In this document: positions 1 through 64,000 of the stretch, piece by piece
Layout of the letters: the number at the start of each line of letters is the position of its first letter
How positions within the stretch are numbered: the first letter of the stretch is position 1
IMG/VR virus record: IMGVR_UViG_3300044726_000156
Strand: one strand, 5' to 3'
DNA: 64,000 bases
Origin: a virus
Translations under genes and position numbers: made by a program
The notes under the pieces: model-generated
Databases searched by the model: none
Told to the model about the DNA's origin: nothing
Seen by the model: only the letters and a program-made list of their open reading frames with translations

Positions 1-264
1 AACGACGGTCGTGGTCTGCTCGGGCCGCCTGGTCGGCGTCGGCGCGGTCTTTGGTGCCAGGCTGGTCTTCTTGACCGCGGCGACCGCAGGCTTGCCGCCA
101 CCGGCTGCGAGCGCGGTGCTATAGCTCTTGCCACCGAACTTGAAGGTCTTGGCACCTTTGGCACGCTGGCGTGCGAATTCCTTGTCGAACGCCTTGCCGC
201 CCTTGGAACGACTTTTCTTGCGTGACGCGGCCAATTCTGCCTCCGTGCCTATGAACAATCCCAC
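1..264 (-). CDS. Basic Lys/Ala-rich hypothetical protein, runs off the window edge
   Basis: Not in the ORF track. GTG at 262-264 follows the stop of 268..531. It reads MGLFIGTEAELAASRKKSRSKGGKAFDKEFARQRAKGAKTFKFGGKSYSTALAAGGGK... and stays open to base 1. Confidence 0.65.
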   Translation of the reverse strand, partial: MGLFIGTEAELAASRKKSRSKGGKAFDKEFARQRAKGAKTFKFGGKSYSTALAAGGGKPAVAAVKKTSLAPKTAPTPTRRPEQTTTVV

Positions 265-267
265 CGC

Positions 268-531
268 TCAATCCTTGAACCAATTCAGCCTGTCGGTGGC
301 GTGCTTAGCAGGGTCCAGGCCGCCCGACTTGGCGATCAATTTCTGGGTCTTGTTGCGTTCTCCGCGTCTGCGCAAACCCTCGTCCATCGTGTTGACGACC
401 TTCCGGCGATTCTCCTTGGTCAGGAAGTCGATGCGCGGGTTACCGGACGGCTTGCCAGCGATCTCCTCGGCCATGCGATTGGCTGCGCTCAGCTTACGCA
501 GCTGGTTCGGACGCCCGATTCCTTCCGGCAT
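268..531 (-). CDS. Small basic hypothetical protein (87 aa)
   Basis: Closely packed in the late minus-strand operon; K/R-rich. Confidence 0.7.
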   Translation of the reverse strand: MPEGIGRPNQLRKLSAANRMAEEIAGKPSGNPRIDFLTKENRRKVVNTMDEGLRRRGERNKTQKLIAKSGGLDPAKHATDRLNWFKD

Positions 532-540
532 CGTCGCCCC

Positions 541-1149
541 CTATTTGAAGAAGCCCTTCAGCGCGCTGAAATCGTGACGGGAATCACCGGCGGCTTTCAT
601 GCGCTGCTTCTTGGTCGGGTTCGGTTTGGTGCCGGGGTCGTAGCGCACCTGGCCGGGGACATCGCCACCACGCCAGCTCTGCACGCCGCGGAAGCTGCCC
701 TGCGGCTTCACATCGGCCTGCGCGGGACGAGGGGTCGGCGTGACCGTGGTCGTGGTGCGCTTGACCTTCTTCGTTCCCCCGCCGCCCGGACGCTTGATGC
801 CGGGCGCGGGAGCGTCCACCGGCGCGATCGGACGCCGTGCGCGGCCACCCGTGCTCTCGGCCGTGTAGGCAACGCCCTTGCCCATGTCGGTGACGATTTT
901 GCGCTGCCGCGTCTGCACCGGGTAGGTGGTGCGGCCCGTATTGGCGTCATAAACAGGTGCGTCGGGATCCTTGACGGAGGCGGTGGCCTTTTTGTTGGCG
1001 CCAGTCGTCGCGGCGGTCGCGGCTGGAGCGCGGGCGCGGCCACCTGTCGAGACAGTCGCACCACCAGATTTGGGCATGTTCGCGCGGCTAGGTCCCTCCT
1101 TCTTTTGGGGACCCAGGAAATCGTACCAGTGGCTCTCTTTGTCGGCCAT
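541..1149 (-). CDS. Basic low-complexity hypothetical protein (K/R/T/A/G-rich)
   Basis: ATG at 1147-1149 (MADKESHW) with an AGAGGAG RBS about 7 nt upstream. Confidence 0.75.
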   Translation of the reverse strand: MADKESHWYDFLGPQKKEGPSRANMPKSGGATVSTGGRARAPAATAATTGANKKATASVKDPDAPVYDANTGRTTYPVQTRQRKIVTDMGKGVAYTAESTGGRARRPIAPVDAPAPGIKRPGGGGTKKVKRTTTTVTPTPRPAQADVKPQGSFRGVQSWRGGDVPGQVRYDPGTKPNPTKKQRMKAAGDSRHDFSALKGFFK

Positions 1150-1258
1150 GCCCGTGCTCCTCTTCAAACTACCGGCGACCCGCTGGCCCGTGAGAGGAGG
1201 TTCAGACCTTCGGGTCGCCGGTTATAAGCCTGAGTACCTTGCCCGGTTTGCGCCGAAC

Positions 1259-1747
1259 TCAGGCAGCTGCGAGCCAGACGCTCAGCGTGACGGTCTGCAC
1301 CGTCGCCGCCGAAATCGCGCCGGCAGTAACGAGGCCGATCTCCTGCTCATAGTTCTTCGGAGCCACCGCAAAACCACCCGGCGCGGTCATGCGCGCAGCT
1401 GACGCTGCGGCGATGGACGCGGCGGCGAAGAACTCGGAGCCGACAGAACGTGCCGCGAGATCGGCGGCGCTGTTGGAGCCGGGCGGTGCAGGCGGGTTGC
1501 GGCTGTCGGTAATGACGCCGACATTCGCCGTGACACCGGCTCCAACCACGCTGCTTTCCAGCACCGCATCGACCACACGGCAACCCGGCGGGATGACGCC
1601 GATGCCGATGGTCGTGCCGATCGCAGCCGAGGGGCCGATGTTGGCAGTGAAGCGGTTGTGGACGACCTGGCCGGCCGAGCTGGGATAGTTGACAGCCTGG
1701 CTGCCCGCGACCGCCGGACCCCGCACATACGGAACAGTGATGGTCAT
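1259..1747 (-). CDS. Probable capsid decoration/cement protein (162 aa)
   Basis: Directly downstream of the major capsid gene; AAGGAG RBS before MTITVPY; small beta-rich A/G/V protein containing IGVIPPGCRVVD. Confidence 0.65.
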   Translation of the reverse strand: MTITVPYVRGPAVAGSQAVNYPSSAGQVVHNRFTANIGPSAAIGTTIGIGVIPPGCRVVDAVLESSVVGAGVTANVGVITDSRNPPAPPGSNSAADLAARSVGSEFFAAASIAAASAARMTAPGGFAVAPKNYEQEIGLVTAGAISAATVQTVTLSVWLAAA

Positions 1748-1757
1748 AAGTTTCTCC

Positions 1758-2858
1758 TTACGGGTTCGGGTCCTTGGCGGCGGTGTCGATCGACAGGATG
1801 CCGAAATCCTTGCCGTTGAACCGGGTCTTCTTGACACCCATGATGACGCCGGCCGCGACCTTCGGCTCGTTGCCGTGATCGGCCATCTCCTCGGTCCAGG
1901 TGAACCGCAGCCCGCCAGCCGAACCGTAAGCGCACACGCCAGCCTGGCGCCCCATGAACAGGGCGCGGGCGGCGAGCACGTTGGAACCAGCGCCGTAGTC
2001 GGAGAATCGGATGACGCTTTCGTGGCTGTGCAGCACGACATTGTCGATCATGCCGAGACCGCCCTTGAAGATCGGGTTGTTGCGACCCTCGGCCTGCGCG
2101 GCGGCCTTCTGGATGTCAAGCCAGCCACCGGCGTCGGAGATGCGAAGGTCATGTTCCTGGAACGGCGACATGACGCAGACGTAGTGCTGCTCGCCATCAA
2201 TCGAGATGGCGATCATATTGGCGGTCGATGGGTCCATCGCCCTCATCATCGTCGCCTTGACGGCGGCGCGCTCGATGACGGCACGGGTCATGGTGTCGCC
2301 GACGACCAGCGTGTTCTTGGCGTTGCCGGTGCCACCGTAGAGGATGTGGCCGGCGTCGGGAGCATCGATGGTGTTGCCGGCAAAGCCGGTCCAGGTGATG
2401 TCCTCGACGTAGTCCTGATTGATGCCGCGGGCACCGGACAGATAGATGAAATTGAGCTGATCGATGTACTGCGACCAATAATCCGAAAGGCGGTCGCGCG
2501 CGATCGAGCGGATGTTGTGTAGGGTGCGCTTGCGGCTCATCTTGCCGCCAGCGGAGACACCATGCCGCATTTGATCGATGTAGACCTGGTCGGTGAAGAA
2601 CCGGAGATTCTCCTCCTTGCCCTCCAGTCGATTGTCTCCCGTGGTGGGCTTATTGCGGAGCTGTACCGACAGATCGAAGCTGATCGTGTCGCCGGCGTCC
2701 GATTCAAGGTCCGTGAGACGCTGGATCACTCCATTGTCGGACTCCGATACGAACTTGCGGTCGAAGTAGCCCTTCGACAGGATGTCGAGGAACAGCTGAC
2801 CTGACCAACGCTTGACGGCCTTGGGATCGCCGAACGGGATTGTGGTGGGACCAGCCAT
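1758..2858 (-). CDS. Major capsid protein, N4-gp56 family
   Basis: 366 aa with family motifs GDPKAVKRWS, DLESDAGDTISFDL, LEGKEENL, IDQMRHGV, GGKMSRKRT and ARALFMGRQA; AGGAGG RBS. Confidence 0.93.
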   Translation of the reverse strand: MAGPTTIPFGDPKAVKRWSGQLFLDILSKGYFDRKFVSESDNGVIQRLTDLESDAGDTISFDLSVQLRNKPTTGDNRLEGKEENLRFFTDQVYIDQMRHGVSAGGKMSRKRTLHNIRSIARDRLSDYWSQYIDQLNFIYLSGARGINQDYVEDITWTGFAGNTIDAPDAGHILYGGTGNAKNTLVVGDTMTRAVIERAAVKATMMRAMDPSTANMIAISIDGEQHYVCVMSPFQEHDLRISDAGGWLDIQKAAAQAEGRNNPIFKGGLGMIDNVVLHSHESVIRFSDYGAGSNVLAARALFMGRQAGVCAYGSAGGLRFTWTEEMADHGNEPKVAAGVIMGVKKTRFNGKDFGILSIDTAAKDPNP

Positions 2859-2881
2859 TGGACGTGCCTCCTAGAGGGTCA

Positions 2882-2894
2882 GCACGTCCTGCGC
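2882..2894 (-). promoter_or_regulatory. Late-leader motif GCGCAGGACGTGC, copy 1 (major capsid leader)
   Basis: Exact 13-mer also at 54775-54787 and 58785-58797. Its GGACGUG pairs with CACGUCC lying between the SD and the AUG. Confidence 0.75.
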
Positions 2895-2943
2895 TTTTGC
2901 GAAGAAATACTTCGAAACGATCGCCGCGGCAAGCGGCATGCGT

Positions 2944-3303
2944 CTAAGTGAGGTTGACGCCGCCGTCGAGCACCGTCAGGAACAGCCGATCCTCGGTCTG
3001 CGGCACCGGCCACATCGACGACCCAGCCCTGTACTTGACGTAGCTGACGGCGATCGCCGACTGGCCGGTCAGTGAGATGGCGCGGCCGAGGCCGTTGCAC
3101 ACCAGCGCCACTTCCGAGCCGTCTGGGTTGAACAGATCGTCGAAGTGGACGCCGTCGACCGACACCTGAAAGGTGATGTCGCCGCCGTCCCAGCCCTTCG
3201 GCGTGACGATGCGGACCGGCCGTCCCTGCGTGAAGTTGGCGATCTCGGAAAGCGACTCGCCGGCCCGGATGATCGGACCGTCGACGATGACCAGATTTGG
3301 CAT
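2944..3303 (-). CDS. Conserved phage hypothetical protein (119 aa, beta-rich)
   Basis: AGGAGG RBS before MPNLVIVDGPIIRAGESLS; motif W-x-GG-x-ITFQVS-x-DG. Confidence 0.8.
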   Translation of the reverse strand: MPNLVIVDGPIIRAGESLSEIANFTQGRPVRIVTPKGWDGGDITFQVSVDGVHFDDLFNPDGSEVALVCNGLGRAISLTGQSAIAVSYVKYRAGSSMWPVPQTEDRLFLTVLDGGVNLT

Positions 3304-3313
3304 TGCCTGCCTC

Positions 3314-3526
3314 CTACGCCGCCGACTGGTTGTAATCCACGCGCTTTGGCACGCCGGTGATGCCATGCGTGTAGCGGGCCGGGACGATGCCGTAAGCGAG
3401 CATGCGCAGCGGCAGGTCGGTGAAGAAGGCGAGCTTCACCATCGACCCGGATTTCTGCTCGACCCGCACCGCAGCGACGTCGCCGATTTCCATTCCCTCG
3501 CCGACGCGGAGCGTTTTCGAGAACAT
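3314..3526 (-). CDS. CsrA/RsmA (carbon storage regulator)-like RNA-binding protein
   Basis: Aligns without gaps to E. coli CsrA as recalled: MFSKTLRVGEGMEIGDVAAVRVEQKSGSMVKL vs [32 protein letters not shown], 13 identities in the first 31 aa. AAGGAGG RBS. Confidence 0.68.
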   Translation of the reverse strand: MFSKTLRVGEGMEIGDVAAVRVEQKSGSMVKLAFFTDLPLRMLAYGIVPARYTHGITGVPKRVDYNQSAA

Positions 3527-3529
3527 TCG

Positions 3530-4477
3530 CTAGCCTCCTTGCAGGTAGAATTCGCGGTCCGCCGGTGACAGCCGCTTGAGCGCGTTCTCGAAGTCGACGC
3601 CCTTGAGCTTGTCGAGCCGCGCGAACTTGTTGATGGGTGCTGGGTTGTTGGCGTCGGCAGCCGGGATGTCGTTGAGGCTCGGCGGCATCTCGCGGTGCTT
3701 GCCGTTGCCATTGAGCTTCTTCTTCGCCTTGGGTTTTGGCTGCTCGACCACACCGAATTCCTTGGTGATCTTCTTGTGCGCCTCGGCGAGGATCTTCGGG
3801 TCGGTCGGATTGGTGCTCCCGGTTTGCAGCTTGCGCACCGTCAGGTCGAGTAGGTCATGCCGTACTGACCCTTCCTTGTATTCGGGGTGGGAGATCAGGA
3901 ACAACGGGATGGTGGTGTTGAACCAGGTGTTGATCGTCGTCTCGCTCGACATGCGGGCGACGGCGCGCTTCTCATGCAGCTGGTCGCGCTCGTCCTCGAG
4001 CTTCTCCTGCTGGTCGCGCATCTCGAGCGCGGTGATCTCGCCGTCGTCGAACTTGGTGGCGATCTCGCGCATCGCGGCCTTGATGTCGACGAGGCGCTTC
4101 TCCTCGTCGGCCGTCAGCTTGAGCGCCGGCGGCGGCGGTGGCGCCGCGTCGATCGTCTCGTCGTCGTCTTCTTCCTCGACCGGCGGATCTTCGGCGCCGG
4201 CGTCGTCGCCGGCGTCCGGCTCGTCGTTGTCGTCGGCCTCCGGCTCGTCCTCTTCCGGCTCTGGCTCCGGCTCCGGCTCCTCCTCCGGCTCGGGTTCCGG
4301 CTCCGGCTTGGGTTCCGGCTCCGGGTCGCCTTCCGGCTCGCCGGCGGCCGCGGAAGCGATCAGCGCGTCCTCGGCTGCCAGCTCGGCCTCGAGTTCGGCC
4401 TGATACTCCTTCAGCCCGACGCGCTCGTCTTCGGTGAGCAGGTCGAGATCCTCATCGGATATTTTCAATCGTGCCAT
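3530..4477 (-). CDS. Probable capsid scaffolding protein (acidic, PE-repeat linker)
   Basis: Lies between portal and capsid genes; very acidic, with a coiled coil and a basic C-terminus; start MARLKISD has an RBS. Confidence 0.7.
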   Translation of the reverse strand: MARLKISDEDLDLLTEDERVGLKEYQAELEAELAAEDALIASAAAGEPEGDPEPEPKPEPEPEPEEEPEPEPEPEEDEPEADDNDEPDAGDDAGAEDPPVEEEDDDETIDAAPPPPPALKLTADEEKRLVDIKAAMREIATKFDDGEITALEMRDQQEKLEDERDQLHEKRAVARMSSETTINTWFNTTIPLFLISHPEYKEGSVRHDLLDLTVRKLQTGSTNPTDPKILAEAHKKITKEFGVVEQPKPKAKKKLNGNGKHREMPPSLNDIPAADANNPAPINKFARLDKLKGVDFENALKRLSPADREFYLQGG

Positions 4478-4490
4478 GGTCGTGTCCTCT

Positions 4491-6884
4491 TCACGCGGGT
4501 GGCGGCGCTCCACCAATCCCTAGTTGCTCTTGTGGTCCCGCACCGGGCTGCGGGGGTTCTTGCTGCGACACGCCGGGCTGCTGCTGCTCGGCCTGCTGTT
4601 GCTGCTGCGCGGCGGCCTGTGCCTCCGCGGCCTGTGCCTGTTGCGCCTGCGCCGCCTGCATAGTGGCGAGCTGCGCGGCCTTCTTGTCGGAAGTCGACAT
4701 GAATCCACTTTCCGACAAAATGTAATCGGCCACCGGCGTGGCGGCCGGCACGGCGATCGCCACCTGGGCGGCGTCGAGTGCCTTCTGCTGTGCGTCGACA
4801 TTGTGGCCGGGGATCTTGGCGAGGGCCTCCTGCGCCAGCGCGGTGGTCTGCTCGGCCTTGGCCTGCGCCGTTCTGGCGTCGCCGATCGCCTTCTGCAGCT
4901 GCGCCTCGCCCATCGCCTGCTGCATCATTTGCTGCTTGGCCATCGCCTGCATGCGCTGCTGGTCTTCCGGCGAGGGGTTCTCCTTCTCGTCGGGGTCGAA
5001 CTGTCCGGTGACGCCGCGGATGCGCTTTACGATCTCCTCGCGGTTCGGCAGGTCCATGTTCTCGACGGCCAGGTCGAGCAGCAGGATCGAGATCTCCGGC
5101 GGCAACCGGGTCATCGCCTCCATCAGCTCGTCGGCCGCGGCCTGCCGGATGGTGGCGTGCCAGGCGGCCTCCGAGATGACGAAGTCCGCCTTGTTGCGGG
5201 TGATGTCGTTCTCGGGCAGGCCGTCGTTGACCTCGACATAGTCGGACTTGCCACGCATCGAGGTGATGCGGAACTGCTTCGGCTCGTCCATGAACTGCTC
5301 GATGTTGGCGAGCTGCTTCTCGCCGTGGACCTGCTGCGCGAACAACAAATTGTCGAACAATTTGGCGGTGGCCAGGCTGCCCTGATCCTGCCGGCGTTGT
5401 ATCGCCACGCCCGACGTGGCATTGGTCTTGCGACCCAGCAGCTCGTCGGTGACGCCGCTGGCCTGCTGGATCATGGCGATGTCGCGCGACATCAGTTCGA
5501 GGTGCCATTGGGCAAGGTCACGATCAGCGTTGAGAATGATCTCCTTGCCCGGCACCTTGCGAATAATGGCATCCGGTCGACTGACTTCCTCCTGGAATTC
5601 CTCGAAGGTCATGTCGTCAGGCAGGGCGTCGTAATCCATTATGATCTTCGACGTCGAGAGGATATGAAGCGCCTTGGAAGCGCGCTTGTTCACGTCGACC
5701 TGGATGTCTTTGAGCCGGCGAATGACCCCGTAAGGAGCGCCGTCCTTGCCGCGCCGGTAGCCCCAGATCGGGGTCAGCGGGAAGCGGTTGTGACGGTAGG
5801 GGCTGGGCGAGAACCACAGCATCCCGGCGTCGACGAATAGGCCGACATGCATGCGCATGATGGTCTTCTTGACGACCTCGGCGTCACCGGATTCGACCTG
5901 ATCGGTGTGGCCGGCCGACTGCGGGTCGAACAGCTCGCCCGAAAAGTCGCCGCCCTTCAATTTCCCCGCTGTTACCGGCCGCTTGTACCAGGCCTCGATG
6001 ATCCTGACGCGCATGCGCTGGAAGCCGGTGACGTCGCGCGCGGTGCCGGTGCCGTAGACCTGGTCGAGAGCGTTCTCCTGACTGTCCATCGGCTCGTCGC
6101 CGTACTCGTCGTGCTGCTGGAAGTCGTCGGCGCTGCTGGAAGATGATGTGAGGATCTCCGCGCGGTCGGGAAACAGGGCGATAGCGACGTCGAGGTCCAC
6201 CCATTTGGAGCGGAAGATGTACCTTCCGTCTTCAACGTCGAGGTTTGTGGCGGCCGTATCGTGAAGGACATTGCGCCAGCTTTCGTAGCGTGTGTAGAGC
6301 GGCTCGTCCTCGCCGTCGCCGTCATAGCCGTCCTCGATCCAGCCGATGCCGACCTTGATGGCGTCCTCGAAGGCGCGGGAGATGTGGAAGTGCTCGCGGT
6401 TGACGTCGCTGAGATACTTCATCAGCGCGGTCTTCTGGGAGGCCGGCTTGGCGTGCTGCTTCTTGCGCGGCAGCACCTTGAAGTCGGTGCGCGATCGCTT
6501 TTGTGAACCTGTTATCCAATCGATCGACGTCGAGATGACGTTGTAGACCAACGGCACCTGGCCGCGGTCCTCCAGCTGCGCAGCATCCGCCTCGGACCAC
6601 TGGATATTGTCATAAAAATCATCGTCTTCCGCCATCTCGGCGCGGTTTTCGGCCTGCCGGTCAAGCTCGTTGGAGTAGCAGGCCAGCATCTGGCTGTGCA
6701 GCTCCTGCATCGCCGGCGAATCCAGCTTGGCGCTGTCGCCGCCCGCGTTGGTGCGGTCCGGCATGGCCAGCGCCGTGGTCGCCTTCTGGCTGGCCGGCAT
6801 CGGATCGCCGTAGCCGCCGTTCTCCCTGTCTCGCTTCGCCCTCACCGATCCGTCGCGCGCCCGCAGGTCGAACATCTGTGCCAT
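4491..6884 (-). CDS. Portal protein (P22/Bcep22-like)
   Basis: 797 aa; motifs EDDDFYDNIQW, GQVPLVYNVI, RFPLTPIWGYRR, G-x-PYGVIR, QQASGV and SGVAIQRRQDQG; Q/A-rich C-terminal barrel. Confidence 0.92.
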   Translation of the reverse strand: MAQMFDLRARDGSVRAKRDRENGGYGDPMPASQKATTALAMPDRTNAGGDSAKLDSPAMQELHSQMLACYSNELDRQAENRAEMAEDDDFYDNIQWSEADAAQLEDRGQVPLVYNVISTSIDWITGSQKRSRTDFKVLPRKKQHAKPASQKTALMKYLSDVNREHFHISRAFEDAIKVGIGWIEDGYDGDGEDEPLYTRYESWRNVLHDTAATNLDVEDGRYIFRSKWVDLDVAIALFPDRAEILTSSSSSADDFQQHDEYGDEPMDSQENALDQVYGTGTARDVTGFQRMRVRIIEAWYKRPVTAGKLKGGDFSGELFDPQSAGHTDQVESGDAEVVKKTIMRMHVGLFVDAGMLWFSPSPYRHNRFPLTPIWGYRRGKDGAPYGVIRRLKDIQVDVNKRASKALHILSTSKIIMDYDALPDDMTFEEFQEEVSRPDAIIRKVPGKEIILNADRDLAQWHLELMSRDIAMIQQASGVTDELLGRKTNATSGVAIQRRQDQGSLATAKLFDNLLFAQQVHGEKQLANIEQFMDEPKQFRITSMRGKSDYVEVNDGLPENDITRNKADFVISEAAWHATIRQAAADELMEAMTRLPPEISILLLDLAVENMDLPNREEIVKRIRGVTGQFDPDEKENPSPEDQQRMQAMAKQQMMQQAMGEAQLQKAIGDARTAQAKAEQTTALAQEALAKIPGHNVDAQQKALDAAQVAIAVPAATPVADYILSESGFMSTSDKKAAQLATMQAAQAQQAQAAEAQAAAQQQQQAEQQQPGVSQQEPPQPGAGPQEQLGIGGAPPPA

Positions 6885-7291
6885 CAGACCGAGACCTCCG
6901 TCGTGCCGTTGAATTCGTCGCGCAGCGTCAGATCCGCGACAGGCTCAGCATGCTCTTCCGCGTCCGGTGGCCGCGGCGGCATGGCGATCAGGTCGGCCAT
7001 GCGATCGTTGACGAGGTTGATCAGCTTGAAAACATTACTGGGATTAAACGGGTCGATGCCGAGCTTGAGCAGCATCTTGGCGGCGGGTTCGGCCGGCGAG
7101 CCGATGGTGTCGGACCAGCGCCATGCGTCCTCGAGCGGGATGACACATGGGCGTGGAGCACCGCTGGCGCGCGTGATGGCCATGCACGGCCGCCAGCGCC
7201 CATCGATCTTGACCCAGGTCCCTGCAGCGACAAGGCCGTAGCGTGTCACCGCCCACAGTCGCTTGTCGAGGTCGAGGATGTGATCTTCCAA
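6884..7291 (-). CDS. Hypothetical protein coupled to the portal gene
   Basis: Stop overlaps the portal ATG (TGATG). Confidence 0.7.
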   Translation of the reverse strand: MEDHILDLDKRLWAVTRYGLVAAGTWVKIDGRWRPCMAITRASGAPRPCVIPLEDAWRWSDTIGSPAEPAAKMLLKLGIDPFNPSNVFKLINLVNDRMADLIAMPPRPPDAEEHAEPVADLTLRDEFNGTTEVSV

Positions 7292-7336
7292 AGCGCGTTG
7301 TCCGAACTTCCGGGCAAGGCCAGGCGCGCTTGTGCT

Positions 7337-7549
7337 CTATGTCGTCTTTTTTGGCGGCGCTGTAAATGTCGGCGTTCTGTAGGTGGCGCTGTAGCGCCCC
7401 GCGTAGTTGTGACCGTCGGCGACCAGCTTGTCGGCCTGGCCGCGCAACCAGTCGGCGATCAGGATGCGACCGGGACCCGTCATCAGGGCGGCGTCGTTGA
7501 GCACGACGCGGGCGTGCAGGACGTCGTCGTCTCTCACCAGATCAGCCAT
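7337..7549 (-). CDS. Hypothetical protein (70 aa)
   Basis: Packed in the minus-strand operon with typical codon usage. Confidence 0.65.
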   Translation of the reverse strand: MADLVRDDDVLHARVVLNDAALMTGPGRILIADWLRGQADKLVADGHNYAGRYSATYRTPTFTAPPKKTT

Positions 7550-7596
7550 AGCAGGACCAGCAACAGCACGACCGCGGCGACCACGAAGGTGCCCAT
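7534..7596 (-). CDS. Possible 20-aa hydrophobic peptide MGTFVVAAVVLLLVLLWLIW
   Basis: Fills the gap between 7601 and 7549 and forms a single TM segment; RBS is weak. Confidence 0.4.
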   Translation of the reverse strand: MGTFVVAAVVLLLVLLWLIW

Positions 7597-7600
7597 GCGT

Positions 7601-7897
7601 TCAGGCGACATCGTAAACGGTCTCCTTCTCCAGCGGCCACATGAACAGCGGCGTGTTCTCGCCGACCCACGCGCCCAGCGTGTTGAACTGGAAGAACTCC
7701 TCGGCCTCGTCCCACTCCATGCCGTCGCGCTCCATCAGAACCCGAATGCATTTGTCGCAGTCGTAGACGACCAGCGTCGGCTGGCCGCAGCGTTCGGCGA
7801 CGCCGATGATGGCGTCCTCGAAGCCGTCGGCGAACAGCGCCTCGGGATTGCTCTCTGCGACGCGCTCGCGCAGCGCGTCGATCTCTTCCGAGGTCAT
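7601..7897 (-). CDS. Conserved phage hypothetical protein (98 aa)
   Basis: Widespread phage motif ADGFEDAIIG...VVYD...C...LMERDGM...EA.EFF.FN..GAWVG..TP.F. Confidence 0.85.
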   Translation of the reverse strand: MTSEEIDALRERVAESNPEALFADGFEDAIIGVAERCGQPTLVVYDCDKCIRVLMERDGMEWDEAEEFFQFNTLGAWVGENTPLFMWPLEKETVYDVA

Positions 7898-8097
7898 TGA
7901 TCCTCCATCTCGTTGGCTACGTCTTCAAGGGCGATCGCGATGCCACGATAGCCCCGCTGGTTGTCGCGGGAGGAGGCGTTGCTGGCCAGGTTGCGGTAGA
8001 ACGCCGCGGTGTTGCGAACGATGGTGGCGCACCTGTCGCGCTCGGCGCGGCGGACGGCGCGCGTCAGGAAGTCGGCGTCGTGCTCCTTGACCGTCAT
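7894..8097 (-). CDS. Hypothetical protein (67 aa)
   Basis: ATGA overlaps on both sides. Confidence 0.7.
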   Translation of the reverse strand: MTVKEHDADFLTRAVRRAERDRCATIVRNTAAFYRNLASNASSRDNQRGYRGIAIALEDVANEMEDQ

Positions 8098-8276
8098 CGG
8101 TTGTGCCTGTGGTAAACACGGTTATAGCCGGCGAGCGGCGCATCCTGGTCGTTGCGGACCTCGTCGATCAAGCGTTGGAGAGCGACCGAATGCAACGGCA
8201 CGTCCACAGTTGGTGGCAGTGGGGTTGGTGGTTCCTGATCGGATTTCGGATCAGGCCGCGGTAAGTCATATCGCAA
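8094..8276 (-). CDS. YhhA-like cyclophane (triceptide) RiPP precursor peptide (60 aa)
   Basis: TTG start with GGAGG 6 nt upstream; leader S-x-ALQRLIDEVR and C-terminal core YNRVYHRHNR-stop. Confidence 0.72.
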   Translation of the reverse strand: MRYDLPRPDPKSDQEPPTPLPPTVDVPLHSVALQRLIDEVRNDQDAPLAGYNRVYHRHNR

Positions 8277-8294
8277 CGACGGCCTCCATCCAGA

Positions 8295-8381
8295 TCAAAT
8301 CATCCCTGCCCACAGCAGGAGCACCAGCAGCATGACGAAGACGATCAGCGCCTTGCCGATCAGCTCCTCGCGCGGACTCAC
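8295..8381 (-). CDS. 28-aa single-pass membrane peptide MSPREELIGKALIVFVMLLVLLLWAGMI
   Basis: GTG overlaps the previous stop (GTGA); the stop precedes the RBS of the next gene. Confidence 0.55.
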   Translation of the reverse strand: MSPREELIGKALIVFVMLLVLLLWAGMI

Positions 8382-9349
8382 GATCGCCGCACCGGCGCGG
8401 GCCGCGACACGGTGACGGGCACGACATCCTGGTCAGGCGTGTCGTCCTGCACCGCCGGGTAGACGATGAAATCGATCCAGCCGACCGTCGGCGAGACGAT
8501 CTGAACGGTCCATGTGGTGGCCCCGAGCGCGATGTTGTCGCCCTGGATGATCAGGTCCAGCACCGCGGACTGGTCGACCGCCGCATAGTCGACGCGCGAC
8601 ATGCGCAATGTGTCGACCGACAGGTTCGGATGCACGATCTGGCCGTTGGCCGGCTCCCATGGCGGCTCGCTGCCCGGCTTGTAGTATTGCCACTCGGCGG
8701 TGGTGGTCGGCAGCGGCGGCGGCGGCGTCGGCGGTTCGACCGGGATCTCCGCTGCTGGGGTGATGGAAACGACGACCAGCCCCTCGACGGCAGCCTGATC
8801 GGCTGGCGTGATGAGGAAGTCGAACCAGCGATCGCCCTCGACGAGACTGTGGTAGGCCGCAGCGTTGACCGTCCACAGCACCTCGTCGATCGCAATGAAA
8901 TCGCCGGGCTTGACCAGCTCGAGCGTGGCGGTCTGGTCGAGTTCGGCGGCGTCGATGCAGTTCACCGATATCTGCGACAACGTCAGATTGCCATGCACGA
9001 TCTCGCCGGGTGCGGGGATGCCGCCATCCGGCTTGGTGTAGTTCCACGGCGCCGCGGTCGCCTGCAGCCGCGGCGGCTCGGGCGTGATGACCGGCGGCGG
9101 CAACTCGTCGCCGGCGGTGCCGGTGATGATCTGCAGCACCGGCGGGTTGTTGACGATCAGCTCGTAGGCGTCGGCCAGCGGCGCGCTGATCAGCATGAGG
9201 TAGCTTTGCAGCGCCGGACGGTCGACGACGCCGGTGATCACAATCTCGGTCATCGACGGCGAATCGAGCGTGGTCATCGCCTCGATCGGCTCCGAGAATG
9301 GTGCGATCGGAGCGTCGTCAACGAGGATGGCGATGATCTTTATGGCCAT
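8378..9349 (-). CDS. Hypothetical protein with two ~100-aa tandem beta-rich modules resembling tail-fibre shaft domains
   Basis: Both modules carry W.Y.KP...P..G.IVH.NL....D.A..DQ.A.L.L...GD.IA....WTV and are joined by Pro-rich linkers. Confidence 0.7.
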   Translation of the reverse strand: MAIKIIAILVDDAPIAPFSEPIEAMTTLDSPSMTEIVITGVVDRPALQSYLMLISAPLADAYELIVNNPPVLQIITGTAGDELPPPVITPEPPRLQATAAPWNYTKPDGGIPAPGEIVHGNLTLSQISVNCIDAAELDQTATLELVKPGDFIAIDEVLWTVNAAAYHSLVEGDRWFDFLITPADQAAVEGLVVVSITPAAEIPVEPPTPPPPLPTTTAEWQYYKPGSEPPWEPANGQIVHPNLSVDTLRMSRVDYAAVDQSAVLDLIIQGDNIALGATTWTVQIVSPTVGWIDFIVYPAVQDDTPDQDVVPVTVSRPAPVRRS

Positions 9350-9399
9350 GTCACGTCCCTTGTGCGAAGCAATGTGCTCTCATGCACATGGAGGCGATA

Positions 9400-10137
9400 T
9401 TGACACTGACCGCGGCGCTTGGCGAGATCGCCGAAAAATTCCTGCCGTCCCGCCACACCATCACGTTCACATGCCCGCCGCATCTGCTCGGCGTCGTCAC
9501 GCCGCCGCGCCCGGCCGGCGACGTGCTGCCGGAATGGTACAGGAAGATGCCGGCGGTCGACCCGGAGATCGTGTCGATCGAAAGCACTGGCGTCACCCTC
9601 AAACGCTGCATGCCGTTCCTCGACGCGCTCAACGCCGGCTGGATCCTGTCGCTGCCCGCCGAGGTGCATTTCGAGATCAGCGACGACGGCCAGACCGTCC
9701 GTGACAAGCACAACATGCCGTTCAACCTGGTCGAGAGCCACGTCGGCTACCAGACCAAGGGATCGCACTGGGGCGAGACGCCGCCGCTGAAATTCATCAA
9801 CCCGTGGACCATCACGACGCCGGCGGGCTGGTCGACCTTGTTCGTGCCGCTGCTCAATCGCGAGCGCGAATATTTCGAAGTGGCGTCCGGCCTGGTCGAC
9901 ACCGACCGCTACCCGCACCCCGTCAACTTCCCGTTCTTCATGCTGCCCGCGGCGCGCGGCAAGCTGTTCGCGCTGAAGAAAGGCACGCCTCTGGTGCAGA
10001 TGATCCCGGTCAGGCGCGACAGCTTCCGCGCCGACATCCGCAGCGCGACGGCGGACGAGATGCTGGCGGCCGATCGGACGTCGCTGAAGATGAGCGCCGA
10101 GCCGTCCTGGTACAGGAAGCGCGTGCGGCAACGCTGA
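9400..10137 (+). CDS. dUTPase-fold-like (DUF6065-related) hypothetical protein, antisense to the late operon
   Basis: Motifs PEWYRKMP, T.KRCMPFLDAL..GW, KFINPWTITTP.GWS.LF, SGLVDTD.Y...VNFPF and KKGTPLVQMIP..R. TTG at 9400 has a GGAGG RBS; the ORF track starts at 9382. Confidence 0.75.
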   Translation: MTLTAALGEIAEKFLPSRHTITFTCPPHLLGVVTPPRPAGDVLPEWYRKMPAVDPEIVSIESTGVTLKRCMPFLDALNAGWILSLPAEVHFEISDDGQTVRDKHNMPFNLVESHVGYQTKGSHWGETPPLKFINPWTITTPAGWSTLFVPLLNREREYFEVASGLVDTDRYPHPVNFPFFMLPAARGKLFALKKGTPLVQMIPVRRDSFRADIRSATADEMLAADRTSLKMSAEPSWYRKRVRQR

Positions 10138-10139
10138 CA

Positions 10140-10379
10140 TCACTGCACGGTGCCGCCGTCGGCGGCGGCCAGCGTCTCGGCCTCGACGATCGACAGCATC
10201 AGGTTGAGGCCAAGCTCGGTGCTTTCCGAACACGACCAGCTCAGCTCGCCGGTCTTCGGCTCGGCGATGATGACGATGAAGGTGAGGCCGTCGAACTGCA
10301 CCGGATTGGCGGCGTTGGCCATGTCGATGCCACGCACCAGATGGTCCATGACGAGGTCGGTGCGGCCGTTGGGCATCAT
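10140..10379 (-). CDS. Hypothetical protein (79 aa)
   Basis: ATG overlaps the stop of the upstream gene; GAGG RBS. Confidence 0.65.
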   Translation of the reverse strand: MMPNGRTDLVMDHLVRGIDMANAANPVQFDGLTFIVIIAEPKTGELSWSCSESTELGLNLMLSIVEAETLAAADGGTVQ

Positions 10380-10570
10380 GTCGCCTCGCGGCCGCGCAGC
10401 AGATACACCAGCTCGACGGCGAGGGCGCCGCGGGTTCGGATCAGCTCGTCCTTGAGATCGGCGTCCCACGCCCCTGCAGCGTCGCTGCGGCGGACGCGGT
10501 CGCAGGCTTGCAGCCATTCCTCGGCGGCCATCAGCACGTTGAGGGCGTTGGCGAGGTCAGCCGGGATCAT
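10376..10570 (-). CDS. Hypothetical protein (64 aa)
   Basis: ATGA overlap with the terL stop. Confidence 0.65.
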   Translation of the reverse strand: MIPADLANALNVLMAAEEWLQACDRVRRSDAAGAWDADLKDELIRTRGALAVELVYLLRGREAT

Positions 10571-12126
10571 GCTGCCAGCCCCGACTTGTTCTTGCGCGGC
10601 GTCCAGCGGCCGGCGCCGGCGCCGAACCGGAGGTGGCGGATCTGCGCATGCTGGCGGATCGCATCAGCCGCGTGCTGGTGGCCGTTCTTGGCGACCAGCG
10701 GCATCCACACGCCCATCCGTTCGTTCCACTGCTTGGAGAACCCGTCGAGATGCCGGATCCCTAGCGCGCACTTCTCCTGGTCGATCCAATACGTTCCGAA
10801 CGCTTCGCGCAGTTGATCGATCGCATCAGGGACGTGAGGTGTTCGCTGGACCGTTTCGACGTTGGTGACACCCAGATCCCGTAGCAGGTCGACGTAAGTC
10901 TTGAGGTGCTCCGCACCAGGACGACGTTGATTGGCGTCGTGTGGAAGATAATGCCAGCCGTAGACATAGGGGCGCTCCCGCATTTCTCGCACATAATAGC
11001 TCGGCGGCTCCGACGCCGCCTCGGTGTAGTCGATGAAGTACTGGTTGGGTCCGAAATCCTGGTGGAACCAGATCGCCGTGTCGTCGCCGGTGCCGATGTC
11101 CCAAAACGTGTTGACCGGACGGCCCGGGTCGTAGGGAACCTTGGTGATGCGGCGCTCGACGCGGGCGCGCGCCAGCTGCGCGGAAAGCCACAGGCCGTCG
11201 GCCGAGACCGTGAACGCCTCCTCCAGCGTCGACGGATATTGCGAGAACATCTTCTCCTGGTCGTCGCCGAACAAATTGCGCCGCGTGAGCACGTACCAGG
11301 CGCGCTTGGCGGGGCTGATGTCGCGGCGGATCTCGCCTTCCAGCCGGTAGAAGTAGGCGATGTCGTTGCTGTCGAGGAAGGCGGCTTTGGGATCGGCTTC
11401 GTATTCCGGTGCGTCCCACCAGCTGGCGAAGTGCAGCTTCCACTCGAGCGTGCTCGGCGCCCTGTCCTCCTGCTGCGTCTTCTGGGCATTGCGCACCATG
11501 TCGGCGAAGATGCCGTAGGGCGTCTCCATGGTGCTCTCGATGCAGATCACGCCGTGCTGGTCGACCGACGGCAAAGATCCTGTCTGGATTTCAGTGGCGC
11601 GGTCCGGGTAGCGTTGGCAGATGCGGCCGTACTCGGAGACGTGCAGATACTGCAGCGTGGTGCCGCGGGTGCTGGTCGCGACGATCAGGGAGCTGTCGGT
11701 ATTGAAGGCCAGCTCGGTCTTGGTCAGGTACTTCAGCCCGACCATTTCCTTGACCAGCTTCGGAAGGTTGTCCCAGGCGAAGCGCACCTTCTGCTCAAAG
11801 ATCACCCGGGCGGTGTCCTCGTCCTGCGCGATGATCGCGGCCTGCGTGTTCGGCTGAAAAAGGCACGCATCCAGCATCATCAGCTGGATGACGGTGGAGA
11901 AGCCGCGCTGCCGCGCCTTCGGAATGAGGTTGCGATAGTGGATGGCGCGCAGGAACCGCTGCTGCTCCGGCCACGGCTTGAAGGTCACCACCTTGCCGCG
12001 CTTGTCGGTGATCTTGTAGAGGTTGCTCAGCCTCCACCCCGCGTCGCCGATCGCCGCCTGCATCTCGTCGGGCGTCAGCGCCTCGAACGGCTTGTTGTAA
12101 TAGCTGGGGATCTCCATGCGGCTCAT
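10567..12126 (-). CDS. terL: Terminase large subunit
   Basis: Walker A-type KARQRGFST, LHVSEYG (Walker B), ESTM coupling motif and nuclease FWDIGTGDDTAIW...H.ADA; start MSRMEIP. Confidence 0.95.
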   Translation of the reverse strand: MSRMEIPSYYNKPFEALTPDEMQAAIGDAGWRLSNLYKITDKRGKVVTFKPWPEQQRFLRAIHYRNLIPKARQRGFSTVIQLMMLDACLFQPNTQAAIIAQDEDTARVIFEQKVRFAWDNLPKLVKEMVGLKYLTKTELAFNTDSSLIVATSTRGTTLQYLHVSEYGRICQRYPDRATEIQTGSLPSVDQHGVICIESTMETPYGIFADMVRNAQKTQQEDRAPSTLEWKLHFASWWDAPEYEADPKAAFLDSNDIAYFYRLEGEIRRDISPAKRAWYVLTRRNLFGDDQEKMFSQYPSTLEEAFTVSADGLWLSAQLARARVERRITKVPYDPGRPVNTFWDIGTGDDTAIWFHQDFGPNQYFIDYTEAASEPPSYYVREMRERPYVYGWHYLPHDANQRRPGAEHLKTYVDLLRDLGVTNVETVQRTPHVPDAIDQLREAFGTYWIDQEKCALGIRHLDGFSKQWNERMGVWMPLVAKNGHQHAADAIRQHAQIRHLRFGAGAGRWTPRKNKSGLAA

Positions 12127-12323
12127 GGCAGGTCCCACATCTCGACGGCCAGCGCGGCGGCGACCTTCACCTTCAGATACGCATCGTGCTCGGCCTGCCA
12201 GTAATGGTCCGGCAATCCGGTCTTGGTGGCGGCCGCGTAGTTGACCGCGTCGATCATCCTGGCCTTCTCGGCGGCCCACTCGCCGCGCAAACGGTTGAGC
12301 ACGGCGTCGGCGGCGGCGCTCAT
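12123..12323 (-). CDS. Hypothetical protein (66 aa)
   Basis: ATGA overlaps on both sides. Confidence 0.65.
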   Translation of the reverse strand: MSAAADAVLNRLRGEWAAEKARMIDAVNYAAATKTGLPDHYWQAEHDAYLKVKVAAALAVEMWDLP

Positions 12324-12490
12324 GGCAGCACGCAGGCGACGACGGCGGAATAAGCGCGCCGATCGGCGGCCACGGCCTCGCGGATCCGCTTGGCGGCGAC
12401 GACGCAAACCGCCTCACTGCGGAACGTCGAGATGGTGTGGATGGCCGGCAGGTCGCCGCCGAGCACGATGATGACGAGGACCCAGCTCAA
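12320..12490 (-). CDS. Small secreted or membrane protein (56 aa, two Cys)
   Basis: TTG overlaps the upstream stop; reads MSWVLVIIVLGG...F.SE..C..A, a common phage small-protein pattern. Confidence 0.55.
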   Translation of the reverse strand: MSWVLVIIVLGGDLPAIHTISTFRSEAVCVVAAKRIREAVAADRRAYSAVVACVLP

Positions 12491-12624
12491 CCGAGCACCT
12501 GCGGGACGCCGGGCAGCATGATGTCGGTGACCTGGCGGGCGGCCCACCACGCCAGGCCCATCAACGCCACGACGACGGCGCCGACCGCCAGTCCGAACAA
12601 AAGATCGGCCTGCCGGCGGGTCAT
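12487..12624 (-). CDS. Single-pass membrane peptide (45 aa)
   Basis: MTRRQADLLFGLAVGAVVVALMGLAWW...; ATGA overlap. Confidence 0.6.
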   Translation of the reverse strand: MTRRQADLLFGLAVGAVVVALMGLAWWAARQVTDIMLPGVPQVLG

Positions 12625-12749
12625 CCGCACCTCTCGACGACCGCGGCGATGGTGTCGGCGATCGGCACGACGACGAGGAAAAACGCGCCGATGGTCATCG
12701 CCGCCGCGCCGATCCACACCATCACGTAGACCACCGTCAGCTGGCTCAT
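12621..12749 (-). CDS. Single-pass membrane peptide (42 aa)
   Basis: Not in the ORF track. MSQLTVVYVMVWIGAAAMTIGAFFLVVVPIADTIAAVVERCG, with ATGA overlaps on both sides. Confidence 0.6.
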   Translation of the reverse strand: MSQLTVVYVMVWIGAAAMTIGAFFLVVVPIADTIAAVVERCG

Positions 12750-13045
12750 TCGCGCGGCGGCTTGGTGACGGCCTTGACGCCGTGCATGGCGCCGGTCTCG
12801 AAGCAGGTCATGGCCTCGGCCTTCAGCCGGCGCACCTCACCTTCCGCCTTGTCATCGAAATCATTGATAAAATCGATCAGGTCCGCGGCGGCGCGCTTGA
12901 TCTTCTCGACGTTGGGGTCCTTGGAGGGGTTGAAACCGATGCCGACGCGATACTCTCCCAAAGTTGTCATTTTTCTCTCCCGATCGAAACTGTGGTCCAT
13001 GACATCGACGCCGTCGACCATGATGGCGTTGTAGTAGGTCTTCAC
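12746..13045 (-). CDS. Putative Acb2/Tad1-like helical-hairpin protein (candidate nucleotide-signal sponge)
   Basis: TLGEYRVGIGFNPS...V..IK..AA.LID...E..RL.A.A.T..E..AM..VKA.TKP. The probable start is ATG 12970 (GGAGAG RBS). Confidence 0.5.
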   Translation of the reverse strand: MKTYYNAIMVDGVDVMDHSFDRERKMTTLGEYRVGIGFNPSKDPNVEKIKRAAADLIDFINDFDDKAEGEVRRLKAEAMTCFETGAMHGVKAVTKPPRE

Positions 13046-13338
13046 AGCGGCTGCCAGCCGGTCAGCACGATGTCCTCGCAGACCCAGCGGACCTGCCGCG
13101 TGCGGCCCGGCCAGTCGTCGCCCGGGTCGTTATACTCGGGATGCACGTCGACGCTGGTCGCAACCGCCATGCTGTCGATCTCGGCCGCCATGTCCGGTGG
13201 GAAGACGGCATCGAATTCGATCTCGAGATGCATGCGCAAGGTGTCGCCGCGCTGGGCGGCATCGACGACGAGGTTCGGATTGCGGAGCGCAAAGTCGGCC
13301 CACGCGGTGCGGATCGTGTGCTCACGTTCAGTCGTCAT
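13042..13338 (-). CDS. Hypothetical protein (98 aa)
   Basis: ATGA overlap; GAGG RBS. Confidence 0.65.
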   Translation of the reverse strand: MTTEREHTIRTAWADFALRNPNLVVDAAQRGDTLRMHLEIEFDAVFPPDMAAEIDSMAVATSVDVHPEYNDPGDDWPGRTRQVRWVCEDIVLTGWQPL

Positions 13339-13493
13339 CCCCGTCGCCTCTCAACCGGCCCGTAATCGTGGACCTTGCCGCAGTCGTTGCAAGCATAGCC
13401 GATACACAGTGCCCCTCCCCGCCAGCCGCTGACGACGCGGCCGGGGCAGTGATGCAGGCGACAGCGCAGCCAACGCAGCAGGCGATGCAACAT
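13335..13493 (-). CDS. Small Cys/His (zinc-finger-like) protein (52 aa)
   Basis: GGAGAG RBS before MLHRLLRWLRCRLHHC...CIGYACNDCGKV. Confidence 0.55.
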   Translation of the reverse strand: MLHRLLRWLRCRLHHCPGRVVSGWRGGALCIGYACNDCGKVHDYGPVERRRG

Positions 13494-13605
13494 CCGATCT
13501 CTCCGCGTTGCGGGACGGCGATGCACGTCGAGGCATCACCGCCGTCCCGTCATCCCGGCTGGCATTGGAGGTGCGGTCACCGGGATGTGGCACTAGTAAC
13601 ATGAT

Positions 13606-13799
13606 GGGAGTCCCGTTCAATAGGGGTCCCGTTTGGTTTTTGGTGTTTTAAGCCTGGATGGGACCCATCGGATGGGACCCTTTTGCCAATAGGTCTTTTT
13701 TCCTGGCTGCTTTTTTCGGCTCAAACCACGTCTGTTCCCGACCGACTAAACAGAGGAATCCGTGCCGGGACTCCAAGTTCGCAGAAAGGGGCACCCCCC
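13606..13799. repeat. Cluster of GGG-N1-3-CCC palindromes with T-tracts (candidate packaging signal)
   Basis: GGGAGTCCC 13606, GGGGTCCC 13623, GATGGGACCCATC 13657, GGATGGGACCC x2 (13656, 13670), GGGACTCC 13767, GGGGCACCCCCC 13788; non-coding and downstream of terS. Confidence 0.6.
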
Positions 13800-13851
13800 G
13801 GCCGCCAGGCCGGGGCCGACGAACTAAGCGTGAGCGCAGCGAACACCGCGT

Positions 13852-13947
13852 GCGAGCGCAGCGAGCGCGAGCGCAGCGAGCCAGCGAGCGAAGCGAGCAA
13901 AGGAACATGCGAGCGAAGCGAGCATTCCGCACGCGAGCGCAGCGAGC
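13852..13947. repeat. Five copies of the 15-mer GCGAGCG(C/A)AGCGAGC
   Basis: Copies start at 13852, 13867, 13884, 13909 and 13933, followed by three GCTGCGCCCC units up to about 14000. Confidence 0.85.
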
Positions 13948-14011
13948 GCCTTACGATCTACAGGTGGGGCTGCGCCCCTCGGTTGCGCTGCGCCCCTGCG
14001 CTGCGCCCCCT

Positions 14012-14701
14012 CTAGGTTGCATCGGGGTCGGGATCCTCACCGGATTCGTCGCGATAGTGGTCGATAACCTTGGCGTCGGCGCCGTCGCGGGGCCGGATTA
14101 CGTTGCCTGCGATCTGCTTAAACAGTTCTTGAAGCGGGCTATCGAGGCCGATTGTAACCTTATCGCTGAACGCATTTACTTTAATGTGCTTGCCCAATAG
14201 TTCCAGGCGTCGGGCGCGGTCGACGAGCACGACGTCCACTTGCTCGCCTATCTCGGTGGCGCGGTTCTCGCCGCGACCGTAAAGCGTGGTCGTGCGGATG
14301 GTCGAGACTAGCCCGCGCCGCCATACCTCGGGCCAGGATCTCACCGGCAGCAGGCGCCCGGAAACCGGGTCGTAAAGATCCGCCGCGTCGGCGTTCACCT
14401 CCTCCAGCAGGCGCCGCAAAACGAAGTCGGAATCCACCTCGGTGCGGGCGCGGCGCTCGGCTTGCCGCTCTGCTACACGGGCCTGAACTCTAGAATCTGT
14501 GAGCAGGGCGGAACCCTGTCGGCTGGCATATGCTGGCGCATAGCCTGCCCTCCGGGCTGCGGCTCCGGCGTTCAAGTCGGTGAGATACTCGGACACAAAC
14601 CGCTCTTGCAGCGGGGTCAATGGTCGGGCGGGGTCGCTGGGGCGCCTAGCAGCCGCGCCAGCGCGCGTCGTGGCCTTGGGTGGGGGAATATGCCGGTTCA
14701 T
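14012..14701 (-). CDS. terS: Terminase small subunit
   Basis: LTPLQERFVSEYL.DLNA.AAARRAGY...A...GS.LL...RV (Terminase_2 HTH) and C-terminal R..LELLGKH...F; GGAGAG RBS. Confidence 0.92.
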   Translation of the reverse strand: MNRHIPPPKATTRAGAAARRPSDPARPLTPLQERFVSEYLTDLNAGAAARRAGYAPAYASRQGSALLTDSRVQARVAERQAERRARTEVDSDFVLRRLLEEVNADAADLYDPVSGRLLPVRSWPEVWRRGLVSTIRTTTLYGRGENRATEIGEQVDVVLVDRARRLELLGKHIKVNAFSDKVTIGLDSPLQELFKQIAGNVIRPRDGADAKVIDHYRDESGEDPDPDAT

Positions 14702-14800
14702 GCTCTCCGCGCGTCCTGGGGGCCTTCCTGCGATCGCAATAGCACAAACGAAAGCGCCCGGCACGATGGCCGGGCGCTGGGGGTCGGATGCGGGCTTAGG

Positions 14801-15034
14801 TCAGTCGCGGTTCCAAGTGTGCTCGCCGCTGGCGTCGGTGGCCGTGTAAGCCGGTCCACCAACCTCGGCGGCGGCGCCGTCCACCGTGTCGCCGCCTTCC
14901 GTCCAGGCTATCGCCGGGTCGTCGCTACGCACCATGTCCTCGGCCGCCTCTACGGCGTCCTCGACGCTGTCGGCCTCGACCTCGATGGTCGCCACCTGTT
15001 CCACGTATCGCTGAACGCTGACGGTGATCCTCAT
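14801..15034 (-). CDS. Small acidic early protein (77 aa)
   Basis: Pattern TIEVEADSVEDAVE.A; ATGA overlap. Confidence 0.7.
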   Translation of the reverse strand: MRITVSVQRYVEQVATIEVEADSVEDAVEAAEDMVRSDDPAIAWTEGGDTVDGAAAEVGGPAYTATDASGEHTWNRD

Positions 15035-15225
15035 AGCAGTCCTGCCTTCCTGAACTCGGCAAGCTCGGCCACAAGCCGGTTGTGCTCGCCGACGAGGCCG
15101 GCCGCTGCCTGCTGGGTCAGCTGCGGCGGACAAACCGTATAGCCTTCCGCCGTTACGATCGCCGCGCGTCGCCGGTCGGTGCTCCATGCCCACTGCCAGC
15201 GTGGGTCGTCCTGGTGGCTGCTCAT
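15031..15225 (-). CDS. Hypothetical early protein (64 aa)
   Basis: CAGGAG RBS; ATGA overlaps. Confidence 0.65.
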   Translation of the reverse strand: MSSHQDDPRWQWAWSTDRRRAAIVTAEGYTVCPPQLTQQAAAGLVGEHNRLVAELAEFRKAGLL

Positions 15226-16022
15226 GCTGCTAGCTCCTGCGGTTGAAAGTGCCCTGCGGTCGCGCCGTGGGCAATGATGACCATGGACACGCGGGCCTTG
15301 GCTGATAGCCCGCCGCATGCCCGACATGTTGCGCAATCGGTGCGCTTGCCTGCCTCGGCGGATGCCGGACAGATAGCCTCGCGCCGGGCGAGCACAGGCT
15401 CGGACGCATGCCGCACCCTGAAGGTGCGCCATCCCTTGGCGTGCGCCTCCTCCAGGTCGCCGATGCTGTCGGCGCTGGCCATGCACAGGTGTTTGAACGC
15501 CGCGAAGCGTCCAAGCCGCCATTGGTGGGTGTAGCCGTTGATCGCCGCTGCCTTCAGCGTCGCACGCCTCCACAGCTGATAAGGCGCCGCCACCGGATCG
15601 CCATACGTGCCCGCCCTGAACGCGAGGCCGGCGAACAGGTCCGGCAATATCGCCGGATCATAGTCGATGCCCGGGCGGGCATACCTGCCGCGCTTGTAAG
15701 CCTCGAACACGCTGCGCACGCTCCGGCCGACGTTGACGTAGCAGGTCCGCCGTCCGGTCTCGGGATCCGGCCTGTGCAGGCAATCGCCGCACACGCTGGC
15801 ATCGAGTCCAAGCTTCAGCGCCGCGATCGGATCGACATCACTGCGAATGATGAAGCTCTGCGTCATGGCGCCGGTTTTGGCGTTGGTGCTGGCCTTGGTG
15901 ATCTTGTTGACGATCGCCACCACAGGCGCCCCATCGAGCATGCTCGGGCCTTCGTACAGGATGACGCCGCACCATGTCCCCTTGCGCAAGGCTGCGCGCA
16001 TTGCTGCCGCTGTCCTGATCAT
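15222..16022 (-). CDS. Cys-rich putative Fe-S / atypical radical-SAM-like phage protein (266 aa)
   Basis: Motifs NAKTG.M.Q, CGDC-x12-CYV, R.G.YGDP, GYTHQW, CMASAD and C-terminal CPAS-x8-CxxCxxC. Confidence 0.6.
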   Translation of the reverse strand: MIRTAAAMRAALRKGTWCGVILYEGPSMLDGAPVVAIVNKITKASTNAKTGAMTQSFIIRSDVDPIAALKLGLDASVCGDCLHRPDPETGRRTCYVNVGRSVRSVFEAYKRGRYARPGIDYDPAILPDLFAGLAFRAGTYGDPVAAPYQLWRRATLKAAAINGYTHQWRLGRFAAFKHLCMASADSIGDLEEAHAKGWRTFRVRHASEPVLARREAICPASAEAGKRTDCATCRACGGLSAKARVSMVIIAHGATAGHFQPQELAA

Positions 16023-16396
16023 CGCGCACGCCCTCCCAGCTGGGTGATGGTCGTGGGCACGACACCATCTTGCAGGATCGACAGCACGCCGCCGACGAGG
16101 TCGTTGTAGTCGTCGCCGTTCGGGCTGATCTCCAGCCGGTCAAGCTCGCTGTTGAAGCGGCCCACCCATGCGATGGTCGCCTCGACACGGGCCGTGTCGC
16201 TGTCCATCAAGGGATCGGGCGCCGGCTCCGGCGCCGGGCTGTGCTCGGCGACATAGCGATCGGCAAGGTCGGCCATGCGGGTAAGCTCGGCCCATGCCGA
16301 CTGCCTGCCCTTCTCCGACGTGCCGTTGCCGGCAACTTCCACCATCAGGCGCAGAACGCCCTTCCAGGTCGGCGTAATATCAACCGTGCGGGTCAT
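16019..16396 (-). CDS. Hypothetical early protein (125 aa)
   Basis: Common phage motif VDITPTW...ELTRMA.LAD. Confidence 0.75.
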   Translation of the reverse strand: MTRTVDITPTWKGVLRLMVEVAGNGTSEKGRQSAWAELTRMADLADRYVAEHSPAPEPAPDPLMDSDTARVEATIAWVGRFNSELDRLEISPNGDDYNDLVGGVLSILQDGVVPTTITQLGGRAR

Positions 16397-16653
16397 TGTC
16401 CGGCCTCCACGTCAAACGAGAACACCGCGCAATCGCAGGCGAGCACATAGCGGTGTGCGTCGTGAAAGCGCATGAAACCGGGGTGCCGGTCCTCCTCTTC
16501 GCTGCTGACGTCCACGCAATGGGCGCCGTTCGGGAAGGTGGCTGCAAACCATTGATCCATGGCTGCCTCCTCCTCGTCGCAATAGCCGGTGCGATCGCCG
16601 TAAATCATGCCGCACGCCCAATGCGCCGGCAGGTTGAAAAGCTCGATTCTCAT
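16393..16653 (-). CDS. Hypothetical early protein (86 aa)
   Basis: Motif LPAHWA..MIYGD.TG..DEEE...F...HDA...CDC..F.F; RBS region is a triple CAGGA repeat. Confidence 0.8.
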   Translation of the reverse strand: MRIELFNLPAHWACGMIYGDRTGYCDEEEAAMDQWFAATFPNGAHCVDVSSEEEDRHPGFMRFHDAHRYVLACDCAVFSFDVEAGQ

Positions 16654-16655
16654 GG

Positions 16656-16674
16656 TCCTGTTTCCTGTTTCCTG
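16656..16674 (-). promoter_or_regulatory. Tandem CAGGA(AA) repeat x3 over an RBS
   Basis: mRNA AAACAGGAAACAGGAAACAGGACCAUG, 7-nt period. Confidence 0.7.
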
Positions 16675-16687
16675 TTTGCTGTTGGTG

Positions 16688-17140
16688 TCACGCCGCGCGG
16701 ATCGCGGCGAGCAACTCGAGGGCGCGCGTGTGCGCCTCCTCGAGCATTTCGTTGGCCTGCTCTCGCAGGTGTGCGTTCGGGTTGCTCTCCCCGTTCGGGA
16801 AGTTCAATTCCAAGCCCCACAGGCTGCCCACGTCACCAAGCCGGAAGTCGGCCAGCGGGGTGGTCACCCATGCGGTGATGACGATGCCGCAATAGTGCCA
16901 CTCGTCGCGGTCCCAGGCATCGAGGATGCGCCGGTTTTCCGCGACGGTGACGGCCACCGCTGCGCTGTGCTCGGCGTCGCCGGCGGTGTCGAACACCCAG
17001 CCGGGGGCGTCGAATTCGTGCGGATCGCTGTCGGCGTCGGGCTGCAGCGTCGCCACGAAATACAAGCCCTGCTCAGCCTGGGTGGTGATGCTGTCGCCCA
17101 TGCAGGCGAAGGCATCAAAGTTGCGCGCGAATATGGTCAC
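16688..17140 (-). CDS. Hypothetical early protein (150 aa)
   Basis: GTG overlaps the upstream stop; motif AW.RDEWHYCGIVI...SLWGLE. Confidence 0.75.
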   Translation of the reverse strand: MTIFARNFDAFACMGDSITTQAEQGLYFVATLQPDADSDPHEFDAPGWVFDTAGDAEHSAAVAVTVAENRRILDAWDRDEWHYCGIVITAWVTTPLADFRLGDVGSLWGLELNFPNGESNPNAHLREQANEMLEEAHTRALELLAAIRAA

Positions 17141-17313
17141 GAGCGAAAATCCCCCCTGTTGAAAAGCCGGTCGATTTCTTGGTCGGCGATAGCCTCGGCC
17201 AGTTCGGCCAGCGCCTCGCTGATCCGCGCCGCGTCCTGGTGGCTGAGCTGCAGGACATCCCGCAAAACAGCATCCAGCGCGTCGCTCTTCTCGCTGATGT
17301 GGCGATAGCTCAT
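17137..17313 (-). CDS. Hypothetical early protein (58 aa)
   Basis: GGAG RBS; ATGA overlap. Confidence 0.65.
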   Translation of the reverse strand: MSYRHISEKSDALDAVLRDVLQLSHQDAARISEALAELAEAIADQEIDRLFNRGDFRS

Positions 17314-17600
17314 GGCTGCGGCTCCCCGATGCATGCCACGCCATCGGCGAACGGCCGGAGCGTCTGCACGCTCCACGTCCCCATGGCGCAATCGTCCTCG
17401 GCGGCGGCGCCCCGGACGTGGCTGGCTGCGAGCATCGCAACGCATGCGATGAACGCGAGCACTAGCGCCATGGTCAGGGATCTCGTTTCGATATCTTTCA
17501 CGGGCGAATCCTTTCGCTGTTGGTGTTGGTTGTGGTCGGAGATAGCCGCCGCGATCGACAATCCGATCGCGGCCGCTGCAATTACGATTTCGTGGGTCAT
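17310..17600 (-). CDS. Hypothetical protein with two hydrophobic segments (96 aa)
   Basis: GGAGG RBS; ATGA overlap. Confidence 0.6.
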   Translation of the reverse strand: MTHEIVIAAAAIGLSIAAAISDHNQHQQRKDSPVKDIETRSLTMALVLAFIACVAMLAASHVRGAAAEDDCAMGTWSVQTLRPFADGVACIGEPQP

Positions 17601-18874
17601 GCCCGCGCCTCCCGCCAAGCCGCTTCCGCCCATGCCTGGGGCGTCGTGCCGCTCTCGTAAGCCTCGCGGGCCACGCCGAAACCCGGATGCGACATGCGCC
17701 GCAACGAAGCCTCGGCGTTGGCGAGGCGCCACCAAGCCATCAGTCCGGTGGTGCGCTTGGTGATCTCGGTGCCCTCACGCCGGAGCCGCGCGACCTCGAT
17801 GTCATCGGCGATGATCAGCGCCGCGACCTCGGGCGTGTCGCCGTCGGCGAACAGGTCGTGCGCGAAGTCGATCGAATAGCCGTCGGTGGCTTGGTCGCCG
17901 TCCAGGTCCTCGATGCCGACGAGGCGCTCGACGGCCTTGCACCATGCGAACCAAGCGCGATCGCTGGCGGTGTCGGCGCCGCTCTCGCGCTCGATGCTCT
18001 CGGGGCTGAACGGGTGGTCGGACAGATCGACCTCGGCGGCCTCAAGCGCCGGCAGCGCCGGCGCCGTAAGCTGCTGCACAAACTTGACGCCGGACGCGCA
18101 AGGCCCCGACTGCGGCTGCTGATGCGTGCCGATCGCCGGCAGCTCGCACAGGAAATCGTAAGCCTCGCCCCACGCCGCGAACGGCCCATAATAGCGGGTG
18201 TCGAGCACTAGCGTGTTGTGCGGCCGGTAGACCACCATGAACGCCGGCGCGACCGGCTCCATGATCTCGACCTCGGCGGCCTCAAGCGCCGGGGTCGGGT
18301 CGGTGATCATGGCCACAAGGTTGGCGTCGTTGATCGCCGCGTCGGCTGCGACCTCGGCATTGGCGAGCCAAGCCCGAAACAGCATGCGGACCGGGAGGCC
18401 CATCTTGTCTGCCCGCTCGACCGCCGCGCGAACCTGGGCGGCGCCGATGCCGGCGTCGGCGAGCACGCGGGCATAGGCGCCGGTGTCCGCCTCGATTTCG
18501 TGCAACTCGCCGGCTGCGACCGTGACGGCCAGCGGCCAAGCCCACGCAAGCCCGACAACCTCCAGGCTGGTCGGCTCGCTGAACTCGCGAATGCGGAAGC
18601 CGTCCTCGTCGCGGCCGGTGACGACACCGTAATAGGCGCGATCGCGAATGATCAGCGTGTCGCCGGTCTTGATGTCCTCGTCGCACTGGCAGGCGTCGTA
18701 TGCGTCGCCGGTGCTGTCGAACTCGTGGACGCCTTCCTCGCCGGCGTTGTCGTGAATGAACGCGAGCGCCTGGGCGATCGTGTCGAAGGCGGCGAGCCAC
18801 TCGTCGCGCTGGCTGTAAACCTCATAGGCGCCGGCGGTGGCATCGAAGCGAACGTTGGCATGCAGGGTATTCAT
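17597..18874 (-). CDS. Modular early protein (425 aa), first gene after the early promoter
   Basis: AGGAGG RBS; internal exact 26-bp direct repeat; several acidic modules. Confidence 0.8.
   Translation of the reverse strand: MNTLHANVRFDATAGAYEVYSQRDEWLAAFDTIAQALAFIHDNAGEEGVHEFDSTGDAYDACQCDEDIKTGDTLIIRDRAYYGVVTGRDEDGFRIREFSEPTSLEVVGLAWAWPLAVTVAAGELHEIEADTGAYARVLADAGIGAAQVRAAVERADKMGLPVRMLFRAWLANAEVAADAAINDANLVAMITDPTPALEAAEVEIMEPVAPAFMVVYRPHNTLVLDTRYYGPFAAWGEAYDFLCELPAIGTHQQPQSGPCASGVKFVQQLTAPALPALEAAEVDLSDHPFSPESIERESGADTASDRAWFAWCKAVERLVGIEDLDGDQATDGYSIDFAHDLFADGDTPEVAALIIADDIEVARLRREGTEITKRTTGLMAWWRLANAEASLRRMSHPGFGVAREAYESGTTPQAWAEAAWREARA
18027..18292. repeat. Exact 26-bp direct repeat TCGACCTCGGCGGCCTCAAGCGCCGG (18027-18052 and 18267-18292)
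   Basis: Both copies encode PALEAAEV and bracket an in-frame 240-bp unit. Confidence 0.9.
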
Positions 18875-18938
18875 GGTCGGGTGGCCTCCTCGGCCGGTCG
18901 GGGTTGGTCTGGCGGCGCCGCCCGGTCGGTGGCGCCTG

Positions 18939-18973
18939 ATGTGGTTCTAGTGCCACCGCTCCGACGCTGTCAA
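18939..18973 (-). promoter_or_regulatory. Sigma70-type promoter for the leftward early block
   Basis: TTGACA (18968-18973)-N17-CTAGAA, with A-tracts upstream. Confidence 0.7.
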
Positions 18974-19037
18974 CCCTATGTTTTCCGGGCTTTTTGGCGC
19001 CCTCGGCGCCCTCGTCGGCGGCGCCTGGGCGCACGCG

Positions 19038-19067
19038 CCCTCGCGCGCGCGAGCGCGCGCGCGAGGG
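19038..19067. other. 13-bp CG-alternating hairpin CCCTCGCGCGCGC-GAGC-GCGCGCGCGAGGG
   Basis: Perfect inverted repeat in an intergenic region. Confidence 0.8.
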
Positions 19068-19077
19068 CCGAGCCTCC

Positions 19078-19381
19078 AGCAAGTTTTGCGAGCCGAACCC
19101 TAAAGCAAGTTATGCGAGCCGAACGTCATTCTCGCTCGCCGGTCGGCACCATATGCACCACCTCGATCGAGTTGAGCCGGATCCAGTGCGATCCGCCGTT
19201 CTCTGCCCTGATCTTGAGCCAGCCGTCGTTGCTGGACAGGGCGACCACATCGGCATCGAATTCCCAACCGCTGTTGGTGCGCCCTTCAATGTGGGCGCCA
19301 CCGGCCTGCGTCAGGCTGTTCAGTTCTTCCCATGGCGTAGGCATTGGCGTGCTCCTTCATCCAGCAAGTTATGCGAGCCGA
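19078..19381. repeat. Three copies of AGCAAGTT(A/T)TGCGAGCCGA
   Basis: Copies at 19078, 19104 and 19363; the last two sit immediately 3' of the stops of the two Sm-like genes. Confidence 0.88.
19126..19344 (-). CDS. Sm/LSm/Hfq-fold-like small protein A (72 aa)
   Basis: N-terminal helix followed by beta strands: IEGRTNSG-WEFDADV...GWLKI...HWIRLNSIEVV; AAGGAG RBS. Confidence 0.6.
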   Translation of the reverse strand: MPTPWEELNSLTQAGGAHIEGRTNSGWEFDADVVALSSNDGWLKIRAENGGSHWIRLNSIEVVHMVPTGERE

Positions 19382-19594
19382 TCACTGACCGTCCGGCTCA
19401 AGCTCCCAGGTCACGATGGCGTCCATGTTCAGCCAGAACACGCTGATCCCCCGCTCGAGCTTGACCCATCCCTCGACCACATCGATCACGTTGCCGCGGG
19501 CCTCTTTCCCGTCGACGGTGGTGACGATCGCATCCACTCGTCTGCCCTTCGACAGCCGGTCTTTCACCTCACCCCATAGGTTCTTCGTAGCCAT
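19382..19594 (-). CDS. Sm/LSm/Hfq-fold-like small protein B (70 aa)
   Basis: AIVTTVDGKEARGNVIDV..GWVKL...FWLNMDAIVTW parallels Hfq [25 protein letters not shown]...MVYKHAISTV; GAGAGGA RBS. Confidence 0.62.
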   Translation of the reverse strand: MATKNLWGEVKDRLSKGRRVDAIVTTVDGKEARGNVIDVVEGWVKLERGISVFWLNMDAIVTWELEPDGQ

Positions 19595-19655
19595 GTTTAG
19601 TCCTCTCTGGTTGGCGCTCACACCGGGCGGCGACGTGGGCGGCGATTTCGCGATT

Positions 19656-19830
19656 TGGCCCTACGGCCCTCTCTCGCGTGCGCGCGTTACGCGAGAAACA
19701 TTTTTATGTATTTGTTACACTCTTAGGTACTTACACTAGGGCCACAGGGCCACCGCGCTTGCAAAGTCAATGATATCAATTGGTTACCTCTGGCCCTGTT
19801 TTTGGCCCTTGGCCCTTGTCTGCAGGGCCA
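19656..19830. other. Putative replication origin: eight TGGCCCT-type iterons around an AT-rich core
   Basis: Forward copies at 19656, 19664 (variant), 19791, 19803, 19810; reverse copies at 19738, 19746, 19824. TTACACT x2 (19715, 19731); AT-rich 19695-19737. Overlaps the 3' end of the primase-helicase gene. Confidence 0.6.
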
Positions 19831-22400
19831 CCTCGCTCCTTGCCTCCGTTGATGACCCTGAATTTGTCAGCTAAAGTCTCAATTTTGATTGCGGCTTCGC
19901 TTTTTGCGATCTCCGCGCCTATTGCGGCGGCCCTCCACCCCGCCAACAGGGCCACATTCCGCGCCTCCAGCGTGTACACTCTTTCGCGTTTTGGACTGGG
20001 TGACGAACCTGTTTTTGGCCTGAAACTGCGCACGTCCAAACCGCCATCGCGTTGTTCGCGCAGCACAGTGCAATAGTGCCTGAACGCGGCGTCGAACCTC
20101 TTGTCGAACGTCACGTCGTTGCCCATCGGCGTCGTCTCCATTCGGCTGACCGCATAGGCGCGGGCCTGCGACTTGGTGAACATCCGTCCGAACTCCCCCG
20201 CCATCTCGGCGAAGACCACGTCAAGCTCGGTTTCCGACAGCGCCTGCATGCGCGCCTTGGCCGCGAATATCGGCGGCGGTGCATATGGCATGAAGCGCGA
20301 CAGGTCGCGGCGTTCGCACCACCGCGCGAAGGCGGCCGCCGCGCCTGGCTGGTTGATCAGCGCATAGAAGCGCGTCGCCTCGTCCGGCGTCAGCGGCCGG
20401 CCGTTGGAGATCACACCGAACCGCCTGTCGCCCGGCGGCACCGCCACGGCGGCCTGATGGTTCGACGCGATGTCCATCGGCGCATAGTCGAACTCCTCGA
20501 ACGGCTTGCCGAACTTGACGTTGAAGGTGCGCCAGCGCGGCGTCGGGTCGACCATTGTCTTGAGCAGCTCATAGGTGGCGTTGCCGCCCTTCATGGTGGT
20601 CTGCTCCGGCGTCGTCTTGGCCTCGTCGATCGTGATCAGCCGCTTGAACGCTTTCCACGCCGTGAAGTCGCCCTGCTTGTTCTGGCCGACCACCACGCTG
20701 AAATCCTGATTGCGGACGTATTGCCGGCCCCACAGCGTCGCCATGAAGTCGAACCAGCCGGACCGTCCGGTGCCGTAATCCGAACCGATGGCGCTGACGG
20801 CGCCGTGCGCGACCATCACCACGCTCGGCCCCGGAATTGCTGGGTATATCCAGCGGTGCGCGGTGACGTCGAGATACCATTCTCGCTCGGCGCGGTCGGG
20901 GATGAAGATCGGAAAGAACGTGCCGATCAGCCACGATATGTCGGCGTCGCCGTGATGCACCGGCTGCTTCCAGGCGTTCTTGAAAAGCTCGCCGCGGTCT
21001 TCGTAGAGCGGGAATTCGCGGTCCGGCCGGAACCGCGTTCCGACCACGCTGATGCGCAGCGGATGCGTGCGCCAGACCTGCGACACCGGCGTCGGCTTGA
21101 CCGTCGGGCGCGGCGGCGGGAAGCGGTAGGCGGCGTAGCGGTGGTGGAAGGTCTCGAGATCGACATGCGCCGCCTCGATGTTGGTGGCCTCGAGCTTCAC
21201 CACCTTACCGGCGTGGTAGTCGAAGGCGTAGTGCATCAGCAGAAACTCGAGCGCCGTTTCCGGTGTCGCGTCAGGCGCGAGCTGCGGCGTCGCTGGCGGC
21301 TCTGGCTGCGGCGGCTGCAGCTTGCGTAGAGCCTCGCGCAGCTTGTCGGGGATCTCGAAGGCCGGCGCCGGCTCGTCGTCGGCCATATAGTGCCTGCGCC
21401 CGTTGGCCGCCCAGTTGAGCACCATCACATGGCCGGCGGTCGAGACGTAGAGCTTGCAGTTGGCCATCGATTGCGACTGTGCGACCGTCGACGGCAGGCA
21501 GCCGTAGAGGCCGTGCTCGGCGCCCCACTCGAGACCCCCTGCGAGTTCGGAAATGGCCCCCGGCTCGCCGTCCTTGGGATAGAACACCGTGTCCGGTGTC
21601 AGGTCGTAGGCGGTGTCGCCGCCGGCGTCGGTGGGCGCGTCCGGTATCAGCGTCAGGTGTTGAGCAAGGATAGCATCGGCGCGGTCGATCAGCAGCGCCG
21701 GATCCATCGGCAGCATGGGCAGATCGTCGACATGCGTGTTCCATGGCGCGCGATCGCCGCAATGATAGTCGCGGCCGGGTGAGTGCGGGCCTTCGTACTG
21801 GAAGAAGCGGCCTCGGCTGAGCGGCCCGTAGATCTCGACCTTCTGCGGGTCGAGCCGCTTGACCAGGTCGCGGATCAGCGCGAGCCGATCGGCATCGTCC
21901 TCGATGTTGTTGACCGGCATCGCATAGGCCGCGGCAAGCTCCGGCAGCAGCTCCGGGTGGGCCGTGTAGGAGCGCGTCTTGTATTGGGCGAACGGCGTTG
22001 CGGTCTGCCAGAAGATCGCTTCAGAGACCCGCCCAGAGCCGCGCACGATGGCCTTCTCGTAGGCGTCCTCGTCGAGGTGGTAGAGATCCTCGAGGATCAG
22101 GTCGGCGATCTCAGGGATCGTAATGTCGGCGTCGTAGACCGCCAGCTTGCCGACCACGCGCACCGCCGTGCCGGCATAATATTCCGATCTCCACTCCTTC
22201 AGCGCCTCGATGTCGGCGACGCCGCAGGCCAGCTTGGGCCACCCGAAACAGCCCTTCTTGTGCAGCGCCGGGCATTGCGACCAGCCGTTGGCTGCCGCTG
22301 CGGAACGGTGCTCCTTCAAGGGGTGGGTGTTGATACGTTTGATTTTTGGCTGTAAGGCAATAGCCACTGATGTGTCCTTTCTTAGCGGTTGGGCCGTCAT
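19776..22400 (-). CDS. Primase-polymerase / SF3 helicase (DUF5906-like) replication protein
   Basis: 874 aa; N-terminal prim-pol-like region (YDADI), Walker A GTGRS, Walker B LITIDE, sensor IASNH and DRRF. Confidence 0.8.
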   Translation of the reverse strand: MTAQPLRKDTSVAIALQPKIKRINTHPLKEHRSAAAANGWSQCPALHKKGCFGWPKLACGVADIEALKEWRSEYYAGTAVRVVGKLAVYDADITIPEIADLILEDLYHLDEDAYEKAIVRGSGRVSEAIFWQTATPFAQYKTRSYTAHPELLPELAAAYAMPVNNIEDDADRLALIRDLVKRLDPQKVEIYGPLSRGRFFQYEGPHSPGRDYHCGDRAPWNTHVDDLPMLPMDPALLIDRADAILAQHLTLIPDAPTDAGGDTAYDLTPDTVFYPKDGEPGAISELAGGLEWGAEHGLYGCLPSTVAQSQSMANCKLYVSTAGHVMVLNWAANGRRHYMADDEPAPAFEIPDKLREALRKLQPPQPEPPATPQLAPDATPETALEFLLMHYAFDYHAGKVVKLEATNIEAAHVDLETFHHRYAAYRFPPPRPTVKPTPVSQVWRTHPLRISVVGTRFRPDREFPLYEDRGELFKNAWKQPVHHGDADISWLIGTFFPIFIPDRAEREWYLDVTAHRWIYPAIPGPSVVMVAHGAVSAIGSDYGTGRSGWFDFMATLWGRQYVRNQDFSVVVGQNKQGDFTAWKAFKRLITIDEAKTTPEQTTMKGGNATYELLKTMVDPTPRWRTFNVKFGKPFEEFDYAPMDIASNHQAAVAVPPGDRRFGVISNGRPLTPDEATRFYALINQPGAAAAFARWCERRDLSRFMPYAPPPIFAAKARMQALSETELDVVFAEMAGEFGRMFTKSQARAYAVSRMETTPMGNDVTFDKRFDAAFRHYCTVLREQRDGGLDVRSFRPKTGSSPSPKRERVYTLEARNVALLAGWRAAAIGAEIAKSEAAIKIETLADKFRVINGGKERGGPADKGQGPKTGPEVTN

Positions 22401-22403
22401 ATT

Positions 22404-22435
22404 GGCCGGGCCGACGTTCTCACCGTCGCCCGGCC
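22404..22435 (-). promoter_or_regulatory. 12-bp hairpin occluding the primase-helicase RBS
   Basis: mRNA GGCCGGG-CGACG-GUGAGAA-CGUCG-G-CCCGGCC-AAU-AUG. Confidence 0.6.
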
Positions 22436-22450
22436 GCTCTGTTTCTTGGT

Positions 22451-22774
22451 CTAGGGTAACGTTGAAACGGATGTCTTGTGTACGCCTCCGGCGAGCACCC
22501 GGTCAACGTCGGCTAAGGTCTTCACCACCGCCACATTCGCCCCCAGCTCTCTATACGTTGTGTGCCGCGTTCGCTGGTGAGGCGAGATGCGCGATCGACG
22601 CGGCTTTTTACACTCCACAAAAATAATTCGGCCTCCCGGCAGCACGACCAGACGGTCGTAGAAGCCGCGCGAGCCGATCACCGTCACCTTCTCGGCGACG
22701 CCGCCCATCGCCTCGACCTGGCTGACGAGATAGTCCTCTACAACCGATTCTTTTACGCTTGACGTGTGTGTCAT
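22451..22774 (-). CDS. VRR-NUC domain nuclease (Holliday-junction resolvase-like)
   Basis: ESVVEDYL...GG...K...G..G.YDRLVVLPGG..IFVECK.P...Q; PD-(D/E)XK fold. Confidence 0.88.
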   Translation of the reverse strand: MTHTSSVKESVVEDYLVSQVEAMGGVAEKVTVIGSRGFYDRLVVLPGGRIIFVECKKPRRSRISPHQRTRHTTYRELGANVAVVKTLADVDRVLAGGVHKTSVSTLP

Positions 22775-22787
22775 AGTGCATCTATAT
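22758..22787 (+). promoter_or_regulatory. Sigma70 promoter for the rightward middle/replication block
   Basis: CTTGAC-N18-CTATAT, matching the rhizobial RpoD-type consensus as recalled. Confidence 0.8.
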
Positions 22788-22821
22788 CGGGTTTCGACAA
22801 AGAGCAAACAGGAATCAGGAA

Positions 22822-23157
22822 ATGATCGTCTACAACGTCGCAAGGCGCTGGTTCACCGAAAAGGTGCCCGCCGAAACCTATCGCAAGTCCCGCGGCCTCT
22901 CGCCTTCACACACGCTGAAGATCACGGTCGATAACCGCGTCGATCTGGCGGCACTGCTCAACGGCCTCTGCACGCCGGTCTACGAGGCCGAGTTGTCTTT
23001 CGTGGCGCCCGTCACGTCCGAATTGGTCGAGGCCGCCTATGTCGAGCCGAGCCACAACATCCCCGACTACATCCCGCTGTTCCTGATCGACAAGGATCAG
23101 CGCGACCTCGTCGCCTACGATCGCGAGCAGCGCGGCTGCACCGGATTGGAGGGCTGA
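22822..23157 (+). CDS. Hypothetical protein (111 aa)
   Basis: First gene after the promoter; RBS CAGGAAUCAGGAA. Confidence 0.75.
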   Translation: MIVYNVARRWFTEKVPAETYRKSRGLSPSHTLKITVDNRVDLAALLNGLCTPVYEAELSFVAPVTSELVEAAYVEPSHNIPDYIPLFLIDKDQRDLVAYDREQRGCTGLEG

Positions 23158-23158
23158 C

Positions 23159-23386
23159 ATGGTTTCGCACTGGCGCATCATCTGCCGCAACGATTTCCTC
23201 GACGAGATCCACGACCATGTGTTGTTCGACGGCACCCTGGTCGAGGCGCAGAACCGCGCCTCCGAGATCTGGAACGAACGCTACGGCCACATGGCCGATC
23301 GCGGCAACTCCATCCACGTCATCGACGCCGGCGGCGAGACCGTCTTCTCGATCTTCGATTACGCCGACGACGAGGTGCAGCCATGA
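23159..23386 (+). CDS. Hypothetical protein (75 aa)
   Basis: GGAGG RBS; packed in the operon. Confidence 0.7.
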   Translation: MVSHWRIICRNDFLDEIHDHVLFDGTLVEAQNRASEIWNERYGHMADRGNSIHVIDAGGETVFSIFDYADDEVQP

Positions 23387-23814
23387 CCAAAGACGAGATG
23401 AGCAAGGTCATTGGGCAGGCGCTGCGCTCCTACGATTGGGTCGAGTACCGGCAGGCAACGCTGCCGGACTACCTCGCCAACGCCATCGCCATCAGGGAGC
23501 AGGAGACGCACAAGAACGATCTGCGCAGCGAGCTGAAGGACAAGACGATCAAGCTGGACGTGGCCAACGCCGAGATCGACAAGCTGCGCATGCACGAGCG
23601 GACGCATATCGAAAACCTAGAAGTCCTGCGTCGCAAGCTGGAAGAAGCCCGCGCCGCCGCGCCGCACTTCTACCATCCCTCGACCATGCACATGGGCGAC
23701 TGCTCGATCTGCGGCGGCACGGCGGATGCGCCGCAACACGACGTCGCCCAGTGGGAGGTGCGCTGCAAATTCGCCGAGGCGACCATCGCCGCGATCAAGG
23801 AAGCGATCCAATGA
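23383..23814 (+). CDS. Hypothetical coiled-coil protein with an HxH/CxxC segment (143 aa)
   Basis: ATGA overlaps; MHMGDCSICG...H. Confidence 0.7.
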   Translation: MTKDEMSKVIGQALRSYDWVEYRQATLPDYLANAIAIREQETHKNDLRSELKDKTIKLDVANAEIDKLRMHERTHIENLEVLRRKLEEARAAAPHFYHPSTMHMGDCSICGGTADAPQHDVAQWEVRCKFAEATIAAIKEAIQ

Positions 23815-24056
23815 CCGACATCGCACGCGCCGAGAAGGACAAGGACGGCGTCTGGTGGATCGTCTGCCAGGCGTTCCCCAACTACGTCCACCAGTGCAAG
23901 TCGCACGGCGAGGCCGATCGGCTGAAGGACGCGCTCAACAACGCCTACGAGCTTGGCAAGGAAGCCAAGCGCAGCGAGATCGCCGAGGCGCAGGGCAGGC
24001 TCGACGACCTGCTGCGTGAGCCGCTGATCGACTATTACGCGGAGGAATCACAATGA
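23811..24056 (+). CDS. Hypothetical protein (81 aa)
   Basis: MTDIARAEKDKDGVWW...; ATGA overlaps. Confidence 0.7.
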   Translation: MTDIARAEKDKDGVWWIVCQAFPNYVHQCKSHGEADRLKDALNNAYELGKEAKRSEIAEAQGRLDDLLREPLIDYYAEESQ

Positions 24057-24283
24057 CCGGCCGGACGTTCGAGAAGCTGTCCATGCCAATGGACGAGACG
24101 ACATGGTGGACGGAGGCGCGTCGCGCCGCCAAGTGGTTCTGGAGCTACCCGGAGTTGGTCGACGACGCCCACGAGGATCTCGACCATCTGCGCGAGCAGG
24201 GCACCGACCCCTACGATGCCGTCAAGGGCGTCGGTGAGGAGCTGGGCCTGCACGAGTTCGGGCCGGCGTTCGGGAGTTGGTGA
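24053..24283 (+). CDS. Hypothetical protein (76 aa)
   Basis: GGAGG RBS; overlaps its neighbours. Confidence 0.7.
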   Translation: MTGRTFEKLSMPMDETTWWTEARRAAKWFWSYPELVDDAHEDLDHLREQGTDPYDAVKGVGEELGLHEFGPAFGSW

Positions 24284-24837
24284 TGACCACGTTCACCCAA
24301 CTGCTCGATACCTTCGAGAGCACCGTCCGGGCGCACGAGATGAAGGGCGCGCTCGTCAACCGTGCCGAGCGCGACGAGGTCGAGGCGGCCTACGCGCTGG
24401 CCAAGCGGCACATCAATGAATCGGCCCGAGCGCGGCGCGACGCGCAGAGGCAAGTCGGTGGGAGGTGTGGAGACGGTTTAGCGGCCGTCGGCGAAGCATC
24501 CCCACCGGCGGCGCTATACGTCGTCCGCCACGTCGCCACCGGCGCCGTCCTGCCGCCCATACTGGGCCGTCGCGGTCGCGGCGGCTCGTTCTGGGACCCG
24601 GCCAATAAAGACTATTTCAGCCTGGGCATCCCGCGGATCTTCCACAACCGTCATGCGGCGCAGTGCTTCATCGCCAGCTGGGCGCGCGGCGAGCACCACA
24701 CCTATCGATCGAAGGGCGACATGTACGCCGGCATCGACCCGGAAGAGGAAACCGTCATTCAGGACGTCGGCCGCAGCAAGGACATGCTCGTCGCCGTGCC
24801 GATCGAGATCACGTACCTGACAGAGGACCCGAAATGA
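24283..24837 (+). CDS. Hypothetical protein (184 aa)
   Basis: TGATG coupling; C-terminal YVVRH..TG..LP...R.G..F..P...PRIF...AA...W. Confidence 0.7.
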   Translation: MTTFTQLLDTFESTVRAHEMKGALVNRAERDEVEAAYALAKRHINESARARRDAQRQVGGRCGDGLAAVGEASPPAALYVVRHVATGAVLPPILGRRGRGGSFWDPANKDYFSLGIPRIFHNRHAAQCFIASWARGEHHTYRSKGDMYAGIDPEEETVIQDVGRSKDMLVAVPIEITYLTEDPK

Positions 24838-25022
24838 CCCCCACCCAGCTCAAGGACTATCAGAAGACGTTCAAATGGGGGGTGAAAACCACCGCCGAAA
24901 AGCTGGGGGTGACGCGGTACGCCGTAATGCACTGGCGCGCTGGGAGACGCGAAATCCCCAACCCTGTGGCTATCCTGCTCACAAAGTACCGGGACGAGCT
25001 GATTTGGTTCTTCCAGCGGTGA
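24834..25022 (+). CDS. Small HTH (Cro-like) protein (62 aa)
   Basis: AEKLGVTRYAVMHWRAGRREIP.PVAIL. Confidence 0.75.
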   Translation: MTPTQLKDYQKTFKWGVKTTAEKLGVTRYAVMHWRAGRREIPNPVAILLTKYRDELIWFFQR

Positions 25023-25252
25023 TGACGGAGATCGTGCAAATGACCACGCAGCAGGACGAGGCAGACAAGTTGCCCACGCACCCGGTGCTCGGCCGCTGGA
25101 TCGCCTGCTCGTGCGGCCACCCGGTCTGCAAGCGCGTCCATCCGAGCCGCATCGGCACCTTCCATGAGGGCACCGGATTCGAGCCGGACGAAGCGCGCGA
25201 GCTGGTCATCAACATGCTCAAGCCGCGTGGCGGCAAGGGAGTGAAGCGGTGA
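25022..25252 (+). CDS. Hypothetical protein with CxCxHxxC (76 aa)
   Basis: TGATG coupling; CSCGHPVCK...GTF..G.GF. Confidence 0.65.
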   Translation: MTEIVQMTTQQDEADKLPTHPVLGRWIACSCGHPVCKRVHPSRIGTFHEGTGFEPDEARELVINMLKPRGGKGVKR

Positions 25253-25644
25253 GACCGATCCCGCTCCTGACGCTCGCCGTCGCGGCCTCGCTGCTGTCGT
25301 GCGACGATGGCGCCCGTGGCGCCGGCGTCTGCACGATCGTCACCGACGGCATGCGCGACACGTTCGAGCACGAGCGCGCCCACTGCAATGGATGGACGCA
25401 CGCACCTTTCGAGGTGGCGTACCCACCCAAGAAGTACCTGCACGACTTCCCGGGCCGGCTCACGGTGATCCCGTGCGGCGGCCGGGCGCCCAAGGGCCTG
25501 CCCAAGGGCACGATCGTCGTGAAGGGCTGCAAATCGCCGCTGAAGCAGTGCCGCAAGATGTGGGCTGCGCGTGGCACCGATGTCAGCGACGGGATCTCGT
25601 CAGGCAATTGGGCCTACGTCGCCGGCTGTCAGTTTTTCGAGTGA
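25249..25644 (+). CDS. Cys-rich putative lipoprotein or secreted protein (131 aa)
   Basis: Signal peptide MRPIPLLTLAVAASLLS-C; seven Cys including the lipobox Cys. Confidence 0.6.
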   Translation: MRPIPLLTLAVAASLLSCDDGARGAGVCTIVTDGMRDTFEHERAHCNGWTHAPFEVAYPPKKYLHDFPGRLTVIPCGGRAPKGLPKGTIVVKGCKSPLKQCRKMWAARGTDVSDGISSGNWAYVAGCQFFE

Positions 25645-25656
25645 GAGGAAATAACG

Positions 25657-25878
25657 ATGGGCTACCGTTACGAAGTGCAGGTCGACAACAAGTGGTATCC
25701 GAACGAGGTCATCTTCGCGACCGAGCACGAGGCCAGCTGCGCCGGCAACAACAAGTTCTACAACTGGACGCTGTGCCAGAACTACCGCGTCGTCCCTGAC
25801 GAGCGCGAGGTCAACTACCGCTATGACGCCGCCACCGGCGCCGTCATCCACATCGCAACCGAGAAAACCGGAGCCTAG
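25657..25878 (+). CDS. Hypothetical protein (73 aa)
   Basis: GAGGA RBS; motif EV....KW..N...FAT..EA...VNYR. Confidence 0.75.
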   Translation: MGYRYEVQVDNKWYPNEVIFATEHEASCAGNNKFYNWTLCQNYRVVPDEREVNYRYDAATGAVIHIATEKTGA

Positions 25879-25881
25879 ACC

Positions 25882-26697
25882 ATGACCGCACGAACCGAAT
25901 TCTATTCGCCGCGACCGCTGACCGAGGACGAGCTGCGCCTGCGCTGCCCGTCGATCTTCGCCAACACGGCGCACCCCAGCCGATCGAACAAGTTCGCGCC
26001 GATCGCCACCATCGAGGCGGTGCGCGCGCTGCGGCAGGAAGGCTTCGAGCCGTTCGCCGCCAAGCAGTCGCTGGTCCGCACCGACGGCACCCGCGACGCC
26101 CGCTCGCCGTGGGCCAAGCATCTGATGCGCTTTCGTCACTCCGGCGCCCACATGGTTCGCGTCGGCGACAGCGTGCTCGAGATCGTATTGACCAACGCCA
26201 ACAACGGCCAGAGCGGCTATCACATCGACGCCGGCGTGTTCAAATTGGCCTGCCTCAACGGGCTGGTGGTCAAGTCGAAGGACTGGGGCGGCATCTCGAT
26301 CCGCCACACCGGCGACCCGCGCATGATGGTCGTCGAAGGCACCTACCAGGTCATCGCCAACGCCAAGAAGGCGATGGATGCACCGGCCAAGTGGTCGAAG
26401 ATGCTGCTCAGCGACGCACGCCGTCTGCTGTTCGCGCAGGAGGCGCACAAGCTGCGCTTTGGCGACGACCACCGCATCACGCCCGAGCAGCTGCTGATCC
26501 ACCGCCGTCCGGCCGACGAGGGCCGCGATCTCTGGTCGATCTTCAATGTGGTGCAGGAGAATTGCGTCACCGGCGGCCTGGTCGGCGTCCGCGAACCCGG
26601 CAAGCGCCGCCGCGGCACCACGCGCCCGCTCGGTGCGATCGACACCAACATGCGCCTCAACAAGGCGCTGTGGGAACTCGCGGAGGAATTCGCGTGA
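25882..26697 (+). CDS. DUF932-family protein
   Basis: LT..EL...CPSIF....HPSRS.KF..I.T, KHLMRFR, EIVL.N...G.S.Y....GVFKL.CLNGLVV, IRH and DLWS.FNVVQEN. Confidence 0.9.
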   Translation: MTARTEFYSPRPLTEDELRLRCPSIFANTAHPSRSNKFAPIATIEAVRALRQEGFEPFAAKQSLVRTDGTRDARSPWAKHLMRFRHSGAHMVRVGDSVLEIVLTNANNGQSGYHIDAGVFKLACLNGLVVKSKDWGGISIRHTGDPRMMVVEGTYQVIANAKKAMDAPAKWSKMLLSDARRLLFAQEAHKLRFGDDHRITPEQLLIHRRPADEGRDLWSIFNVVQENCVTGGLVGVREPGKRRRGTTRPLGAIDTNMRLNKALWELAEEFA

Positions 26698-26885
26698 AGA
26701 CCAAGCCGGTCAAGATGCCGAAAGGCGGCGAGTGGTGGGTGGTCCTCCTGAAGGGCCAGAAGGAGGTCGTCCAGCTGACGCTGAACGACGACCGCTGCCG
26801 CTTCTACCGTGCCGGCTACGCGGAGGGCGTGCGCGCCGATCTCGACGACCCCGATGTCGTCTGGATCAGGAAGGTGTTCCTGTGA
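26694..26885 (+). CDS. Hypothetical protein (63 aa)
   Basis: GTGA overlaps; GGAGG RBS. Confidence 0.6.
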   Translation: MKTKPVKMPKGGEWWVVLLKGQKEVVQLTLNDDRCRFYRAGYAEGVRADLDDPDVVWIRKVFL

Positions 26886-27178
26886 ACAAGGGAAACGACG
26901 ACCCGGAAGAACGCGCCCGCGTCTACAGCAAGATCGCACCGCTGATCATGGCGTTCTATCGCGCCAATTCCGGTCGCACGTTTCACGCCGAGGAGCTGCA
27001 ACGCTACGTGCTCGCCTATGCACCCGACACCGCGCCAGCCAGCCCCGACCGCATCCTTCGTCTACTGCGGGAGCAGGGCAAGCTCGACTATGTCGTGCTC
27101 GACCGGCGCGCTTCGCTTTACCTGTTCAAAGCCGTTCCGAATTGGCGAAAGGAGGACGAAGATGCGCGGATGGGTTGA
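26882..27178 (+). CDS. Probable winged-helix DNA-binding protein (98 aa)
   Basis: F...EL..YV......APASPDRILRLLR.QG.LDY.V..R..SLY. Confidence 0.65.
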   Translation: MNKGNDDPEERARVYSKIAPLIMAFYRANSGRTFHAEELQRYVLAYAPDTAPASPDRILRLLREQGKLDYVVLDRRASLYLFKAVPNWRKEDEDARMG

Positions 27179-27359
27179 GCCACGCACACGACCGTGCCCG
27201 TGCGGATCCGGCAAGGATTCGCACTGGCTGAAGGACGCACGCGGCATCGAGGTGGCGCGCGTCTGCGAGACCTGCGAGGCGGGCAAGAAGGCCGGCTATC
27301 GACCGGACATTTTCACTGACAGTCAGTATTGGGCTGACGAACCAATTGATGGGGACTGA
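27162..27359 (+). CDS. SEC-C-like zinc-binding small protein (65 aa)
   Basis: CPCGSGK...DARGI..ARVC..CE; AAGGAGG RBS. Confidence 0.7.
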   Translation: MRGWVEPRTRPCPCGSGKDSHWLKDARGIEVARVCETCEAGKKAGYRPDIFTDSQYWADEPIDGD

Positions 27360-27366
27360 AAACACT

Positions 27367-28560
27367 ATGACCGCACATTCATCCATTCTCGGCGGCTCCA
27401 ACGCGCAGCGTCTGATGGTCTGCCCCGCCTCCTACCAGGAGCTGCTGCGCAGCCCCAACGCCGATGTCTCGTCGAGCTATGCCGACGAAGGCTCGATGAT
27501 GCACGAGGTCGTGTCGGCCGAGGTCGGCGGCCTGCTGGTGCCGGAGCACCTCATCGCCAATCTGACGCAGGAGCAGCGCGAGACGATCGACAAGGCCAAG
27601 GCCATGCTCAAGACGTTTATGAAGGCGTGGGGCGGCGGCTTCCGCGTCGCGGCGATCGAGGAAACGATCCCGTTTCCGGGTGTGCCCGGCTCGTTCGGCA
27701 CCGTCGATCTGGTGCTCGCCAGCAAGACCCACGTCCTGGTCCCCGACTGGAAATTCGGCGCCGGCGTGCCGGTCACCGCGCTCTATGAGCTGCCCGACGG
27801 TTCGGACATGGTCAACCCGCAGCTGGCCTTCTATGCGATCTGCGCCAAGGCGCAGCGGCCTCGCTTGTTCAAGAACAAGAAGATCGTGCTGGCGATCATC
27901 CAGCCGCGGTTGGATTCGCTCAGCGAGGTGGTCACCGACGAGGAAGAGCTGGCCGACTACCAGAAGTCGATGACCGCCGCCTATGCCGAGGCGATCGGCC
28001 GCAATCCGCATCGCGAGCGCGGCGAGCACTGCCGCTTCGCGGCCTGCAAATCGACCTGCAAGCTGTGGACCGGGCCGCTGCTCGACATCAACAAGATGGA
28101 CCCGACGCTGGCCGCCCTGAAGGCGTCGCAGGCGCCGGCGCTGGTCGGCCAGTACGGTGAGTTCCTGTCGCGCGCCATGTCGATCGCCGAGATGGCCGAG
28201 ACGTGGTCCGAGGAGATCCGCCGGCAGGCGCACATCCACCTGTCCGACGGCGGCCTCGTGCCAGGCTGGAAGTTGGTTCCCAAGCGCGGCACCCGCAAGT
28301 GGGTCAAGTCCGAGGCCGAGACCGCCGAGGCGCTGATGGAGGCCGGTATCGACCACGCCGACATCTACACCGAGCCGGAGCTGAAGAGCGTCAAGCAGGT
28401 CGAAGACGCGATCAAATCCAACAAGAAGCTCACGATCCCCGAGGAGCTGCATAACATGGTCTCGACCGGGACGACGATCGCCCACGACGATGACGATCGG
28501 CCACGGGCGACACATGCAACAGCGATCGCCGACCTCCGGTCGGCGCTCAACAAATTGTAG
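27367..28560 (+). CDS. DUF2800-family Cas4-like PD-(D/E)XK exonuclease
   Basis: HS.LGGS.A.R...CP.S, A.EGS.MH, FGT.D, DWKFG.G.PV, QL..YA, IIQPR, G.HC.F..C...C and GWKLV..R..RKW. Confidence 0.88.
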   Translation: MTAHSSILGGSNAQRLMVCPASYQELLRSPNADVSSSYADEGSMMHEVVSAEVGGLLVPEHLIANLTQEQRETIDKAKAMLKTFMKAWGGGFRVAAIEETIPFPGVPGSFGTVDLVLASKTHVLVPDWKFGAGVPVTALYELPDGSDMVNPQLAFYAICAKAQRPRLFKNKKIVLAIIQPRLDSLSEVVTDEEELADYQKSMTAAYAEAIGRNPHRERGEHCRFAACKSTCKLWTGPLLDINKMDPTLAALKASQAPALVGQYGEFLSRAMSIAEMAETWSEEIRRQAHIHLSDGGLVPGWKLVPKRGTRKWVKSEAETAEALMEAGIDHADIYTEPELKSVKQVEDAIKSNKKLTIPEELHNMVSTGTTIAHDDDDRPRATHATAIADLRSALNKL

Positions 28561-28639
28561 TAAGCGATTTTAGGTTCCTTACTACGCAGGAACGGCGTTG
28601 GTGTCGGCCGTAGACAGACACAGGAAACAGGAAAGCAAA

Positions 28640-29521
28640 ATGGCAAACAACATCACTCCCTCCGGCAGCCGTTCGCTGTCGGCCGACATGGCCTCGCGCC
28701 TGCGCAGCGGCATTGCCGAATCGCGGGCGACCACCATCCTCCCCGGCGGCAAGCCGATCTTGCGTCTTCTGAAGTCCGGCAGCTGGGTGTTCGGACAGAA
28801 CGACGACGACGTCCAGATCGGCTCCGAGTGGGCGATCAATCCGATGCAGATCGGACATGGCTGGTGCTGCTGGTCCAACAACCCGGGCAACGCCAAGAAC
28901 ACGCTGCTCGGTGAGCAGATGGTCAACGTGCTCGACCACAAGCCGATGCTGCCGGACCAGGTCCCCGGCGGCGAATGGAAGGAACAGCGGGTCTGTGACC
29001 TGATGTGCCTCAACGGCGACGACGAGGGCACCGAGGTGGTCTACAAGACCAACTCGCTCGGCGGCCTGCGTGCCTTCGACGGCCTGCTGGCGGCGATCAC
29101 CGCTCAGATCGACAACAATCCCGACTACCTCGTCGCGATCGTTCAGTTGAAGGTCGACAGCTACGATCACCAGAAATACGGGCAGACCTTCATCCCGATT
29201 CTGGACGTCGTCGGCTGGGCCGACATGGAGGGCAATCGTGCGCCCAAGGCCGGCAAGCGGGCCGCTGTCGCGGCGCCTGCAGCAACGCCGCCTGCGGCCG
29301 CTGCAGCGCCTGCCAAGCCTGCCAAGCCCGTCGTGCCGGCCAAGCCCAAGAAGGCCCCTCTGACGGTCGCTGCGGCGGCGCCAGTGGCCACGCCTGCCGA
29401 GGCCGAGGACGACGTGCCGTTCGATGTCGAGACCGAGGAGACCGTCACGGAGCCGGTCGCAGCAGTGCCGCTGCGTCCGGGTGCCCCGCCGCGTCGTCAG
29501 CGTCCGCAGCCGCGCGCCTGA
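28640..29521 (+). CDS. Probable ssDNA-binding / annealing protein
   Basis: Lies between the exonuclease and the polymerase; LRL.K.G.WVFGQ, NP....HGW..W, YKT.S.GG, Y.H.KYG..F.P; A/P-rich tail with DDVPF. Confidence 0.65.
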   Translation: MANNITPSGSRSLSADMASRLRSGIAESRATTILPGGKPILRLLKSGSWVFGQNDDDVQIGSEWAINPMQIGHGWCCWSNNPGNAKNTLLGEQMVNVLDHKPMLPDQVPGGEWKEQRVCDLMCLNGDDEGTEVVYKTNSLGGLRAFDGLLAAITAQIDNNPDYLVAIVQLKVDSYDHQKYGQTFIPILDVVGWADMEGNRAPKAGKRAAVAAPAATPPAAAAAPAKPAKPVVPAKPKKAPLTVAAAAPVATPAEAEDDVPFDVETEETVTEPVAAVPLRPGAPPRRQRPQPRA

Positions 29522-29522
29522 C

Positions 29523-31718
29523 ATGCTCGACCGGGCCAACGAAAGAGATGCGGGGGCGACATTCGCCCTCGCAGACCTCTGCTTCATCGATTTCGAAACG
29601 CGCTCGAAGCTGCCGATCACCGTCGGCACCGACCGCTACACGCTCAATGCCGACGCCATCATGCTGGCGTGGGCGATCGGCGACGAGCCGATCGAGGTCG
29701 AGGCGGTCGACGATTTCTCCGGCCCGCTGCAGTGGAAGAACATGCCACGCAAGCTGCGCGATTTCTTCAGCCGCGTCACCGCCGGCGACGCCAAGTTCGT
29801 CGCTCACCACGCTAATTTCGATCGTAATGTGTGGACGGTTTCGACGCGCGGCTTCCCGCCGATGCGTCCGAACATGATCATCGACACGCGCGCCCAGGCG
29901 ACGGCGTCCGGCCTCCCGGCGGCGCTCGATGCGGCCGCCCGCTACGTCGGCGCGTCCGAACTCAAGGACAAGCGCGGCAAGGCGCTGATCGACCTGTTCT
30001 GCGCGCCCGGCGCGATCGGGACGCCGCAGAGCCATCCCGACGAGTGGGACGAGTTCATCGCCTACGCGAACCAGGACATCGCCGCGATGCGCGACCTGTT
30101 CAATCGCACCCGGCAGCTGCCGCTCGCCGAGTGGCGCGAATACTGGGCTGCCGAGAACATCAACGACGACGGCGTGTCGATCGACATGCCGCTGGTCAAG
30201 GCGGCCGCCAATATGGCGGCGATCGACCAGAAGCACATTTCGCGCGAGCTGACCGAGCTGACCGACAAGGTCGTCACGACGGTCAATCAGGTGCAGCGCA
30301 TCGTCGCCTGGCTGGATGACGCGCTGCCCGCCGAGGGCCGCGACATGCTGGTCAAGCGATACGAGGAGGTCGACGAGGAAGGCGTCGTCACGCGGCCCAA
30401 GAAGCTGTCGCTGACGCGCGATCGGGTGCTCCGGCTCATTGCCTACCTGCAGACGCAGGAAACGCTCACAAACCGGCTGGCGGTGGCGCTGCGCGTCCTC
30501 CAGATCCGCTTGTTCGGCGGCTCCAAGACACCGGCCAAGTTCGCCAAGATGCTGGAGCAGCAGGTCGACGGCATCATTCGCAATCAATATGTCTTCAACG
30601 GCGCCTCGCAGACCGGCCGCTTCAGCGCCCGCGGCGTCCAGGTCCACAACCTGATGCGCGATGCGTTGCCGAACGAGATCGACGCGATCGACGCGCTGGC
30701 CGGCGGCATAGCGTATGACGATTTCGCCGTGCTCGGCGACGACACGCCGGTGTCGCGCAAGCTGTCGATGCTGATCCGATCGAGCTTCGTCGCCTCGCCC
30801 GGCTACGCCTTTTGCTGGGGCGACTGGTCGAACATCGAGGCCCGCCTCGTGCCGTGGCTGGCCAAAGATCCCGAGGCCGAGGCGAGGCTCGACATTTTCC
30901 GGGCTGTCGACGACGGCACAGAGAAGTTCGACATCTACACGCGCACTGCAGCCAATCTGTTCAATCTTGAGCTACCGGCGGTCACCAAGGAGATCCGTCA
31001 GGGCGGCAAGGTGGTCGAATTGGCCGCCGGATTCGGCGGCGGCTACAATGCGCTGCTGTCGATGGCCGCCGGCTACGGCATCCACATCCCCGACGAGACC
31101 GCGAAGCGGTTCATCGAGAAGTGGCGCGACGACAACGGCTGGGCGGTGCGCTTCTGGGGCAAGCACAACGACCATCACTCGTTCGGCCTGTGGGGCGCGC
31201 TGAATTCGGCGATCGAGCATCCCGAGGTCGCCTACAGCGCCGGCCGCATCACCTACATGTATCTGCCCGATTACCTTGGTGGGTCGCTGATGTGCGAGCT
31301 GCCGAGCGGCCGCTTTCTTACATACCGTAAGATCCGCTGGGAGCGCATCGACGTGCTCGACGACGACGACCAGATCGTCGACGTCAAGACCGAGCTGATG
31401 TTCTCCCGCGACATGGGACGGGTGAAGCTGTGGCCCGGCCTCGCCTGCGAGAACGTGGTCCAGGCGACGGCGGCTGACATCCTTCGCGGAACGCTGGTCA
31501 AGCTCGACGACGCCAAGCTGTCGAGCTGGATGCCGGTGGCGCTGCACACCCACGACGAGGTCGTGGTCGAAACGCTCGAGGCCGACATCCCCGACGCCGC
31601 AGCATGGCTGCAACATACGATGGAGGAAGGCTTCGACTGGTCGGACGGCCTGCCGATCGCCTCCGACACCACGGTCGGTCGCTGGTACACCAAGGCTAAG
31701 GGGAGCGTCGGGCTGTGA
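29523..31718 (+). CDS. DNA polymerase, family A, with 3'-5' exonuclease
   Basis: Exo I FIDFETRS; motif A DWSNIEAR; motif B RQGGKVVELAAGFGG; motif C HTHDEVV. Confidence 0.95.
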   Translation: MLDRANERDAGATFALADLCFIDFETRSKLPITVGTDRYTLNADAIMLAWAIGDEPIEVEAVDDFSGPLQWKNMPRKLRDFFSRVTAGDAKFVAHHANFDRNVWTVSTRGFPPMRPNMIIDTRAQATASGLPAALDAAARYVGASELKDKRGKALIDLFCAPGAIGTPQSHPDEWDEFIAYANQDIAAMRDLFNRTRQLPLAEWREYWAAENINDDGVSIDMPLVKAAANMAAIDQKHISRELTELTDKVVTTVNQVQRIVAWLDDALPAEGRDMLVKRYEEVDEEGVVTRPKKLSLTRDRVLRLIAYLQTQETLTNRLAVALRVLQIRLFGGSKTPAKFAKMLEQQVDGIIRNQYVFNGASQTGRFSARGVQVHNLMRDALPNEIDAIDALAGGIAYDDFAVLGDDTPVSRKLSMLIRSSFVASPGYAFCWGDWSNIEARLVPWLAKDPEAEARLDIFRAVDDGTEKFDIYTRTAANLFNLELPAVTKEIRQGGKVVELAAGFGGGYNALLSMAAGYGIHIPDETAKRFIEKWRDDNGWAVRFWGKHNDHHSFGLWGALNSAIEHPEVAYSAGRITYMYLPDYLGGSLMCELPSGRFLTYRKIRWERIDVLDDDDQIVDVKTELMFSRDMGRVKLWPGLACENVVQATAADILRGTLVKLDDAKLSSWMPVALHTHDEVVVETLEADIPDAAAWLQHTMEEGFDWSDGLPIASDTTVGRWYTKAKGSVGL

Positions 31719-32710
31719 AGGTCAACCTCCCTGACGCGCTCGCCACCCAGCTGCTGATCGAGGCGCTCGACAGCCTCGCCACCCATCCGATCCAGTCGGC
31801 CGCGGCGTTCAGGAACCTCGTGCTGTCCGACATGGCCATCATGGCGATCAATCCGATGATCGACATCAACGACACGGCGATGGCGGTCGCGCAGGATATG
31901 TTCGACGGCATGCGGCGGGCGGTCAAGGACGGCCGGATGATCGACTTCGGGTTCGTTCCGAACGCCACCATCAAGGCGGAATCGTTGCGGGCCAGAGACG
32001 CCTTCGAGGGCGGCGACCTGGTCCACCCCTATGATGAGTGGGTCGGCGTGATGGCGTGGGAGGGCGGCTTCAACGCCTATTGCGTGTCGCAGCCACCCGA
32101 CAAGGACGGCGTGGTGTCGGTGATCGAGATGTACGGCGTCCGATTGCCGCCGGTCGACGTGCTGCTGCTCTACGATGTTTCGCGCATCGAGATCCGCGAC
32201 GGCCAGACCTATACCCAGCTGGCGCCGCTGAACTACCCCGACGAGCTGGACACCAAGGCGCTGCGTGACGGCTTCGATCTCGGCCGCGTCGCCAACACGC
32301 TGGATCCGTTGGTGACGATGTTGCGGTTGCTCGCCGACGCATCGATCCCGATCAGTCGCTTCACCGCACCGCCGGCGCTCAACAAGGCGCGCGCCCGTAA
32401 GGGCAAGCCGCCGATCCCCGATCACTCGATCGTCCACTGCCACGACTATGTCAGCCAATTGAAGGCGCACGGCAGCCGCACCCAGGGTGTCGGCGCCGGC
32501 CACCACGCCTCTCCGGTCGCCCATTGGCGCCGGTCTCACCTTCGCCACCTCTCCGACGAGCGCGTCGTCAAAGTCCGATCGTCGAGGGTCAACTGGCGCG
32601 AGCCAGCTGAACTGCATCGTCTGTTTTCAATCGTCCAACGCGGGGACACCCAACATGAAAAACGTCGTTCCACTACCAGCACCACGGTCACTGATCACGC
32701 TGACCGATAG
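31715..32710 (+). CDS. Hypothetical protein (331 aa)
   Basis: GTGA overlap; C-terminal HASP..HWRR.H.R motif common in phage proteins. Confidence 0.75.
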   Translation: MKVNLPDALATQLLIEALDSLATHPIQSAAAFRNLVLSDMAIMAINPMIDINDTAMAVAQDMFDGMRRAVKDGRMIDFGFVPNATIKAESLRARDAFEGGDLVHPYDEWVGVMAWEGGFNAYCVSQPPDKDGVVSVIEMYGVRLPPVDVLLLYDVSRIEIRDGQTYTQLAPLNYPDELDTKALRDGFDLGRVANTLDPLVTMLRLLADASIPISRFTAPPALNKARARKGKPPIPDHSIVHCHDYVSQLKAHGSRTQGVGAGHHASPVAHWRRSHLRHLSDERVVKVRSSRVNWREPAELHRLFSIVQRGDTQHEKRRSTTSTTVTDHADR

Positions 32711-32906
32711 CCACGCCGCCTGCCGCATCGTCCAGAACGAGGTGCTGCGCGCCAAGCGCACCTACACCGACATCGCCCGCGCCGCGGCGCTGTCGAATTC
32801 GACCGTCTCCAACATCGCCACCGGCACCACCAAGTGGCCGCGCATCGAGACAATCATCAGGATTTTGGCCGCTCTCGGCTGGATGATCACGGCGCAGCGA
32901 CGCTGA
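32655..32906 (+). CDS. XRE-family HTH regulator (83 aa)
   Basis: YTDIARAAALSNSTVSNIATG.TKWPRIETI..IL.ALG. Confidence 0.85.
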   Translation: MKNVVPLPAPRSLITLTDSHAACRIVQNEVLRAKRTYTDIARAAALSNSTVSNIATGTTKWPRIETIIRILAALGWMITAQRR

Positions 32907-32908
32907 TG

Positions 32909-32937
32909 TTGCACTAATGCACAGCCTGGGTTATATG
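32909..32937 (+). promoter_or_regulatory. Sigma70-type promoter
   Basis: TTGCAC-N17-TATATG. Confidence 0.6.
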
Positions 32938-33016
32938 ACTACTGGGCACTCGCCCAAACGACCGTGAAGCCAGCCCACCCGTGGCGCTGGTGCGGTTAGT
33001 TACGGAGGAACAGCCA

Positions 33017-34069
33017 ATGGCTGCTCACGACACGACTACGGCTGCCGAACCCTGGCAGCCGAAATTCCCAGCCGATATCGAAAACATGAAGGCGAAGCTC
33101 TTTGAGGACATCAAAGAGAAGTTCGACGAGTGGCTGAAAAGCGAGCCGGTCAACGACCCGCTTTCCATCGAGACCGGCTGGCACACCATCACGCCGCAGA
33201 TGGCTGAAGATCTGCTGCGGCGCAATCGTCCGGGCGCCAACCGTAAGGTGGGCTTTTCGGTGGTCCAATACTACGCCCGCCAGATGCGGAACGGGGATTG
33301 GCAGCCGACCGGGCAGGGGATGATCTTCGACGAGCACGGTGTGCTCATCGACGGTCAGCACCGCCTCTGGGCGGGGCTGTATTCCGGTGTGCCCTTCACG
33401 ACCTACGTCCTGACGGGGGTCAAGGCGATACCGCGGCTGTTCGCATACATCGACAACAGCAAGCCGCGCAACCCGGCGACTGCTCTGCAGACCGCCGGCT
33501 ACAACGGTGTGTCCCCGACGATTGCGGCGATCCTCAAGACCGCTGCAGACATCGAGGACGGCGTCTACTCCGCGTCGACGGCTCACCGCCGTCCCCGCAT
33601 GACGCCGATCGAGTACCTCCAGCTGATGGACAAGTACCCGAGCGCCAAGATGGCGGCGCGTCTCGCGTCCGCCGATTACGACGAAGCGGTGGCCGTTCTC
33701 GGCGGCTACAAGGACGTTGTCGGCTATGTGGCCATGGCGGTCATCGACCGTTTCGGCCAGGAGGAAGCCGACAACTTCTTCGGTGACCTGTCCGACGAGC
33801 ACAACGAGTTCGAGCCGGACAGCCCGATCACCGCAATGCGCAAGCTGATGGTGGCAGACGCCAAGGCCAAAGATCCGATGAAGCGCCATCAGGTGCTGGG
33901 CAATCTGATCAAAGCCTTCAACGCCTGGCACGCCGGCTCGCCGATCCCGCCGAAATCGCGGTGGGTGATGCTGACCACCGAGGTGTTCCCGTCGATCGCC
34001 GCGGCGCCCGACAACCTCGTCGATCCCGACGAGGCTGCCGAACAGCCGCCGGTGGATGTCGCCGCCTGA
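33017..34069 (+). CDS. ParB/Srx-superfamily (DGQHR) protein (350 aa)
   Basis: ITP.MA..LL..N...NR......YARQM..G.W..TG....FD..G.LIDGQHRL; GGAGG RBS. Confidence 0.85.
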   Translation: MAAHDTTTAAEPWQPKFPADIENMKAKLFEDIKEKFDEWLKSEPVNDPLSIETGWHTITPQMAEDLLRRNRPGANRKVGFSVVQYYARQMRNGDWQPTGQGMIFDEHGVLIDGQHRLWAGLYSGVPFTTYVLTGVKAIPRLFAYIDNSKPRNPATALQTAGYNGVSPTIAAILKTAADIEDGVYSASTAHRRPRMTPIEYLQLMDKYPSAKMAARLASADYDEAVAVLGGYKDVVGYVAMAVIDRFGQEEADNFFGDLSDEHNEFEPDSPITAMRKLMVADAKAKDPMKRHQVLGNLIKAFNAWHAGSPIPPKSRWVMLTTEVFPSIAAAPDNLVDPDEAAEQPPVDVAA

Positions 34070-34083
34070 CATCAGGGTCAACT

Positions 34084-34113
34084 GGGGGCGGCGCAAATGC
34101 CGCCCCCCTTTTT
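34084..34113 (+). terminator. Rho-independent terminator
   Basis: GGGGGCGGC-GCAAAT-GCCGCCCCC-TTTTTT. Confidence 0.92.
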
Positions 34114-34128
34114 TGTGTGGAGCACCCA

Positions 34129-35052
34129 ATGGATTACGATAACGAACCACCTGTGAAGGTGACCAGCACCCGCAACGGCCGGACCTACACGACGCTGACC
34201 GCCGAGGCGCGCGCCAAGCGCGATTCCGAGATCATCGACCGCCGCGATCGCGGCCAGCCGGTCCTCGACATTGCCCATGAAATGGATCTGCCGCGCGTGA
34301 CGGTTTACGATGTCATCAAGCGCATGGCCGGCCGATCGTACTCGCGCAAGGCCCGCGCCAAGCCGATCGTCCCGACCACCACGTCGCGGCGCGGCCTGAA
34401 CGCGGTTCCGGCGCTGACCCGCGAGCAGGTCGACCCGGAATTCAAGGGCACGCCGATAGAGTTCGTCGACAAGTACGGCCACGTCCAGATGCAGACGGCC
34501 GAGGCGCGCGCTACCAGCCGTTTCGGCGACTGGGCCATCGTGATCGGCTACCTCGCCAAGCAGTTCAAGAAGCAGCCCGCGCTGCCGGCCGTCGATCTCG
34601 ACTGGCTGCGCAGCCCGCGCAAAGCCGATGTCGAGCGGATGCGCAGCGCGGTGGCGCTGCTCAAGCCGGTGCTCGACCAGGCCGAGGTTCTGTTGAACCG
34701 GACAGGGTCGCGAGCAGAATCCGCTTTCGACATGCACGCGCATCTGGTGCGGCAGCGGGAGTGGTCCGAGAAGACGTTCGGGCCAGGTCCGCGCACCGGC
34801 GGCATCATCGATCACATCACCAAGGAGCTGATCGAGATCGAGGCCGACCCGGGCGACGTCAAGGAGTGGCTTGACGTCGTCGTGCTGGCGCTCGACGGCG
34901 CGTGGCGGGCCGGCGCCACGCCGGACCAGATCATCGACCTTTTGGTCGCCAAGCAGGACCGTAACGAGAAGCGGGTCTGGCCCGACTGGCGTACCATGTC
35001 GCCGGACAAGGCGATCGAACACGACAGGAGCCACGATGCGCAGCAAATCTGA
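34129..35052 (+). CDS. Fusion of an N-terminal HTH region and a C-terminal DUF550 (dATP/dGTP pyrophosphohydrolase, MazG-like) domain
   Basis: HTH: IAHEMDLPRVTVYDVIKR. DUF550: QREWSEKTFGPG.R..G..DHI.KEL.E...EW.DV..LALDGAWR...KQ..NE.R.WPDWR...AIEH. Confidence 0.85.
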   Translation: MDYDNEPPVKVTSTRNGRTYTTLTAEARAKRDSEIIDRRDRGQPVLDIAHEMDLPRVTVYDVIKRMAGRSYSRKARAKPIVPTTTSRRGLNAVPALTREQVDPEFKGTPIEFVDKYGHVQMQTAEARATSRFGDWAIVIGYLAKQFKKQPALPAVDLDWLRSPRKADVERMRSAVALLKPVLDQAEVLLNRTGSRAESAFDMHAHLVRQREWSEKTFGPGPRTGGIIDHITKELIEIEADPGDVKEWLDVVVLALDGAWRAGATPDQIIDLLVAKQDRNEKRVWPDWRTMSPDKAIEHDRSHDAQQI

Positions 35053-36439
35053 CCTGCGGTCCTACCAGCACCGCGTCGTCACCCACCTCTACGAGCACGA
35101 CGAGGCGCTTGCCGTGCTCAAGATGGGCGCGGGCAAGACGATCTCGACATTGACCGCGATCGAGGAGCTGATCCGCGACCACGTCATCCGGCACGGCCTG
35201 ATCATCGCCCCCAAGCGGGTGGCGACGTCGGTCTGGCCGGCCGAGATCGCCTCGTGGGAGCACACCAAGGGGCTGAAGTACGCCGTGCTCGACGGTGGCC
35301 CGCTGCAGCGCGAGAGGGCGCTGCAGGACGCCTCTGTACGTCAGCTGACCATCATCGGCATCGACAATGTGCAATGGCTTTGCGAGCTGCTGGACAGGAT
35401 GCAGGGCGATCACCCGATCTTCGACCTGCTGGTGATCGATGAGACGTCGAAATTGAAGGACCCGAAATCGAAGCGCGGCAAGGCGCTGGCCAAGCTCGCC
35501 GGCCGCTTCAGGATGCGCTGGGGGATGACCGGAACGCCGACGCCGAACTCGCTGCTCGACCTTTACACGCCGATGAAGATCCTGACCAACGGCCAGCTGT
35601 GGGGCAAATCGTTCTACAAGTGGCAGAAGACCCATTTCTATCCGACCGATCGAAATGGTTATCAATGGTCGGTGTTCCCAGACCACGCCGCGATCCTGCG
35701 CGCCGACGCCGCGTCGGTGTCGATCGCGCTCGGCGAGGGCGAGATGCCGGACCTTCCAGCGATCAGCGTCCTGGTCGACGAGATCACGCTGCCAGAGGCC
35801 GTGCGCAGGCACTACAGGGCCATGGAGGATCGGCTGTTCACCAAGATGGAGGGAGCCGACATCCTCGCTGTGACGCGCGCTGTGGCCACCGGAAAGCTCG
35901 CCCAGATGGCCAACGGATTCGTCTATGACGAGGACGGCGCCGGCGGCGCTCACCCCCTGCACAGCGAGAAGGAGCTATGGCTGTCGGAACTGGTCGAGAA
36001 TCTGGATGGTGAGCCGGTCATCCTCGTATACGAGTTTCAGGAAGACCTCGCCATGCTGCGCCGCCTTTTCGGCGATCTCCCCTATCTCGGCTCCGGGGTT
36101 GGCGACGCAAAGGCGAACCAGACTATCGAGGCTTGGAACCGCGGAGAACTTCCCCTTCTCGCGCTGCACCCGGCCTCCGGTGGCCATGGCCTGAATCTCC
36201 AATATGGCGGCTCGCGCATGGCGTGGGTCGCCCCGACGTGGTCGGCGGAACTTTGGGACCAGACGGTGGCGCGCATCCACCGCCCGGGCCAGGCCGCCCA
36301 CGTTATGATTCACGTCTGTGTCGCTCGTCATACGGTCGACGAACTCAAGCGATCGCGCGTGATCTCGAAGCTGTCTGCGCAACAGGCTTTCGAGGTTTAC
36401 CTGTCACAGTCGAGATCGGGGCGGCCAAAGGCTGCTTGA
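35036..36439 (+). CDS. SNF2-like (SF2) helicase
   Basis: LRSYQ, MGAGKT, VIDETS, MTGTP.PN...DL, LHPASGGHGLNLQ.GG and Q..ARIHRPGQ. Confidence 0.93.
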   Translation: MRSKSDLRSYQHRVVTHLYEHDEALAVLKMGAGKTISTLTAIEELIRDHVIRHGLIIAPKRVATSVWPAEIASWEHTKGLKYAVLDGGPLQRERALQDASVRQLTIIGIDNVQWLCELLDRMQGDHPIFDLLVIDETSKLKDPKSKRGKALAKLAGRFRMRWGMTGTPTPNSLLDLYTPMKILTNGQLWGKSFYKWQKTHFYPTDRNGYQWSVFPDHAAILRADAASVSIALGEGEMPDLPAISVLVDEITLPEAVRRHYRAMEDRLFTKMEGADILAVTRAVATGKLAQMANGFVYDEDGAGGAHPLHSEKELWLSELVENLDGEPVILVYEFQEDLAMLRRLFGDLPYLGSGVGDAKANQTIEAWNRGELPLLALHPASGGHGLNLQYGGSRMAWVAPTWSAELWDQTVARIHRPGQAAHVMIHVCVARHTVDELKRSRVISKLSAQQAFEVYLSQSRSGRPKAA

Positions 36440-36674
36440 TCGGCTTCTTGGTCGCCGACGTGACCGGCTTTCGGGTCGGTCGCTCGGCGATCGGCAGCAG
36501 CATCTCGAGATCGAATTCCTTCTTGGCGAATTTCCAGATCTTGACCGCCGTCGACAGCGTCGGGTTGACCCAGCCGTTGCCGATTTTGTTGATGTAGCCG
36601 CGGCTGACGCCAACGGATGCGGCGAGATGCTGATCGGTGACGTCGTTCTTCGCCATCCAGGTCTTGAGGTCCAT
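36345..36674 (-). CDS. XRE/Cro-like HTH regulator with a basic C-terminal tail
   Basis: LKTWM...VT...LAASVGVSRGYINKI.NG...PTL..A.KI; convergent, overlapping the helicase gene by 95 bp. Confidence 0.85.
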   Translation of the reverse strand: MDLKTWMAKNDVTDQHLAASVGVSRGYINKIGNGWVNPTLSTAVKIWKFAKKEFDLEMLLPIAERPTRKPVTSATKKPIKQPLAAPISTVTGKPRKPVAQTASRSRAIA

Positions 36675-36722
36675 GTCGTTCGTTTCCTGCGTTTCGATAA
36701 TGTTCTCTATGACACACTTAGC

Positions 36723-36738
36723 GTCTTGACATCAAGAC
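36723..36738. promoter_or_regulatory. Palindromic operator candidate GTCTTGA-CA-TCAAGAC over divergent -35 elements
   Basis: 7-bp perfect inverted repeat containing TTGACA, between the HTH gene and the MTase gene. Confidence 0.65.
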
Positions 36739-36780
36739 TCGCGGTAGTGTTCCTAGAACCACATATAGGAGATGAATCGA

Positions 36781-37338
36781 GTGGGTAAAAGAAGCTGGTT
36801 CCCTCGTCGCAAGGGCGACGTCTACGATACTCCCGCCAGCGCGGTCGTGCCGCTGCTGCCGTATCTCGCGCGGAGTGTTTGCTTCGCCGAGCCGTGCGCC
36901 GGTTCCGGTGAGTTGATCAAGCACCTTATGAAGCACGGCCATACCTGCCGTCTGGCCAGCGACATCGCGCCGCGTGCCGAGAACATCTACCAGCAGGCGC
37001 TGGGGACGCTGGCCCGCCACGACTTCGATGGCATCGACATGGTCATCACCAATCCACCGTGGAGCCGTGCCGAGCTGCATGAAATCATCCTGCATCTGCG
37101 TCGCCTCGATGTGACGGCGTGGCTGCTGCTCGACGCCAACTGGATGTTCACCGAGCAGGCGATCCCGCATCTGCGCTACTGCGCGCACATCGTGACGATC
37201 GGCCGCGTCAGGTGGATACCGGGCACCACGATGAGCGGCAAGGACGACGCCGCCTGGTTCCTGTTCTATCCCGATGTGGTGGACGGGACGATGTTTCACG
37301 GGAAGCAACCAAGACAACAAAAAGGGAAGCAAAAATGA
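36781..37338 (+). CDS. Orphan amino (N6-A/N4-C) DNA methyltransferase
   Basis: D.Y.TP, motif I EPCAGSG, motif IV ITNPPW. GTG at 36781 has an AGGAGA RBS; the ORF track starts at 36772. Confidence 0.85.
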   Translation: MGKRSWFPRRKGDVYDTPASAVVPLLPYLARSVCFAEPCAGSGELIKHLMKHGHTCRLASDIAPRAENIYQQALGTLARHDFDGIDMVITNPPWSRAELHEIILHLRRLDVTAWLLLDANWMFTEQAIPHLRYCAHIVTIGRVRWIPGTTMSGKDDAAWFLFYPDVVDGTMFHGKQPRQQKGKQK

Positions 37339-37733
37339 CTGATATGGAAAGAGCACTGGAGGCCGCCGTCGCGGCCGAGGTCGAGGTCCGCCGGCCACCC
37401 GAGACCGACGCCGGCGGCATGCGCGGATCTCTGCAGGCGCAGCCACAGCCGCGCCTCGAGCCGGTCAAGAGCCGGCCGCCGACGCTGGTCGAGCAGATGT
37501 CCAAGCTCGAGGCCATCGAGCGCGAGCTGGCGACCCGGCTGCGCAAGGAAGGCGTCGAGGCGCAGATCCAGGTCGAGATGCGCGTCGGCGAGGCCAACAT
37601 CCGCTTCACCCGGCAGCTGTCGGAAATGACAGCAGAGCTGACCCGAAAGCGGGATGACGAGATCCGCGCGGCGACCGAGGAGTATCATGCCAAGGTCGAC
37701 GAGCTGACTGGGCTGCTGCGCCGCCGCCCGTGA
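37335..37733 (+). CDS. Coiled-coil hypothetical protein (132 aa)
   Basis: ATGA overlap. Confidence 0.7.
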   Translation: MTDMERALEAAVAAEVEVRRPPETDAGGMRGSLQAQPQPRLEPVKSRPPTLVEQMSKLEAIERELATRLRKEGVEAQIQVEMRVGEANIRFTRQLSEMTAELTRKRDDEIRAATEEYHAKVDELTGLLRRRP

Positions 37734-37960
37734 CGACGACGCAAGAGAAGGCCGAGCGAAAGGCCGCCCTGCTTGCCCTGCTGGCGAACCGTGGGGACAC
37801 CGCAGAGCGGCTCGGCAATGCGATCGGTGTTTCCTACCGCTCGGTCTACCGATACGTGCAGGAGCTGCGCTGTGAGGGCGTGCGCATAGACGGCGGCACC
37901 GGCCGCGGCGGCGGCATGTTGCTGCGCCAAAGAAGGGGAGAACGATCGAATGATGGATGA
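37730..37960 (+). CDS. Winged-HTH protein (BirA/HTH_11-like, 76 aa)
   Basis: TAERLGNAIGVSYRSVYRYVQELRCEGVRIDG..G.GGG. Confidence 0.8.
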   Translation: MTTTQEKAERKAALLALLANRGDTAERLGNAIGVSYRSVYRYVQELRCEGVRIDGGTGRGGGMLLRQRRGERSNDG

Positions 37961-38123
37961 GATCGAAGAGCTGTGGGCGCTCGCCGAGGAGTGCCGGGGG
38001 TGGGAGGTCCAGATGCGCCGGAGGTCACAGGCTGCGGATGAGCAGGCGGCCAATCAATTCCGCCGCCTCTTCGTCAAGCTCGACGAGATCGCCAGACGCC
38101 TCGCAGCGAGGTTGCCGACATGA
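37950..38123 (+). CDS. Hypothetical protein (57 aa)
   Basis: Not in the ORF track. MMDEIEELWALAEEC...; GGGGAG RBS; ATGA overlap with the next gene. Confidence 0.6.
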   Translation: MMDEIEELWALAEECRGWEVQMRRRSQAADEQAANQFRRLFVKLDEIARRLAARLPT

Positions 38124-38332
38124 GCAAGAAGATGGAACGGGTCTACGCGATCCGGCAGCAGATGGCGGCGGCGGCCGGACGCACACGGCGGCACGAGATC
38201 GCCCAGGAGGCGATCGCCACCGTGGCCGGCACGACGGCGTCGATCAAGATCGACAGGAGCCGCATCACGCTCGCCAAGCTGCGCTTCATGGGCGAGGAAC
38301 CGGATCCGGTGCGCGAGGAACCAACCGAATGA
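38120..38332 (+). CDS. Hypothetical protein (70 aa)
   Basis: ATGA overlaps. Confidence 0.65.
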   Translation: MSKKMERVYAIRQQMAAAAGRTRRHEIAQEAIATVAGTTASIKIDRSRITLAKLRFMGEEPDPVREEPTE

Positions 38333-38547
38333 GCAGGCCACCATCACAGGACGAGAAACACATCCCGTCGCCGCCAAAGCGCAGCCTGGCGCAATATGAG
38401 GCGGACCAGGCGGCGGGGATCAACCCGTATGGCCGGACCTATGACGCTCGCACGATCAAGGAGTTCCAGGCGCGCTGCGCGGCGCTGGGGGTCGATTGGA
38501 ACGACACGACGGAGGACGAACTACGGGCGTTGGAGGGGAGGAAATGA
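38329..38547 (+). CDS. Hypothetical protein (72 aa)
   Basis: GAGGA RBS; ATGA overlaps. Confidence 0.65.
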   Translation: MSRPPSQDEKHIPSPPKRSLAQYEADQAAGINPYGRTYDARTIKEFQARCAALGVDWNDTTEDELRALEGRK

Positions 38548-38810
38548 CCGACGCGCTGCAGCAGCACCTGAACGAACGCACCGATCCGATCGAGCGGCTG
38601 CGCGCCCACCTCGAGAAGCACAAGCATCACCAGCAGGCGTTCTTCTCCACCGCCGGGCTGAGCGCGCTGCTCGAACGGCTGAAAACCACCGAGACCAAGG
38701 TCGACGCGCTGCAGGCGCAGGTCGAGCGGCTGCTCGGCAAAGAGGGGAAGCGGATCGGCGAGGCACTGGTCCACAACCACGAACTGAGGCGGGAGCAGGG
38801 AGGCGACTGA
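38544..38810 (+). CDS. Coiled-coil hypothetical protein (88 aa)
   Basis: GGAGG RBS. Confidence 0.65.
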   Translation: MTDALQQHLNERTDPIERLRAHLEKHKHHQQAFFSTAGLSALLERLKTTETKVDALQAQVERLLGKEGKRIGEALVHNHELRREQGGD

Positions 38811-38884
38811 TGCAATATCCGGGGATTCTGTTCCTGCTGATCCTGTTGCTCAGCGGGTTGCGGGGACGGCGGCGCAGGGGGTAG
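38810..38884 (+). CDS. Possible 24-aa membrane peptide MQYPGILFLLILLLSGLRGRRRRG
   Basis: TGATG coupling with a GGAGG RBS; TM segment followed by an Arg tail. Confidence 0.5.
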   Translation: MQYPGILFLLILLLSGLRGRRRRG

Positions 38885-39105
38885 AGTGGGCGCCGTAGAA
38901 ACCTCTTTTTTGTGGAGGGAGGCGTTTAGTGAGGGTGAGCGGCCAGCCCGACAACGGATAGTCACCTCCCAGCCTCCCCCCGGTCTCAACAGCGCCGGGA
39001 TTCATACGGGTCAAGGTGACACGGCTAGGAAAGTGCAGTCAGGAATTGGGGTTTTTCGTGTTGAGGAACGAGAGGCGGCGAGGGTCGTGCCCCCGCCGCT
39101 TTTTT
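38885..39105 (+). ncRNA. Candidate structured GGA-rich small RNA or 3' UTR
   Basis: No credible ORF; nested stems GGGAGGC/GCCTCCC and GAGGGTGA/TCACCTC; seven GGA trinucleotides; ends in a terminator. Confidence 0.35.
39075..39105 (+). terminator. Rho-independent terminator (possibly bidirectional)
   Basis: GCGGCG-A-GGG-TCGTG-CCC-C-CGCCGC-TTTTTT between convergent operons. Confidence 0.75.
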
Positions 39106-39314
39106 CATCTGATCGCCGGTAGGGTGAAGCCGCCGCCGGCCAGCGCCCGCCACAACAGCAGGATCACGATCAGCGCGAAAATGACCCACAGGATCTGGAT
39201 GACCTTGGGCGGGATCGGTATCCCGACGACGTTGGTGAGCACCCAGACGACGAGATAGAACACCAGCGCAATGACGCAGATGTAGATCAGCAGTGTGATG
39301 ACGGTCTCGATCAT
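39105..39314 (-). CDS. Two-TM membrane protein (holin candidate, 69 aa)
   Basis: Two hydrophobic helices around GIPIPPK; directly downstream of the endolysin; AAGGAG RBS. Confidence 0.65.
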   Translation of the reverse strand: MIETVITLLIYICVIALVFYLVVWVLTNVVGIPIPPKVIQILWVIFALIVILLLWRALAGGGFTLPAIR

Positions 39315-40015
39315 GTGCTTGCTCCTTGTAGGGCCGCCTTGACGTCGGCGCGCAGCCGCTCGCCACAGGCATGCGCCCCGCTCAGCTCGGGCGCCCAGCT
39401 CAGCCGGGTGAAGTCCCACTTGCCGCTCTGGTCGATGCCCAGCGTGTCTTCGACCTCGGCGTGGCTCAGCACCGTGTCGCCGGTCACCGCGATGTCGTAG
39501 AAGGCGCACAGCTGGGCGATGCCCAGGCACATGTGCTCCCACTGGATCTTGGTCATCGGGTAGATGCCGCTGTAGAACGGGCTTTCGGTGGCGCCCGACA
39601 TGCAGGCGACGCTGACGCCGATCGAGCCGGAGTTGCAGTTCTTACAGTGCGCCGCGTAGCCGTCGTTGTCGGACGTGCTTTCATTGGCGTCCACCGGATT
39701 GTCGCCCCTGACCACGTCGCCGTCGCCGGACCAGATGAAGTGGTAGTGTTCGCGGTCGACGCTGCTGACGTTATGTGAACCGGCAGTCCAGTGAGCGATG
39801 ACCCTGACCATTTTGGTGGATGGTGGTAGCCACTCGGCTGGCAGCTCGTGCAGGTCGGAGGGCGGCGGCTGCGTGCCGGGCACAGCCGGCACGTCGGCCA
39901 GCGATTCGAGGCTGGCGGCCAACGAGTTCGGCCCGAAATCGCCGTCGACCGTGCCGGGGTTGAAGCCTGCCGCCTTCAGCGCGTTCTGCCATTCCTTAAC
40001 GTCGGTCTTGCTCAT
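39311..40015 (-). CDS. Endolysin: PG-binding domain plus N-acetylmuramoyl-L-alanine amidase (Amidase_2)
   Basis: WQ.AL..AGF.PG.VDG.FGP.S; RVIAHWTAG, YHF, AHC..CN.GSIGV, HAEV and GKWD. Confidence 0.92.
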   Translation of the reverse strand: MSKTDVKEWQNALKAAGFNPGTVDGDFGPNSLAASLESLADVPAVPGTQPPPSDLHELPAEWLPPSTKMVRVIAHWTAGSHNVSSVDREHYHFIWSGDGDVVRGDNPVDANESTSDNDGYAAHCKNCNSGSIGVSVACMSGATESPFYSGIYPMTKIQWEHMCLGIAQLCAFYDIAVTGDTVLSHAEVEDTLGIDQSGKWDFTRLSWAPELSGAHACGERLRADVKAALQGAST

Positions 40016-40025
40016 GGCTGCATCC

Positions 40026-40313
40026 CTAACCTGGGTTGATGTTCAGCTTCTTCGTCATCACGTCGATGATGCGTTCCAGGCGCTGCGTGTTGGCTTCCGT
40101 CTGCTGCTGCAGGATCGTGATCTTGTCGTCGATCTTGGCCAGCCGCTCGACCGTGTAGGCCGCGCCGCGCGTCTCCATGATCGACACCCGGGTCTCCAGC
40201 TTGACCATGTAGGCCAGCACGCTGGCGCCACCGGCGCCGATCGCGATGGCCTGCGCGATCAGGAAGTACACCAGCGTCGAGTTGTCTCGGACCCATGTTT
40301 TCAGTTCGGTCAT
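40026..40313 (-). CDS. N-terminal TM plus coiled-coil protein (lysis accessory / holin-like)
   Basis: [24 protein letters not shown] followed by a coiled coil; upstream of the endolysin. Confidence 0.55.
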
Positions 40314-40471
40314 CGCCTGCCGCGGTCTTTCTTGTTCACCTTCTGGGGCAGCTTGCCGCCCTTGTCGGACTTGGCGAACTCCTTGCCGACCTTCTTCGGA
40401 ATCCCAATCGTCGACTTGCCTCTTGCGGCCGCAAACATGGCCCTGCGCTGCGCTTCCGATTTGGGTGGCAT
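40310..40471 (-). CDS. Small basic conserved phage protein (53 aa)
   Basis: Not in the ORF track. [36 protein letters not shown]...; GAGGAG RBS. Confidence 0.75.
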
Positions 40472-40481
40472 GGTTCTCTCC

Positions 40482-43400
40482 TCAGTCGACGGGTTCGGCC
40501 TGCAGTGCCCTCCGCAGCGCCTCGTTCTGGATCAGGATGCCGTCGCCGCGCTCGCGCTTGCCGGCCGCCACTGCGCTGTGACGCAGCGACGAGGCGATCG
40601 ACGTCGACCTGATCGGCATGGTGCGGCCGTAGGTCGACTTGTTCCACTCGCGGATCTTGGCGATCGCGTCGCGGCGCCCGGCGTCGTCACCGAGCTTCAC
40701 CGCCATGGCATAGCCGTTGATGTAGGCTTGCCGGGTCACCTTGATGCGCTGCTCGGCGCCCTTCAGGCGCGAGGTCTCGTCCCACTTTTCGGCGATGTGG
40801 GCCGGAGTGAATCCGGTCGCCTGCGCGATCACCGACCACCAGCCGGTGTCGTCCTGCGAAATGATCGTCTCGCCCGTCTTGGTGGTGACGCCCTCGGTCA
40901 GGTAGCGATAGCTCTTCAGCACGTCCTTGGCCGCCTTGGGCAGGATGGTTTCGGTGCCGCGCCACGCATTGCCTTCGGCGAACAGATCGTAGCCGCGCAT
41001 GACCTGGTCGATGATGCCGGCCGGGGCGCCGACCCACTGCGACAGCATGTAGCTGTACATGTCCTTGCCGGTCTCGATGTCCTGGTTGGGCGAGCGGAAC
41101 CACAGGTCCGGCATGCCGACGCGGGATGTCAGGTCGACGCCGGTCAGCGTTCCGATCGGGCCGTGCAGCAGGACGTTGGACAGCACCGGGCCGAATATAT
41201 CTTTGATCGCCGCCTCGAAGTTTTCCTGCGCCGTGAAAGGGTCGTCGCCCTCGTCGCCGCCGCCAAAGATCGTCGCCATGATCGTCGAGGCGATGCCGTA
41301 CAGGAAGAACGCCGTGTTGTAGCCGGCCACCGCGGTGCCGCCGGCGACCAGCGCCTGCATGCCGAGGATGCCGGCGAGCTGGTAGCGGGCCTCGCGGCGC
41401 AGCTGCTTGGCCTCGACCAGGTCGGCCCCGGTCAGCCCCTTGATCGGCTTGAGGAACGACACATAGAGGTCGCGGCCGAGCCGGTAGAGCATGTTGATCT
41501 GGTAGGAGCGCATCGCCATGATCGTCTTCATGCCGGGCGTCGTCAGGTGCCGCGGCCGCGACGAGTTCGCGTAGTCGAAGTGGGTCTTCCAGACGATGTT
41601 GCTGGCGGTCTTGACGGCCGTGGCGTGGTTTTCACCGGCCTCGATGGCCAGCCGGTAGGCGGCCAGTCCGGTGACCCTGCGATTGATCACCTCGGCCTTG
41701 TGAAACATGATCGTCAGCGCGCCCATGACGCGCGTCCTGATCGGATTGTAGCCCGCGCCCTGCTCGCCGACGCCTTGGATGTCGTAGCTCTGCGTGTTGT
41801 CGATGACGCCGGCGTCGACCATGTCGTTCAGCGCCCGCTCTTCGGTCGCCGACATGCCGCGATTGGAGATCGCGTTGCGCGAGGCGCGCGCCACCGCCGA
41901 CGCAGCCTTCGACATGCTGCCGAACCGGCCAGCCATGATCGGAATGCCGACCATCGGTGTCTGCGCCAGATTGACCGCCGCGGCCGCCGGAGAGGCACCG
42001 AGATAGTATCCGAACGCGGAGGTCGCGGCCCACTGCGCCCACGCCTTGCCGGTCGGGTTCATCACCCAATTGTTGCGCTGCACCATCTCGTCGAAGATGT
42101 TGGTCGCCTGGATCTGCTCGGCCTCCGGCGCGTCCTTGGCGGCCAGGCCCATCTCGTCGATGGTGTCCTGCATATCAGGGGCGTGCTTGAGCTTGGCCAT
42201 CTGGTGGGCGGCGTGGAACATGTGGTTGGCGAAGACGCGCAGCGCGTCGTCGCTGTGCCCCGCGACCATGCTGCGGTGGATGGCGCGGCTCCTGACCGAC
42301 AGGTCCGGCATCGACTGCAGATGGCGCTGCCAGATCTGGTCGAGGATGTTGTCGCGGATCGCCCGCATTCCGGGGTCGTTGGCGTTGGGGATGCCGTCCA
42401 GCATCGCCTCGATCTCGGCGATGAAGGTCGGCTTGATGACCTCCGTCATGTGGTTCAGCTTCGACGGCATCTTGCCCGACTTGATGGTGTCGCCGGCCTG
42501 CAAGTGCGTCCGCGCCGCGGCCTTCATCTGCTTGGCCTGGAAGGCGCTCTCAGCCATCCCGAAATACACCAGCTTGCCGGTGTCGTCGCGGATCGCGACA
42601 TAATAGCTGCCGAACCGGCCGAGCGGGAAATACGGCGCCTTGACCTTGCGGGTCTCGAGCATCGAGCGCAGCCGGTTGACGCGGAAGCGCGCCGACCAGT
42701 GACCGCGCGCCTCGGCGGCGGCCGCAGCGGCGTTGAGCCGGGTGATCTCGGCCGTCTTCTCAGCGGCGGTCTTGCGCGGGTCGGCCTGGATCTCGGCCTC
42801 CTTGCGGGCGCGCTCGCGCTCGGCGGCACGGCGGGCGATCTCCTGCGCCTTGGTGACGTTGTCGAGCAGCAGCTGGTCCATCGCCTGTGACTGCTCCTTG
42901 TAGGCGTCGCGGACCTTGCGGTAGAGGTCGCGCCCGGCGTCCGGCATCGCGTCGAAGCGCGTCTTCAGCGCCGCATAGTCCGGCTCGAGCATGTCGTTGA
43001 GATCGTCAGGATCGACGCCGGCCTTGGTGGCGTCGTGCATCAGCGACGCCAGCGCCTGCATCTTGTCCTTGCCGGCTCGCCCGTACCTGCGCCAGTCCTG
43101 CACGATGTTGTCGGCGGCGTGGTGGAGGACGTTGCGCATGGTGTCCATCGCGCGCTTCTGGTCGATGTAGCGTTCGACGAACGCCTTCACCGATTTCGGC
43201 GACAGGTCCGGCATGTAGTTGAGGTAGACCGCGCCAAGCATGGCCGGCGTGGCGCCGGTCCACAGGCTCCTGATGCGGTCCTTGAGCTGCCACTTGCCGG
43301 GCTGGCGCAGCGTCGAGGCGGCGCCGCCGACGGCGCCGCGGACGTCGGCCAGCAGCTCGTTGATGACGCTGGCCTCGAGGACGTGCTCGCTGTCGGGGTC

Positions 43401-46400
43401 GAAGGTGCCGCGGTTGGCGGTCGACTTGATCTGGTTCGGACGGAACGCCACCCAGGCGTCGGCTTCGTACTCATCCGCGCCGTAGCGTTCGGACAAAAGC
43501 TTGTCGCCGACGATGTGGACGCCATCGTAGCCCTGCTTGATGTAGCGTTGCTGGATGCGCTCCATCTCCTCGGCGCGGCCGTCGGCGTCATAGTCCTGCA
43601 GATAGGCCCAGTCGCCGAGGCCGTTGACCATGTCGATGAACTCGACCGCCGACATCACGTAGGGGTTCTTGATCTTCAGGTAGACCGGCATGAGGTTGGC
43701 GCCGGCCTTATGGGTGAATTTGCGCGGCCAGGTCGTCTCGTCGGGGATCTCGCCGGCGAACATGTTGGCGATGCCGGTGTCGGCCGAGAACCAGAACCCG
43801 AGGTTCGCCGTGGAGTGGCCGGTGTTGGTGCCGCTCTCGTTGGGGTCGAAGCGCGAGAAGTCGGCGGTGGTGCCGTGATAGACGCGCAGCGGGTTGCCGT
43901 CGGCGTCGACCACCTTGCTGCCCTTGAACCACCGCTCGAATTGCGGCGTGCGCAGCCGATCGGAAACGTCGGCCGCTTCTAGTTCTGGAACATCTCCGGC
44001 AGCTCCGCTTCCAGCTCCGCGCTCCAATTGGCGGGCAGGTCCAGACCGTATGCCGACTCCAGATATTGTTCTCTCGTAAGTGGAAGGTTCAGCTCCACCA
44101 TCATCCCGAGCACCGGGTCGATACCAGCTTGGAGATTCAATTCCTCCGGCGAGACGGAGGATCTCAGATCTCGCGGCTTCTGCGGTGATTTCGCCATTTC
44201 GCACCCGCCTCCACACGGCGTCGATCATCTCGACATTGGCAGCCTGCGCCTTGAATGTGGCAGTGAACAGGCCGCGTACTGCCTCCCACGTAATAGACTG
44301 CAGCTCGCGCGGCAAGATACCAAGTTCAGCCGCAAGTTCACGATGAGCATCGGCGATCAGGCCGTAAGATCCACTGGTGCCTGAGATGCCGACATTCTTC
44401 ATCGACCGCCAGTTGCGGTCCTGGTCCTCGAGCGGCGGCGAGGTTCCGAAATTGTGGTTGACCTCATAGGAGCCGCCCGACAGCGCGCGCAGCAACGCCG
44501 CCGCGACGGCGTGGGTGTCGATCGTAACGTCGCCCTTCTTGGCCTTGGGCGCGAGGATGTTGTTGAAGAAGTTGCGGACCTTGTGCTTCTTGCCCATCCG
44601 CTTGGAGACGTTCTCATAGGACGGGTCGCGGATCACCGCGACCGCCTTGCCGATCTCCGACAGCGATCCCCATGCGACGTTGTCGACCAGGTCGCCGACG
44701 AAGTTACCCTCCGAGCTGACCTGCCGGTGACGCGGGTCGTGGTAGGTCTGGTCGTAGATCCTGACCCACATCGCCTGCATGGCGTAGACGTGCTTGGTGC
44801 CCTTGTACTGCTCGTCGATCTGGTCGAGCGTCTTGCCGCGGATCAGGTCGAGCATGGCGACCTTGTCGGGCTTGGTGCCGAACAGCACGTAGCCGTTCTC
44901 GCCCATCATGTTGGTCCACGGCGCCTTCGAGCGGAACGTCATAATGTCGAGCACGCGCTCGGCCAGGCTGACGTTCTGATACCAGTCCTTCTGCGGCGAC
45001 AGCGCCGCCAGCGCCCCGGCGATGACATGGTCGGGCAGCTTGTAGCGGACCATCCAGTCGTCGGTGATCTTGCGTGCGCCGTCGTACCAGAGCTTGGTGC
45101 GGTTGCGCTGCGCCGGCGGGATCTGATCGTACAGCCAGCGCAGATTGGCCTTGACCATGTCCTTGAACACGCGGGCGATGTGGTCGGAATTCCGGGTGGC
45201 GATGCCGCGCGGCATGTTCACGTACTGGGCGACCACCCGCATGTTGTGCTGGAAGGCGCCCTTGTTCGGCTCGGCCTTCATCGAGGCGGTGTCGACGGTG
45301 AGCCGCTCGACGAGCGGGTCCTCGGTCTTCGACACCAGATCGGGGAAGCGCGTCGAGATCCGAACCGGGCTGTCGCCGTCCTTCTGAACAGACGAGGTCG
45401 GAACCTCGCGGTCCTTGAACGGCGGCATGCTGGCCTCGAGCGACGGCCCCTGCTCCATCTCGGCGACGGCGGCCGGCGACCACGGGCCGTCGACCATCTC
45501 GCCGCCGTTCTTCCAGTTGACCCACGCCTTGACCCGCTCGATGCCGACCGCCTTGGCGACGCGGATGCGGGTGTTGCCCTCGTTCATAAATGCCTGGCCC
45601 TTGTGATTGACCATCACGAAGACCGGGTTCTCGTTGGTGTAGCCGCTCTCCTTCACCTTCTTCAGCAGGTTGTCGTACTGGAACTCACCCTCGGCGCGCT
45701 TGCCGTGCTCGTCCATGATGCCGGGCAGCTTCAGCAGCTCGTCGACCGGCAGGTAGAGATCGGATTTCTGGCCGGCGGTGGCGGTGGTGGCGCCGTAGGT
45801 GCCGCTCTTCGCCGGGCCAGGACGAGTGGCGTTGGCCATGTCCTCCTCGGCGTTGGCCTGCTTGCGGGCCAGCCATTCCTCGCCGCCCGAGTAGCCCTTC
45901 ACCGCCGGATTGTCCTGCGTGAAGCTCACCGGACGCGCCTCGACCGCCGGTGCGGCGCGCTGCACCGGACCCTTGAGCAGCTCCTTCTCGGTCGGGATCG
46001 AGCCATGCACGCGCTTGCGCGTGTCGTGGGGGTCGTCGACCCACTGGTCGCCCTTCTTGATGGTGTGCTGCACCACCACGGCCCAGCGGCCGTGCTCGTC
46101 AGGCTCGAAGGCGATCACCCTGTCGTGGGTGCCGCCATAGCTCTTCACGATATTTCCCGGCGTGTAATATTCGGAGACCCGCGCCATGAATTCGGCGCGC
46201 TCACGCTCGGCCTTGGTCGGCTTCTTCGGCTTTACTGCCGCTTCGCCGCCAGCTTTTTGTCCAGGTTTAGCCGGTCCCGCAGCCGGCTTTGCGCCGACGC
46301 CAGCATCTCGTTTCGCTGACGGCCGGGTGGTAGCGCCGCCATCTCGTCCCTGAAGGACCGCAAGATCTGCGGTGTGGCGAACGGGTCCGGCTGGTCGATC

Positions 46401-49400
46401 AGCATCGGCGGTTCCGCCGAGGGCTTTGCGGTGTTTGGCGACGACTTTGTCATAGGCTTCCTTGATACCAGGGATCGCCAACATAGGCGAGCCGGCAATG
46501 CGGCCGACGACGTCATAGTCGACAATGCCTGCCTCCTGCAGGGCCAGGTTGGAGAGGTGGTGGAATTCGGGGCTGGCGTCCTCGACCGTGGTCACGCCGT
46601 CCATGATCGCCTGCTGCATGGCGCGGATGATCGGCTTGGTGGCGTCGTCCAGATACCGCTTCACGCGCGATGTGTGGTCGGTTTCGTGGTAGCCGAGCTT
46701 GGCGCCCTTGATCAGGAAGGCGCGACCGGCCGCCGTCGCCGCCATGCGGAACGAGGTCGCGCCGTTGTGTAGGTGCGCGTAGATCGCCGTAACGCCGGGC
46801 AACGCGGCGACGGAAACGTCGGCCTCGCTCAGCGACACGCCGATCGGATGGTTGTGGTGGATGACCACCTGTTCCGTAGCATTGGTCAGGATCCGCCAGA
46901 TCCGCGGCGACAGGCTGACCGAGCTTTTCTTGCCTTCGCCGTTGCCGACGACATCGCCGTTGGCGTCGACGATGACCATGTTCTCGTTCTTGTTGGCCTT
47001 GCCGCGGGTGATCACCAAATCCTTGGCGGTGTCGCCCTTCTGGCCGTCGAGCGTGATGTCGATGCCGTGGTCGACATAGCGGTTCGGAATGCTGTCCGGC
47101 CCGTTGTTGCGCGCGATCGTGCGCGTGAAGCCTGCCGCGACCGGCGGCTTCGTCTGCACGGTCGCCGCCGCACGGTCCTGGTTCTCGGACATCGACGCAC
47201 GCGCAGTCGGGTCCTGCGCCATGAAGAAGGCGTAGGCGAATCCCTCCGGCGTCAGCGACCGCTCGGCCTTGTCGTAAGGATTGTCGCCGCGCAGCTTGGA
47301 CTGCATCTTGGAGCCTTGCACAGGCTCGACCGGGGCGATCGGCAGGTCGGTGGAGAACGACCCCCACAGCCGCGTCTCCTTGGTGTAGCTGTCACCGAAA
47401 TCGGTCGGATCGAACACCATCAGCGGCTTCGGCAATCCGGTCATTTCCGAGATGCGGCCGCGCGGGTTTTCGAGGACGTGGAACTGCGGCTTGAACAGGT
47501 CCACGTAGGCGCCCGTCATGTGGACCATCCAGGCATTGGCGGCGAGCGGTGTGTCGAAGTGCATCGCCGCCTTTGGTCCGAACCGCTTCAGCACCTCGAC
47601 CGGATTCGGCTTGTCGTGCAGGGTTGGCCAGTGCTGCGCGCCGGACCCGGCGAAGGTGGTGCAGGGGCAGGCGCTGAGCACCCCCACGACGGTGTAATCC
47701 TTGCCAAGCGCCTCCTCGATGTCGCTCTGAATGACGGCCGGCGATTCCTCGAAGATGTCGATGCCGTGGTCGATGTCGATCTGAACGACGTGGTAGCCGG
47801 CGTCGCGGAACGGCTTCGACCAGGACCCCGAGGAATCGAACAGCGAGATGATCACCCGCTTCGAATTGTCGACCTTCGCGCCGATCGCCTTGGCGGTCGC
47901 CTTCCAATCGTCGACGCGGGCGCGCGCCTCGTCCTCGCCGATCGTCGCGTGGCCCTTGGCCGGGTCGATGGTCTTTTTCGGCGTCGGAAAAACCCAGTCG
48001 CCCTCTTTCGTACCGTAGTGAAAATTGTCCTTTTCCGGGTCGTAGCTGATCAGCCCCCCTTCGACGCGGCCCTTCATCAGGATGTCGGCGATCTCGTTGC
48101 CGGCCGCCTCCTCCTCCTCTGGTGTAGAGGCGAAGATCTCCAGCAGCTTGTCCGACAGCTGCTCCTCTGGGGTCCGGGCGCGCTTCTTGCGGAGCTTGGC
48201 CGGCGGGCCGGGGATCTCGGTCGTCTCGGTCGCCGGTGCCTTTCCACGCGGCAGGCTGTCGATGAACGCGCCGATCTTCTTGGCCGCGGTGCCGTCGTTG
48301 TCGGCGTTGGGCAGATGCGCGAACAGCGGCCCGGTGTCGATCACCAGCTGGCCGGGGAAAGCCTTCGCCATCTTGTCGCCAAAACGGGCCAGGTCGGAGC
48401 CGGGAGGCGCCTCTTTGATGCGCCCTCGGATGTCGCCCCACTGCTTGTCGAGCTTCTGAGCCGCGTCGCGCAGCAGCGGGTGGTTGTAATAGTCGACGAT
48501 CTGGTCCTGTGCGCCCTTGTTGAACCAGCCGTCGTCCTTGCCGACGCCAAAGAACGGATACCACTTGCCGGTCGCTACCTTCTCTTTGCCGCCGGCCCCG
48601 GTCGAAATGTAGAACGGCACCTGGACGCCGCCGATATCGACCATCGTGATGATGCGGCCGCCGCGCCGGAAGAACGGGAACTTGGGATCGATAGTGCCAA
48701 CCACCAGCGGCTGGCCCTTGGCCTGCGGCTTGTCCGACAGGATGACCGCAGCCATCTGCTTCTCTTCGTCCGTCCACTGGCCGTAGAACAGCTCGGTCGC
48801 GCCGACCTGCTTCCTGAGTTCCTCGAAGCTGATGCCCTTCTTTTCGGACGCCTCGCGCACCTGTTTGGCGGTCAGCGGAGTGACTGGCTCCGACGCCGCC
48901 GCCGGCGCCTTTGGCGGTACGCCGGCGGCGGGCTTCGCCGCAGCGGAAGGAACTGACGCCGCGGGTTCTCCGGTTTGCTTAGCCGGCTTGGCCTTCTCCT
49001 TGGCGTGCTCGGCCTGCATGCGCTTGACCACGTCCGGCCGCACCCGATGCACGACCTTGCCGAGATCGGCCGCCTGCCTGGCGCGCGAGAAATAGTCGTC
49101 GACCAACGCGCCGGCGCTCTCGAAGGAGATGTTCATCTTGTCGGCGATCGCCTGCTGCGTGACGCGATCGACTTCGCCACGCTGCTTGGGAGCCACCGAC
49201 GAGCGCGCCGCACCGAGATCGTACAGCGTGGCGTGGCCGGCGTCGGGGAACGTGGTCGGCTTCAGCTCGCCGTCGCGAACCGGAACGTCGCGCTGCAAGG
49301 AAGTCGTCGACTTTTTTGCAGGGGGCGCAGCCGGGGCCGCAGTGGGCGCGGCCGCCGGCTTTGCCCCAGTCGTCACGGGTGACGCCGGACGTGCCTGAGA

Positions 49401-52268
49401 CCCTGCGACGGTACGCTGGCGGGCCAGCTTCTGCAACGTCGCGGCAGCTTCCGCGTCGGACATCGCGTCGAAATCGTCGCGATTGACGCCGCCCCATTTC
49501 AGGAGATCGACGACCTCCTGCTGCTCCGGCGTCAGTTGCTCGGCCGCACCGACCTCGGTCGGTGCGGCCTCGCCACCCGCGGTTGGCGACGCGGTCGCGC
49601 CTGCGGGCATCCCTGTCACGTCCGCCCCGGCCGTCGGGGGTGTTTCTTCAGCCGGGGCGGCGAGCGGCGAGACCTGCGCGATCGGCACGGTGCCGACCTC
49701 GCCGTCATCAAACTTGACGTTCGGATCGCCGTTTGGATCGTAGCTCTCGATGACGCCGGTAGTCATCCCCTCCGGCCCGTCGACGCCGGGGATCTGGATC
49801 GTCACCCTTGTTCCGGGCGGCGCCGCTCCGTTGGCGACCGCCTGTTGAGTTACCTGGCGCTGGGCTTCCGTCTCACCGTGGTCAAGGGCGCTCTCCAAAG
49901 CCCCTTTTGGACGGGTCGGGAGATTGGCGCCGGCGACCATGCCGGCGCGCTCTGCAGGCGATGTGACCACGCCGCCCGGGGGTCCACCGGCAGGGGGTGT
50001 TTGCGCGCCAGCCGCCGGTGGTGGTTCTGCTGTCTCGTCAGCGGGAGGCGTGGGTGCCGCGGCTTCGTCCGAACTCACCGCACCGGCCGCGCCGCCGATA
50101 CCGCCGCCCATGATGCCGCCGGTCACCGCGCCGCCGAGCGCGGCGTTGGCGACGCCCTCCGTCAGCTCGCGGTTCGGATCGACATTGCCGACGCCGATAT
50201 TGGTGGCGACCTGCTCGGAGCCACTCTGAACGGTCTCCTCGAGCGCCTCGCCGACGGCTTCCTTGGCCGCGCCCTTGAGGATGCGCTTCTTGACGCCGCC
50301 GCTGAGACCTTTGGACAGGATGTCGGTCAGGATCTTGTCGCCGCGGCCGCCGACCATGCCGGTGGTGACGCCGGCGATCAGTCCGGCCTGCGCCGCCGAA
50401 TCATTGGTGATCGTCGCCTTGGCGTCTTCTGGCGTCATGCCCTCGGCGATCAGTGCCTTGTAGCTGTCGCTCTGTTCCCAGACCTCCTGTGGCAGCGCCG
50501 CCATTTCGGCGCGCACGGCCTCGGACGTCGAGCCGCCGGCCAGCAGACCCTCGCCGACGCCACCGGCCAGCAGCGCCGTCTTGGCTGCCTGCTTCGACGC
50601 CACTTGCTTGGTCAGGCCGGCGGCGACCGCGGCCTTGAACGTGCCGCGTGCCAGCAGCTGCGCCGGACCCATGGTCAGAACGGACGACGGCAGCGATTCG
50701 ACAATGCCCGACAGATACGCGCGCGGGTCGGACCAGGCGTCTCCGAGCTGGCCGTTTTCCGAATCCCACCAATCCTTTTCGCGCGCCGCCTGCGTCTTCT
50801 TCGACAGCGCGTCGGTGTAGGCTTTGGTCTCCTCGGCGAACAGCTGCTCGGTCGGCTTGCCGGTGATGACCTCGTCGATCTTGCTCATCCCGGCTTCGAT
50901 GTAGTCGCCGCCTGGCAGGGCGCGCACGATCTCACGCAGCGCATGGCCCGGCATCTGCGCGCCGAGCACCAGAAGGTTGCCGATGTCGCTCATCAGGCCG
51001 GGCTGCTCGGCGTCCCACTTCTCCTTCCACTTTTCGTAGCCAGCGGCGGGGATCTGGATGAGCGGCTTCTTGCCGTCGGCGATGCGCTGGGCGTTGACGG
51101 CGGCGAGCGGGTCGTCCGGCTTGACCGTCGCCGTCGCCCCCGCCGTCCCGCCGACCGTCCCGCCCACCGTCGGCGGCGCCGCTGCCTGCTTGAAGCTGGC
51201 CATCGGGTCGAACGATTTGATGCCGAACGTGTCGGGCATGTTGTCGGGCGCGATCTCGGCGTCCTTGTTGACGACGATGCGCGCCATGCCGCTCGGTGAC
51301 TGCGCGACAGATCCGGTGGTGCCGTAGTCGATCGAGTTGTCGCCGACCGCGCCGGCGTACTCGAAGTGCATCGGATCTTTTCTGCCCTTGAAGTCGCCGC
51401 CCCAGACCAGGCCGTGCTTGGCGGCCAGCTCGCGGATGTTGCTGGGGAGATCGGATTTGCCACCGCCGAGCGGGTTGGTGACGGCGTTCAAGTCGATCGC
51501 CGTGCCGAACGCATGCTGCGACAGCTTGTTGCCGCCGCGGATCTTGCGGTAGTTGAAGCCGCCGGACGATTTGACGTTGTAGCCTTGAGCGGCGAGGTCC
51601 GAGATCAGGCCGTTGAAGGCCGCGGCCGCCGGCTTGTAGACCGTCCACTTCTGACCCTTGACCGGCTCGATCGTGGTCAGGTTGTCGCGCTGCCACGCTG
51701 GATCCTTGGGATCGCCGATGGTAGCGGTATTGGCCCAGTTGGCTTTGCCGCTGCCGGCGCCGCCGGTGCGGCGCGGCTTGCCCTCGGCCTTGGCGCCGCC
51801 GCTCGTATAGAACTCGTGCTGGCCGATCTTGGCGGTCTTCTTGAGGCCACCGGCCCAGCCGGGCTTGACGTAGTCGGCGTGGTAGTGGTCGGCCCCTCCC
51901 GTGATATCCGGCAGCGCGCCGGTCATCACGCCGTCGACGATGCGCTCGGCCTCGGCGCGGATCGCCGGATCGCGCTGCGCCTTGCGCGCGCCAGCGCCTG
52001 GATGCTCGTAGCCGGTGAACTGCTTGCGCTCCTTGACGACGGCGTCCGGGTCCAGCCCGCGCTTCTCGGCGCGGTTCTTGATGACGCCGGCGACCGCCTG
52101 CATGCCCTTGGAGCCTTCACCAGCGGCTTCGGCGATGACGGTGTCGACAACTGCGCTGCGGTTGCGAGAATGCGCTGGCGGGGCTGCCTTGGCCGCAGGC
52201 GCGGGCGTTGCAGCCGGCTGCTGCGCCGTCGGCTCGAACGAGAACCCCTTGACGACGATTCGTTCCAC
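40482..52268 (-). CDS. Giant internal virion / ejection polyvalent protein (~3,928 aa, PLxRFG type)
   Basis: GTG overlaps the upstream TAG. Domains seen: SleB-type hydrolase, M15 peptidase, C5-MTase, JAB-like, ParB-like, glycosylase-like, ART-like, and C-terminal PYFPLGRFG. Confidence 0.9.
43979..44197 (-). CDS. Nested overprinted gene (72 aa) inside the giant gene, alternate frame
   Basis: GGAGG 10 nt before the ATG; better GC3 than the host frame; GIDPVL..M....[10 protein letters not shown]...W.AE.EAELP. Confidence 0.7.
   Translation of the reverse strand: MAKSPQKPRDLRSSVSPEELNLQAGIDPVLGMMVELNLPLTREQYLESAYGLDLPANWSAELEAELPEMFQN
46232..46405 (-). CDS. Nested overprinted gene (57 aa) inside the giant gene, alternate frame
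   Basis: [26 protein letters not shown]...; 8/57 codons end in A/T versus 33/58 in the host frame (hand count). Confidence 0.68.
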   Translation of the reverse strand: MLIDQPDPFATPQILRSFRDEMAALPPGRQRNEMLASAQSRLRDRLNLDKKLAAKRQ

Positions 52269-53491
52269 TACCGCGACACTCCGAGCTGGCCGACCTGCGC
52301 GGCGCGCATGATGTCCTGCGGCCACTGCTCCGGCGGGATGCCGGCCTGAACCAGCGCCTGGCCGACCTGCTGTGGATTGGCGCCCTGCTTGAGCGCCTGC
52401 GACGCCTGCGCCAGGTATTGCTGCTTCTGACCGTCCTGCACCTCGCTGGTCGCCGCCACCGGCGACGGTGCCTGGCCGCCGACCGGCTCAGCAGGCGCGG
52501 CCGGTGCCTGCGACACCTCGTCGAGCGGCGCCTGAACGCCGAGCTGCTCGTCGGTTTCGTCGGCCGCCGGCGGCGCCGCCGAATCGGTGGCGGGGGTTTC
52601 GATCGGAACCTGCTCGCCGGTTTCCGGGTCGACGGTGACCTGTGGCGCGGCTGGGGCGGTCGACGTCTTTCCGAACCGCTCGTCGACGATCTTGCGGGCC
52701 AGCGCCTCCTTCTCCTCGCCGGTCAGATCGGACAGCTCGGGGTCGGTCAGCGAGTTGGTCTCGATGTTCTTGCGCTCTTCCTGGATGGCGTTCTGGTACT
52801 GCGCCTGCGTCAGCGCGCCGGAACCGACGCCCAGCTCGGCCTCGGCCTGCTTCTTGCGGACGTGCGTCCTGACTTCCAGATCGGCCTTCGACTCGGCCGC
52901 CTTGGCCGCCTGCTCCATCTCGAAGGCCGCCTTCGGGTTGACCAGATTGGCGAAGAACTGCGGCAGGTCGCCGGTGGCGACATTCTTGGTGTGCTCCTTG
53001 CCGTCCTTGGTGGTGAACGACAGGCGATAACCCGTCACCTGGCCCGCCGCCTCGTCGAAATACTCAGCCACCGAGACCTTGCCATCGATGCCGTAGCCCT
53101 GCGTGTTGGCGGCCTTCTGCATGTCGAGCACGGCGCCCTCGATGTCGCCGTTCTGGAACTTGGCCAGCCCGCTCATAAACTTCTTCGAGCCAGCCTTGGC
53201 GGCCGAGGACTCGGCCCAGTCGGCCCACGCCTGCGCCTTGGCCGGATCGCCGTCGAGCAGGTATTCGTTGGCCACCTTGGGCACGACATGCTGGGCATAA
53301 AAGCTCATGTAATCGTCCGGCTCGGCCTCGCCGGACTGGACGGCGGCGTCGAACTCGGCCTTGCCCTCGGCACCGGCCTGCTCGACCGCACCCTCGAGCT
53401 TGCGCTGCTTGCGGATGCCGCGAATCCGATCGCCCAGGTCTATGCCTTGGCTGAACCCCTGCGCGAATGCTCCCAGCGCGATGCCCAGCAT
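52268..53491 (-). CDS. Internal virion / ejection protein (407 aa)
   Basis: N-terminal LGAFAQGFSQG; lies between two ejection genes; AGGAGG RBS. Confidence 0.75.
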   Translation of the reverse strand: MLGIALGAFAQGFSQGIDLGDRIRGIRKQRKLEGAVEQAGAEGKAEFDAAVQSGEAEPDDYMSFYAQHVVPKVANEYLLDGDPAKAQAWADWAESSAAKAGSKKFMSGLAKFQNGDIEGAVLDMQKAANTQGYGIDGKVSVAEYFDEAAGQVTGYRLSFTTKDGKEHTKNVATGDLPQFFANLVNPKAAFEMEQAAKAAESKADLEVRTHVRKKQAEAELGVGSGALTQAQYQNAIQEERKNIETNSLTDPELSDLTGEEKEALARKIVDERFGKTSTAPAAPQVTVDPETGEQVPIETPATDSAAPPAADETDEQLGVQAPLDEVSQAPAAPAEPVGGQAPSPVAATSEVQDGQKQQYLAQASQALKQGANPQQVGQALVQAGIPPEQWPQDIMRAAQVGQLGVSR

Positions 53492-53492
53492 G

Positions 53493-54752
53493 TCATGCCC
53501 TCCTGATGCCGAACGCTTGCGCCTTCACACCGGGCCTGGCGGTGGTCAGCTTGACGGCGCTCGAGCGCGCCTTGGCCGGCGACTGCGAGCTGCGCCGCGG
53601 TGCCGGTGTCGGCTTCTTGGCCTTGACCTTGGCCGGTCCCTTCTTGCCACCCAGCGCCTTGTCCATCTTGCTCACCTTGTGGTCCAGATCCTGCACCGCC
53701 TTCATGGTGATGCCGATGGCGTCCTGCAGGTCGATCGTCCCGGTGTCTTTCTGGCCGGTCGCCTTGGCGTATCTGTCGGCCATCGTGCCGATATGCTGCT
53801 TGGCGCCGCCGTCGGCGCCCGGGCGGTTGTCCTTGTAGCGGTAGGTCGAGACCGGCATTTTCTTGACCGCCTTGAGGCCGTCGCCGGTCTTGACCTTCTT
53901 GATGTTTTTCTTGGCCTTGCGATCGGACAATCCGATCGCCGCGCCGCCGATCGTGCCGATGGCGCTCCACAGGCCCTGCGCGTTGGCTGATTTCAGCTCC
54001 TGTTCCTTGCCCCATGCATCCAGTTGGAGACCGTACTGGTTGAGCAGCGTCGACGCCTGGCCGGCGTAGCCCTGCATGGCGCCGCCGAACCCCTGCCCCA
54101 TGATGGCCGAGTTGGAATTGGAGATCTGCTGGTTGGCCTGGTTCATGCCGACCGCGCTGCTGCCCGCGCCCAGCGCCTGGCTGACGCCCTGGGCGGCCTG
54201 CGCCGGCAGGCCGGCATACATGTTGGCGACATCCGCCTTCAGAGCCAGACCCTTGTCGCGCATGGCGGTCCTGGCCGCGTTGCCGGCACCCGCCGTGGCG
54301 GTGGCGGTGGCCAGCTCGCCGGCCCGCTCGATGCCTTTGTAGCGACCGGATCCCGGCTTGACGCCGAGTGCGGCGCTCTCGCGCTGCGCCTGCGCGCGAG
54401 CGGCGGCTGCTTCCGTCTGGACGCCGGTGCGCGCCTCGGCGGCGGCCTGCGCCTGCCGCTCCGGCGACGAATAGGACAGCGCATCCTTGGCGAAGGCATC
54501 CTGCGCTCCCCAGCCCTTGCTCTCGTAGCGGGCGCGGTCCTTCTTGGCGTTGGCCAGCGACATGTCGCCGATGCCGAGCTGCTGCTCGGTGACGCGCTTG
54601 GTCAGCGCGTCGAGACCCTTCTGCCGATCGGTGGATACCTTGAAGGCGTCCCTCGCGAAGGACAGCCACTGCTCGCCGGTCGTCGCCTGCTTGAGAGCCG
54701 CTGCGCCGATCTGGGGATCTGGGGATGGTGCGTCGCCGCCGCCTTTAGCCAT
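53493..54752 (-). CDS. Internal virion (pilot-like) protein with a C-terminal peptidase S74 chaperone domain
   Basis: MAKGGGDAPSPDP, A/Q/G-rich helices, then LSDRKAKKNI...YRYK...HIGTMA...ID..DAIG....AVQ.L. Confidence 0.85.
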   Translation of the reverse strand: MAKGGGDAPSPDPQIGAAALKQATTGEQWLSFARDAFKVSTDRQKGLDALTKRVTEQQLGIGDMSLANAKKDRARYESKGWGAQDAFAKDALSYSSPERQAQAAAEARTGVQTEAAAARAQAQRESAALGVKPGSGRYKGIERAGELATATATAGAGNAARTAMRDKGLALKADVANMYAGLPAQAAQGVSQALGAGSSAVGMNQANQQISNSNSAIMGQGFGGAMQGYAGQASTLLNQYGLQLDAWGKEQELKSANAQGLWSAIGTIGGAAIGLSDRKAKKNIKKVKTGDGLKAVKKMPVSTYRYKDNRPGADGGAKQHIGTMADRYAKATGQKDTGTIDLQDAIGITMKAVQDLDHKVSKMDKALGGKKGPAKVKAKKPTPAPRRSSQSPAKARSSAVKLTTARPGVKAQAFGIRRA

Positions 54753-54774
54753 CGCAGGACTCCGTGGGAAGCCG

Positions 54775-54787
54775 GCACGTCCTGCGC
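54775..54787 (-). promoter_or_regulatory. Late-leader motif GCGCAGGACGTGC, copy 2
   Basis: CGCAGGAC pairs with GUCCUGCG immediately before the AUG; TATAAC lies 14 nt upstream. Confidence 0.75.
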
Positions 54788-54802
54788 TGGTTAGTTTGGC
54801 CG

Positions 54803-55249
54803 TTATACAGCGATCGGTCGCACCGGCATAGACACCCACCGGCAGTCGCGCGCCAGCATGCCATAGAGCAGCAGATCCTCGCGATCGAGACCGGCCTCGC
54901 GCATGACGCCCTCGAGCTTCCAGCCGCCAAACCTGTTGGTGAAGCGGATCGACGCCTTGTTGTTCCTCGAGATCAGACAGGTGATGCGCGGGAACATCAG
55001 CTGCACGAAGGGGTACGCCATGACGCGAATGATGAACTCGCGCGTCATCCAGTGCTTGCTGGAATCCGAGACGACGGTCATCAGGCAGTCGTTGACGCCA
55101 AAGGTGTCGAACACGACGACGCCGCGGATCTTGCCGTCCTTCTCCATGGCGATCGCCTTGGCGTCATTGCGGAAGCGATGACCGTGCCCGAGGATCTCGG
55201 TGGCCCAGGCGACCAGACGCTCGTCCTGGTCGTAGATGTACTCGATCAC
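54803..55249 (-). CDS. GNAT-fold virion protein (T7 gp13-like position)
   Basis: G.I.GVVVF, W.TREF....AYPF.QL...RIT.LI...N.ASIR....G.K.EG..R.....D..LYGML..DCRW. Confidence 0.82.
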   Translation of the reverse strand: MIEYIYDQDERLVAWATEILGHGHRFRNDAKAIAMEKDGKIRGVVVFDTFGVNDCLMTVVSDSSKHWMTREFIIRVMAYPFVQLMFPRITCLISRNNKASIRFTNRFGGWKLEGVMREAGLDREDLLLYGMLARDCRWVSMPVRPIAV

Positions 55250-55650
55250 CGGCTGTTTTCGCCGCGCATGCGCCTGGACAGCGCCGTCGACGCCACCGCC
55301 AGCATCCGGTGGATGCGGTTGACGGCGGTGAGCAGGGTCATGTGGCGGTCGATCAGCGTGTTGTAGTTGTTGACCACCGTATTGAACTCAGCCTCGGTCG
55401 GCGGCTCGCCGCCGGTAATCGGCGTCAACTTCGCCGCCTGGCCCAGCTTCTCGGTCGGGATATACTGCGGCATCTGCACGATGCCGATCAGGTCGGCAAT
55501 GCGAACGGCGGCCTGCGTGCGATCGGCGACACGCCGTCCGGCGAGCATGTTGAGCGTCTGCTGGTCGAGCCGCTCCTGCTCGGTGAAGGCGTTGCGGGTT
55601 TGCTTCGTCCGATCGAGCGCCGGTCGGTTGTCGGGCTGCGTGCCGGGCAT
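55246..55650 (-). CDS. Hypothetical tail-region protein (134 aa)
   Basis: Coupled to both neighbours; PT.AEFN motif. Confidence 0.7.
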   Translation of the reverse strand: MPGTQPDNRPALDRTKQTRNAFTEQERLDQQTLNMLAGRRVADRTQAAVRIADLIGIVQMPQYIPTEKLGQAAKLTPITGGEPPTEAEFNTVVNNYNTLIDRHMTLLTAVNRIHRMLAVASTALSRRMRGENSR

Positions 55651-57536
55651 CAGGGCTGTCTCTTCAGGTCATCCATCGTCTTGGCCATCGTCATGCGGAA
55701 GATGCGACCGTTCGTATGCACGTCGATTTCCCATGTGCGCGCCTTGAAGCCGGATGGCAAGCGCACCGGCTTGTTGACCTCGGTGATGAAGATCGGCAGC
55801 TGCTTCTTGTCGGCATAGATGCCGACCGAGACGGTGGTCTTGCCGGCGGTGGCCGTCGAATCGCCGTTCGCGCCGACCACCACGGCGCCGCGCGGCAGCC
55901 TGACCAGCCAGTCGCCGTCGACCGGGACGCAGTTCTCGCCGCCCATCCTCTCGTTGTTGGCGACGAGGGTCTCGTCGAAAGTGCCGTTGAGATCGCCGCC
56001 GATGCTCATCAGCTGGCCGTTCGGATAGCGCGTCGTCATCGCGATGTTGTTGGCGTCGATGGCCGCGGCGATCTGGTTGGCGACGATGTCCGGGCTGGTG
56101 GTTTCCGGGTTGACGATGCCGTCGATCAGGACGACGCCGTAGCTCTCCGGGTAGGGCAGCACGAACTCCTTGGACTTCCAGTAGAGGTACTTCGACAGCG
56201 CGCCCGGTGCATCGAGCTGGCGGATCTCAGCCTTGCCGATCGGCACGTAGAACAGCGCCGATTCGGTGACGTCGAACAGCGCCGCCTGGGCGGTGGTTCC
56301 GGCGCGCAGCAGGAAGCTCTGGCCCGACAAGTCGATCAGCAGCGCGCCACGGTCGAGCGTTCCGTCGGCGCGGGGGGCGTCATAGAAGGCGCAGTAGCGG
56401 CCGTTGTACTGTGCGCCGATCATGGTCTCGGGGATCATCGCCGCCCAGTCGTGGCGCGAGAAGATGTTGGACGTGGCGACGCCGACGGATCCATCCGCGC
56501 GGGCGACAACGATGCCCTCGTTGGAGGCGTAGGCGACGGCGTAGCCGAGATCGACCATCGTGCGCTTGCCGATGCACGGCAGGTTCTGCTCCAGCTTCTG
56601 CGACGCCATGCTGTCCGGCTGCGTGCCGGCCACGACGTAGGGCTGGCCCTTGGTGGCGACCAGCAAGGTCATGCCCATCGCGCCGAGCGCAACGATCTCG
56701 TAATCGACGGTGATGATGTATTTCTCGGGCCAGGCGTGCGGCTTGTAAGGCTCGGAGAAGTACAGCTTCTTGCCGTCGAACGCCGCCATCATGCCGTTGG
56801 GCAGCGCGGTCAGGCCGAGCAGCGTTTCGGGCGGTGCGTTGTAGGCGATCGACGGACACGGCTCGGCGGTGGCGTCGACGGCGATGTTGTCGACATAGTC
56901 GGCAGCGGTGACGCCGCGCTCGTGGATCAGGTAGAAATAGGTGCCCGCCGATCCGGTCTGCAGCCGGTAGATGCGCTGCTTGGTGATGCCGCGCGCCGGG
57001 CCAGGCGGCAGCGCGAAACCGCTCAGCGTGACGGTCAGGCCGGTGGGCTGCCAGTCGATCAGGTTGGACACCGGCGACGGCTCGCTCTCCTCCTGAATGC
57101 CGTTCACCGCCGGGATCTCGGTGACATAGGTGTAGATGTACTGGCGGCTCTGGATATCGCCGCTGCCGGTGCCGGTTTTGGTAGCGGTCAGCTTGGTCAG
57201 CGGCCGCGGCACTTCGAGGTCGTAGATCGAGGTGCCGATGCGCATCTTGGGCTTGCCGTCGCCGGTATAGTAGATGCGCTCCTCGTCGACCGGCGCGGGT
57301 ACGGCGTCGACGTCGCTGCTCCAGCCGATCCATGTGTCGAGGTATTTGTAGATGGTCTTCCACGTCGTCGTGGCGGCGGGCGAGCGGTAGACCGATTCCC
57401 TGAAGGGTGTGAGACCGCCGTCGTCGAGGCGGACGTCGAAGGCGCTCTGCGCCGACGTCTCCGGCATCAGCCGCGGGATGATGTGCGGCTGCTCGCCTTG
57501 AAATCCGGTGAGGACGATGACCGGCGCGGAGGGCAT
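55650..57536 (-). CDS. Tail tubular / nozzle protein (beta-propeller)
   Basis: F.GE.P.I.PRL.P..AQ.A, YIYTYVT...EES.PSP, RIYR, L.GL..LPNG.MAAF.G..L.FSEPY.PHAWP..Y and IGKRTMV..G..V.YAS..G. Confidence 0.8.
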   Translation of the reverse strand: MPSAPVIVLTGFQGEQPHIIPRLMPETSAQSAFDVRLDDGGLTPFRESVYRSPAATTTWKTIYKYLDTWIGWSSDVDAVPAPVDEERIYYTGDGKPKMRIGTSIYDLEVPRPLTKLTATKTGTGSGDIQSRQYIYTYVTEIPAVNGIQEESEPSPVSNLIDWQPTGLTVTLSGFALPPGPARGITKQRIYRLQTGSAGTYFYLIHERGVTAADYVDNIAVDATAEPCPSIAYNAPPETLLGLTALPNGMMAAFDGKKLYFSEPYKPHAWPEKYIITVDYEIVALGAMGMTLLVATKGQPYVVAGTQPDSMASQKLEQNLPCIGKRTMVDLGYAVAYASNEGIVVARADGSVGVATSNIFSRHDWAAMIPETMIGAQYNGRYCAFYDAPRADGTLDRGALLIDLSGQSFLLRAGTTAQAALFDVTESALFYVPIGKAEIRQLDAPGALSKYLYWKSKEFVLPYPESYGVVLIDGIVNPETTSPDIVANQIAAAIDANNIAMTTRYPNGQLMSIGGDLNGTFDETLVANNERMGGENCVPVDGDWLVRLPRGAVVVGANGDSTATAGKTTVSVGIYADKKQLPIFITEVNKPVRLPSGFKARTWEIDVHTNGRIFRMTMAKTMDDLKRQP

Positions 57537-58762
57537 CAGATGTACCTGATCATCTTGTTGACGATGAGCGTCGGCTGGACGTTGTTGTGCGGCACGTCGG
57601 AGCCGACGCTGGCGGTGCTGCCCTCCAGCGTGTGAACGTGGTCACCCTGCGAGGCGGGGGTGGTGAGCGTCCCCAGTGCGTTGCCGCTGCCCCACGCATA
57701 GACGCCGACGGCGTTGCTGATGCTCGAATAGTTGTGGGTGTGGTCGCCGCTGCCCGCCTTGGTCTTGGCGGTGGCAGAGACCAGACTGTGAACGTGCGCG
57801 GAAATTTGTGAGTCCAGCAGCGTGTGCGTCTCGAAGCCGCCAGTGCCACCGAGCACATCGCCGTTGATGCCGCCGACGGTGCTGCCGGTCGGATTGGTCA
57901 GGCGGTTGGCCGAGGTGCCGCCCATGTTGTCCTTGCCGGCGGCGACACGGCCGCGGAAGTCGGGCAGGCGAAACTGGGTGGCCGTCAGCCCGACCTCGGT
58001 GAAGTTGCGGCCGATCACCGAGTAGAGCGCGTAATAGGTGCTGCCGGCGGCGCCGAACGTCAGCGCGCGGCCGTCGCACAGCAGCCATCCGGTCGGCACC
58101 TTGGCGTCGGGTCCGGCGAATTCGAAAATGGTGCCGATCGGAATGTCTTCAGGTGCGACGTTCCACACCCGCGACCAGGCACCCCAGACGCTGTTGACCT
58201 TCTGACGCCGCCACCGCTCGTCGCTGTTGTAGCGTTGCCATTCCTGCAGCTGGATCGCCGACGAGGCGACGTCGCAGCGCACCCATGCGTAGGTGTCGAC
58301 CGGCGCGTGCAGCACGCCTGTCGGTGACCAGTAGGTGCCGGATTCGGTGACCAGATCGAGGTCACCATCGGCACCAAGGCTCATCTCGGTGGCGCGCAGG
58401 CGCGGCGGCAAACGGGCGTCGGGGACGATGCCCTTGGTCAGCGCCGCGGCGTCCGACGTCGCTTCGAGCAGCGCGCCGGCGGTGAGACGAACCTCGACAC
58501 GCGAGTTGAGCGGGAAGCCGCGCTTGGCTGTCAGCTCCTGGCCGCGCACCACCGTCAGCGTGACGCCGGTGCGTGAGGTGCAGCGCATGATCTCGCGGTT
58601 GCCGACATTGTCGGTGACGGTGACCGGGAACCAGTGATCGGTGGCGACTGCGGCGACGGGGAACCGCGCCTCGTCGCCCGACGTGATTTTGATCGTCGTG
58701 ATCGTCGCGTCGATCGGCTGGGCGAGCAGCGAAATCGCATTGTTGGTCAGCTGCATGGTCAT
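57536..58762 (-). CDS. Tail fibre protein 2 (anchor, knob-like domain, tail collar)
   Basis: N-terminal anchor shared with 59521..61326; DLDLVTESGTYW knob-like segment; PIGTI.EFAG...P.GWLLCDG...F.LPD.RGR; HNNVQPTL.VNKMIR. Confidence 0.85.
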   Translation of the reverse strand: MTMQLTNNAISLLAQPIDATITTIKITSGDEARFPVAAVATDHWFPVTVTDNVGNREIMRCTSRTGVTLTVVRGQELTAKRGFPLNSRVEVRLTAGALLEATSDAAALTKGIVPDARLPPRLRATEMSLGADGDLDLVTESGTYWSPTGVLHAPVDTYAWVRCDVASSAIQLQEWQRYNSDERWRRQKVNSVWGAWSRVWNVAPEDIPIGTIFEFAGPDAKVPTGWLLCDGRALTFGAAGSTYYALYSVIGRNFTEVGLTATQFRLPDFRGRVAAGKDNMGGTSANRLTNPTGSTVGGINGDVLGGTGGFETHTLLDSQISAHVHSLVSATAKTKAGSGDHTHNYSSISNAVGVYAWGSGNALGTLTTPASQGDHVHTLEGSTASVGSDVPHNNVQPTLIVNKMIRYI

Positions 58763-58784
58763 GGCGGCACCCGTTCGTAGGGCC

Positions 58785-58797
58785 GCACGTCCTGCGC
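58785..58797 (-). promoter_or_regulatory. Late-leader motif GCGCAGGACGTGC, copy 3
   Basis: Shares 16 bp (CCAGCGCAGGACGTGC) with copy 2; TATAGT lies 12 nt upstream; hairpin GCGGC.../...GCCGC runs up to the AUG region. Confidence 0.75.
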
Positions 58798-58836
58798 TGG
58801 CTGTGTCCGACTATAGCAGCCCGTGCCGCCGCGTTG

Positions 58837-59205
58837 CTATCCCGGCTTCTTGACGGGCGGTGGGGTCGGGTCGGGGGTGGTGAAGTCCCACATGCCTGGC
58901 GCGAAATAGGCGTTGGCACGGGCGTTCCACAACGTCAGCAGGGAGCGTTCGATGTCGACGTCCAGCGGCCTCTCCGCGCCACCATCCTCCAACGCCTTGC
59001 CGACGACTGCGTCGGTGGCGACGTGCTGAGCGAGCAGGATGGCGTTGTCGTTACCCGTCAATATGCGGTTGGCGTAGCCGACACGGTTCTTGCTGTTGGG
59101 ACCGCTCGGTTCGGACACGATCTTTTGCGCGATCTTGAGAGCGGCGAAGCTGACCCGCATGTAGAACGACGGGTCGCTGGCTGCAGTAACGATAGATAGG
59201 CTCAT
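58837..59205 (-). CDS. Hypothetical tail-associated protein (122 aa)
   Basis: TGATG coupling with a GGAGG RBS; F..RV..A....A..I..E motif. Confidence 0.7.
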   Translation of the reverse strand: MSLSIVTAASDPSFYMRVSFAALKIAQKIVSEPSGPNSKNRVGYANRILTGNDNAILLAQHVATDAVVGKALEDGGAERPLDVDIERSLLTLWNARANAYFAPGMWDFTTPDPTPPPVKKPG

Positions 59206-59510
59206 CAAACACCTCCCGCCTTGAGCGCGTCCTTGATCGACACGCTCTTGTACAGCTGATTGTCCGGCGCCTCGCTGAGATTCTTCTCGACGATCGGCGA
59301 CGACGACTTCATCTCGATCACCCATTTGTCCTCGCGCCACACCGCGGTCTGGCGTTTCGCGTCCGGCAGGAAGGGCGGCACGTCGAGCGTCGAGTGGGCG
59401 GGGATCAGGTATCGCCCCGGCTCCATCGGATCGGGATCGGCCATCGACGTGGTGTTGGTATAGGCGAAGGTCTCCGGGTCGTAATTGTAAGCCACAAGCG
59501 GCATTGCCAT
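59205..59510 (-). CDS. Tail fibre assembly chaperone
   Basis: YNYDPET..Y.....AD.DP.E.G..LIPAHST...PP...VW....W, directly after the fibre gene. Confidence 0.85.
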   Translation of the reverse strand: MAMPLVAYNYDPETFAYTNTTSMADPDPMEPGRYLIPAHSTLDVPPFLPDAKRQTAVWREDKWVIEMKSSSPIVEKNLSEAPDNQLYKSVSIKDALKAGGV

Positions 59511-59520
59511 AGCGGTCTCC

Positions 59521-61326
59521 TCAGAACTTGATGCAGGCCAGCAGCGCGATATTGCGCGGGCGTGTCTCGGTCAGGCCGCCCGCCTGCACGGCATTTGTAC
59601 CAGCAACCGTGTGCGTATGGCCAACCGACTGCCCGGCGGTGGCGCCGCTCATCGCGTGGGTGTGCCCGGCCGATCGGCCGCCGGTCGCCGAGCTGTTGTC
59701 GGCGAAGGTGTGCGTGTGACCGACCGAGTTGCCTCCGGTGGTGCCGGAAGCGGCGACGGTGTGCGTATGCGCCGCGCCGCTGGCGCCGGTCGTCTGCTGC
59801 GTGAAAGGGTTTTGGGCGCCGCCCGCGCAGCCGGCGCCCGACCCCTGATAGGTGCCATACGAGTGCGTGTGGTTGGCGCTGCCGGTGCCGGTCGTCGAGG
59901 CATTGTCGGCGAAGGTGTGCGTATGGTTGGCGCTGACGCCGGCGGTGGTGCCGGCGACGGCGACCGTGTGCGAGTGGTCGACGCTTTCGGCGCCCATCGT
60001 CAGGCCGGTGGCGGCGTGGGTGTGGTCGACCGAGTTGGCGCCGATCGTGCCGGCCGTCCAGGTGTGCGTGTGGCTGAGAACGCCGTCGAGCTGCAGCGTG
60101 CCGAACGCACGGCCGCTGTCGGTGGTGTGGCCGTCGCTCCAGGAGCGGATGAAATCGCCGCGCAGGTCCGGCAGCGCAAAGGTGGTCGAGCCGTCGCCGG
60201 CGCCCCATACCGCGCCGATGTTGGCGAACAGCGCGGCGTAAGCTGTGCGACTGACTAGAGCGCCGTTGGCTTTCAACCAGCCCTGCGGCGCCGCCGACAT
60301 TGCGAAATAGCCGATCTGGCCCGGCGGGATCTCGCCCTGCCACGGCGACCATGTGCCGTTCGTGCAGACCCGGTGCATGAGGCCGAGTTGGTATTGGGTG
60401 GAGTAAGGGTAGGCGTACTGGGTGACATAGGCGGCGCCCGCGTACACCAGCGTCTGGATGTACCAATAGGTGCCCGACAACGGGATGTTGGGGTTGGTCG
60501 GGCCGACCATCTTGCGATACCAGCCGGCCGCCGTGATGGTGTTCAGGTCGGTCGCGGAATCCGCCCCGGTGTTGGGAGGGCCGGGGTAGTCGGGGGCCGG
60601 GAGCGCCGGCGTCGACGTCGGGATGGGCACGTTGTTGATGTCGACGGTGACACGCCCCGCCGTCAGATCGGCGCCGGCCGTCTTGATCGCTACCGGGATG
60701 CTGTGCCAGCTGCTGTTGTCGGTAGGCACGCCAGTGGTCTTGAACTGCTTCCATTTGGTGGTCGGGCTGGCCTTGTCCTGCAACAGGATCAGCGAGCCGA
60801 CTTCGAGCTGGTTCAGCGCGTTGGAGAGATCGGCGTTACCCGCGTTGACGTCCATGATGTAGAGCGCGGTGGTACTGTTCTGCCCCGTATTGTTGAACAT
60901 CACCTCCTTGGCGGCGATGTTGGAAGTGGCGGGGTTGAACGTCCACTCGCCGCCGACACCGCCGCTGCCGGCCTCTACCCAGGCACCGTTGTTGCGGCCG
61001 AACGTGGTCCCCGTGCTCGGCGCGTCGGGCAGGATCAGCGCAGCGGTCAGCCGGCACTCGGCCGGCGAGCTGATCGGAAAAGCCTTCGCCGTGGTGCCTT
61101 CCTGCGCCCGCGTCACCGTCAGCACGGCGCCGGTGCGAGCCGTGCAATACATGATCTCGAACAGTGTGCTGGTGTTCGGATCAACGACCGTCAATGGGAA
61201 GAAATCACCGGCCGCCAGCACCGGAAACTCGGCCGCGTCGATCGACTGGACGGTGATCGTCGTCTGCGCATTGGTGATCGCAGCGGCGAGCGTCGACGAG
61301 GCGTTGTTGGAGAATTTAACGGTCAT
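59521..61326 (-). CDS. Tail fibre protein 1 (anchor, beta module, knob, collar, HxH-repeat tip)
   Basis: NNASSTLAA anchor; DLNTITAAGWY; P.G.I.YFA...P.GWL.ANG...F.LPDLRG.FIR; nine HxH motifs; ETRPRNIALL.CIK. Confidence 0.9.
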   Translation of the reverse strand: MTVKFSNNASSTLAAAITNAQTTITVQSIDAAEFPVLAAGDFFPLTVVDPNTSTLFEIMYCTARTGAVLTVTRAQEGTTAKAFPISSPAECRLTAALILPDAPSTGTTFGRNNGAWVEAGSGGVGGEWTFNPATSNIAAKEVMFNNTGQNSTTALYIMDVNAGNADLSNALNQLEVGSLILLQDKASPTTKWKQFKTTGVPTDNSSWHSIPVAIKTAGADLTAGRVTVDINNVPIPTSTPALPAPDYPGPPNTGADSATDLNTITAAGWYRKMVGPTNPNIPLSGTYWYIQTLVYAGAAYVTQYAYPYSTQYQLGLMHRVCTNGTWSPWQGEIPPGQIGYFAMSAAPQGWLKANGALVSRTAYAALFANIGAVWGAGDGSTTFALPDLRGDFIRSWSDGHTTDSGRAFGTLQLDGVLSHTHTWTAGTIGANSVDHTHAATGLTMGAESVDHSHTVAVAGTTAGVSANHTHTFADNASTTGTGSANHTHSYGTYQGSGAGCAGGAQNPFTQQTTGASGAAHTHTVAASGTTGGNSVGHTHTFADNSSATGGRSAGHTHAMSGATAGQSVGHTHTVAGTNAVQAGGLTETRPRNIALLACIKF

Positions 61327-61329
61327 CGG

Positions 61330-61623
61330 CTAGTCGTCCTTGATCTGCAGGACGAAACGGGCCTCCTTGATGCGCCCGGCCATCGTCGTGGCGAACACGG
61401 CGACCTCGCTGACCTCTCCGTTGACGCCGCCGGCTATCCAGATGCGGACGACCTGGGCGCTGACCTCGATGACGTCGATGATGAAGGTCACCGGCGTCGT
61501 CAACGACGCCGTGGCGCTGGAAATGACGTCCTCGTCGGTCAGCCACTTGCCGTAGTCGATGTCGTAATCGAGCCGATCGGCGGCCGTCTTCTCAAGGTGG
61601 GCCAGGGCGGCTGCGGTTGTCAC
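61330..61623 (-). CDS. Putative fibre-to-tail adaptor (97 aa)
   Basis: K...DRLDYDIDY..WL...D.I.SA...VRIWI.GG...V...T..GR..E..F.L.I. Confidence 0.7.
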   Translation of the reverse strand: MTTAAALAHLEKTAADRLDYDIDYGKWLTDEDVISSATASLTTPVTFIIDVIEVSAQVVRIWIAGGVNGEVSEVAVFATTMAGRIKEARFVLQIKDD

Positions 61624-62213
61624 TTGATCACATCCTCTTTCTGCCGCGCGAGCGTGGCCAAGTCGTCAGCCAGGACGATCCTGCGGTGTTCGAACCGCAG
61701 CGACAACCGACGGCCCGCTCCGAACGGAACGGTGATGCGCCTGACGATCTTCCAGCGACTGAAGAAGGTGCGTTCGAACGTCCCGTTGAGTTCGAAGCCG
61801 ATGCCCATCGTTCCGATGAACGAGATGTAGCTGTTGACCTCGCCCAGTCCGAGGAACGCTGATTCGGAAAGGCCCCCCAGCGTATAAGCCAGTGTCGCCT
61901 CGAGTTCACCTTCGACGCCGACCTCGCTGTGGCCGCCCATCGTGAACACGTAATTGACGAAAACATGGGTCGGCAGCTGGACGGCGGAAGCGCCCTTGAT
62001 CGAGTGGACGTAAGTGAGCTTGGTGATATGCGACGGCAGCGTGATGTCTGAGCGCATGAACCCCAGATTGCGAACCTGGGTGGCCTTGAGAAGACCGGAA
62101 AAAGAGACGCCAGCCGTGCCGCTGATCTCCGTGGAGAACTGGTCAGCGCCGTCGACCGGATAGTAGTTGATCTCGCGGTCATTGATCGATCCTCGGATCG
62201 GCGCCAGCGCCAC
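61620..62213 (-). CDS. Hypothetical virion protein (197 aa)
   Basis: Packed in the tail operon; begins ALAPI.G.IN...IN. Confidence 0.65.
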   Translation of the reverse strand: MALAPIRGSINDREINYYPVDGADQFSTEISGTAGVSFSGLLKATQVRNLGFMRSDITLPSHITKLTYVHSIKGASAVQLPTHVFVNYVFTMGGHSEVGVEGELEATLAYTLGGLSESAFLGLGEVNSYISFIGTMGIGFELNGTFERTFFSRWKIVRRITVPFGAGRRLSLRFEHRRIVLADDLATLARQKEDVIK

Positions 62214-62630
62214 TTAAATCACCGTGGCCTGCAGCCTGCTCGGGTTGATGACGCATTCGTCGGACGGCGCCAGCGTCTTCGACACATCGAGCGTGCCGTA
62301 GATGTACATCTGCCCGCCGATCAACGCATTCCACAGCGCGAAGTGGGTGATGACCAGCGGTGTCGGCCCGTCCATGATGCCGTATTCCATGCGCAGAGCG
62401 TTGGCGACGAGCTTGTTGGCCGACGGCGTGAAGGCGGTGTCCATGGTGCCACCGGCCGACGGATCGCGCCTGATGTAGCTCGGCCACGCCGACAGCAACA
62501 CCTCGTTGGCGCCGGTGACGGTCGGGTCCGCGGTGTGCAGCGCCACCCACAGGCGGGCGGGTGGCACCGGCACGATGCCGCGCAGATAGCAGTTGAGGAT
62601 CGAGTCGCCGATTGCGGTTGAAGCTGGCAT
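62214..62630 (-). CDS. Conserved tail-associated protein (138 aa)
   Basis: LN..LRG......WVALHTADP...GANEV....Y.R...ITHFALW.A...G.....G.L...K...... Confidence 0.75.
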   Translation of the reverse strand: MPASTAIGDSILNCYLRGIVPVPPARLWVALHTADPTVTGANEVLLSAWPSYIRRDPSAGGTMDTAFTPSANKLVANALRMEYGIMDGPTPLVITHFALWNALIGGQMYIYGTLDVSKTLAPSDECVINPSRLQATVI

Positions 62631-63250
62631 CAGAAGTACGCTCCCGTGGTGCGCAGCCGTGCGCCCGGCTGGCCTTTGGTGTGCTCGACCTTCAGCGATG
62701 CGAGCTTGGATCTGAACTCGGAGTACAGCGCGGCTCCGAGGTTCGGATTGGCGAATGTGCTTGGCAGCATCAGCATCATGCCAGCGGCGCCGCGGCCAAC
62801 CGTGGTGGCGTGCAGGCCGACCAGGACGTCAGGCAGCGTCAGCGCGTTGAGCGACGGCTGCAGCACAAGGCGGATCTGCGCCGTGCCTTTCTCGCGCGGC
62901 CAGAACGACATCAGCCGGGGGTTGGTCTGGGTGATGAAGCGCGACGAGCCGGTGACCGGGTCGCGGTCCCAGCCTGGGTGGCTCTGATCGAGCCAGCCGA
63001 CGGTGACCGGCAGCAGATCGTGGCCGTTGAGCCGGGCGGTCTGGATCTCGACGATCTCGGCGTCGGGCACGGTGACGATCGGTTGCGCGTCGGGGACCAC
63101 CACCTGGACGTCGTGCCAGACGCGCCACAGGCGTGCGCTGTGGCACAGCTCGCGGCACGCCTCGATGATGTAGCGCAACGCCACCGGCTCCGGCGCGCTC
63201 GGCGCGAAGGGCAGGACTTGCGACAGCAGCTCGTCGGTCGCGCGCGGCAT
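62630..63250 (-). CDS. Head-tail adaptor / tail tubular A-like protein
   Basis: V.PFAP..PEP.A...I..A..E.C....LWR...L.L.P......LPD...G....L..P...F.NP.L. Confidence 0.75.
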   Translation of the reverse strand: MPRATDELLSQVLPFAPSAPEPVALRYIIEACRELCHSARLWRVWHDVQVVVPDAQPIVTVPDAEIVEIQTARLNGHDLLPVTVGWLDQSHPGWDRDPVTGSSRFITQTNPRLMSFWPREKGTAQIRLVLQPSLNALTLPDVLVGLHATTVGRGAAGMMLMLPSTFANPNLGAALYSEFRSKLASLKVEHTKGQPGARLRTTGAYF

Positions 63251-64000
63251 CAGCGTTTCGCATTCGGGCTATGCGCCTGCTCGACCTGCACTTTTATGCC
63301 GATCGCAGACGCAAATTGCTGGTAGTGGATGGCCGAACGGCCGGCGGCGCCGTCGATGTCGTCCTTCATCTGGCAGCGGTAGAGAACGTAATCCAAGATC
63401 GGCACCGAATACGGTTCGGGCAGGCCGATCTGCTGGTTGAACGACTGTGGTTGCGTCAGCGTGTAGCCCTGCGGGTTGGGCACCGGCAGCCTGGCCACGA
63501 TCGGCTGCGGCAGCACGCCGACTTCCGCTTCGACATAACCAGTGCCGTCGTTGCCGGGGTAGACATAGTATTCGTAGGGCACCGTCTCGTTGAAGGTGAA
63601 ATTACGGACCTCACGCTTCTGCTGCAGGATCGACTTGTTGTGCCAATTCGGCTCCTGCGCGTCGAGCAGCGCGCGATCGACCGGCTTGATCATGCGACCA
63701 CCGGACGTCACCTGGAGGACGCCGTTGGCGTCCAGCGCGACGGTGACATTGCGCAGCACGTTGAGCAGCGTCAGCGGGTAGGCGCCGGCGGTGAAGGTGC
63801 CGGTCGACGGCGGGTTCAAGCCGTAGGGATTGATGGTCTGACGAGTGCCGGCGGCCAGCTTGAAGATCAGCGTCTTCGAGCTGGACGACGGCTTGGCCAA
63901 CACGATGGCGCGTGTCGCCTCGTTGATCCAGTCACATAGCTCTGCACACGGCCAGCGGGTGAAGCTGGTGTCACTGAGCAGCGTCGCTGCTCGAAGCATG
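63250..64000 (-). CDS. Head-tail adaptor / neck protein (DUF6682-like), probably 5'-truncated by the window edge
   Basis: RA..LL.D....RW...EL..WINEA.RAIVL.KP, LD...P.WH, YYVYP and DY.LYR...KD. Confidence 0.78.
   Translation of the reverse strand, partial: MLRAATLLSDTSFTRWPCAELCDWINEATRAIVLAKPSSSSKTLIFKLAAGTRQTINPYGLNPPSTGTFTAGAYPLTLLNVLRNVTVALDANGVLQVTSGGRMIKPVDRALLDAQEPNWHNKSILQQKREVRNFTFNETVPYEYYVYPGNDGTGYVEAEVGVLPQPIVARLPVPNPQGYTLTQPQSFNQQIGLPEPYSVPILDYVLYRCQMKDDIDGAAGRSAIHYQQFASAIGIKVQVEQAHSPNAKR

Follow-up and report, generated by a model that had tools for sequence, protein, structure and literature searches.

The window, by which we mean the whole 64,000-nt stretch of viral DNA (65% GC) analysed here, carries three exact copies of the 13-mer GCGCAGGACGTGC, all on the minus strand, at the three late leaders where a sequence-only reading had placed them (Table 1). 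Distances of 23, 22 and 22 nt separate the copies from downstream ATGs at 2858, 54752 and 58762, which begin the genes for the major capsid protein, a 419-aa virion structural protein that heads an operon with a 3947-aa giant virion gene, and a tail fibre. Each copy is on the coding strand of the gene that follows it, an orientation that also holds in the leaders of relatives. A megablast search found no close relatives of the window among GenBank phages, the capsid gene alone giving matches (68-74%), and this gene shares 73% DNA identity with the major head gene of PBC5. Window DNA is contained in 24 sequencing runs, all of them DNA metagenomes.

Table 1. Genes, leader elements and promoter-like sites of the window discussed in the text (MFE, most stable predicted fold).
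Feature	Position	Strand	Remarks
Major capsid protein gene, 3' of copy 1	1758..2858	-	phrog_334, E 4e-121
3' arm GCACGUCC, copy 1 leader	2860..2867	-	complements box positions 6-13; MFE -21.9 kcal/mol; supported across relatives by loop covariation and own-versus-foreign pairing
Leader hairpin copy 1, GCGC-AGGAC-GUGC	2882..2894	-	exact match; 5' of major capsid ATG
Promoter-like CTTGCC-N18-TATTTC	2904..2933	-	putative; below consensus-scan threshold; 5' of copy 1
70-aa CsrA-like protein gene	3314..3526	-	own AGGAGG SD; phrog_8397 "CsrA-like regulator", E 1e-5; proposed trans factor
Virion structural protein gene (419 aa), 3' of copy 2	53493..54752	-	phrog_8003, E 1.6e-112
3' arm GUCCUGCG, copy 2 leader	54753..54760	-	complements box positions 2-9; MFE -23.6 kcal/mol, z -3.5
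Leader hairpin copy 2	54775..54787	-	5' of ATG of virion protein gene
-10-like TATAAC	54802..54807	-	putative; 5' of copy 2; also in relative G001
Tail fibre gene, 3' of copy 3	57536..58762	-	phrog_8469, E 2e-45
Copy 3 leader and first codons	58748..58784	-	MFE: whole box pairs with C-AUG-ACC-AUG-CAGC; -22.9 kcal/mol, z -2.3
Leader hairpin copy 3	58785..58797	-	5' of tail-fibre ATG (58760-58762)
-10-like TATAGT	58810..58815	-	putative; 5' of copy 3; conserved in relative G001

Three copies compare with 0.03 expected, a number reached in none of 100 dinucleotide shuffles. Copies with up to two mismatches show no excess in the window (10 found, 8.8 expected), and 86 other 13-mers also occur at least three times on one strand of this GC-rich DNA; the case for the 13-mer therefore rests on its position and its conservation in relatives rather than on its copy number. 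Relaxed motif and hairpin patterns revealed no further leader copies in the window, relaxed scans found no cluster of like hairpins or sponge RNA (38885-39105 included), and the plus strand holds no box copy with fewer than two mismatches that could specify an antisense small RNA. The covariance models of Rfam 15 matched nowhere in the window at gathering thresholds, nor within 2780-2980 at permissive E values up to 10, and a literature search found no publication describing the leader element.

The box had been read as the 5' arm of a longer stem, and it does pair with 3' arms near the start codons; it is also, however, a self-contained hairpin that competes with that stem, GCGC-AGGAC-GUGC, in which a 4-bp GCGC/GUGC stem includes a conserved G·U pair. 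The conserved shape in the capsid leaders of Bcep22/PBC5-like podophages is a stem with compensatory changes around an A-N-G-A(-N) loop. Of 115 relatives, 91 have the box or a variant of it, GCGCA-N-GA-(N)-GYGC, at 20-48 nt from the capsid ATG on its 5' side, down to relatives with 44% capsid identity; complete relatives have it before lysis, virion-protein and tail-fibre genes as well. The leader homologous to that of copy 2 carries the box in two of these (G001 and G002), and the tail-fibre leader of G001 has the same box as copy 3. The local hairpin is paired in 75.9% of cells, as opposed to 66.5% in shuffles (0 of 500 reach the observed value), and seven of its eight pairs have changed on both sides. 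Outer stems vary by lineage yet remain paired (agcgc/gtgct, ggtcgc/gtgacc, gggtgcgc/gtgcgcct, gctccgc/gtggagc), and 60 of 67 sequences retain the G·U pair. In phages whose hosts belong to different classes, loop positions A1, G3 and A4 are near-invariant and the inner stem GC/GY is fixed. The CsrB-type repeat CAGGACG, to which the box had been likened, is present in the window, but the loops of relatives read AGGA, AAGA or AUGA, such that A-N-G-A and not GGA is the conserved core; a few lineages with a csrA-like gene show other loops (AUCA, AUAC, AGAA).

The sequence-only reading further placed two copies just 3' of TATAAC and TATAGT, and a position shortly 3' of promoter-like sites is supported by relatives. 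The -10-like hexamers TATTTC, TATAAC and TATAGT end 9, 14 and 12 nt 5' of copies 1, 2 and 3, but these promoter-like sites are weak, and a consensus scan called no sigma70 promoter in the window. The CTTGCC and TATTTC hexamers are retained with a varying spacer in six relatives (L001-L006), TATAAC includes the TAA stop of an acetyltransferase gene (54803-55249), and a TAGCAA sequence lies 18 nt upstream of TATAGT. Sigma70-like promoters scoring at least 8/12 are present in 23 of 71 leaders of relatives, for example TTGTAA-N17-TAGAAT in Bcep22, and as their -10 elements mostly end 12-17 nt 5' of the hairpin, the hairpin would be situated at the mRNA 5' end.

Complementary 3' arms lie near the start codon at all three copies, as had been proposed. 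At copy 1, GGACGUGC (2882-2889) is complementary to GCACGUCC; the AGGAGG SD (2867-2872) lies directly 5' of this arm, with which it shares one base, and falls within an inner CCUC/GAGG pairing, followed by the AUG at 2856-2858. At copy 2, CGCAGGAC is complementary to GUCCUGCG, an arm that adjoins the AUG (54750-54752) at one end and shares the final base of the GGAG SD (54760-54763) at the other. At copy 3 the GCGGC/GCCGC pairing is present, and in a fold extended to +15 the entire box pairs with the AUG and first codons. Leader fold energies for copies 1, 2 and 3 are -21.9 (z -2.6), -23.6 (z -3.5) and -17.8 kcal/mol (z -0.9, not significant for this shorter copy 3 fold), and those from box start to +15 are -20.4 (z -1.5), -20.8 (z -1.0) and -22.9 kcal/mol (z -2.3). 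The folding thus agrees with the earlier proposal in that the most stable fold of the window leaders hides the start region, with z-scores (-0.9 to -3.5) that reflect the modest significance of single-sequence folds in 65% GC DNA. What is hidden differs in part from the ribosome-binding site that had been named: it is mostly the start codon and its immediate 5' flank, while the SD is often found in the loop closed by the long-range stem. In the window, the long-range fold reaches -20 to -23 kcal/mol, versus about -13 kcal/mol for the best fold retaining the small hairpin.

Comparison across relatives extends this pairing beyond single sequences. Pairing energies between the hairpin core and the start region of the same leader average -8.9 kcal/mol over 71 unique leaders, compared with -6.2 kcal/mol for coding-sequence controls and -5.4 kcal/mol for shuffled start regions (p 7e-7 and 3e-11), and the start region belonging to a core is a better partner for it than those of leaders having a different core (rank 0.28 versus 0.5, p 1e-7). 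Loop position 2 and its start-region partner form U-A in 23 of 24 cases, G-C in 15 of 28 and A-U in 5 of 18; for the fifth loop base the counts are C-G 16/22, U-A 5/7, A-U 2/2 and G-C 1/1. The spacing between the box and its complementary arm varies among leaders. Because the loop bases that vary do so in concert with the start-codon region, selection acts on both of two mutually exclusive folds. Both helices, then, covary across related phages, and the earlier suggestion of selection on RNA structure is upheld by compensatory changes in the local stem as well as in the start-region pairing. Together with the strand- and leader-specific placement and the conserved G·U pair, these changes support the conclusion that the element acts as RNA.

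A candidate partner is encoded in the same system, as the 70-aa protein of the window belongs to a CsrA-like family. By itself, this protein has no match to Pfam CsrA (PF02599), and the family was reached via a profile, which matches RsmE (2jpp) with an E value of 1.8e-11; 29 of 55 family members match Pfam CsrA directly. The AF2 model of the protein (pLDDT 81.8) returned CsrA, RsmA or RsmE for all of the top 14 Foldseek matches in the PDB, with an rmsd of about 1.0 Å over 44 residues. Besides this five-strand fold, the protein has the N-terminal motif RVGEGMEIGD, which follows the CsrA pattern (L)xRxVGE...IGD. A consensus Arg of the family aligns with the key Arg44 of E. coli CsrA in β5, while the window protein has a 2-3-residue deletion in this region (..TDL--PLRML..) that puts its Arg one column off in the alignment, so that this Arg may or may not correspond to Arg44. 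A protein partner for the hairpin is plausible because the phage encodes a protein with a CsrA fold.

The gene and the hairpin also occur together. At 89 of 115 loci, the gene immediately 5' of the capsid gene is a csrA-like homologue, as in Bcep22, where the CsrA-like gp54 adjoins the major head protein gp55, and in three relatives (G002, G006, G014) the gene is not capsid-adjacent and is present elsewhere in the same phage. Six hairpin-less relatives (L099-L102, L111, L114) have no adjacent csrA-like gene, and the gene is absent genome-wide from the two of these that were searched (L100 and L101, genomes G010 and G011). Hairpin and gene are neighbours, so that co-occurrence could arise by synteny alone, and only about two independent lineages lack both. 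Loop length (4 or 5 nt) agrees with the residue in one β-strand column (Thr versus Arg/Lys) in 82% of 60 phages, an agreement that comprises only 4-5 independent contrasts, too few for significance, as loop length changes five times on the capsid tree. Phage F116 has a CsrA-like gene in its structural module and no capsid leader; the arrangement is therefore not common to all csrA-bearing phages. In the literature, the CsrA-like genes of Lessievirus and related podophages have been treated as morons of unknown role directed at the host (PMC9144972; PMC7366521). A 2025 study, which described their role in the phage life cycle as previously untested, found that knock-down in phage PTXU04 leads to small plaques (PMC11879866). 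A literature search found no published cis-element tied to Lessievirus-type CsrA-like genes.

It is observed, then, that both folds are conserved and covary, that the element lies in late leaders, 3' of promoter-like sites, and that a csrA-like gene accompanies it. The best explanation, which we hold with moderate confidence, is a two-fold leader RNA switch in which the phage CsrA-like protein binds the small hairpin and thereby frees the start codon. The element would act in cis at the 5' end of three late transcripts, those of the capsid, the giant-protein virion operon and the tail fibre. In one fold, the small hairpin would form, with its 4-bp GCGC/GUGC stem, G·U pair and A-N-G-A(-N) loop; in the other, the loop and half of the small stem would instead pair before or within the start codon in a much more stable long-range stem, which as the default would hold translation low. 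The CsrA-like protein may bind the small hairpin, probably co-transcriptionally, and by holding it would block the long-range stem, leaving the start codon accessible for the synthesis of late proteins; a protein bound at the 5' end may also shield the mRNA. The protein that recognises the box is probably the CsrA-like one encoded by the phage and not host CsrA, and activation rather than repression is the direction that we infer. Host CsrA was considered as partner and is disfavoured, as GGA is not conserved in the loop and some hosts, among them Burkholderia cepacia/cenocepacia and S. meliloti, are reported to have no chromosomal csrA (PMC7366521). More tentatively, a broader scheme is possible in which Bcep22/PBC5-like podophages possess a private Csr circuit: a re-tuned CsrA-family protein would read A-N-G-A instead of GGA and capture the 5'-terminal hairpin of every late mRNA co-transcriptionally, a kinetic RNA switch by which capsid, tail, ejection-protein and lysis genes would have their start codons unlocked. 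One of the head operon's products would in this way license late protein synthesis post-transcriptionally, without dependence on any host CsrA.

The same players could also act with the opposite sign, a CsrA-like dimer bridging the hairpin and an SD site, or clamping the long-range stem, to repress late translation; such repression could provide feedback after head-protein build-up or, were the protein virion-delivered, an early brake. Hairpin-plus-SD binding is the commonest mode of CsrA, RsmA stabilises an SD-hiding hairpin in psl mRNA (PMC7652899), and one CsrA peptide was detected in JC1 virions (PMC9144972). CsrA targets typically have a second site at a distance of 10-60 nt, which commonly overlaps the SD. 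In copies 1 (AGGAGG) and 2 (ACGGAG) of the window, the SD supplies a second GGA at about 20 nt from the loop on its 3' side; copy 3 has none near its SD, and such a GGA does not discriminate between readings, as an SD contains GGA anyway. Because a selected default fold that already hides the start codon would have no obvious purpose under repression, and capsid protein is needed in very large amounts late in infection, we consider this reading unlikely. It is similarly doubtful, in our judgement, that the RNA structure functions independently of the CsrA-like protein, whose gene would then be a syntenic passenger acting on host mRNAs; the element could in that case be a 5' stabiliser with an intrinsic attenuator, a site for RNase III or RNase E, or the target of another host or phage factor or of a small RNA. 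Covariation reveals structure and not the identity of a partner, the loop has no conserved GGA, and the published view of these genes as morons with host effects (PMC9144972; PMC7366521) would fit. Structure alone, however, fails to explain the near-invariant A1, G3 and A4 or the fixed inner stem GC/GY, the csrA-like gene accompanies the hairpin even when relocated in the genome, and no complementary small RNA was seen in the window; where csrA is missing from the host chromosome, moreover, the phage protein would be the sole family member present.

That the box is a DNA element, whether operator, late-activator site or, in the part of late promoters that is transcribed first, a pause site or loading site for an antiterminator, with RNA pairings that are incidental, we regard as very improbable. 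Its fixed position, 9-17 nt 3' of -10-like hexamers, and its strong sequence conservation would suit such a role. Compensatory changes in the local stem and in the start-region pairing would not, G·U pairs being meaningless in duplex DNA, and the variable spacing to the complementary arm and an orientation that always follows the downstream gene argue likewise for RNA.

If the two-fold switch is correct, phage csrA-like genes, which are scattered through phages and plasmids and usually dismissed as host-tampering morons, would gain a function that has so far been lacking. A cis-element beside the gene and at other late leaders makes the role of phage CsrA experimentally tractable, with one protein and one 13-nt hairpin. 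Control of late genes would gain a post-transcriptional layer across a large group of temperate podophages whose hosts are Alpha-, Beta- and Gammaproteobacteria. The switch would also explain how strong sigma70-type capsid promoters are tolerated, and would constitute a compact protein-RNA device for translational control that is independent of the host and comes with natural variants of specificity.

Among known systems, the nut sites of phage lambda present a short hairpin with a conserved loop, boxB, repeated 3' of several promoters and read by a small phage protein. The boxB loop is a GNRA-like pentaloop and its reader, N, an arginine-rich protein; nut sites load an antitermination complex, have a boxA partner and do not pair with start codons. 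Only the general shape of a repeated promoter-proximal hairpin is common to them and the window element. In phage Mu, the small protein Com binds mom mRNA by a stem-loop that hides the start region of this late gene and turns translation on. Com is a zinc-finger protein with a single target, whereas the candidate here has a CsrA fold and would serve several late leaders.

As regards CsrA itself, known sites present GGA in the loops of short hairpins of 4 bp or fewer, with the SELEX consensus RUACARGGAUGU (PMC7652899). In the window copies, a 4-bp hairpin presents AGGAC in its loop, and the ACA and GU flanks of the SELEX consensus are absent across relatives. In E. coli, CsrA activates ymdA by opening an SD-sequestering hairpin, and it protects flhDC mRNA from RNase E attack by binding near the 5' end (PMC7652899); flhDC, unlike the leaders described here, has no alternative fold that hides its start codon. 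In the ymdA leader, as in RsmA-phz2 and CsrA-moaA, a CsrA-family protein acts at or near a hairpin hiding the initiation region, and remodelling admits ribosomes, as we propose for the late leaders. In contrast to these three systems, the candidate protein here is phage-encoded and would act on late genes of the same phage, its putative site is an unvarying hairpin of 12-13 nt at the very 5' end, the loop core is A-N-G-A rather than GGA, and it is mainly the start codon, not the SD, that is hidden. Known counterparts of the protein, named CsrA-like regulator or carbon storage regulator, are Bcep22 gp54 and JC1 gp47 of Lessievirus and related podophages (PHROG 8397), and the window's 70-aa gene is of the same family and occupies the same position in the head module.

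In the window, the box GCGCAGGACGTGC, which folds as a small hairpin (GCGC-AGGAC-GUGC), has exactly three exact copies, every one on the minus strand and 22-23 nt upstream of an ATG, bearing out the sequence-only reading that had placed it before the capsid gene, the ejection-protein cluster and tail fibre 2; shuffles give a chance expectation of 0.03. A mismatch-tolerant search of the window found no excess over chance, and relaxed searches there found no further leader copy. Complementary 3' arms near the start codons, also claimed in that reading, were located for all three: GGACGUGC pairs with GCACGUCC at copy 1, and CGCAGGAC with GUCCUGCG, next to the AUG, at copy 2, while copy 3 has a short GCGGC/GCCGC pairing and, when the first codons are folded with it, pairs along its whole length with the AUG region. 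Fold z-scores of the three leaders (-0.9 to -3.5) are unremarkable for GC-rich RNA; since 86 other 13-mers also occur at least three times, the window sequence alone offers little proof, and the case for this putative element rests on its relatives.

Boxes, promoter-like sites and genes of the window discussed in the text
Feature	Position	Strand	Context	Promoter-like site
Box copy 1	2882-2894	-	23 nt upstream of capsid ATG	CTTGCC-N18-TATTTC
Box copy 2	54775-54787	-	22 nt upstream of ATG of 419-aa virion protein heading giant-gene operon	TATGCC-N17-TATAAC
Box copy 3	58785-58797	-	22 nt upstream of tail-fibre ATG; gene heads next operon	TAGCAA-N18-TATAGT
Major capsid gene	1758-2858	-		
csrA-like gene (70-aa ORF)	3314-3526	-	Two genes upstream of capsid gene; matches PHROG 8397, 'CsrA-like regulator'	
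Portal gene	4491-6884	-		

The window belongs to a podophage of the Bcep22/PBC5 type (65% GC) that also encodes internal virion, tail-fibre and 3947-aa virion proteins; its capsid gene shares 68-74% DNA identity with those of Sinorhizobium phage PBC5, Agrobacterium phage Atu_ph08 and Burkholderia Lessieviruses, and all occurrences of its DNA are in metagenomes of soil and sediment DNA. Among 118 loci fetched around capsid homologues (L-numbers; G-numbers denote genomes or elements), 115 were usable, and 91 of these have the box, identical or slightly altered (GCGCA-N-GA-(N)-GYGC), at 20-48 nt 5' of the capsid ATG. Capsid identity falls as low as 44% among the box-bearing loci, some of which are prophages of Alpha-, Beta- and Gammaproteobacteria. 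The Bcep22 capsid leader, for example, reads TTGTAA-N17-TAGAAT, then GCGCAGGATGTGC, then CACATCC-ATG. Complete relatives have one to five leader copies each, before capsid, virion-protein, tail-fibre and endolysin-like genes, and Rfam holds no family resembling the box or leader hairpin.

Some relatives have a tandem pair of hairpins in the capsid leader (L060/L061, about 60 nt 5' of the capsid ATG; L097; L118), the upstream one with a long perfect stem such as tgacagcgc-AAGA-gtgctgtca, a layout resembling the two-site arrangement favoured by CsrA dimers. In the prophage clade of L007, L012 and L083, the capsid gene and a divergent gene, whose product in L012 is a GH108-like endolysin, have one hairpin each (L121, that is G002:8712-8724, minus strand), both served by one shared promoter region with TTGCAA...TAAT on both strands. 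An exact GCGCAGGACGTGC within the coding region of Bcep22 gp75, a DarB-like giant gene (L142, 48832-48844), lies outside any leader and probably matches by chance.

Variants of 12 and 13 nt are built alike, with an inner stem of G-C, C-G, G.U and C-G pairs closing a loop of A-N-G-A or A-N-G-A-N; 68 aligned sequences show no variation at A1, G3, A4 or the closing C-G pair. The CsrB-type repeat CAGGACG that had been read in the motif suits the window only, the GGA not being conserved in relatives. The stem is often extended by pairs that vary by lineage yet remain paired (agcgc/gtgct, ggcgc/gtgcc, ggtcgc/gtgacc, gggtgcgc/gtgcgcct, gctccgc/gtggagc, ggctc/gggcc). Pair counts exceed those of all 500 shuffles and of every slid register, and seven of eight stem pairs change on both sides; because the four inner pairs belonged to the rule by which box sequences were selected, the support free of that bias lies in the outer pairs and the rare inner double changes.

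Covariation across related phages, which the sequence-only reading had named as a check, extends from the stem to the start region. Across 71 capsid leaders of differing sequence, pairing between the hairpin core and the final 14 nt plus AUG averages -8.9 kcal/mol, versus -6.2 for a same-length coding segment and -5.4 for a shuffled start region. Cores also prefer their own start region over those of different-core leaders (rank 0.28, 0.5 expected; p about 1e-7), although such p-values overstate independence, the leaders being related. More telling is the covariation between both variable loop positions and their start-region partners: position 2 forms U-A in 23 of 24 leaders (the A often being the AUG's own), G-C in 15/28 and A-U in 5/18, and the fifth base forms C-G in 16/22, U-A in 5/7, A-U in 2/2 and G-C in 1/1. 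Examples of core/arm pairs are GAUGUG/CACAUC, GAGGUGC/GCACCUC, GAAGUGC/GCACUUC and CAUGACGUG/CACGUCAUG. As judged from these sequence comparisons, pairing with the start region is under selection, like the small hairpin, so that the leader has two mutually exclusive folds, both selected. In the window leaders the long-range fold reaches -20 to -23 kcal/mol, versus about -13 for the best fold retaining the small hairpin and about -4 for the hairpin alone; the competing arm usually offers a perfect GCAC, relative to which the conserved G.U weakens the hairpin. The leader is very probably an RNA switch.

A sigma70-like promoter scoring at least 8/12, typically TTGCAA-N17-GAAAAT or TATAAT, precedes the hairpin in 23 of 71 leaders, with a score as high in only 11% of shuffled upstream regions. 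In most cases 12-17 nt separate the end of the -10 element from the hairpin core, so mRNAs from these predicted promoters would carry the hairpin within a few nucleotides of their 5' end. That position, proposed earlier for the window, agrees with the relatives, but the window's own three promoter-like sites are weaker and fall below the consensus-scan threshold; the closest relatives nevertheless retain their hexamers, with drift confined to the spacers. The capsid intergenic region (2910-2943, minus strand) opens with two small hairpins, GCCGC-uugcc-GCGGC and CGAAG-uauuu-CUUCG, the latter overlapping the presumed -10 element; both might mark the upstream transcript's end. Some 440 nt 5' of the tail-fibre leader (58763-59204) hold no confident gene, the sole long ORF nearby (58837-59340, 167 aa, GTG start) having no family match and overlapping a tail-fibre-assembly-like gene (59205-59510).

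The proposed reader of the hairpin is the product of the csrA-like gene; by iterative search, 89 of 115 loci have a homologue of this gene immediately 5' of the capsid gene. The family profile matches RsmE and CsrA structures (E 1.8e-11 to 1e-6), 29 of 55 members individually match Pfam CsrA, and for the AF2 model of the window's protein (pLDDT 81.8) the 14 best PDB matches are all CsrA, RsmA or RsmE, with an rmsd of about 1.0 A across 44 residues. Bcep22 annotates the gene as gp54, 'CsrA-like regulator', adjoining the major head protein gp55. Hairpin-bearing phages without an adjacent copy have the gene at another site of the same element (G002, G006, G014), and the hairpin-less relatives L099-L102, L111 and L114 have no adjacent copy; in L100 and L101 (G010, G011), the two searched genome-wide, the gene is absent. 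Because hairpin and gene are neighbours, and only about two independent lineages lack both, this co-occurrence is only suggestive, and a co-evolution test of loop length against protein residues was underpowered. On balance, the CsrA-like protein is the likely reader.

Between this gene and the capsid leader lies an ORF (2944-3366, minus strand) without Pfam or PHROG match, which probably starts at the ATG at 3302, behind a GGAGG SD just past the csrA-like stop, giving 119 rather than 140 aa; most relatives lack it, their csrA-like gene abutting the leader directly. In Pseudomonas phage F116 (L144, 33363-33569), an annotated CsrA-like regulator sits inside the structural module away from the capsid gene, which has no leader (12-nt gap); csrA-bearing phages therefore do not all share the hairpin layout.

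Proteins of the CsrA family bind GGA-type motifs in loops of short hairpins and can activate, either by opening hairpins at the initiation region (ymdA, phz2, moaA) or by shielding the 5' end (flhDC) (PMC7652899), and the leader looks suited to activation of this type. The hairpin would be the first part of the leader transcribed; a CsrA-like protein, if present, could capture it while the complementary arm, 20-40 nt further downstream, has yet to be synthesised, keeping the start codon free, and in its absence the far more stable long-range stem would form and hide the start codon. As the csrA-like gene is last or near-last in the portal-scaffold operon, expression of that operon would have to precede synthesis of capsid, tail and, in relatives, lysis proteins, and in a lysogen leaky transcription from strong late promoters would yield little protein.

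We give this whole reading an even chance. The protein might instead repress by bridging hairpin and SD, which we consider unlikely; activation appears about twice as probable as repression. Similarly improbable is that the RNA structure works without the CsrA-like protein. That the box is a DNA operator is very unlikely, given covariation of the RNA type.

The phage csrA-like gene is already known as an annotation, labelled a moron of unknown role (PMC9144972; PMC7366521), and in 2025 a CsrA role in the phage life cycle was stated to be previously untested, csrA knock-down in phage PTXU04 giving small plaques (PMC11879866). Our search of the literature on phage CsrA, outside the Bcep22 genome paper, found no cognate leader hairpin described. 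CsrA remodelling of a leader is likewise an established class of mechanism; new here are a cis-element owned by the phage, its A-N-G-A loop in place of a conserved GGA, and its use on several late operons.

What the first reader, a model, noticed from the sequence alone, without database searches (positions are those of the whole stretch)
3314..3526. Phage CsrA/RsmA-like protein in the head operon: core of a putative phage-encoded Csr translational switch
Seen: the first 31 aa align without gaps to CsrA (13 identities, including RVGE, IGD and the beta-strand Val pattern), and the gene sits two genes upstream of the major capsid gene. Established: CsrA binds GGA motifs (CsrB-type repeat CAGGA(U/C/A)G), represses when the site overlaps the SD, and can activate by opening inhibitory hairpins. 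Rhizobial hosts are not known to rely on CsrA. Inference: with the three late-leader CAGGACG hairpins, the tandem CAGGAAA early/middle RBSs and the GGA-rich RNA at 38.9 kb, this forms a self-contained early-to-late switch. The late protein would open late RBS hairpins and shut off early/middle translation. Caveat: CsrA Arg44 is not conserved at the aligned position (an Arg occurs 3 residues earlier).
Basis: partly seen in the sequence, partly recalled or inferred. Interest (0 to 1): 0.92.

Follow-up and report, generated by a model that had tools for sequence, protein, structure and literature searches.

The report
Divergent phage CsrA-like late protein
A 70-residue late phage gene is a diverged relative of the bacterial RNA-binding regulator CsrA; it is a core gene placed after the scaffold gene in Bcep22-like podophages and may switch on capsid and other late mRNAs through a conserved leader hairpin, but most of the proposed phage Csr circuit is not supported.

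Summary
The ORF (3314-3526, minus strand, 70 aa) is real. Its first 38 residues are homologous to CsrA strands beta1-beta4 (13/32 identities without gaps; hhalign 95%). It is the orthologue of the "CsrA-like regulator" already annotated at the same place (portal, scaffold, CsrA-like, capsid) in Lessievirus and Ralstonia phages, and about 80 capsid-clade relatives carry it. It is a core gene, not a moron.

It is not a canonical CsrA:
- It has no Pfam hit.
- L4, R6, R44 and E46 are replaced.
- The C-terminal helix is replaced by a G-x-x-P-x-R-[FY]-x-x-G-I-T-G tail.
- Its AlphaFold model does not match solved CsrA chains, whereas the model of an R44-type orthologue does.

The three "CAGGACG" leaders are real. 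They are copies of a 13-mer that can fold as a four-pair stem with an A-N-G-A-(N) loop, or instead pair with the start region of the capsid, ejection-protein and tail-fibre genes. The first G of GGA is G in only 22 of 49 gene-carrying relatives.

The tandem CAGGAAA sites are not conserved, and the "GGA-rich RNA" is unremarkable.

Best reading (about 0.45): a late RNA-binding activator of these leaders with altered specificity.

Other first-reader notes on this window describe the same 13-mer.

The parts
3314..3526 (-). CsrA-like gene, 70 aa. The model has strands at 2-6, 11-14, 18-21, 30-34 and 40-43. The tail carries G46, P49, R51, Y52 and G55-I-T-G58.
   Evidence: ORF. PHROG 8397 E = 1e-5. 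hhalign 95.4% to CsrA 1-38. AlphaFold model with pLDDT 84.8. Family alignments.
3534..3540 (-). Shine-Dalgarno AAGGAGG of the CsrA-like gene. It lies inside the last codons of the scaffold gene, whose stop codon is 3 nt before the ATG, so the two genes are probably translationally coupled.
   Evidence: Read directly.
3530..4516 (-). Scaffold-like acidic protein (PHROG 8246). The likely true start is the ATG at 4477.
   Evidence: A homologous gene precedes the CsrA-like gene in POI1126 and PBC5. In BcepMigl one extra gene lies between them.
4491..6884 (-). Portal protein (P22-like portal).
   Evidence: Pfam PF16510 E = 2.7e-178.
2944..3303 (-). 119-aa ORF inserted between the CsrA-like gene and the capsid promoter. 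Its SD overlaps the CsrA-like stop codon. No family match.
   Evidence: Only the window and L004 have the extra space for it.
2904..2909 (-). Weak -10-like box TATTTC, 9 nt upstream of the 13-mer. Putative capsid promoter.
   Evidence: A -10-like hexamer peaks 13-17 nt upstream of the motif in 29 of 60 relatives.
2882..2894 (-). 13-mer GCGCAGGACGTGC, copy 1, in the capsid leader. It can form a local stem GCGC/GUGC with loop AGGAC.
2856..2889 (-). Long-range hairpin. GGACGTGC (2882-2889) pairs with GCACGTCC (2860-2867). The SD lies in the 14-nt loop and the ATG is at 2856-2858.
   Evidence: -20.4 kcal/mol. Covariation across relatives.
1758..2858 (-). Major capsid protein (Phage_capsid_3).
   Evidence: Pfam PF13252 E = 8.9e-67, PHROG 334.
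54750..54807 (-). Late module, copy 2: TATAAC box (54802-54807), 13-mer (54775-54787), then CGCAGGAC paired with GTCCTGCG abutting the ATG at 54752.
   Evidence: (-20.8 kcal/mol).
58760..58815 (-). Late module, copy 3: TGcTATAGT extended -10 box (58810-58815), 13-mer (58785-58797), then a hairpin ending at the ATG at 58762.
   Evidence: (-22.9 kcal/mol).

Best explanation
The ORF encodes a small basic late protein. It is the orthologue, in phages of alphaproteobacterial type, of the 'CsrA-like regulator' that Bcep22-like podophages carry between the scaffold and major capsid genes.

Shown:
- Residues 1-38 are homologous to CsrA beta1-beta4.
- The second half of CsrA (beta5 with R44, then the helix) is replaced by P-L-R-x-L and a conserved G-[IV]-[IV]-P-x-R-[FY]-x-x-G-I-T-G tail.
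- The gene is probably translationally coupled to the scaffold gene.
- It is a core gene of this capsid clade.

Inferred mechanism:
- The protein is still an RNA-binding post-transcriptional regulator, with changed specificity.
- Its targets are the phage's own late mRNAs.
- Each late leader begins, a few bases after a -10-like box, with the 13-mer GCGC-A(N)GA(N)-GUGC.
- The 13-mer can fold locally as a four-pair stem presenting an A-N-G-A-(N) loop, which is the architecture of a CsrA site.
- Alternatively it pairs with the bases between the SD and the AUG and closes the ribosome-binding site.
- Binding to the local stem-loop, possibly as the RNA is being made, would keep the start region open. 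It might also protect the 5' end.
- Capsid, ejection-protein and tail-fibre synthesis would then follow portal and scaffold synthesis.
For: Homology:
- (47 of 57 family members hit PF02599 at E <= 1).

Orthology and synteny:
- BcepMigl gp35 is annotated 'CsrA-like regulator' and scores 32 bits on PF02599.
- POI1126 gp06 is 47% identical.
- PBC5 gp26 lies directly after the scaffold gene.
- 63 of 84 loci carry the gene by the first HMM. Nine more show it with a broader HMM (two of these weakly, E 0.02-0.04), and four have it elsewhere in the genome.
- R44-type orthologues pass the Pfam cut-off, and one models as a CsrA chain (TM 0.65, rmsd 1.0 A, probability 1.0).

Conserved basic residues:
- R/K7 in 86 of 114 sequences, K/R25 in 112 of 114, R/K31 in 99 of 114.

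Fold:
- The model has the five strands of CsrA.
- Its best fold matches are FlbT (probability 0.85, E 0.64), which is annotated as a flagellin repressor, and the NOA1/YqeH C-terminal domain (rmsd 1.1-1.5 A over about 45 residues, E 0.18-4.4). All these matches have E above 0.1.

Leaders:
- Three exact 13-mers precede late genes, each with a stable hairpin ending at the ATG.
- The capsid-leader motif is present in about 57 distinct relatives. Pairing within a locus averages 6.8 bp, against 5.4 +/- 0.17 bp across loci.
- The local stem is paired in all 46 sequences. Changes seen are G:C to U:A and G:U to G:C.
- Each genome has 1-5 copies against 0-1 in reversed controls.
- The motif resembles the SELEX and CsrB site, which has GGA in the loop of a stem of four pairs or fewer (PMC7652899).
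- Activation of ymdA by hairpin opening is a precedent.
Against: - No binding was measured.
- The window protein has no Pfam CsrA hit even at E <= 10.
- It lacks L4, R6, R44 and E46, which are critical in E. coli, RsmE and C. jejuni CsrA.
- Its confident model finds no solved CsrA chain.
- The gene is nearly universal in the clade, so no gene-less relative exists to test whether the motif depends on it.
- In the raw counts, R44 goes with a GGA loop (12 of 15). This rests on about two lineages and is not significant after phylogenetic control (3-5 independent pairs, p >= 0.5).
- The 13-mer could be read by another factor, or act only in cis as a 5' stabiliser or promoter-proximal DNA element.
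Confidence: 0.45

Rival explanations
1. Assembly or virion protein. The CsrA-like beta domain has been re-used as a small structural or assembly cofactor, made together with the scaffold protein and bound to scaffold, capsid or portal through the conserved C-terminal G-I-T-G tail. It has no RNA-regulatory role. It may be packaged.
For: - It is a core gene fixed between the scaffold and capsid genes, and probably translationally coupled to the scaffold gene.
- One unique peptide of the JC1 orthologue was found in purified virions (PMC9144972).
- R44, R6 and L4 are lost.
- The model is a closed fold unlike CsrA chains.
- The C-terminal motif is conserved in both subfamilies.
Against: - The single peptide was not considered conclusive by its authors.
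- R44-type orthologues remain good Pfam CsrA members with CsrA-like models.
- The nearest fold relatives include FlbT, an annotated flagellin repressor.
- The capsid leader next to the gene looks like a CsrA site.
Confidence: 0.2
2. Host-directed moron. The protein mimics or interferes with a host post-transcriptional regulator (CsrA/RsmA where the host has one, or FlbT-type flagellin control in alphaproteobacteria) to reprogramme host metabolism, motility or defence.
For: - Published papers treat phage csrA genes as morons or possible CRISPR repressors (PMC9144972, PMC7366521, PMC8450108).
- The best Swiss-Prot fold matches are FlbT proteins of Rhizobiales.
Against: - The gene is a core, position-fixed late gene in about 80 relatives. 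It is not patchy like a moron.
- It is expressed with structural genes, which is late for host takeover.
- Burkholderia and rhizobial hosts lack CsrA.
- No sequence-level FlbT match was found for the window protein.
Confidence: 0.15
3. A canonical GGA-binding CsrA opens the late hairpins, represses early and middle genes at the tandem CAGGAAA ribosome-binding sites, and is titrated by a GGA-rich sponge RNA at 38.9 kb.
For: - Counts in the window exceed shuffles: CAGGACG 31 against 15 expected, CAGGAAA 11 against 4.
- Two tandem CAGGAAA pairs lie over ribosome-binding sites.
- The window's three 13-mers do contain GGA.
Against: - The key GGA-contact residues are absent.
- GGA is not conserved in the leaders of gene-carrying relatives.
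- No tandem CAGGAAA occurs in the closest relative or in four other genomes.
- CAGGAAA is simply an AGGA-type SD.
- The 38.9-kb region is only at the 97th percentile for GGA, part of it codes for a 24-aa peptide, and it has no Rfam match.
Confidence: 0.07

Closest known systems
Lessievirus / Bcep22-like phage 'CsrA-like regulator' (BcepMigl gp35, JC1 gp47, DC1, Ralstonia phage GP4; PHROG 8397)
   Same: - Same place in the head module, downstream of the scaffold gene and upstream of the capsid gene.
- Same size.
- Same N-terminal beta1-beta4 sequence pattern.
- Same C-terminal G-[IL]-[TS]-G motif.
- The capsid leader carries the same GCGC-A(N)GA(N)-GUGC element.
   Different: - Those proteins keep the A-P/D-K-S-V-P-V-x-R loop with R44, pass the Pfam CsrA cut-off, and model as CsrA chains.
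- The window protein has a shorter beta4-beta5 loop, with R at the preceding position.
- It has an added G-I-V-P-x-R-Y segment and no Pfam hit.
- Its model is a closed fold.
- Its genome has three leader copies instead of one.
Bacterial CsrA/RsmA/RsmE (PF02599; PDB 1y00, 2jpp)
   Same: - Homologous over residues 1-38, including G9, E10, I14, G15, D16, G27 and V30.
- Five short strands at the same positions.
- Small and basic.
   Different: - L4 is K, R6 is L, R44 is M or A, and E46 is absent.
- There is no C-terminal helix.
- A dimer was not established.
- It is encoded by a phage late operon, apparently in a host group without CsrA.
CsrA activation of E. coli ymdA (Renda et al. 2020, as reviewed in PMC7652899)
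   Same: A leader hairpin sequesters the ribosome-binding site, and a site for the protein lies inside or upstream of the 5' arm. This is the logic proposed here.
   Different: Binding to ymdA is shown. Here it is inferred. The phage element is repeated in several operons and lies at the 5' end of the transcripts.
FlbT (PF07378), flagellin mRNA repressor of alphaproteobacteria
   Same: It gives the best matches in Swiss-Prot AlphaFold models (probability 0.77-0.85, TM 0.42-0.47 over 42-52 residues). From my own knowledge, it regulates the translation of a self-assembling structural protein.
   Different: No sequence-level match for the window protein. FlbT is twice as long, with a helical C-terminal half. 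The structural E-values are weak (0.6-0.8).
Phage Mu Com / mom translational activation (from my own knowledge)
   Same: A small phage late protein binds next to a hairpin that hides the start region and switches on translation.
   Different: Com is a zinc-finger protein and is unrelated in sequence.

Membership tests
CsrA (Pfam PF02599) | Scores above the curated Pfam gathering cut-off (27 bits) | tested here: not met
   No PF02599 hit for the window protein even at E <= 10. Close relatives reach E = 0.005-0.02. R44-type orthologues score 29.5-37.6 bits.
CsrA (Pfam PF02599) | Profile-level homology to CsrA | tested here: met
   hhalign 95.4% over CsrA residues 1-38. The family profile finds RsmE/CsrA in PDB sequences at E = 1.8e-8. 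47 of 57 family members hit PF02599 at E <= 1.
CsrA (Pfam PF02599) | Arg44, the residue most critical for RNA binding | tested here: not met
   The position is M42 in gapped alignment or A44 ungapped. R41 lies one or three residues earlier. Across 114 family sequences, only 20 have R at the R44 position. Importance of R44: PMC7652899 and PMC6692469.
CsrA (Pfam PF02599) | Leu2 and Leu4 of beta1, and the Arg6-Glu46 salt bridge | tested here: not met
   The window has F2, K4 and L6. R6 is never present in the family (V, L, M or I). No E46 equivalent exists.
CsrA (Pfam PF02599) | Five beta strands followed by a C-terminal alpha helix | tested here: inconclusive
   The model has strands at 2-6, 11-14, 18-21, 30-34 and 40-43, as in CsrA, but no helix of four or more residues.
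CsrA (Pfam PF02599) | Chain conformation of the interlocked CsrA dimer (match to solved structures) | tested here: not met
   Foldseek against PDB finds no CsrA chain at E <= 10. VIA-align gives only RsmN at Z = 2.1. As a control, the model of orthologue L048 has CsrA/RsmE chains as its top 15 matches (TM up to 0.65, rmsd about 1.0 A). Both are monomer models.
CsrA (Pfam PF02599) | Homodimer | tested here: inconclusive
   The two-copy complex job gave no verdict (score 0.34, mark 0.42).
CsrA (Pfam PF02599) | GGA-dependent RNA binding | not testable with these tools
   Needs EMSA, ITC or CLIP. Indirect evidence: GGA is not conserved in the candidate target.
Phage 'CsrA-like regulator' of Bcep22-like podophages (PHROG 8397) | Match to the PHROG profile | tested here: met
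   E = 1e-5, 26.4 bits, residues 3-32.
Phage 'CsrA-like regulator' of Bcep22-like podophages (PHROG 8397) | Conserved position downstream of the portal and scaffold genes in phages with a P22-like portal and a Phage_capsid_3 capsid | tested here: met
FlbT (Pfam PF07378) | Sequence match to the FlbT profile, and a two-domain protein of about 125 aa | tested here: not met
   No hit for the window protein. It has only 70 aa. The only similarity is a weak fold match.

The most novel reading that the evidence does not exclude
A phage-autonomous Csr-type circuit. The CsrA-derived protein is made in step with the scaffold protein. It binds the 5'-terminal GCGC-A(N)GA(N)-GUGC stem-loop of late mRNAs and flips them from a closed to an open ribosome-binding site. 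Capsid, ejection-protein and tail-fibre synthesis is thereby timed after portal and scaffold synthesis. The conserved C-terminal G-I-T-G tail could dock a structural protein, which would give assembly-coupled feedback like FliW-CsrA-flagellin. Protein and loop sequence have drifted together, away from the canonical R44/GGA pair.
Probability: 0.3. Interest if true: 0.8.

Novelty: new variant of a known kind. Interest (0 to 1): 0.55.

Why it matters
Phage-borne csrA genes have been catalogued since 2011 and are usually called morons, with no demonstrated function. In this capsid clade, the gene is a core, position-fixed late gene. It sits beside a conserved, CsrA-site-like RNA element that can occlude the capsid ribosome-binding site. 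Together these give a concrete and cheap hypothesis to test: the phage uses a CsrA-derived protein to control translation of its own structural genes.

If the hypothesis holds, it would be the first assigned role for a phage CsrA. It would also show a CsrA fold whose specificity changed after R44 was lost, and it would provide a compact protein/RNA switch that works in hosts without a Csr system.

If it fails, the gene is one more divergent member of an annotated phage family.

Tried and rejected
- **Homodimer prediction.** No verdict (0.34 against a mark of 0.42). It is not evidence either way.
- **Single-sequence searches.** Pfam and phmmer against PDB sequences found nothing for the window protein. 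Only profiles and the PHROG library detect the homology.
- **Fold searches with the window model.** Foldseek against PDB and BFVD, and VIA-align wide, gave no CsrA match. The best hits have Z <= 2.6 or E > 0.1.
- **Co-variation of R44 with the GGA loop.** The raw table is suggestive. On a capsid tree only 3-5 independent pairs remain, and the sign test gives p >= 0.5. I keep it as a lead only.
- **Gene-less relatives as a natural control.** None usable. Apparent absences were resolved by a broader HMM or by finding the gene elsewhere in the genome. Only L069 and L070 show none within 4 kb.
- **Rfam scan of the whole window.** No family, so no CsrB/RsmY/RsmZ-like RNA.
- **GGA density at 38.85-39.10 kb.** 97th percentile, not exceptional.
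- **Tandem CAGGAAA in relatives.** Absent.
- **The 119-aa neighbouring ORF against BcepMigl gp36.** Unrelated.
- **Whole genome of the window.** Not held.
- **Bcep22 founding paper (PMC3187461).** Not held.
- **Structure jobs.** I rebuilt the alignment without those rows.
- **Repeat proteins P0026, P0049 and P0058 from the representative search.** Judged spurious.

Full report
**The object**

Window 3314-3526 (minus strand) is an ATG-initiated ORF of 70 codons with GC3 0.86. Its AAGGAGG Shine-Dalgarno lies inside the last codons of the upstream gene. That gene's stop codon is 3 nt before the ATG.

The neighbours are:
- a P22-type portal (PF16510, E = 2.7e-178);
- a 328-aa acidic scaffold-like protein (PHROG 8246);
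- this ORF;
- a 119-aa ORF without any family match;
- the major capsid protein (PF13252, PHROG 334).

The window has 65% G+C and the layout of a Bcep22-like podophage. The layout includes a 3947-aa virion protein ORF. No host genome is held.

**Is the CsrA likeness real?**

Yes, for the first half of the protein.
- BLASTP against E. coli K-12 CsrA gives 13/32 identities with no gap (E = 2e-4 for the pair).
- PHROG 8397 'CsrA-like regulator' matches residues 3-32 (E = 1e-5).
- An exhaustive profile search found 57 cluster representatives at E <= 0.001, nearly all 58-91 aa long.
- 47 of 57 aligned family members hit PF02599 at E <= 1.
- The family profile finds solved RsmE and CsrA sequences at E = 1.8e-8 to 2e-5.
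- hhalign against E. coli CsrA gives 95.4% probability, but only over CsrA residues 1-38.

The window protein alone has no Pfam hit at E <= 10 and no PDB sequence hit.

**It is an already annotated kind of phage gene**

The same position holds a gene annotated 'CsrA-like regulator' or 'carbon storage regulator' in these phages:
- Burkholderia phages BcepMigl, DC1 and JC1;
- many Ralstonia phages.

Ochrobactrum phage POI1126 gp06 (47% identity) is the homologue in the same position but is annotated only as a hypothetical protein.

What the papers say:
- The JC1 paper calls the gene a moron. It found one peptide in purified virions and did not consider this conclusive (PMC9144972).
- A survey lists DC1 and GP4 among csrA-positive phages. 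It notes that Burkholderia hosts have no chromosomal csrA (PMC7366521).
- Rhizobia also have no recognisable CsrA (PMC7143759).

Distribution among 83 loci fetched by capsid similarity, plus the window:
- 63 carry the gene by a first HMM.
- Nine more show it with a broader HMM, two of them only weakly.
- In PBC5, G001, G003 and G007 the gene lies elsewhere in the genome.
- In PBC5 it again lies directly after the scaffold gene.

It is therefore a core late gene linked to the scaffold gene. It does not have the patchy distribution of a moron.

**It is not a canonical CsrA**

The residues that matter most for RNA binding in E. coli, RsmE and C. jejuni CsrA are L2, L4, R6, R7, V40, V42, R44 and I47, together with the R6-E46 salt bridge (PMC7652899 and PMC6692469).

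The window protein compares as follows:
- It has F2, K4, L6 and R7.
- The beta4-beta5 loop is shorter.
- The R44 position holds M42. That position varies in the closest relatives (M, S, D, C).
- R41 is conserved one residue earlier.
- There is no E46.

Across 114 family sequences, R6 never occurs and only 20 have R at the R44 position.

The CsrA helix is replaced by a conserved G46-x-x-P49-x-R51-[FY]52-x-x-G55-I-T-G58 tail. The G-I-T-G part is also present in the R44-type orthologues.

Conserved basic residues remain: R/K7, K25 (112 of 114) and R/K31.

**Fold**

The AlphaFold model of the window protein (59-row alignment, pLDDT 84.8) has five strands at the CsrA positions but no helix. Its fold searches gave:
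- no solved CsrA chain by Foldseek;
- only RsmN, at Z = 2.1, by VIA-align;
- FlbT of Rhizobiales as the best Swiss-Prot model matches (probability 0.77-0.85);
- the NOA1/YqeH C-terminal domain as the best AlphaFold-cluster matches (rmsd 1.1-1.5 A over about 45 residues).

All of these best matches have E-values above 0.1, so they are leads rather than assignments.

As a control I modelled an R44-type orthologue, L048, which scores 34 bits on PF02599. Its top 15 PDB matches are all CsrA/RsmE/RsmA chains (TM up to 0.65, rmsd about 1.0 A, probability 1.0 for the first 14).

The method can therefore see the CsrA chain conformation, and it does not see it in the window protein. This may mean a closed, FlbT-like monomer. 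Both are monomer models, however, and the two-copy job gave no verdict.

**The proposed targets: the late leaders**

The three 'CAGGACG hairpins' are exact copies of GCGCAGGACGTGC at 2882-2894, 54775-54787 and 58785-58797, all on the minus strand.
- Each lies 9-14 nt downstream of a -10-like box: TATTTC, TATAAC or TGcTATAGT.
- Each lies exactly 35-36 nt upstream of a start codon.
- The three genes are the capsid gene, a 419-aa gene and a 408-aa gene.
- Each forms a hairpin of -20 to -23 kcal/mol that ends at the ATG.
- The three copies pair with their start regions in different registers. The 13-mer is therefore constrained beyond that pairing.

The capsid-leader element is conserved across relatives:
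- About 57 distinct relatives carry it as GCGCA-N-GA-(N)-GTGC.
- The variable base covaries with its partner next to the ATG.
- Pairing within a locus averages 6.8 bp, against 5.4 +/- 0.17 bp for cross-locus controls.
- A -10-like hexamer peaks 13-17 nt upstream of the motif in 29 of 60 leaders.

Copy number differs by lineage:
- Genomes of the window's type have 3-5 copies, in front of capsid, tail, lysis and DarB-like genes.
- Lessievirus-type genomes have one functional copy, the capsid leader.
- Reversed-pattern controls give 0-1.

The 13-mer is also a local stem-loop. GCGC pairs with GUGC and closes a 4-5 nt loop, A-N-G-A-(N).
- All four pairs are standard in 46 of 46 sequences.
- G:C changes to U:A in four sequences, and G:U changes to G:C in two.
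- The covariation score is 0.166, against 0.079 +/- 0.014 in shuffles.
- This support is modest, because two of the pairs never vary.

In the R44-type phages the loop reads AGGA or AGGAU. That is close to the SELEX and CsrB site, which has GGA in the loop of a stem of four pairs or fewer, with the core CA-GGA-UG (PMC7652899).

The idea that the late protein opens late hairpins gains a concrete form. Binding the local stem-loop would exclude the long-range helix that closes the ribosome-binding site, as CsrA does at ymdA.

The specific GGA logic does not hold across relatives:
- Among 49 distinct capsid leaders from gene-carrying relatives, the first G is G in 22, T in 14 and A in 13. Ten have no GGA anywhere in the leader.
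- All five POI1126 copies read TGA.

In the raw counts, R44 goes with GGA: 12 of 15 R44 proteins, against 0 of 13 for A-variant leaders. On a capsid tree only 3-5 independent contrasts remain, and nothing is significant.

The other two parts of the circuit fail:
- The tandem CAGGAAA sites at 16661-16674 and 28621-28634 are AGGA-type Shine-Dalgarno sequences. No such tandem (one mismatch allowed) occurs in the closest relative (99% capsid identity) or in four other genomes with the gene.
- The 38.85-39.10 kb region has 8 GGA per 250 nt, against a window mean of 3.2. That is the 97th percentile, and the maximum of 14 lies elsewhere. The stretch just before it codes for a 24-aa hydrophobic peptide, it ends in a terminator, and it matches no Rfam family.

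**Verdict**

The gene is a divergent member of a known, already annotated phage CsrA-like family.

The best-supported mechanism (confidence about 0.45) is an RNA-binding late regulator with altered specificity that acts on the phage's own 13-mer leaders.

The rivals are:
- an assembly or virion role (0.2);
- a host-directed role (0.15);

Every binding step is inferred and none is shown.

Noticed in passing
window 2856-2909, 54750-54807, 58760-58815 (minus strand); L001-L083 capsid leaders: A composite late module: a -10-like box, 9-15 nt of spacer, the 13-mer GCGC-A(N)GA(N)-GUGC, the SD, then the complement of the 13-mer's 3' half abutting the ATG. It allows two mutually exclusive folds: a local four-pair stem-loop, or a long helix that closes the ribosome-binding site. 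Genomes of the window's type have 3-5 copies. Lessievirus-type genomes have one.
   Followed up: yes
window 2944-3303 (minus strand): A 119-aa ORF lies between the CsrA-like gene and the capsid promoter. It has no Pfam or PHROG match and is unrelated to BcepMigl gp36 (PF13876), which occupies a neighbouring position. Only the window and L004 have room for it, so it is probably a recent insertion.
   Followed up: partly
window 3314-3526 C-terminal residues 46-58; L028-L056 orthologues: A C-terminal G-[IL]-[TS]-G motif, often followed by K/R-P, is conserved in both the R44-type and the R41-type subfamilies, although the segment before it differs. It may be a docking or RNA-contact motif.
   Followed up: partly
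L003 / L088 (Sinorhizobium phage PBC5, NC_003324) and G001: In PBC5-like genomes the capsid module is separated from the terminase, portal, scaffold and CsrA-like block. The capsid gene and the divergent endolysin gene each carry a copy of the leader motif in one 150-nt intergenic region.
   Followed up: partly
window 38810-38884 (plus strand): A 24-codon ORF overlaps the upstream stop codon by 1 nt (TGATG). It encodes a hydrophobic stretch followed by an Arg-rich end, so it may be a small membrane peptide.
   Followed up: no
window 39070-39110 (plus strand): A G+C-rich stem followed by a run of six T, typical of an intrinsic terminator, at the junction of the convergent early (plus) and late (minus) blocks.
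   Followed up: no
L004 (IMGVR_UViG_3300044728_000202, 65.5 kb): The closest relative has 99% capsid identity, but its loop and SD in the capsid leader differ and one of its 13-mers reads GGAAGTGC. The leader evolves faster than the capsid gene while keeping its pairing.
   Followed up: partly

What the first reader, a model, noticed from the sequence alone, without database searches (positions are those of the whole stretch)
8094..8276. Orphan YhhA-like cyclophane RiPP precursor in a phage: possible decoy for a host radical-SAM system
Seen: a 60-aa peptide with a good SD (GGAGG, TTG start), a helical leader SVALQRLIDEVR and a terminal core YNR-V-YHR-HNR, giving three aromatic-X-Arg triads. 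Established, as recalled: YhhA triceptide precursors end in a YxRxHxRHxR-type core that a SPASM radical-SAM enzyme (YhhB) crosslinks. No CxxxCxxC radical-SAM/SPASM gene is in the window. Inference: the phage either borrows a host maturase to make a modified peptide, or mimics the host precursor to jam a RiPP-linked (possibly defence-associated) system.
Basis: partly seen in the sequence, partly recalled or inferred. Interest (0 to 1): 0.85.

Follow-up and report, generated by a model that had tools for sequence, protein, structure and literature searches.

The report
Orphan YhhA peptide precursor in phage
A soil phage carries the small precursor gene for a ring-crosslinked peptide but none of the enzymes that process it; bacteria keep this gene beside a Septu anti-phage nuclease, so the phage copy probably plugs into or sabotages that immune module.

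Summary
Window 8094-8276 (minus strand) encodes a 60-aa peptide that scores 52.4 bits against NCBIfam NF041705 (YhhA cyclophane RiPP; cut-off 36). It has the leader SVALQRLIDEVR and the C-terminal core YNR-V-YHR-HNR.

The window is a Bcep22-like podophage. It has no radical-SAM/SPASM gene, and neither does a complete 65.5-kb relative that carries the same gene.

In bacteria every YhhA copy examined sits within about 1.5 kb of the maturase YhhB. In 28 of 32 loci the yhhA-B-C-HExxH cassette abuts Septu PtuA/PtuB. This scan had already noted that link on other genomes; I re-tested it here.

New here: orphan YhhA genes recur in at least 14 phage-like contigs of about six architectures. These include podoviruses, a PRD1-like tectivirus and a deazaguanine/PolA phage. 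Leader and core are under strong purifying selection.

Eleven of the 14 carry Val where all 46 bacterial copies have Thr.

A structure model docks the phage peptide on a bacterial YhhB (0.84 against 0.03 for the best control).

Best reading (about 50%): a substrate-competent mimic that exploits host YhhB to neutralise a RiPP-linked Septu module. The function, the host and any modification are untested.

The parts
8094..8276 (-). Orphan yhhA-like gene: 60-aa triceptide (three-residue cyclophane) RiPP precursor, TTG start, stop included
   Evidence: ORF list; NF041705 at 52.4 bits against a cut-off of 36; 25 homologues with invariant leader and core residues; purifying selection among phage copies
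8283..8287 (-). Shine-Dalgarno GGAGG, 6 nt before the TTG start
   Evidence: Read directly from the sequence
8154..8189 (-). Leader recognition helix SVALQRLIDEVR (residues 30-41)
   Evidence: V31, A32, R35, I37, D38, E39 and V40 are invariant in 24 homologues; residues 26-40 lie in the modelled interface with YhhB
8097..8126 (-). Core YNR-V-YHR-HNR (residues 51-60): three aromatic-X-Arg triplets at the extreme C-terminus, with the phage-typical Val at residue 54
   Evidence: Sequence; YhhB makes Tyr C3-Arg C-beta and His C2-Arg C-beta links on such triplets (PMC11002830, PMC11499958); Thr/Val split
8199..8276 (-). Pro-rich, poorly conserved N-terminal extension (residues 1-26), outside the family model; translation uncertain
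   Evidence: GC3 0.46; not covered by the HMM; variable in homologues
8295..8381 (-). 28-codon hydrophobic (single transmembrane-like) ORF directly upstream, GTGA-coupled to the 323-aa gene
   Evidence: Sequence; GC3 0.86; a positional counterpart of 26 aa is at L007 9849-9929
8378..9349 (-). Upstream 323-aa protein of unknown function with an internal duplication; conserved upstream of yhhA in the relative L007
   Evidence: no Pfam or PHROG hit
7894..8097 (-). Downstream 67-aa gene whose ATG overlaps the yhhA stop
   Evidence: GC3 0.87; no family hit
10567..12126 (-). Terminase large subunit (probable start at 12126; the longest ORF runs to 12417)
   Evidence: phrog_2 and other terminase PHROGs; 85% identity to the L007 terminase; start position
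4491..6884 (-). P22-type portal protein; yhhA lies between terminase and portal
   Evidence: PF16510 at 594.6 bits; Bcep22 and BcepMigl portal matches

Best explanation
The gene encodes a genuine, substrate-competent YhhA-family precursor that the phage carries without any maturase. It can therefore only be matured by, or compete at, the YhhB radical-SAM/SPASM enzyme of an infected host, together with the hydroxylases YhhC and the HExxH protein. In bacteria that enzyme set is built into one cassette with the Septu nuclease pair PtuA/PtuB. I therefore read the phage gene as a counter-defence mimic. It is made during infection and occupies the host's YhhB/C. As a flood of competing substrate, or as a matured analogue (Val in place of the bacterial Thr), it keeps the peptide-dependent control of PtuAB from working against the phage. 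Shown: family membership, orphan status, recurrence and selection in phages, and the cassette's linkage to Septu. Modelled only: docking on YhhB. Inferred: that the cassette is one defence system, that the peptide controls PtuAB, and the direction of the phage's effect.
For: 1) NF041705 scores 52.4 bits against a cut-off of 36, and the leader and all three aromatic-X-Arg triplets are intact.
2) There is no YhhB or radical-SAM gene in the window or in the complete 65,514-bp relative G001 (CheckV 100%), which has the same gene at L007 9914-10093.
3) All 43 YhhA hits in 31 species-representative genomes lie at a yhhB locus; I saw no orphan.
4) Both PtuB (PDLC00339, 1.9e-80) and PtuA (PDLC00304, 4e-140) lie next to yhhA-B-C-HExxH in 28 of 32 bacterial loci. 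These loci span Alpha- and Gammaproteobacteria, Binatia, Nitrospirota, Acidobacteriota, Actinomycetota and Syntrophobacterales.
5) Orphan copies occur in at least 14 phage-like contigs of about six architectures. Two of them have an Acb2/Tad1-type anti-defence gene within 1-3 kb.
6) Over the 20 leader and core codons, phage copies differ at pS 0.2-1.1 (mostly 0.4-0.8) but pN 0-0.14; L002 against L004 has 10 synonymous and 0 non-synonymous differences.
7) Residue 54 is Thr in 46 of 46 bacterial copies and Val in 11 of 14 phage contigs (Fisher p 1.6e-8, though the contigs are not phylogenetically independent).
8) In complex prediction, phage YhhA residues 22-60 with Sphingomonas YhhB scored 0.84 against 0.03 for the best of 3 controls. 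That mark was reached by 51 of 78 solved complexes and 2 of 108 mismatched pairs.
9) Precedents exist. PtuAB is held in check by an accessory antitoxin module in Retron-Eco7 (PMC12640716). RiPPs can act as intracellular anti-phage agents (bioRxiv 10.1101/2024.06.26.600839).
Against: No experiment shows that yhhABC-HExxH and ptuAB act together, or that the peptide has any role in immunity; adjacency could reflect co-mobilisation. The host of this phage is unknown, so whether it has YhhB is unknown; no relative of the portal was found in the 31 YhhABC-positive genomes. None of 50,697 GenBank phage records has the gene, so no cultured system exists. In most contigs the gene sits among late packaging genes, which suits an antagonist made late but fits poorly with a need to act early. 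The docking model mainly restates sequence likeness to the native substrate (caveat). The Thr/Val contrast rests on related sequences, and 3 viral copies keep Thr.
Confidence: 0.5

Rival explanations
1. Borrowed maturase for a purpose unrelated to defence. The host's YhhB/C turns the phage precursor into a triceptide that serves the phage in another way, for example a signal, a metal-binding or nucleic-acid-binding factor, superinfection exclusion, or harm to competitors. This would resemble phage-borne orphan pqqA genes that feed a host pathway.
For: The leader and all three triplets are fully conserved, so a processed product is plausible. Docking on YhhB is modelled. Earlier scan notes describe orphan precursors of other peptide families in phages (not checked here).
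Against: It does not explain why the bacterial cassette is wedded to Septu in 28 of 32 loci. It does not explain why phage copies replace the invariant bacterial Thr by Val. It does not explain why two phage contigs place the gene near Acb2/Tad1-type anti-defence genes. No exporter or protease accompanies the gene.
Confidence: 0.2
2. The peptide works unmodified as a small phage protein, for example a basic, aromatic C-terminal tail that binds DNA, RNA or a virion or packaging protein. Its likeness to YhhA would then reflect shared ancestry rather than use of a host enzyme.
For: The gene lies next to terminase or portal genes in six contigs. Some phage versions carry an N-terminal zinc-ribbon-like extension, as a small folded protein might.
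Against: Selection preserves exactly the leader residues that contact YhhB in the model and exactly the three crosslink triplets. The gene occurs in unrelated virion types, including a PRD1-like tectivirus and a replication-gene neighbourhood, so a structural role is unlikely.
Confidence: 0.12
3. A cognate maturase exists in the roughly 1.9 kb of the genome outside the window, so the precursor is not an orphan.
For: The window is a 64,000-base cut. Its ends map to positions 39716 and 41705 of the 65,514-bp relative, and a 1.15-kb yhhB could fit in that space.
Against: The complete relative has no Radical_SAM match anywhere, while the same search scored in 14 of 14 control genomes. No YhhB match was found by tblastn in loci L039-L041, which cover that interval. 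None of the other viral loci held as DNA has YhhB beside the gene, whereas in bacteria it is always adjacent.
Confidence: 0.03
4. A decaying or hitch-hiking fragment captured from a host, with no function in the phage.
For: GC3 of the ORF (0.62) is below that of its neighbours (about 0.87), as expected for foreign DNA.
Against: The frame is intact with a Shine-Dalgarno sequence and a coupled stop/start. Purifying selection acts across distant phages. The sequence is identical in contigs from independent sediment and groundwater studies. The family search returned 39 Val-type cluster representatives.
Confidence: 0.03

Closest known systems
YhhA/YhhB/YhhC triceptide pathway (three-residue cyclophane RiPPs; NCBIfam NF041705, NF041707, NF041706; chemistry summarised in PMC11002830 and PMC11499958; YhhC makes beta-hydroxy-Asp, PMC12186529)
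   Same: The leader helix is the same, and so is the C-terminal core of three aromatic-X-Arg triplets (YNR, YHR, HNR) ending the protein. It scores above the curated cut-off and is modelled to dock on a YhhB.
   Different: There is no YhhB, YhhC or HExxH gene in the phage. Residue 54 is Val where bacterial copies have Thr. The gene sits in a phage packaging operon rather than a biosynthetic cassette.
Septu (PtuA ATPase + PtuB HNH nuclease) and its accessory-controlled form Retron-Eco7, where RT-msDNA is the antitoxin of PtuAB (PMC12640716)
   Same: The bacterial relatives of this gene lie in a cassette that abuts a PtuAB pair. That is analogous to a PtuAB effector coupled to an accessory module, and phages are known to carry counter-measures to PtuAB systems (PMC11555353, listed, abstract only).
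   Different: Nothing Septu-like is in the window. A peptide-PtuAB functional link is inferred from gene order only.
Phage-borne orphan precursor peptides: pqqA in methylotroph phages, and an orphan FxSxx-COOH precursor in an actinophage
   Same: A phage carries only the precursor of a host-matured peptide. The FxsA case also lies between terminase and portal, and its maturase FxsB is the closest relative of YhhB (TIGR04269 scores 332 bits on YhhB).
   Different: The peptide family differs. For pqqA the presumed benefit is metabolic supply, not interference with immunity.
Lanthiphages: lanthipeptide RiPP clusters with intracellular anti-phage function (bioRxiv 10.1101/2024.06.26.600839)
   Same: They are RiPP clusters without exporters, located with defence genes, and proposed to act inside the cell.
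   Different: The chemistry and phylum differ, and no phage-encoded precursor mimic was reported there.

Membership tests
YhhA family cyclophane-containing RiPP precursor (NF041705) | Score above the curated cut-off of the family HMM | tested here: met
   52.4 bits against a cut-off of 36, E 4.2e-14, profile positions 2-33 of 33
YhhA family cyclophane-containing RiPP precursor (NF041705) | C-terminal core of three aromatic-X-Arg triplets ending at or within 1-3 residues of the C-terminus | tested here: met
   YNR-V-YHR-HNR followed by the stop; Y51, N52, R53, Y55, R57, H58, N59 and R60 are invariant in 24 homologues
YhhA family cyclophane-containing RiPP precursor (NF041705) | Conserved leader helix (S-V-A-L-Q-R-L-I-D-E-V) upstream of the core | tested here: met
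   Residues 30-40; invariant columns
YhhA family cyclophane-containing RiPP precursor (NF041705) | Encoded next to its maturase YhhB (radical SAM/SPASM) and the hydroxylase YhhC | tested here: not met
   tblastn found no YhhB, YhhC, HExxH, PtuA or PtuB in the window. No PF04055 match in the complete relative G001. In bacteria YhhB is adjacent in every locus.
YhhA family cyclophane-containing RiPP precursor (NF041705) | Actually crosslinked (Tyr C3 or His C2 to Arg C-beta) by YhhB | not testable with these tools
   Only a docking model: 0.84 against 0.03 for the best of 3 controls; the mark was reached by 51 of 78 solved complexes and 2 of 108 mismatched pairs
Phage anti-defence protein (substrate or antitoxin mimic) | Phage-borne, recurrent across unrelated phages, under purifying selection | tested here: met
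   At least 14 phage-like contigs of about six architectures; pS much greater than pN
Phage anti-defence protein (substrate or antitoxin mimic) | The mimicked host component belongs to a defence system | tested here: inconclusive
   The cassette abuts both PtuA and PtuB in 28 of 32 loci across phyla. That is linkage only; no functional proof exists, and I found no paper on it.
Phage anti-defence protein (substrate or antitoxin mimic) | Relieves the defence when expressed | not testable with these tools
   Needs plaque and toxicity assays

The most novel reading that the evidence does not exclude
YhhABC-HExxH plus PtuAB is a single peptide-gated Septu-type immune system. Phages of many unrelated lineages disarm it with an orphan precursor that the host's own radical-SAM enzyme matures into a near-isosteric (Thr to Val) but functionally dead or antagonistic cyclophane peptide. 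This would be counter-defence by RiPP-precursor mimicry, and the phage genes would be the first independent evidence that triceptides work inside bacterial immunity.
Probability: 0.35. Interest if true: 0.92.

Novelty: new variant of a known kind. Interest (0 to 1): 0.8.

Why it matters
YhhA triceptides have known chemistry but no known biological role. Two independent lines of genomic evidence now point the same way. Bacteria weld the pathway to a Septu nuclease pair, and diverse phages carry only the precursor, conserved to the residue. That pattern is typical of a defence component and its viral mimic. If confirmed, three things follow. A whole RiPP class gets a function. Septu gets a new peptide-based mode of control. 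Phage counter-defence gains a new principle, hijacking a host post-translational maturase with a decoy substrate. The test is short: three or four plasmids, a plaque assay and LC-MS.

Tried and rejected
- tblastn of the peptide against 50,697 GenBank phage records found no match, so no cultured phage with the gene was found.
- Pfam and PHROGs have no model for the peptide.
- Host search: the portal protein was searched in the 31 YhhABC-positive genomes with no hit. There are no tRNA genes and no sigma-70-like promoter, and the terminator-like hits do not exceed the shuffled controls. The host remains unknown.
- DUF6065 protein (9382-10137, plus strand) as a possible phage tailoring enzyme: no similarity to YhhC, no PDB relative, and the single-sequence AlphaFold model was unusable (pLDDT 33). 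The Atlas shows only that DUF6065 is sometimes fused to 2OG or JmjC oxygenase domains. No link to yhhA is established.
- Laying metagenome contigs on the gene showed identical copies in two studies and a strain with the region replaced. It was too sparse for population-level dN/dS.
- Literature searches for Septu or PtuA together with radical SAM, RiPP, triceptide or YhhA found nothing relevant. The library lacks most subscription papers, including the original 2022 YhhABC paper.
- A 236-aa radical-SAM gene lies near the YhhA of the P0033 contig. It sits among PTPS, GTP cyclohydrolase I and QueF genes and is too short for a SPASM maturase, so I read it as QueE. No DNA was available to check this.
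- A decaying pseudogene and a maturase in the missing 1.9 kb were both considered and rejected (see rival explanations).

Full report
**What is there**

On the minus strand, 8276 to 8094, lies a 60-codon ORF with a TTG start. GGAGG sits at 8287-8283, six bases upstream of the start. The TGA stop overlaps the ATG of the next gene (ATGA). The ORF therefore sits inside a co-directional, translationally coupled gene string that runs from the terminase to the portal.

The peptide has a Pro-rich N-terminal stretch, then SVALQRLIDEVR, a short linker, and the terminal core YNR-V-YHR-HNR. Against NCBIfam it hits a single model, NF041705 (YhhA family cyclophane-containing RiPP). The score is E 4.2e-14 and 52.4 bits against a curated cut-off of 36, with residues 29-60 covering profile positions 2-33 of 33. 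Pfam and PHROGs have nothing for it.

The start is the one soft point. Internal GTG/TTG codons at residues 24, 26 and 28 lack a ribosome-binding site. However, the first 26 codons have GC3 of 0.46, against 0.74 for the conserved part and about 0.87 for neighbouring genes. The family-defining part does not depend on the start.

**What the window is**

The window is 65% G+C with no N. It encodes:
- a P22-type portal (PF16510, 594 bits);
- a large terminase;
- a 3,947-codon giant ORF.

Its nearest GenBank relatives are the Bcep22/BcepMigl podophages of Burkholderia and some Ralstonia phages, at 74-79% over short stretches. No whole genome is held for it. Near-identical DNA is present in soil, sediment and groundwater metagenomes from 21 studies. 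Contigs from two independent studies are identical across the gene.

**Is it really an orphan?**

I took a bona fide YhhB from Sphingomonas (L001 6832-7986; NF041707, 495 bits) and searched the window with tblastn. Nothing scored better than E 0.4. No CxxxCxxC motif lies in a real coding frame. YhhC, the HExxH hydroxylase, PtuA and PtuB are also absent.

A close relative in IMG/VR (L007/G001) has a terminase 85% and a portal 89% identical to the window's. It is 65,514 bp and CheckV rates it 100% complete. It carries the same gene (L007 9914-10093, 59 aa, core YNRTYHRHNR) in the same place, after a 321-aa protein and a 26-codon hydrophobic ORF. It has no Radical_SAM match anywhere, while the same search scored in 14 of 14 control genomes.

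The window's two ends map to G001 positions 39716 and 41705, so about 1.9 kb of this phage is unseen. The corresponding stretch of G001 holds no YhhB.

**The family in bacteria**

Thirty-one species-representative genomes were recovered with the conserved peptide patterns, plus Sphingomonas sp. AP4-R1. All have YhhB directly beside YhhA; one copy (L009) is decayed. Scanning those 31 genomes whole with NF041705 finds one or two copies each, all at the yhhB locus, and none in 14 control genomes.

The conserved order is (yhhA)-yhhB-yhhA-yhhC-HExxH hydroxylase:
- YhhC: NF041706, 247 bits;
- HExxH hydroxylase: TIGR04267, 87.6 bits.

This is followed, convergently, by a PtuB and PtuA pair (PADLOC PDLC00339 at 1.9e-80 and PDLC00304 at 4e-140). 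Both Ptu genes are present in 28 of 32 loci and PtuA in 29. The record titles place these loci in Alpha- and Gammaproteobacteria, Binatia, Nitrospirota, Acidobacteriota, Actinomycetota and Syntrophobacterales.

Earlier agents of this scan reported the same YhhABC-Septu linkage on other genomes. I re-derived it independently here. I found no paper that links PtuA or Septu with radical SAM, RiPPs or YhhA.

The known chemistry is as follows:
- YhhB joins Tyr C3 and His C2 to the Arg beta-carbon within aromatic-X-Arg triplets (PMC11002830; PMC11499958).
- YhhC makes erythro-beta-hydroxy-Asp (PMC12186529).

**The family in phages (the new part)**

Orphan copies with no YhhB, YhhC, HExxH or PtuAB in the flanks (tblastn for the loci held as DNA) occur in these contexts:
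- The window and L007, both Bcep22-like.
- L002/L003, a 44-kb SU10-like contig, with the gene between terminase and portal.
- L004, beside an SU10-type portal.
- L005 and L006, just upstream of the terminase.
- L042, L043/L044, L046 and L047, a lineage with giant proteins and a gp49/gp66-family gene. Here the peptide has an N-terminal zinc-ribbon-like extension.
- L048, within a string of small ORFs.
- The P0143 contig, with a terminase and an Acb2/Tad1-hairpin gene 1 kb away. L002 has a weak hit to the same family 2.6 kb away.
- The P0033 contig, beside DNA polymerase A and 7-deazaguanine genes.
- L050, a PRD1-like tectivirus with a P3 capsid.

That makes at least 14 distinct phage-like contigs and about six genome architectures.

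A profile search of 1.84 billion cluster representatives finds 745 family members at E up to 1e-3.

**Selection and the Thr/Val contrast**

Over the 20 ungapped leader and core codons, phage copies differ at pS 0.2-1.1 (mostly 0.4-0.8) but pN 0-0.14. L002 against L004 has 10 synonymous and 0 non-synonymous changes. So the phage genes are kept as peptides, and both the enzyme-recognition leader and all three crosslink triplets are preserved.

One position separates the two worlds. The residue between ring 1 and ring 2 is Thr in 46 of 46 copies from bacterial loci. It is Val in 11 of the 14 phage contigs. Fisher's test gives p 1.6e-8, but the contigs are related, so this is not a true probability. 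All eleven Val-type contexts I could inspect are phage-like. Thr to Val needs two base changes and removes only a hydroxyl.

**Docking**

ESMFold2 (complex prediction) placed residues 22-60 of the phage peptide on the Sphingomonas YhhB with a score of 0.84 in three runs. The best of three controls scored 0.03. That mark was reached by 51 of 78 solved complexes and 2 of 108 mismatched pairs. Interface residues include 26-40 (leader) and 52-55 (core). This supports 'looks like a substrate'. It does not show binding, and it largely restates the sequence likeness.

**Interpretation**

Shown:
- It is a real YhhA-family precursor gene.
- It has no maturase in the phage.
- It recurs in unrelated phages and is selected there.
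- Its bacterial counterparts are never orphans and are physically tied to Septu.

Inferred: the phage peptide engages the host's YhhB/C, and this benefits the phage by disturbing the peptide-dependent control of PtuAB.

Two sub-models fit. In the first, the mature peptide is an antitoxin-like brake on PtuAB, as RT-msDNA is in Retron-Eco7 (PMC12640716), and the phage replenishes it. In the second, the mature peptide is an activator or co-factor, and the phage floods YhhB or supplies an inactive Val analogue. The preserved core argues against a leader-only plug. The Val substitution and the frequent late-operon position lean towards the antagonist version. I cannot decide between them.

I put counter-defence at about 0.5, other uses of a borrowed maturase at about 0.2, and an unmodified small-protein role at about 0.12. 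A hidden maturase and a functionless remnant get about 0.03 each.

**Comparison with the known**

By sequence it is a member of the YhhA family, since three of the defining features are met. It fails the contextual feature of an adjacent YhhB/YhhC, and its modification is untested. It is therefore best called an orphan, phage-borne variant of a known precursor family.

Phage-borne orphan precursors are known for pqqA, and another agent of this scan noted one for FxsA (not checked here). RiPPs with intracellular anti-phage activity have a precedent in the lanthiphages. A phage-encoded mimic of a defence-linked RiPP precursor is, as far as I could search, undescribed.

**Limits**

The host is unknown and no cultured phage carries the gene. 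Two contexts (P0033 and P0143) were seen only as gene tables without DNA. The literature library omits most subscription journals.

Noticed in passing
window 8295-8381 (-); L007 9849-9929: A 28-codon hydrophobic, single transmembrane-like ORF lies between the 323-aa gene and yhhA. It is GTGA-coupled to the upstream gene and has GC3 of 0.86. A 26-codon counterpart sits at the same position in the relative. It falls below usual ORF-calling thresholds.
   Followed up: partly
window 9382-10137 (+): A DUF6065 protein (PF19541, phrog_7084) lies on the opposite strand between the terminase and the yhhA block, and is conserved in L007. In the ESM Atlas, DUF6065 occurs fused to 2OG-Fe(II) oxygenase domains in viruses and to Cupin_8/JmjC domains in bacteria, which hints at a role alongside protein hydroxylases. 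No link to yhhA was shown.
   Followed up: partly
window 8378-9349 (-): A 323-aa protein with no family hit appears, by eye, to contain two copies of a module of roughly 65 residues or more (W-x-Y-x-K-P ... G-D-x-I-A). It lies directly upstream of yhhA in both the window and L007.
   Followed up: no
L042 10001-10207, L043 10001-10186, L046 2550-2750, L047 4004-4210: In one phage lineage the YhhA leader and core are fused to an N-terminal zinc-ribbon-like CxxC...CxxC segment. The gene always follows a Phage_gp49_66 (PF13876) gene.
   Followed up: partly
L002 7099-7422; P0143 contig (gene table only): Acb2/Tad1-hairpin family genes, known anti-CBASS/anti-Thoeris sponges, lie 1-3 kb from the orphan yhhA in two unrelated phage contigs. 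The L002 hit is weak.
   Followed up: no
All loci, residue equivalent to window residue 54: The residue between ring 1 and ring 2 is invariantly Thr in bacterial YhhA (46 of 46) but Val in most phage copies. Ser and Ile variants also exist among metagenomic family members, and their contexts were not examined.
   Followed up: partly
L009 5850-7940: A Pseudomonadales MAG has a decayed yhh cassette next to an intact PtuA. YhhB is reduced to a 38-residue match, YhhC and HExxH are partial, and PtuB was not detected.
   Followed up: no
window 7843-8442, run X14: One freshwater-sediment strain of this phage has a contig that matches on both sides but skips 7843-8092 and 8111-8442. The yhhA neighbourhood is therefore a variable spot between strains, as the different gene order in L007 also shows.
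   Followed up: no
window 40482-52325 (-): A giant 3,947-codon ORF, typical of Bcep22-like podophages. It was not analysed.
   Followed up: no
window 10567-12417 (-): The longest terminase ORF has about 97 extra N-terminal codons rich in Arg and Pro. By comparison with L007 the real start is probably the ATG at 12126.
   Followed up: partly
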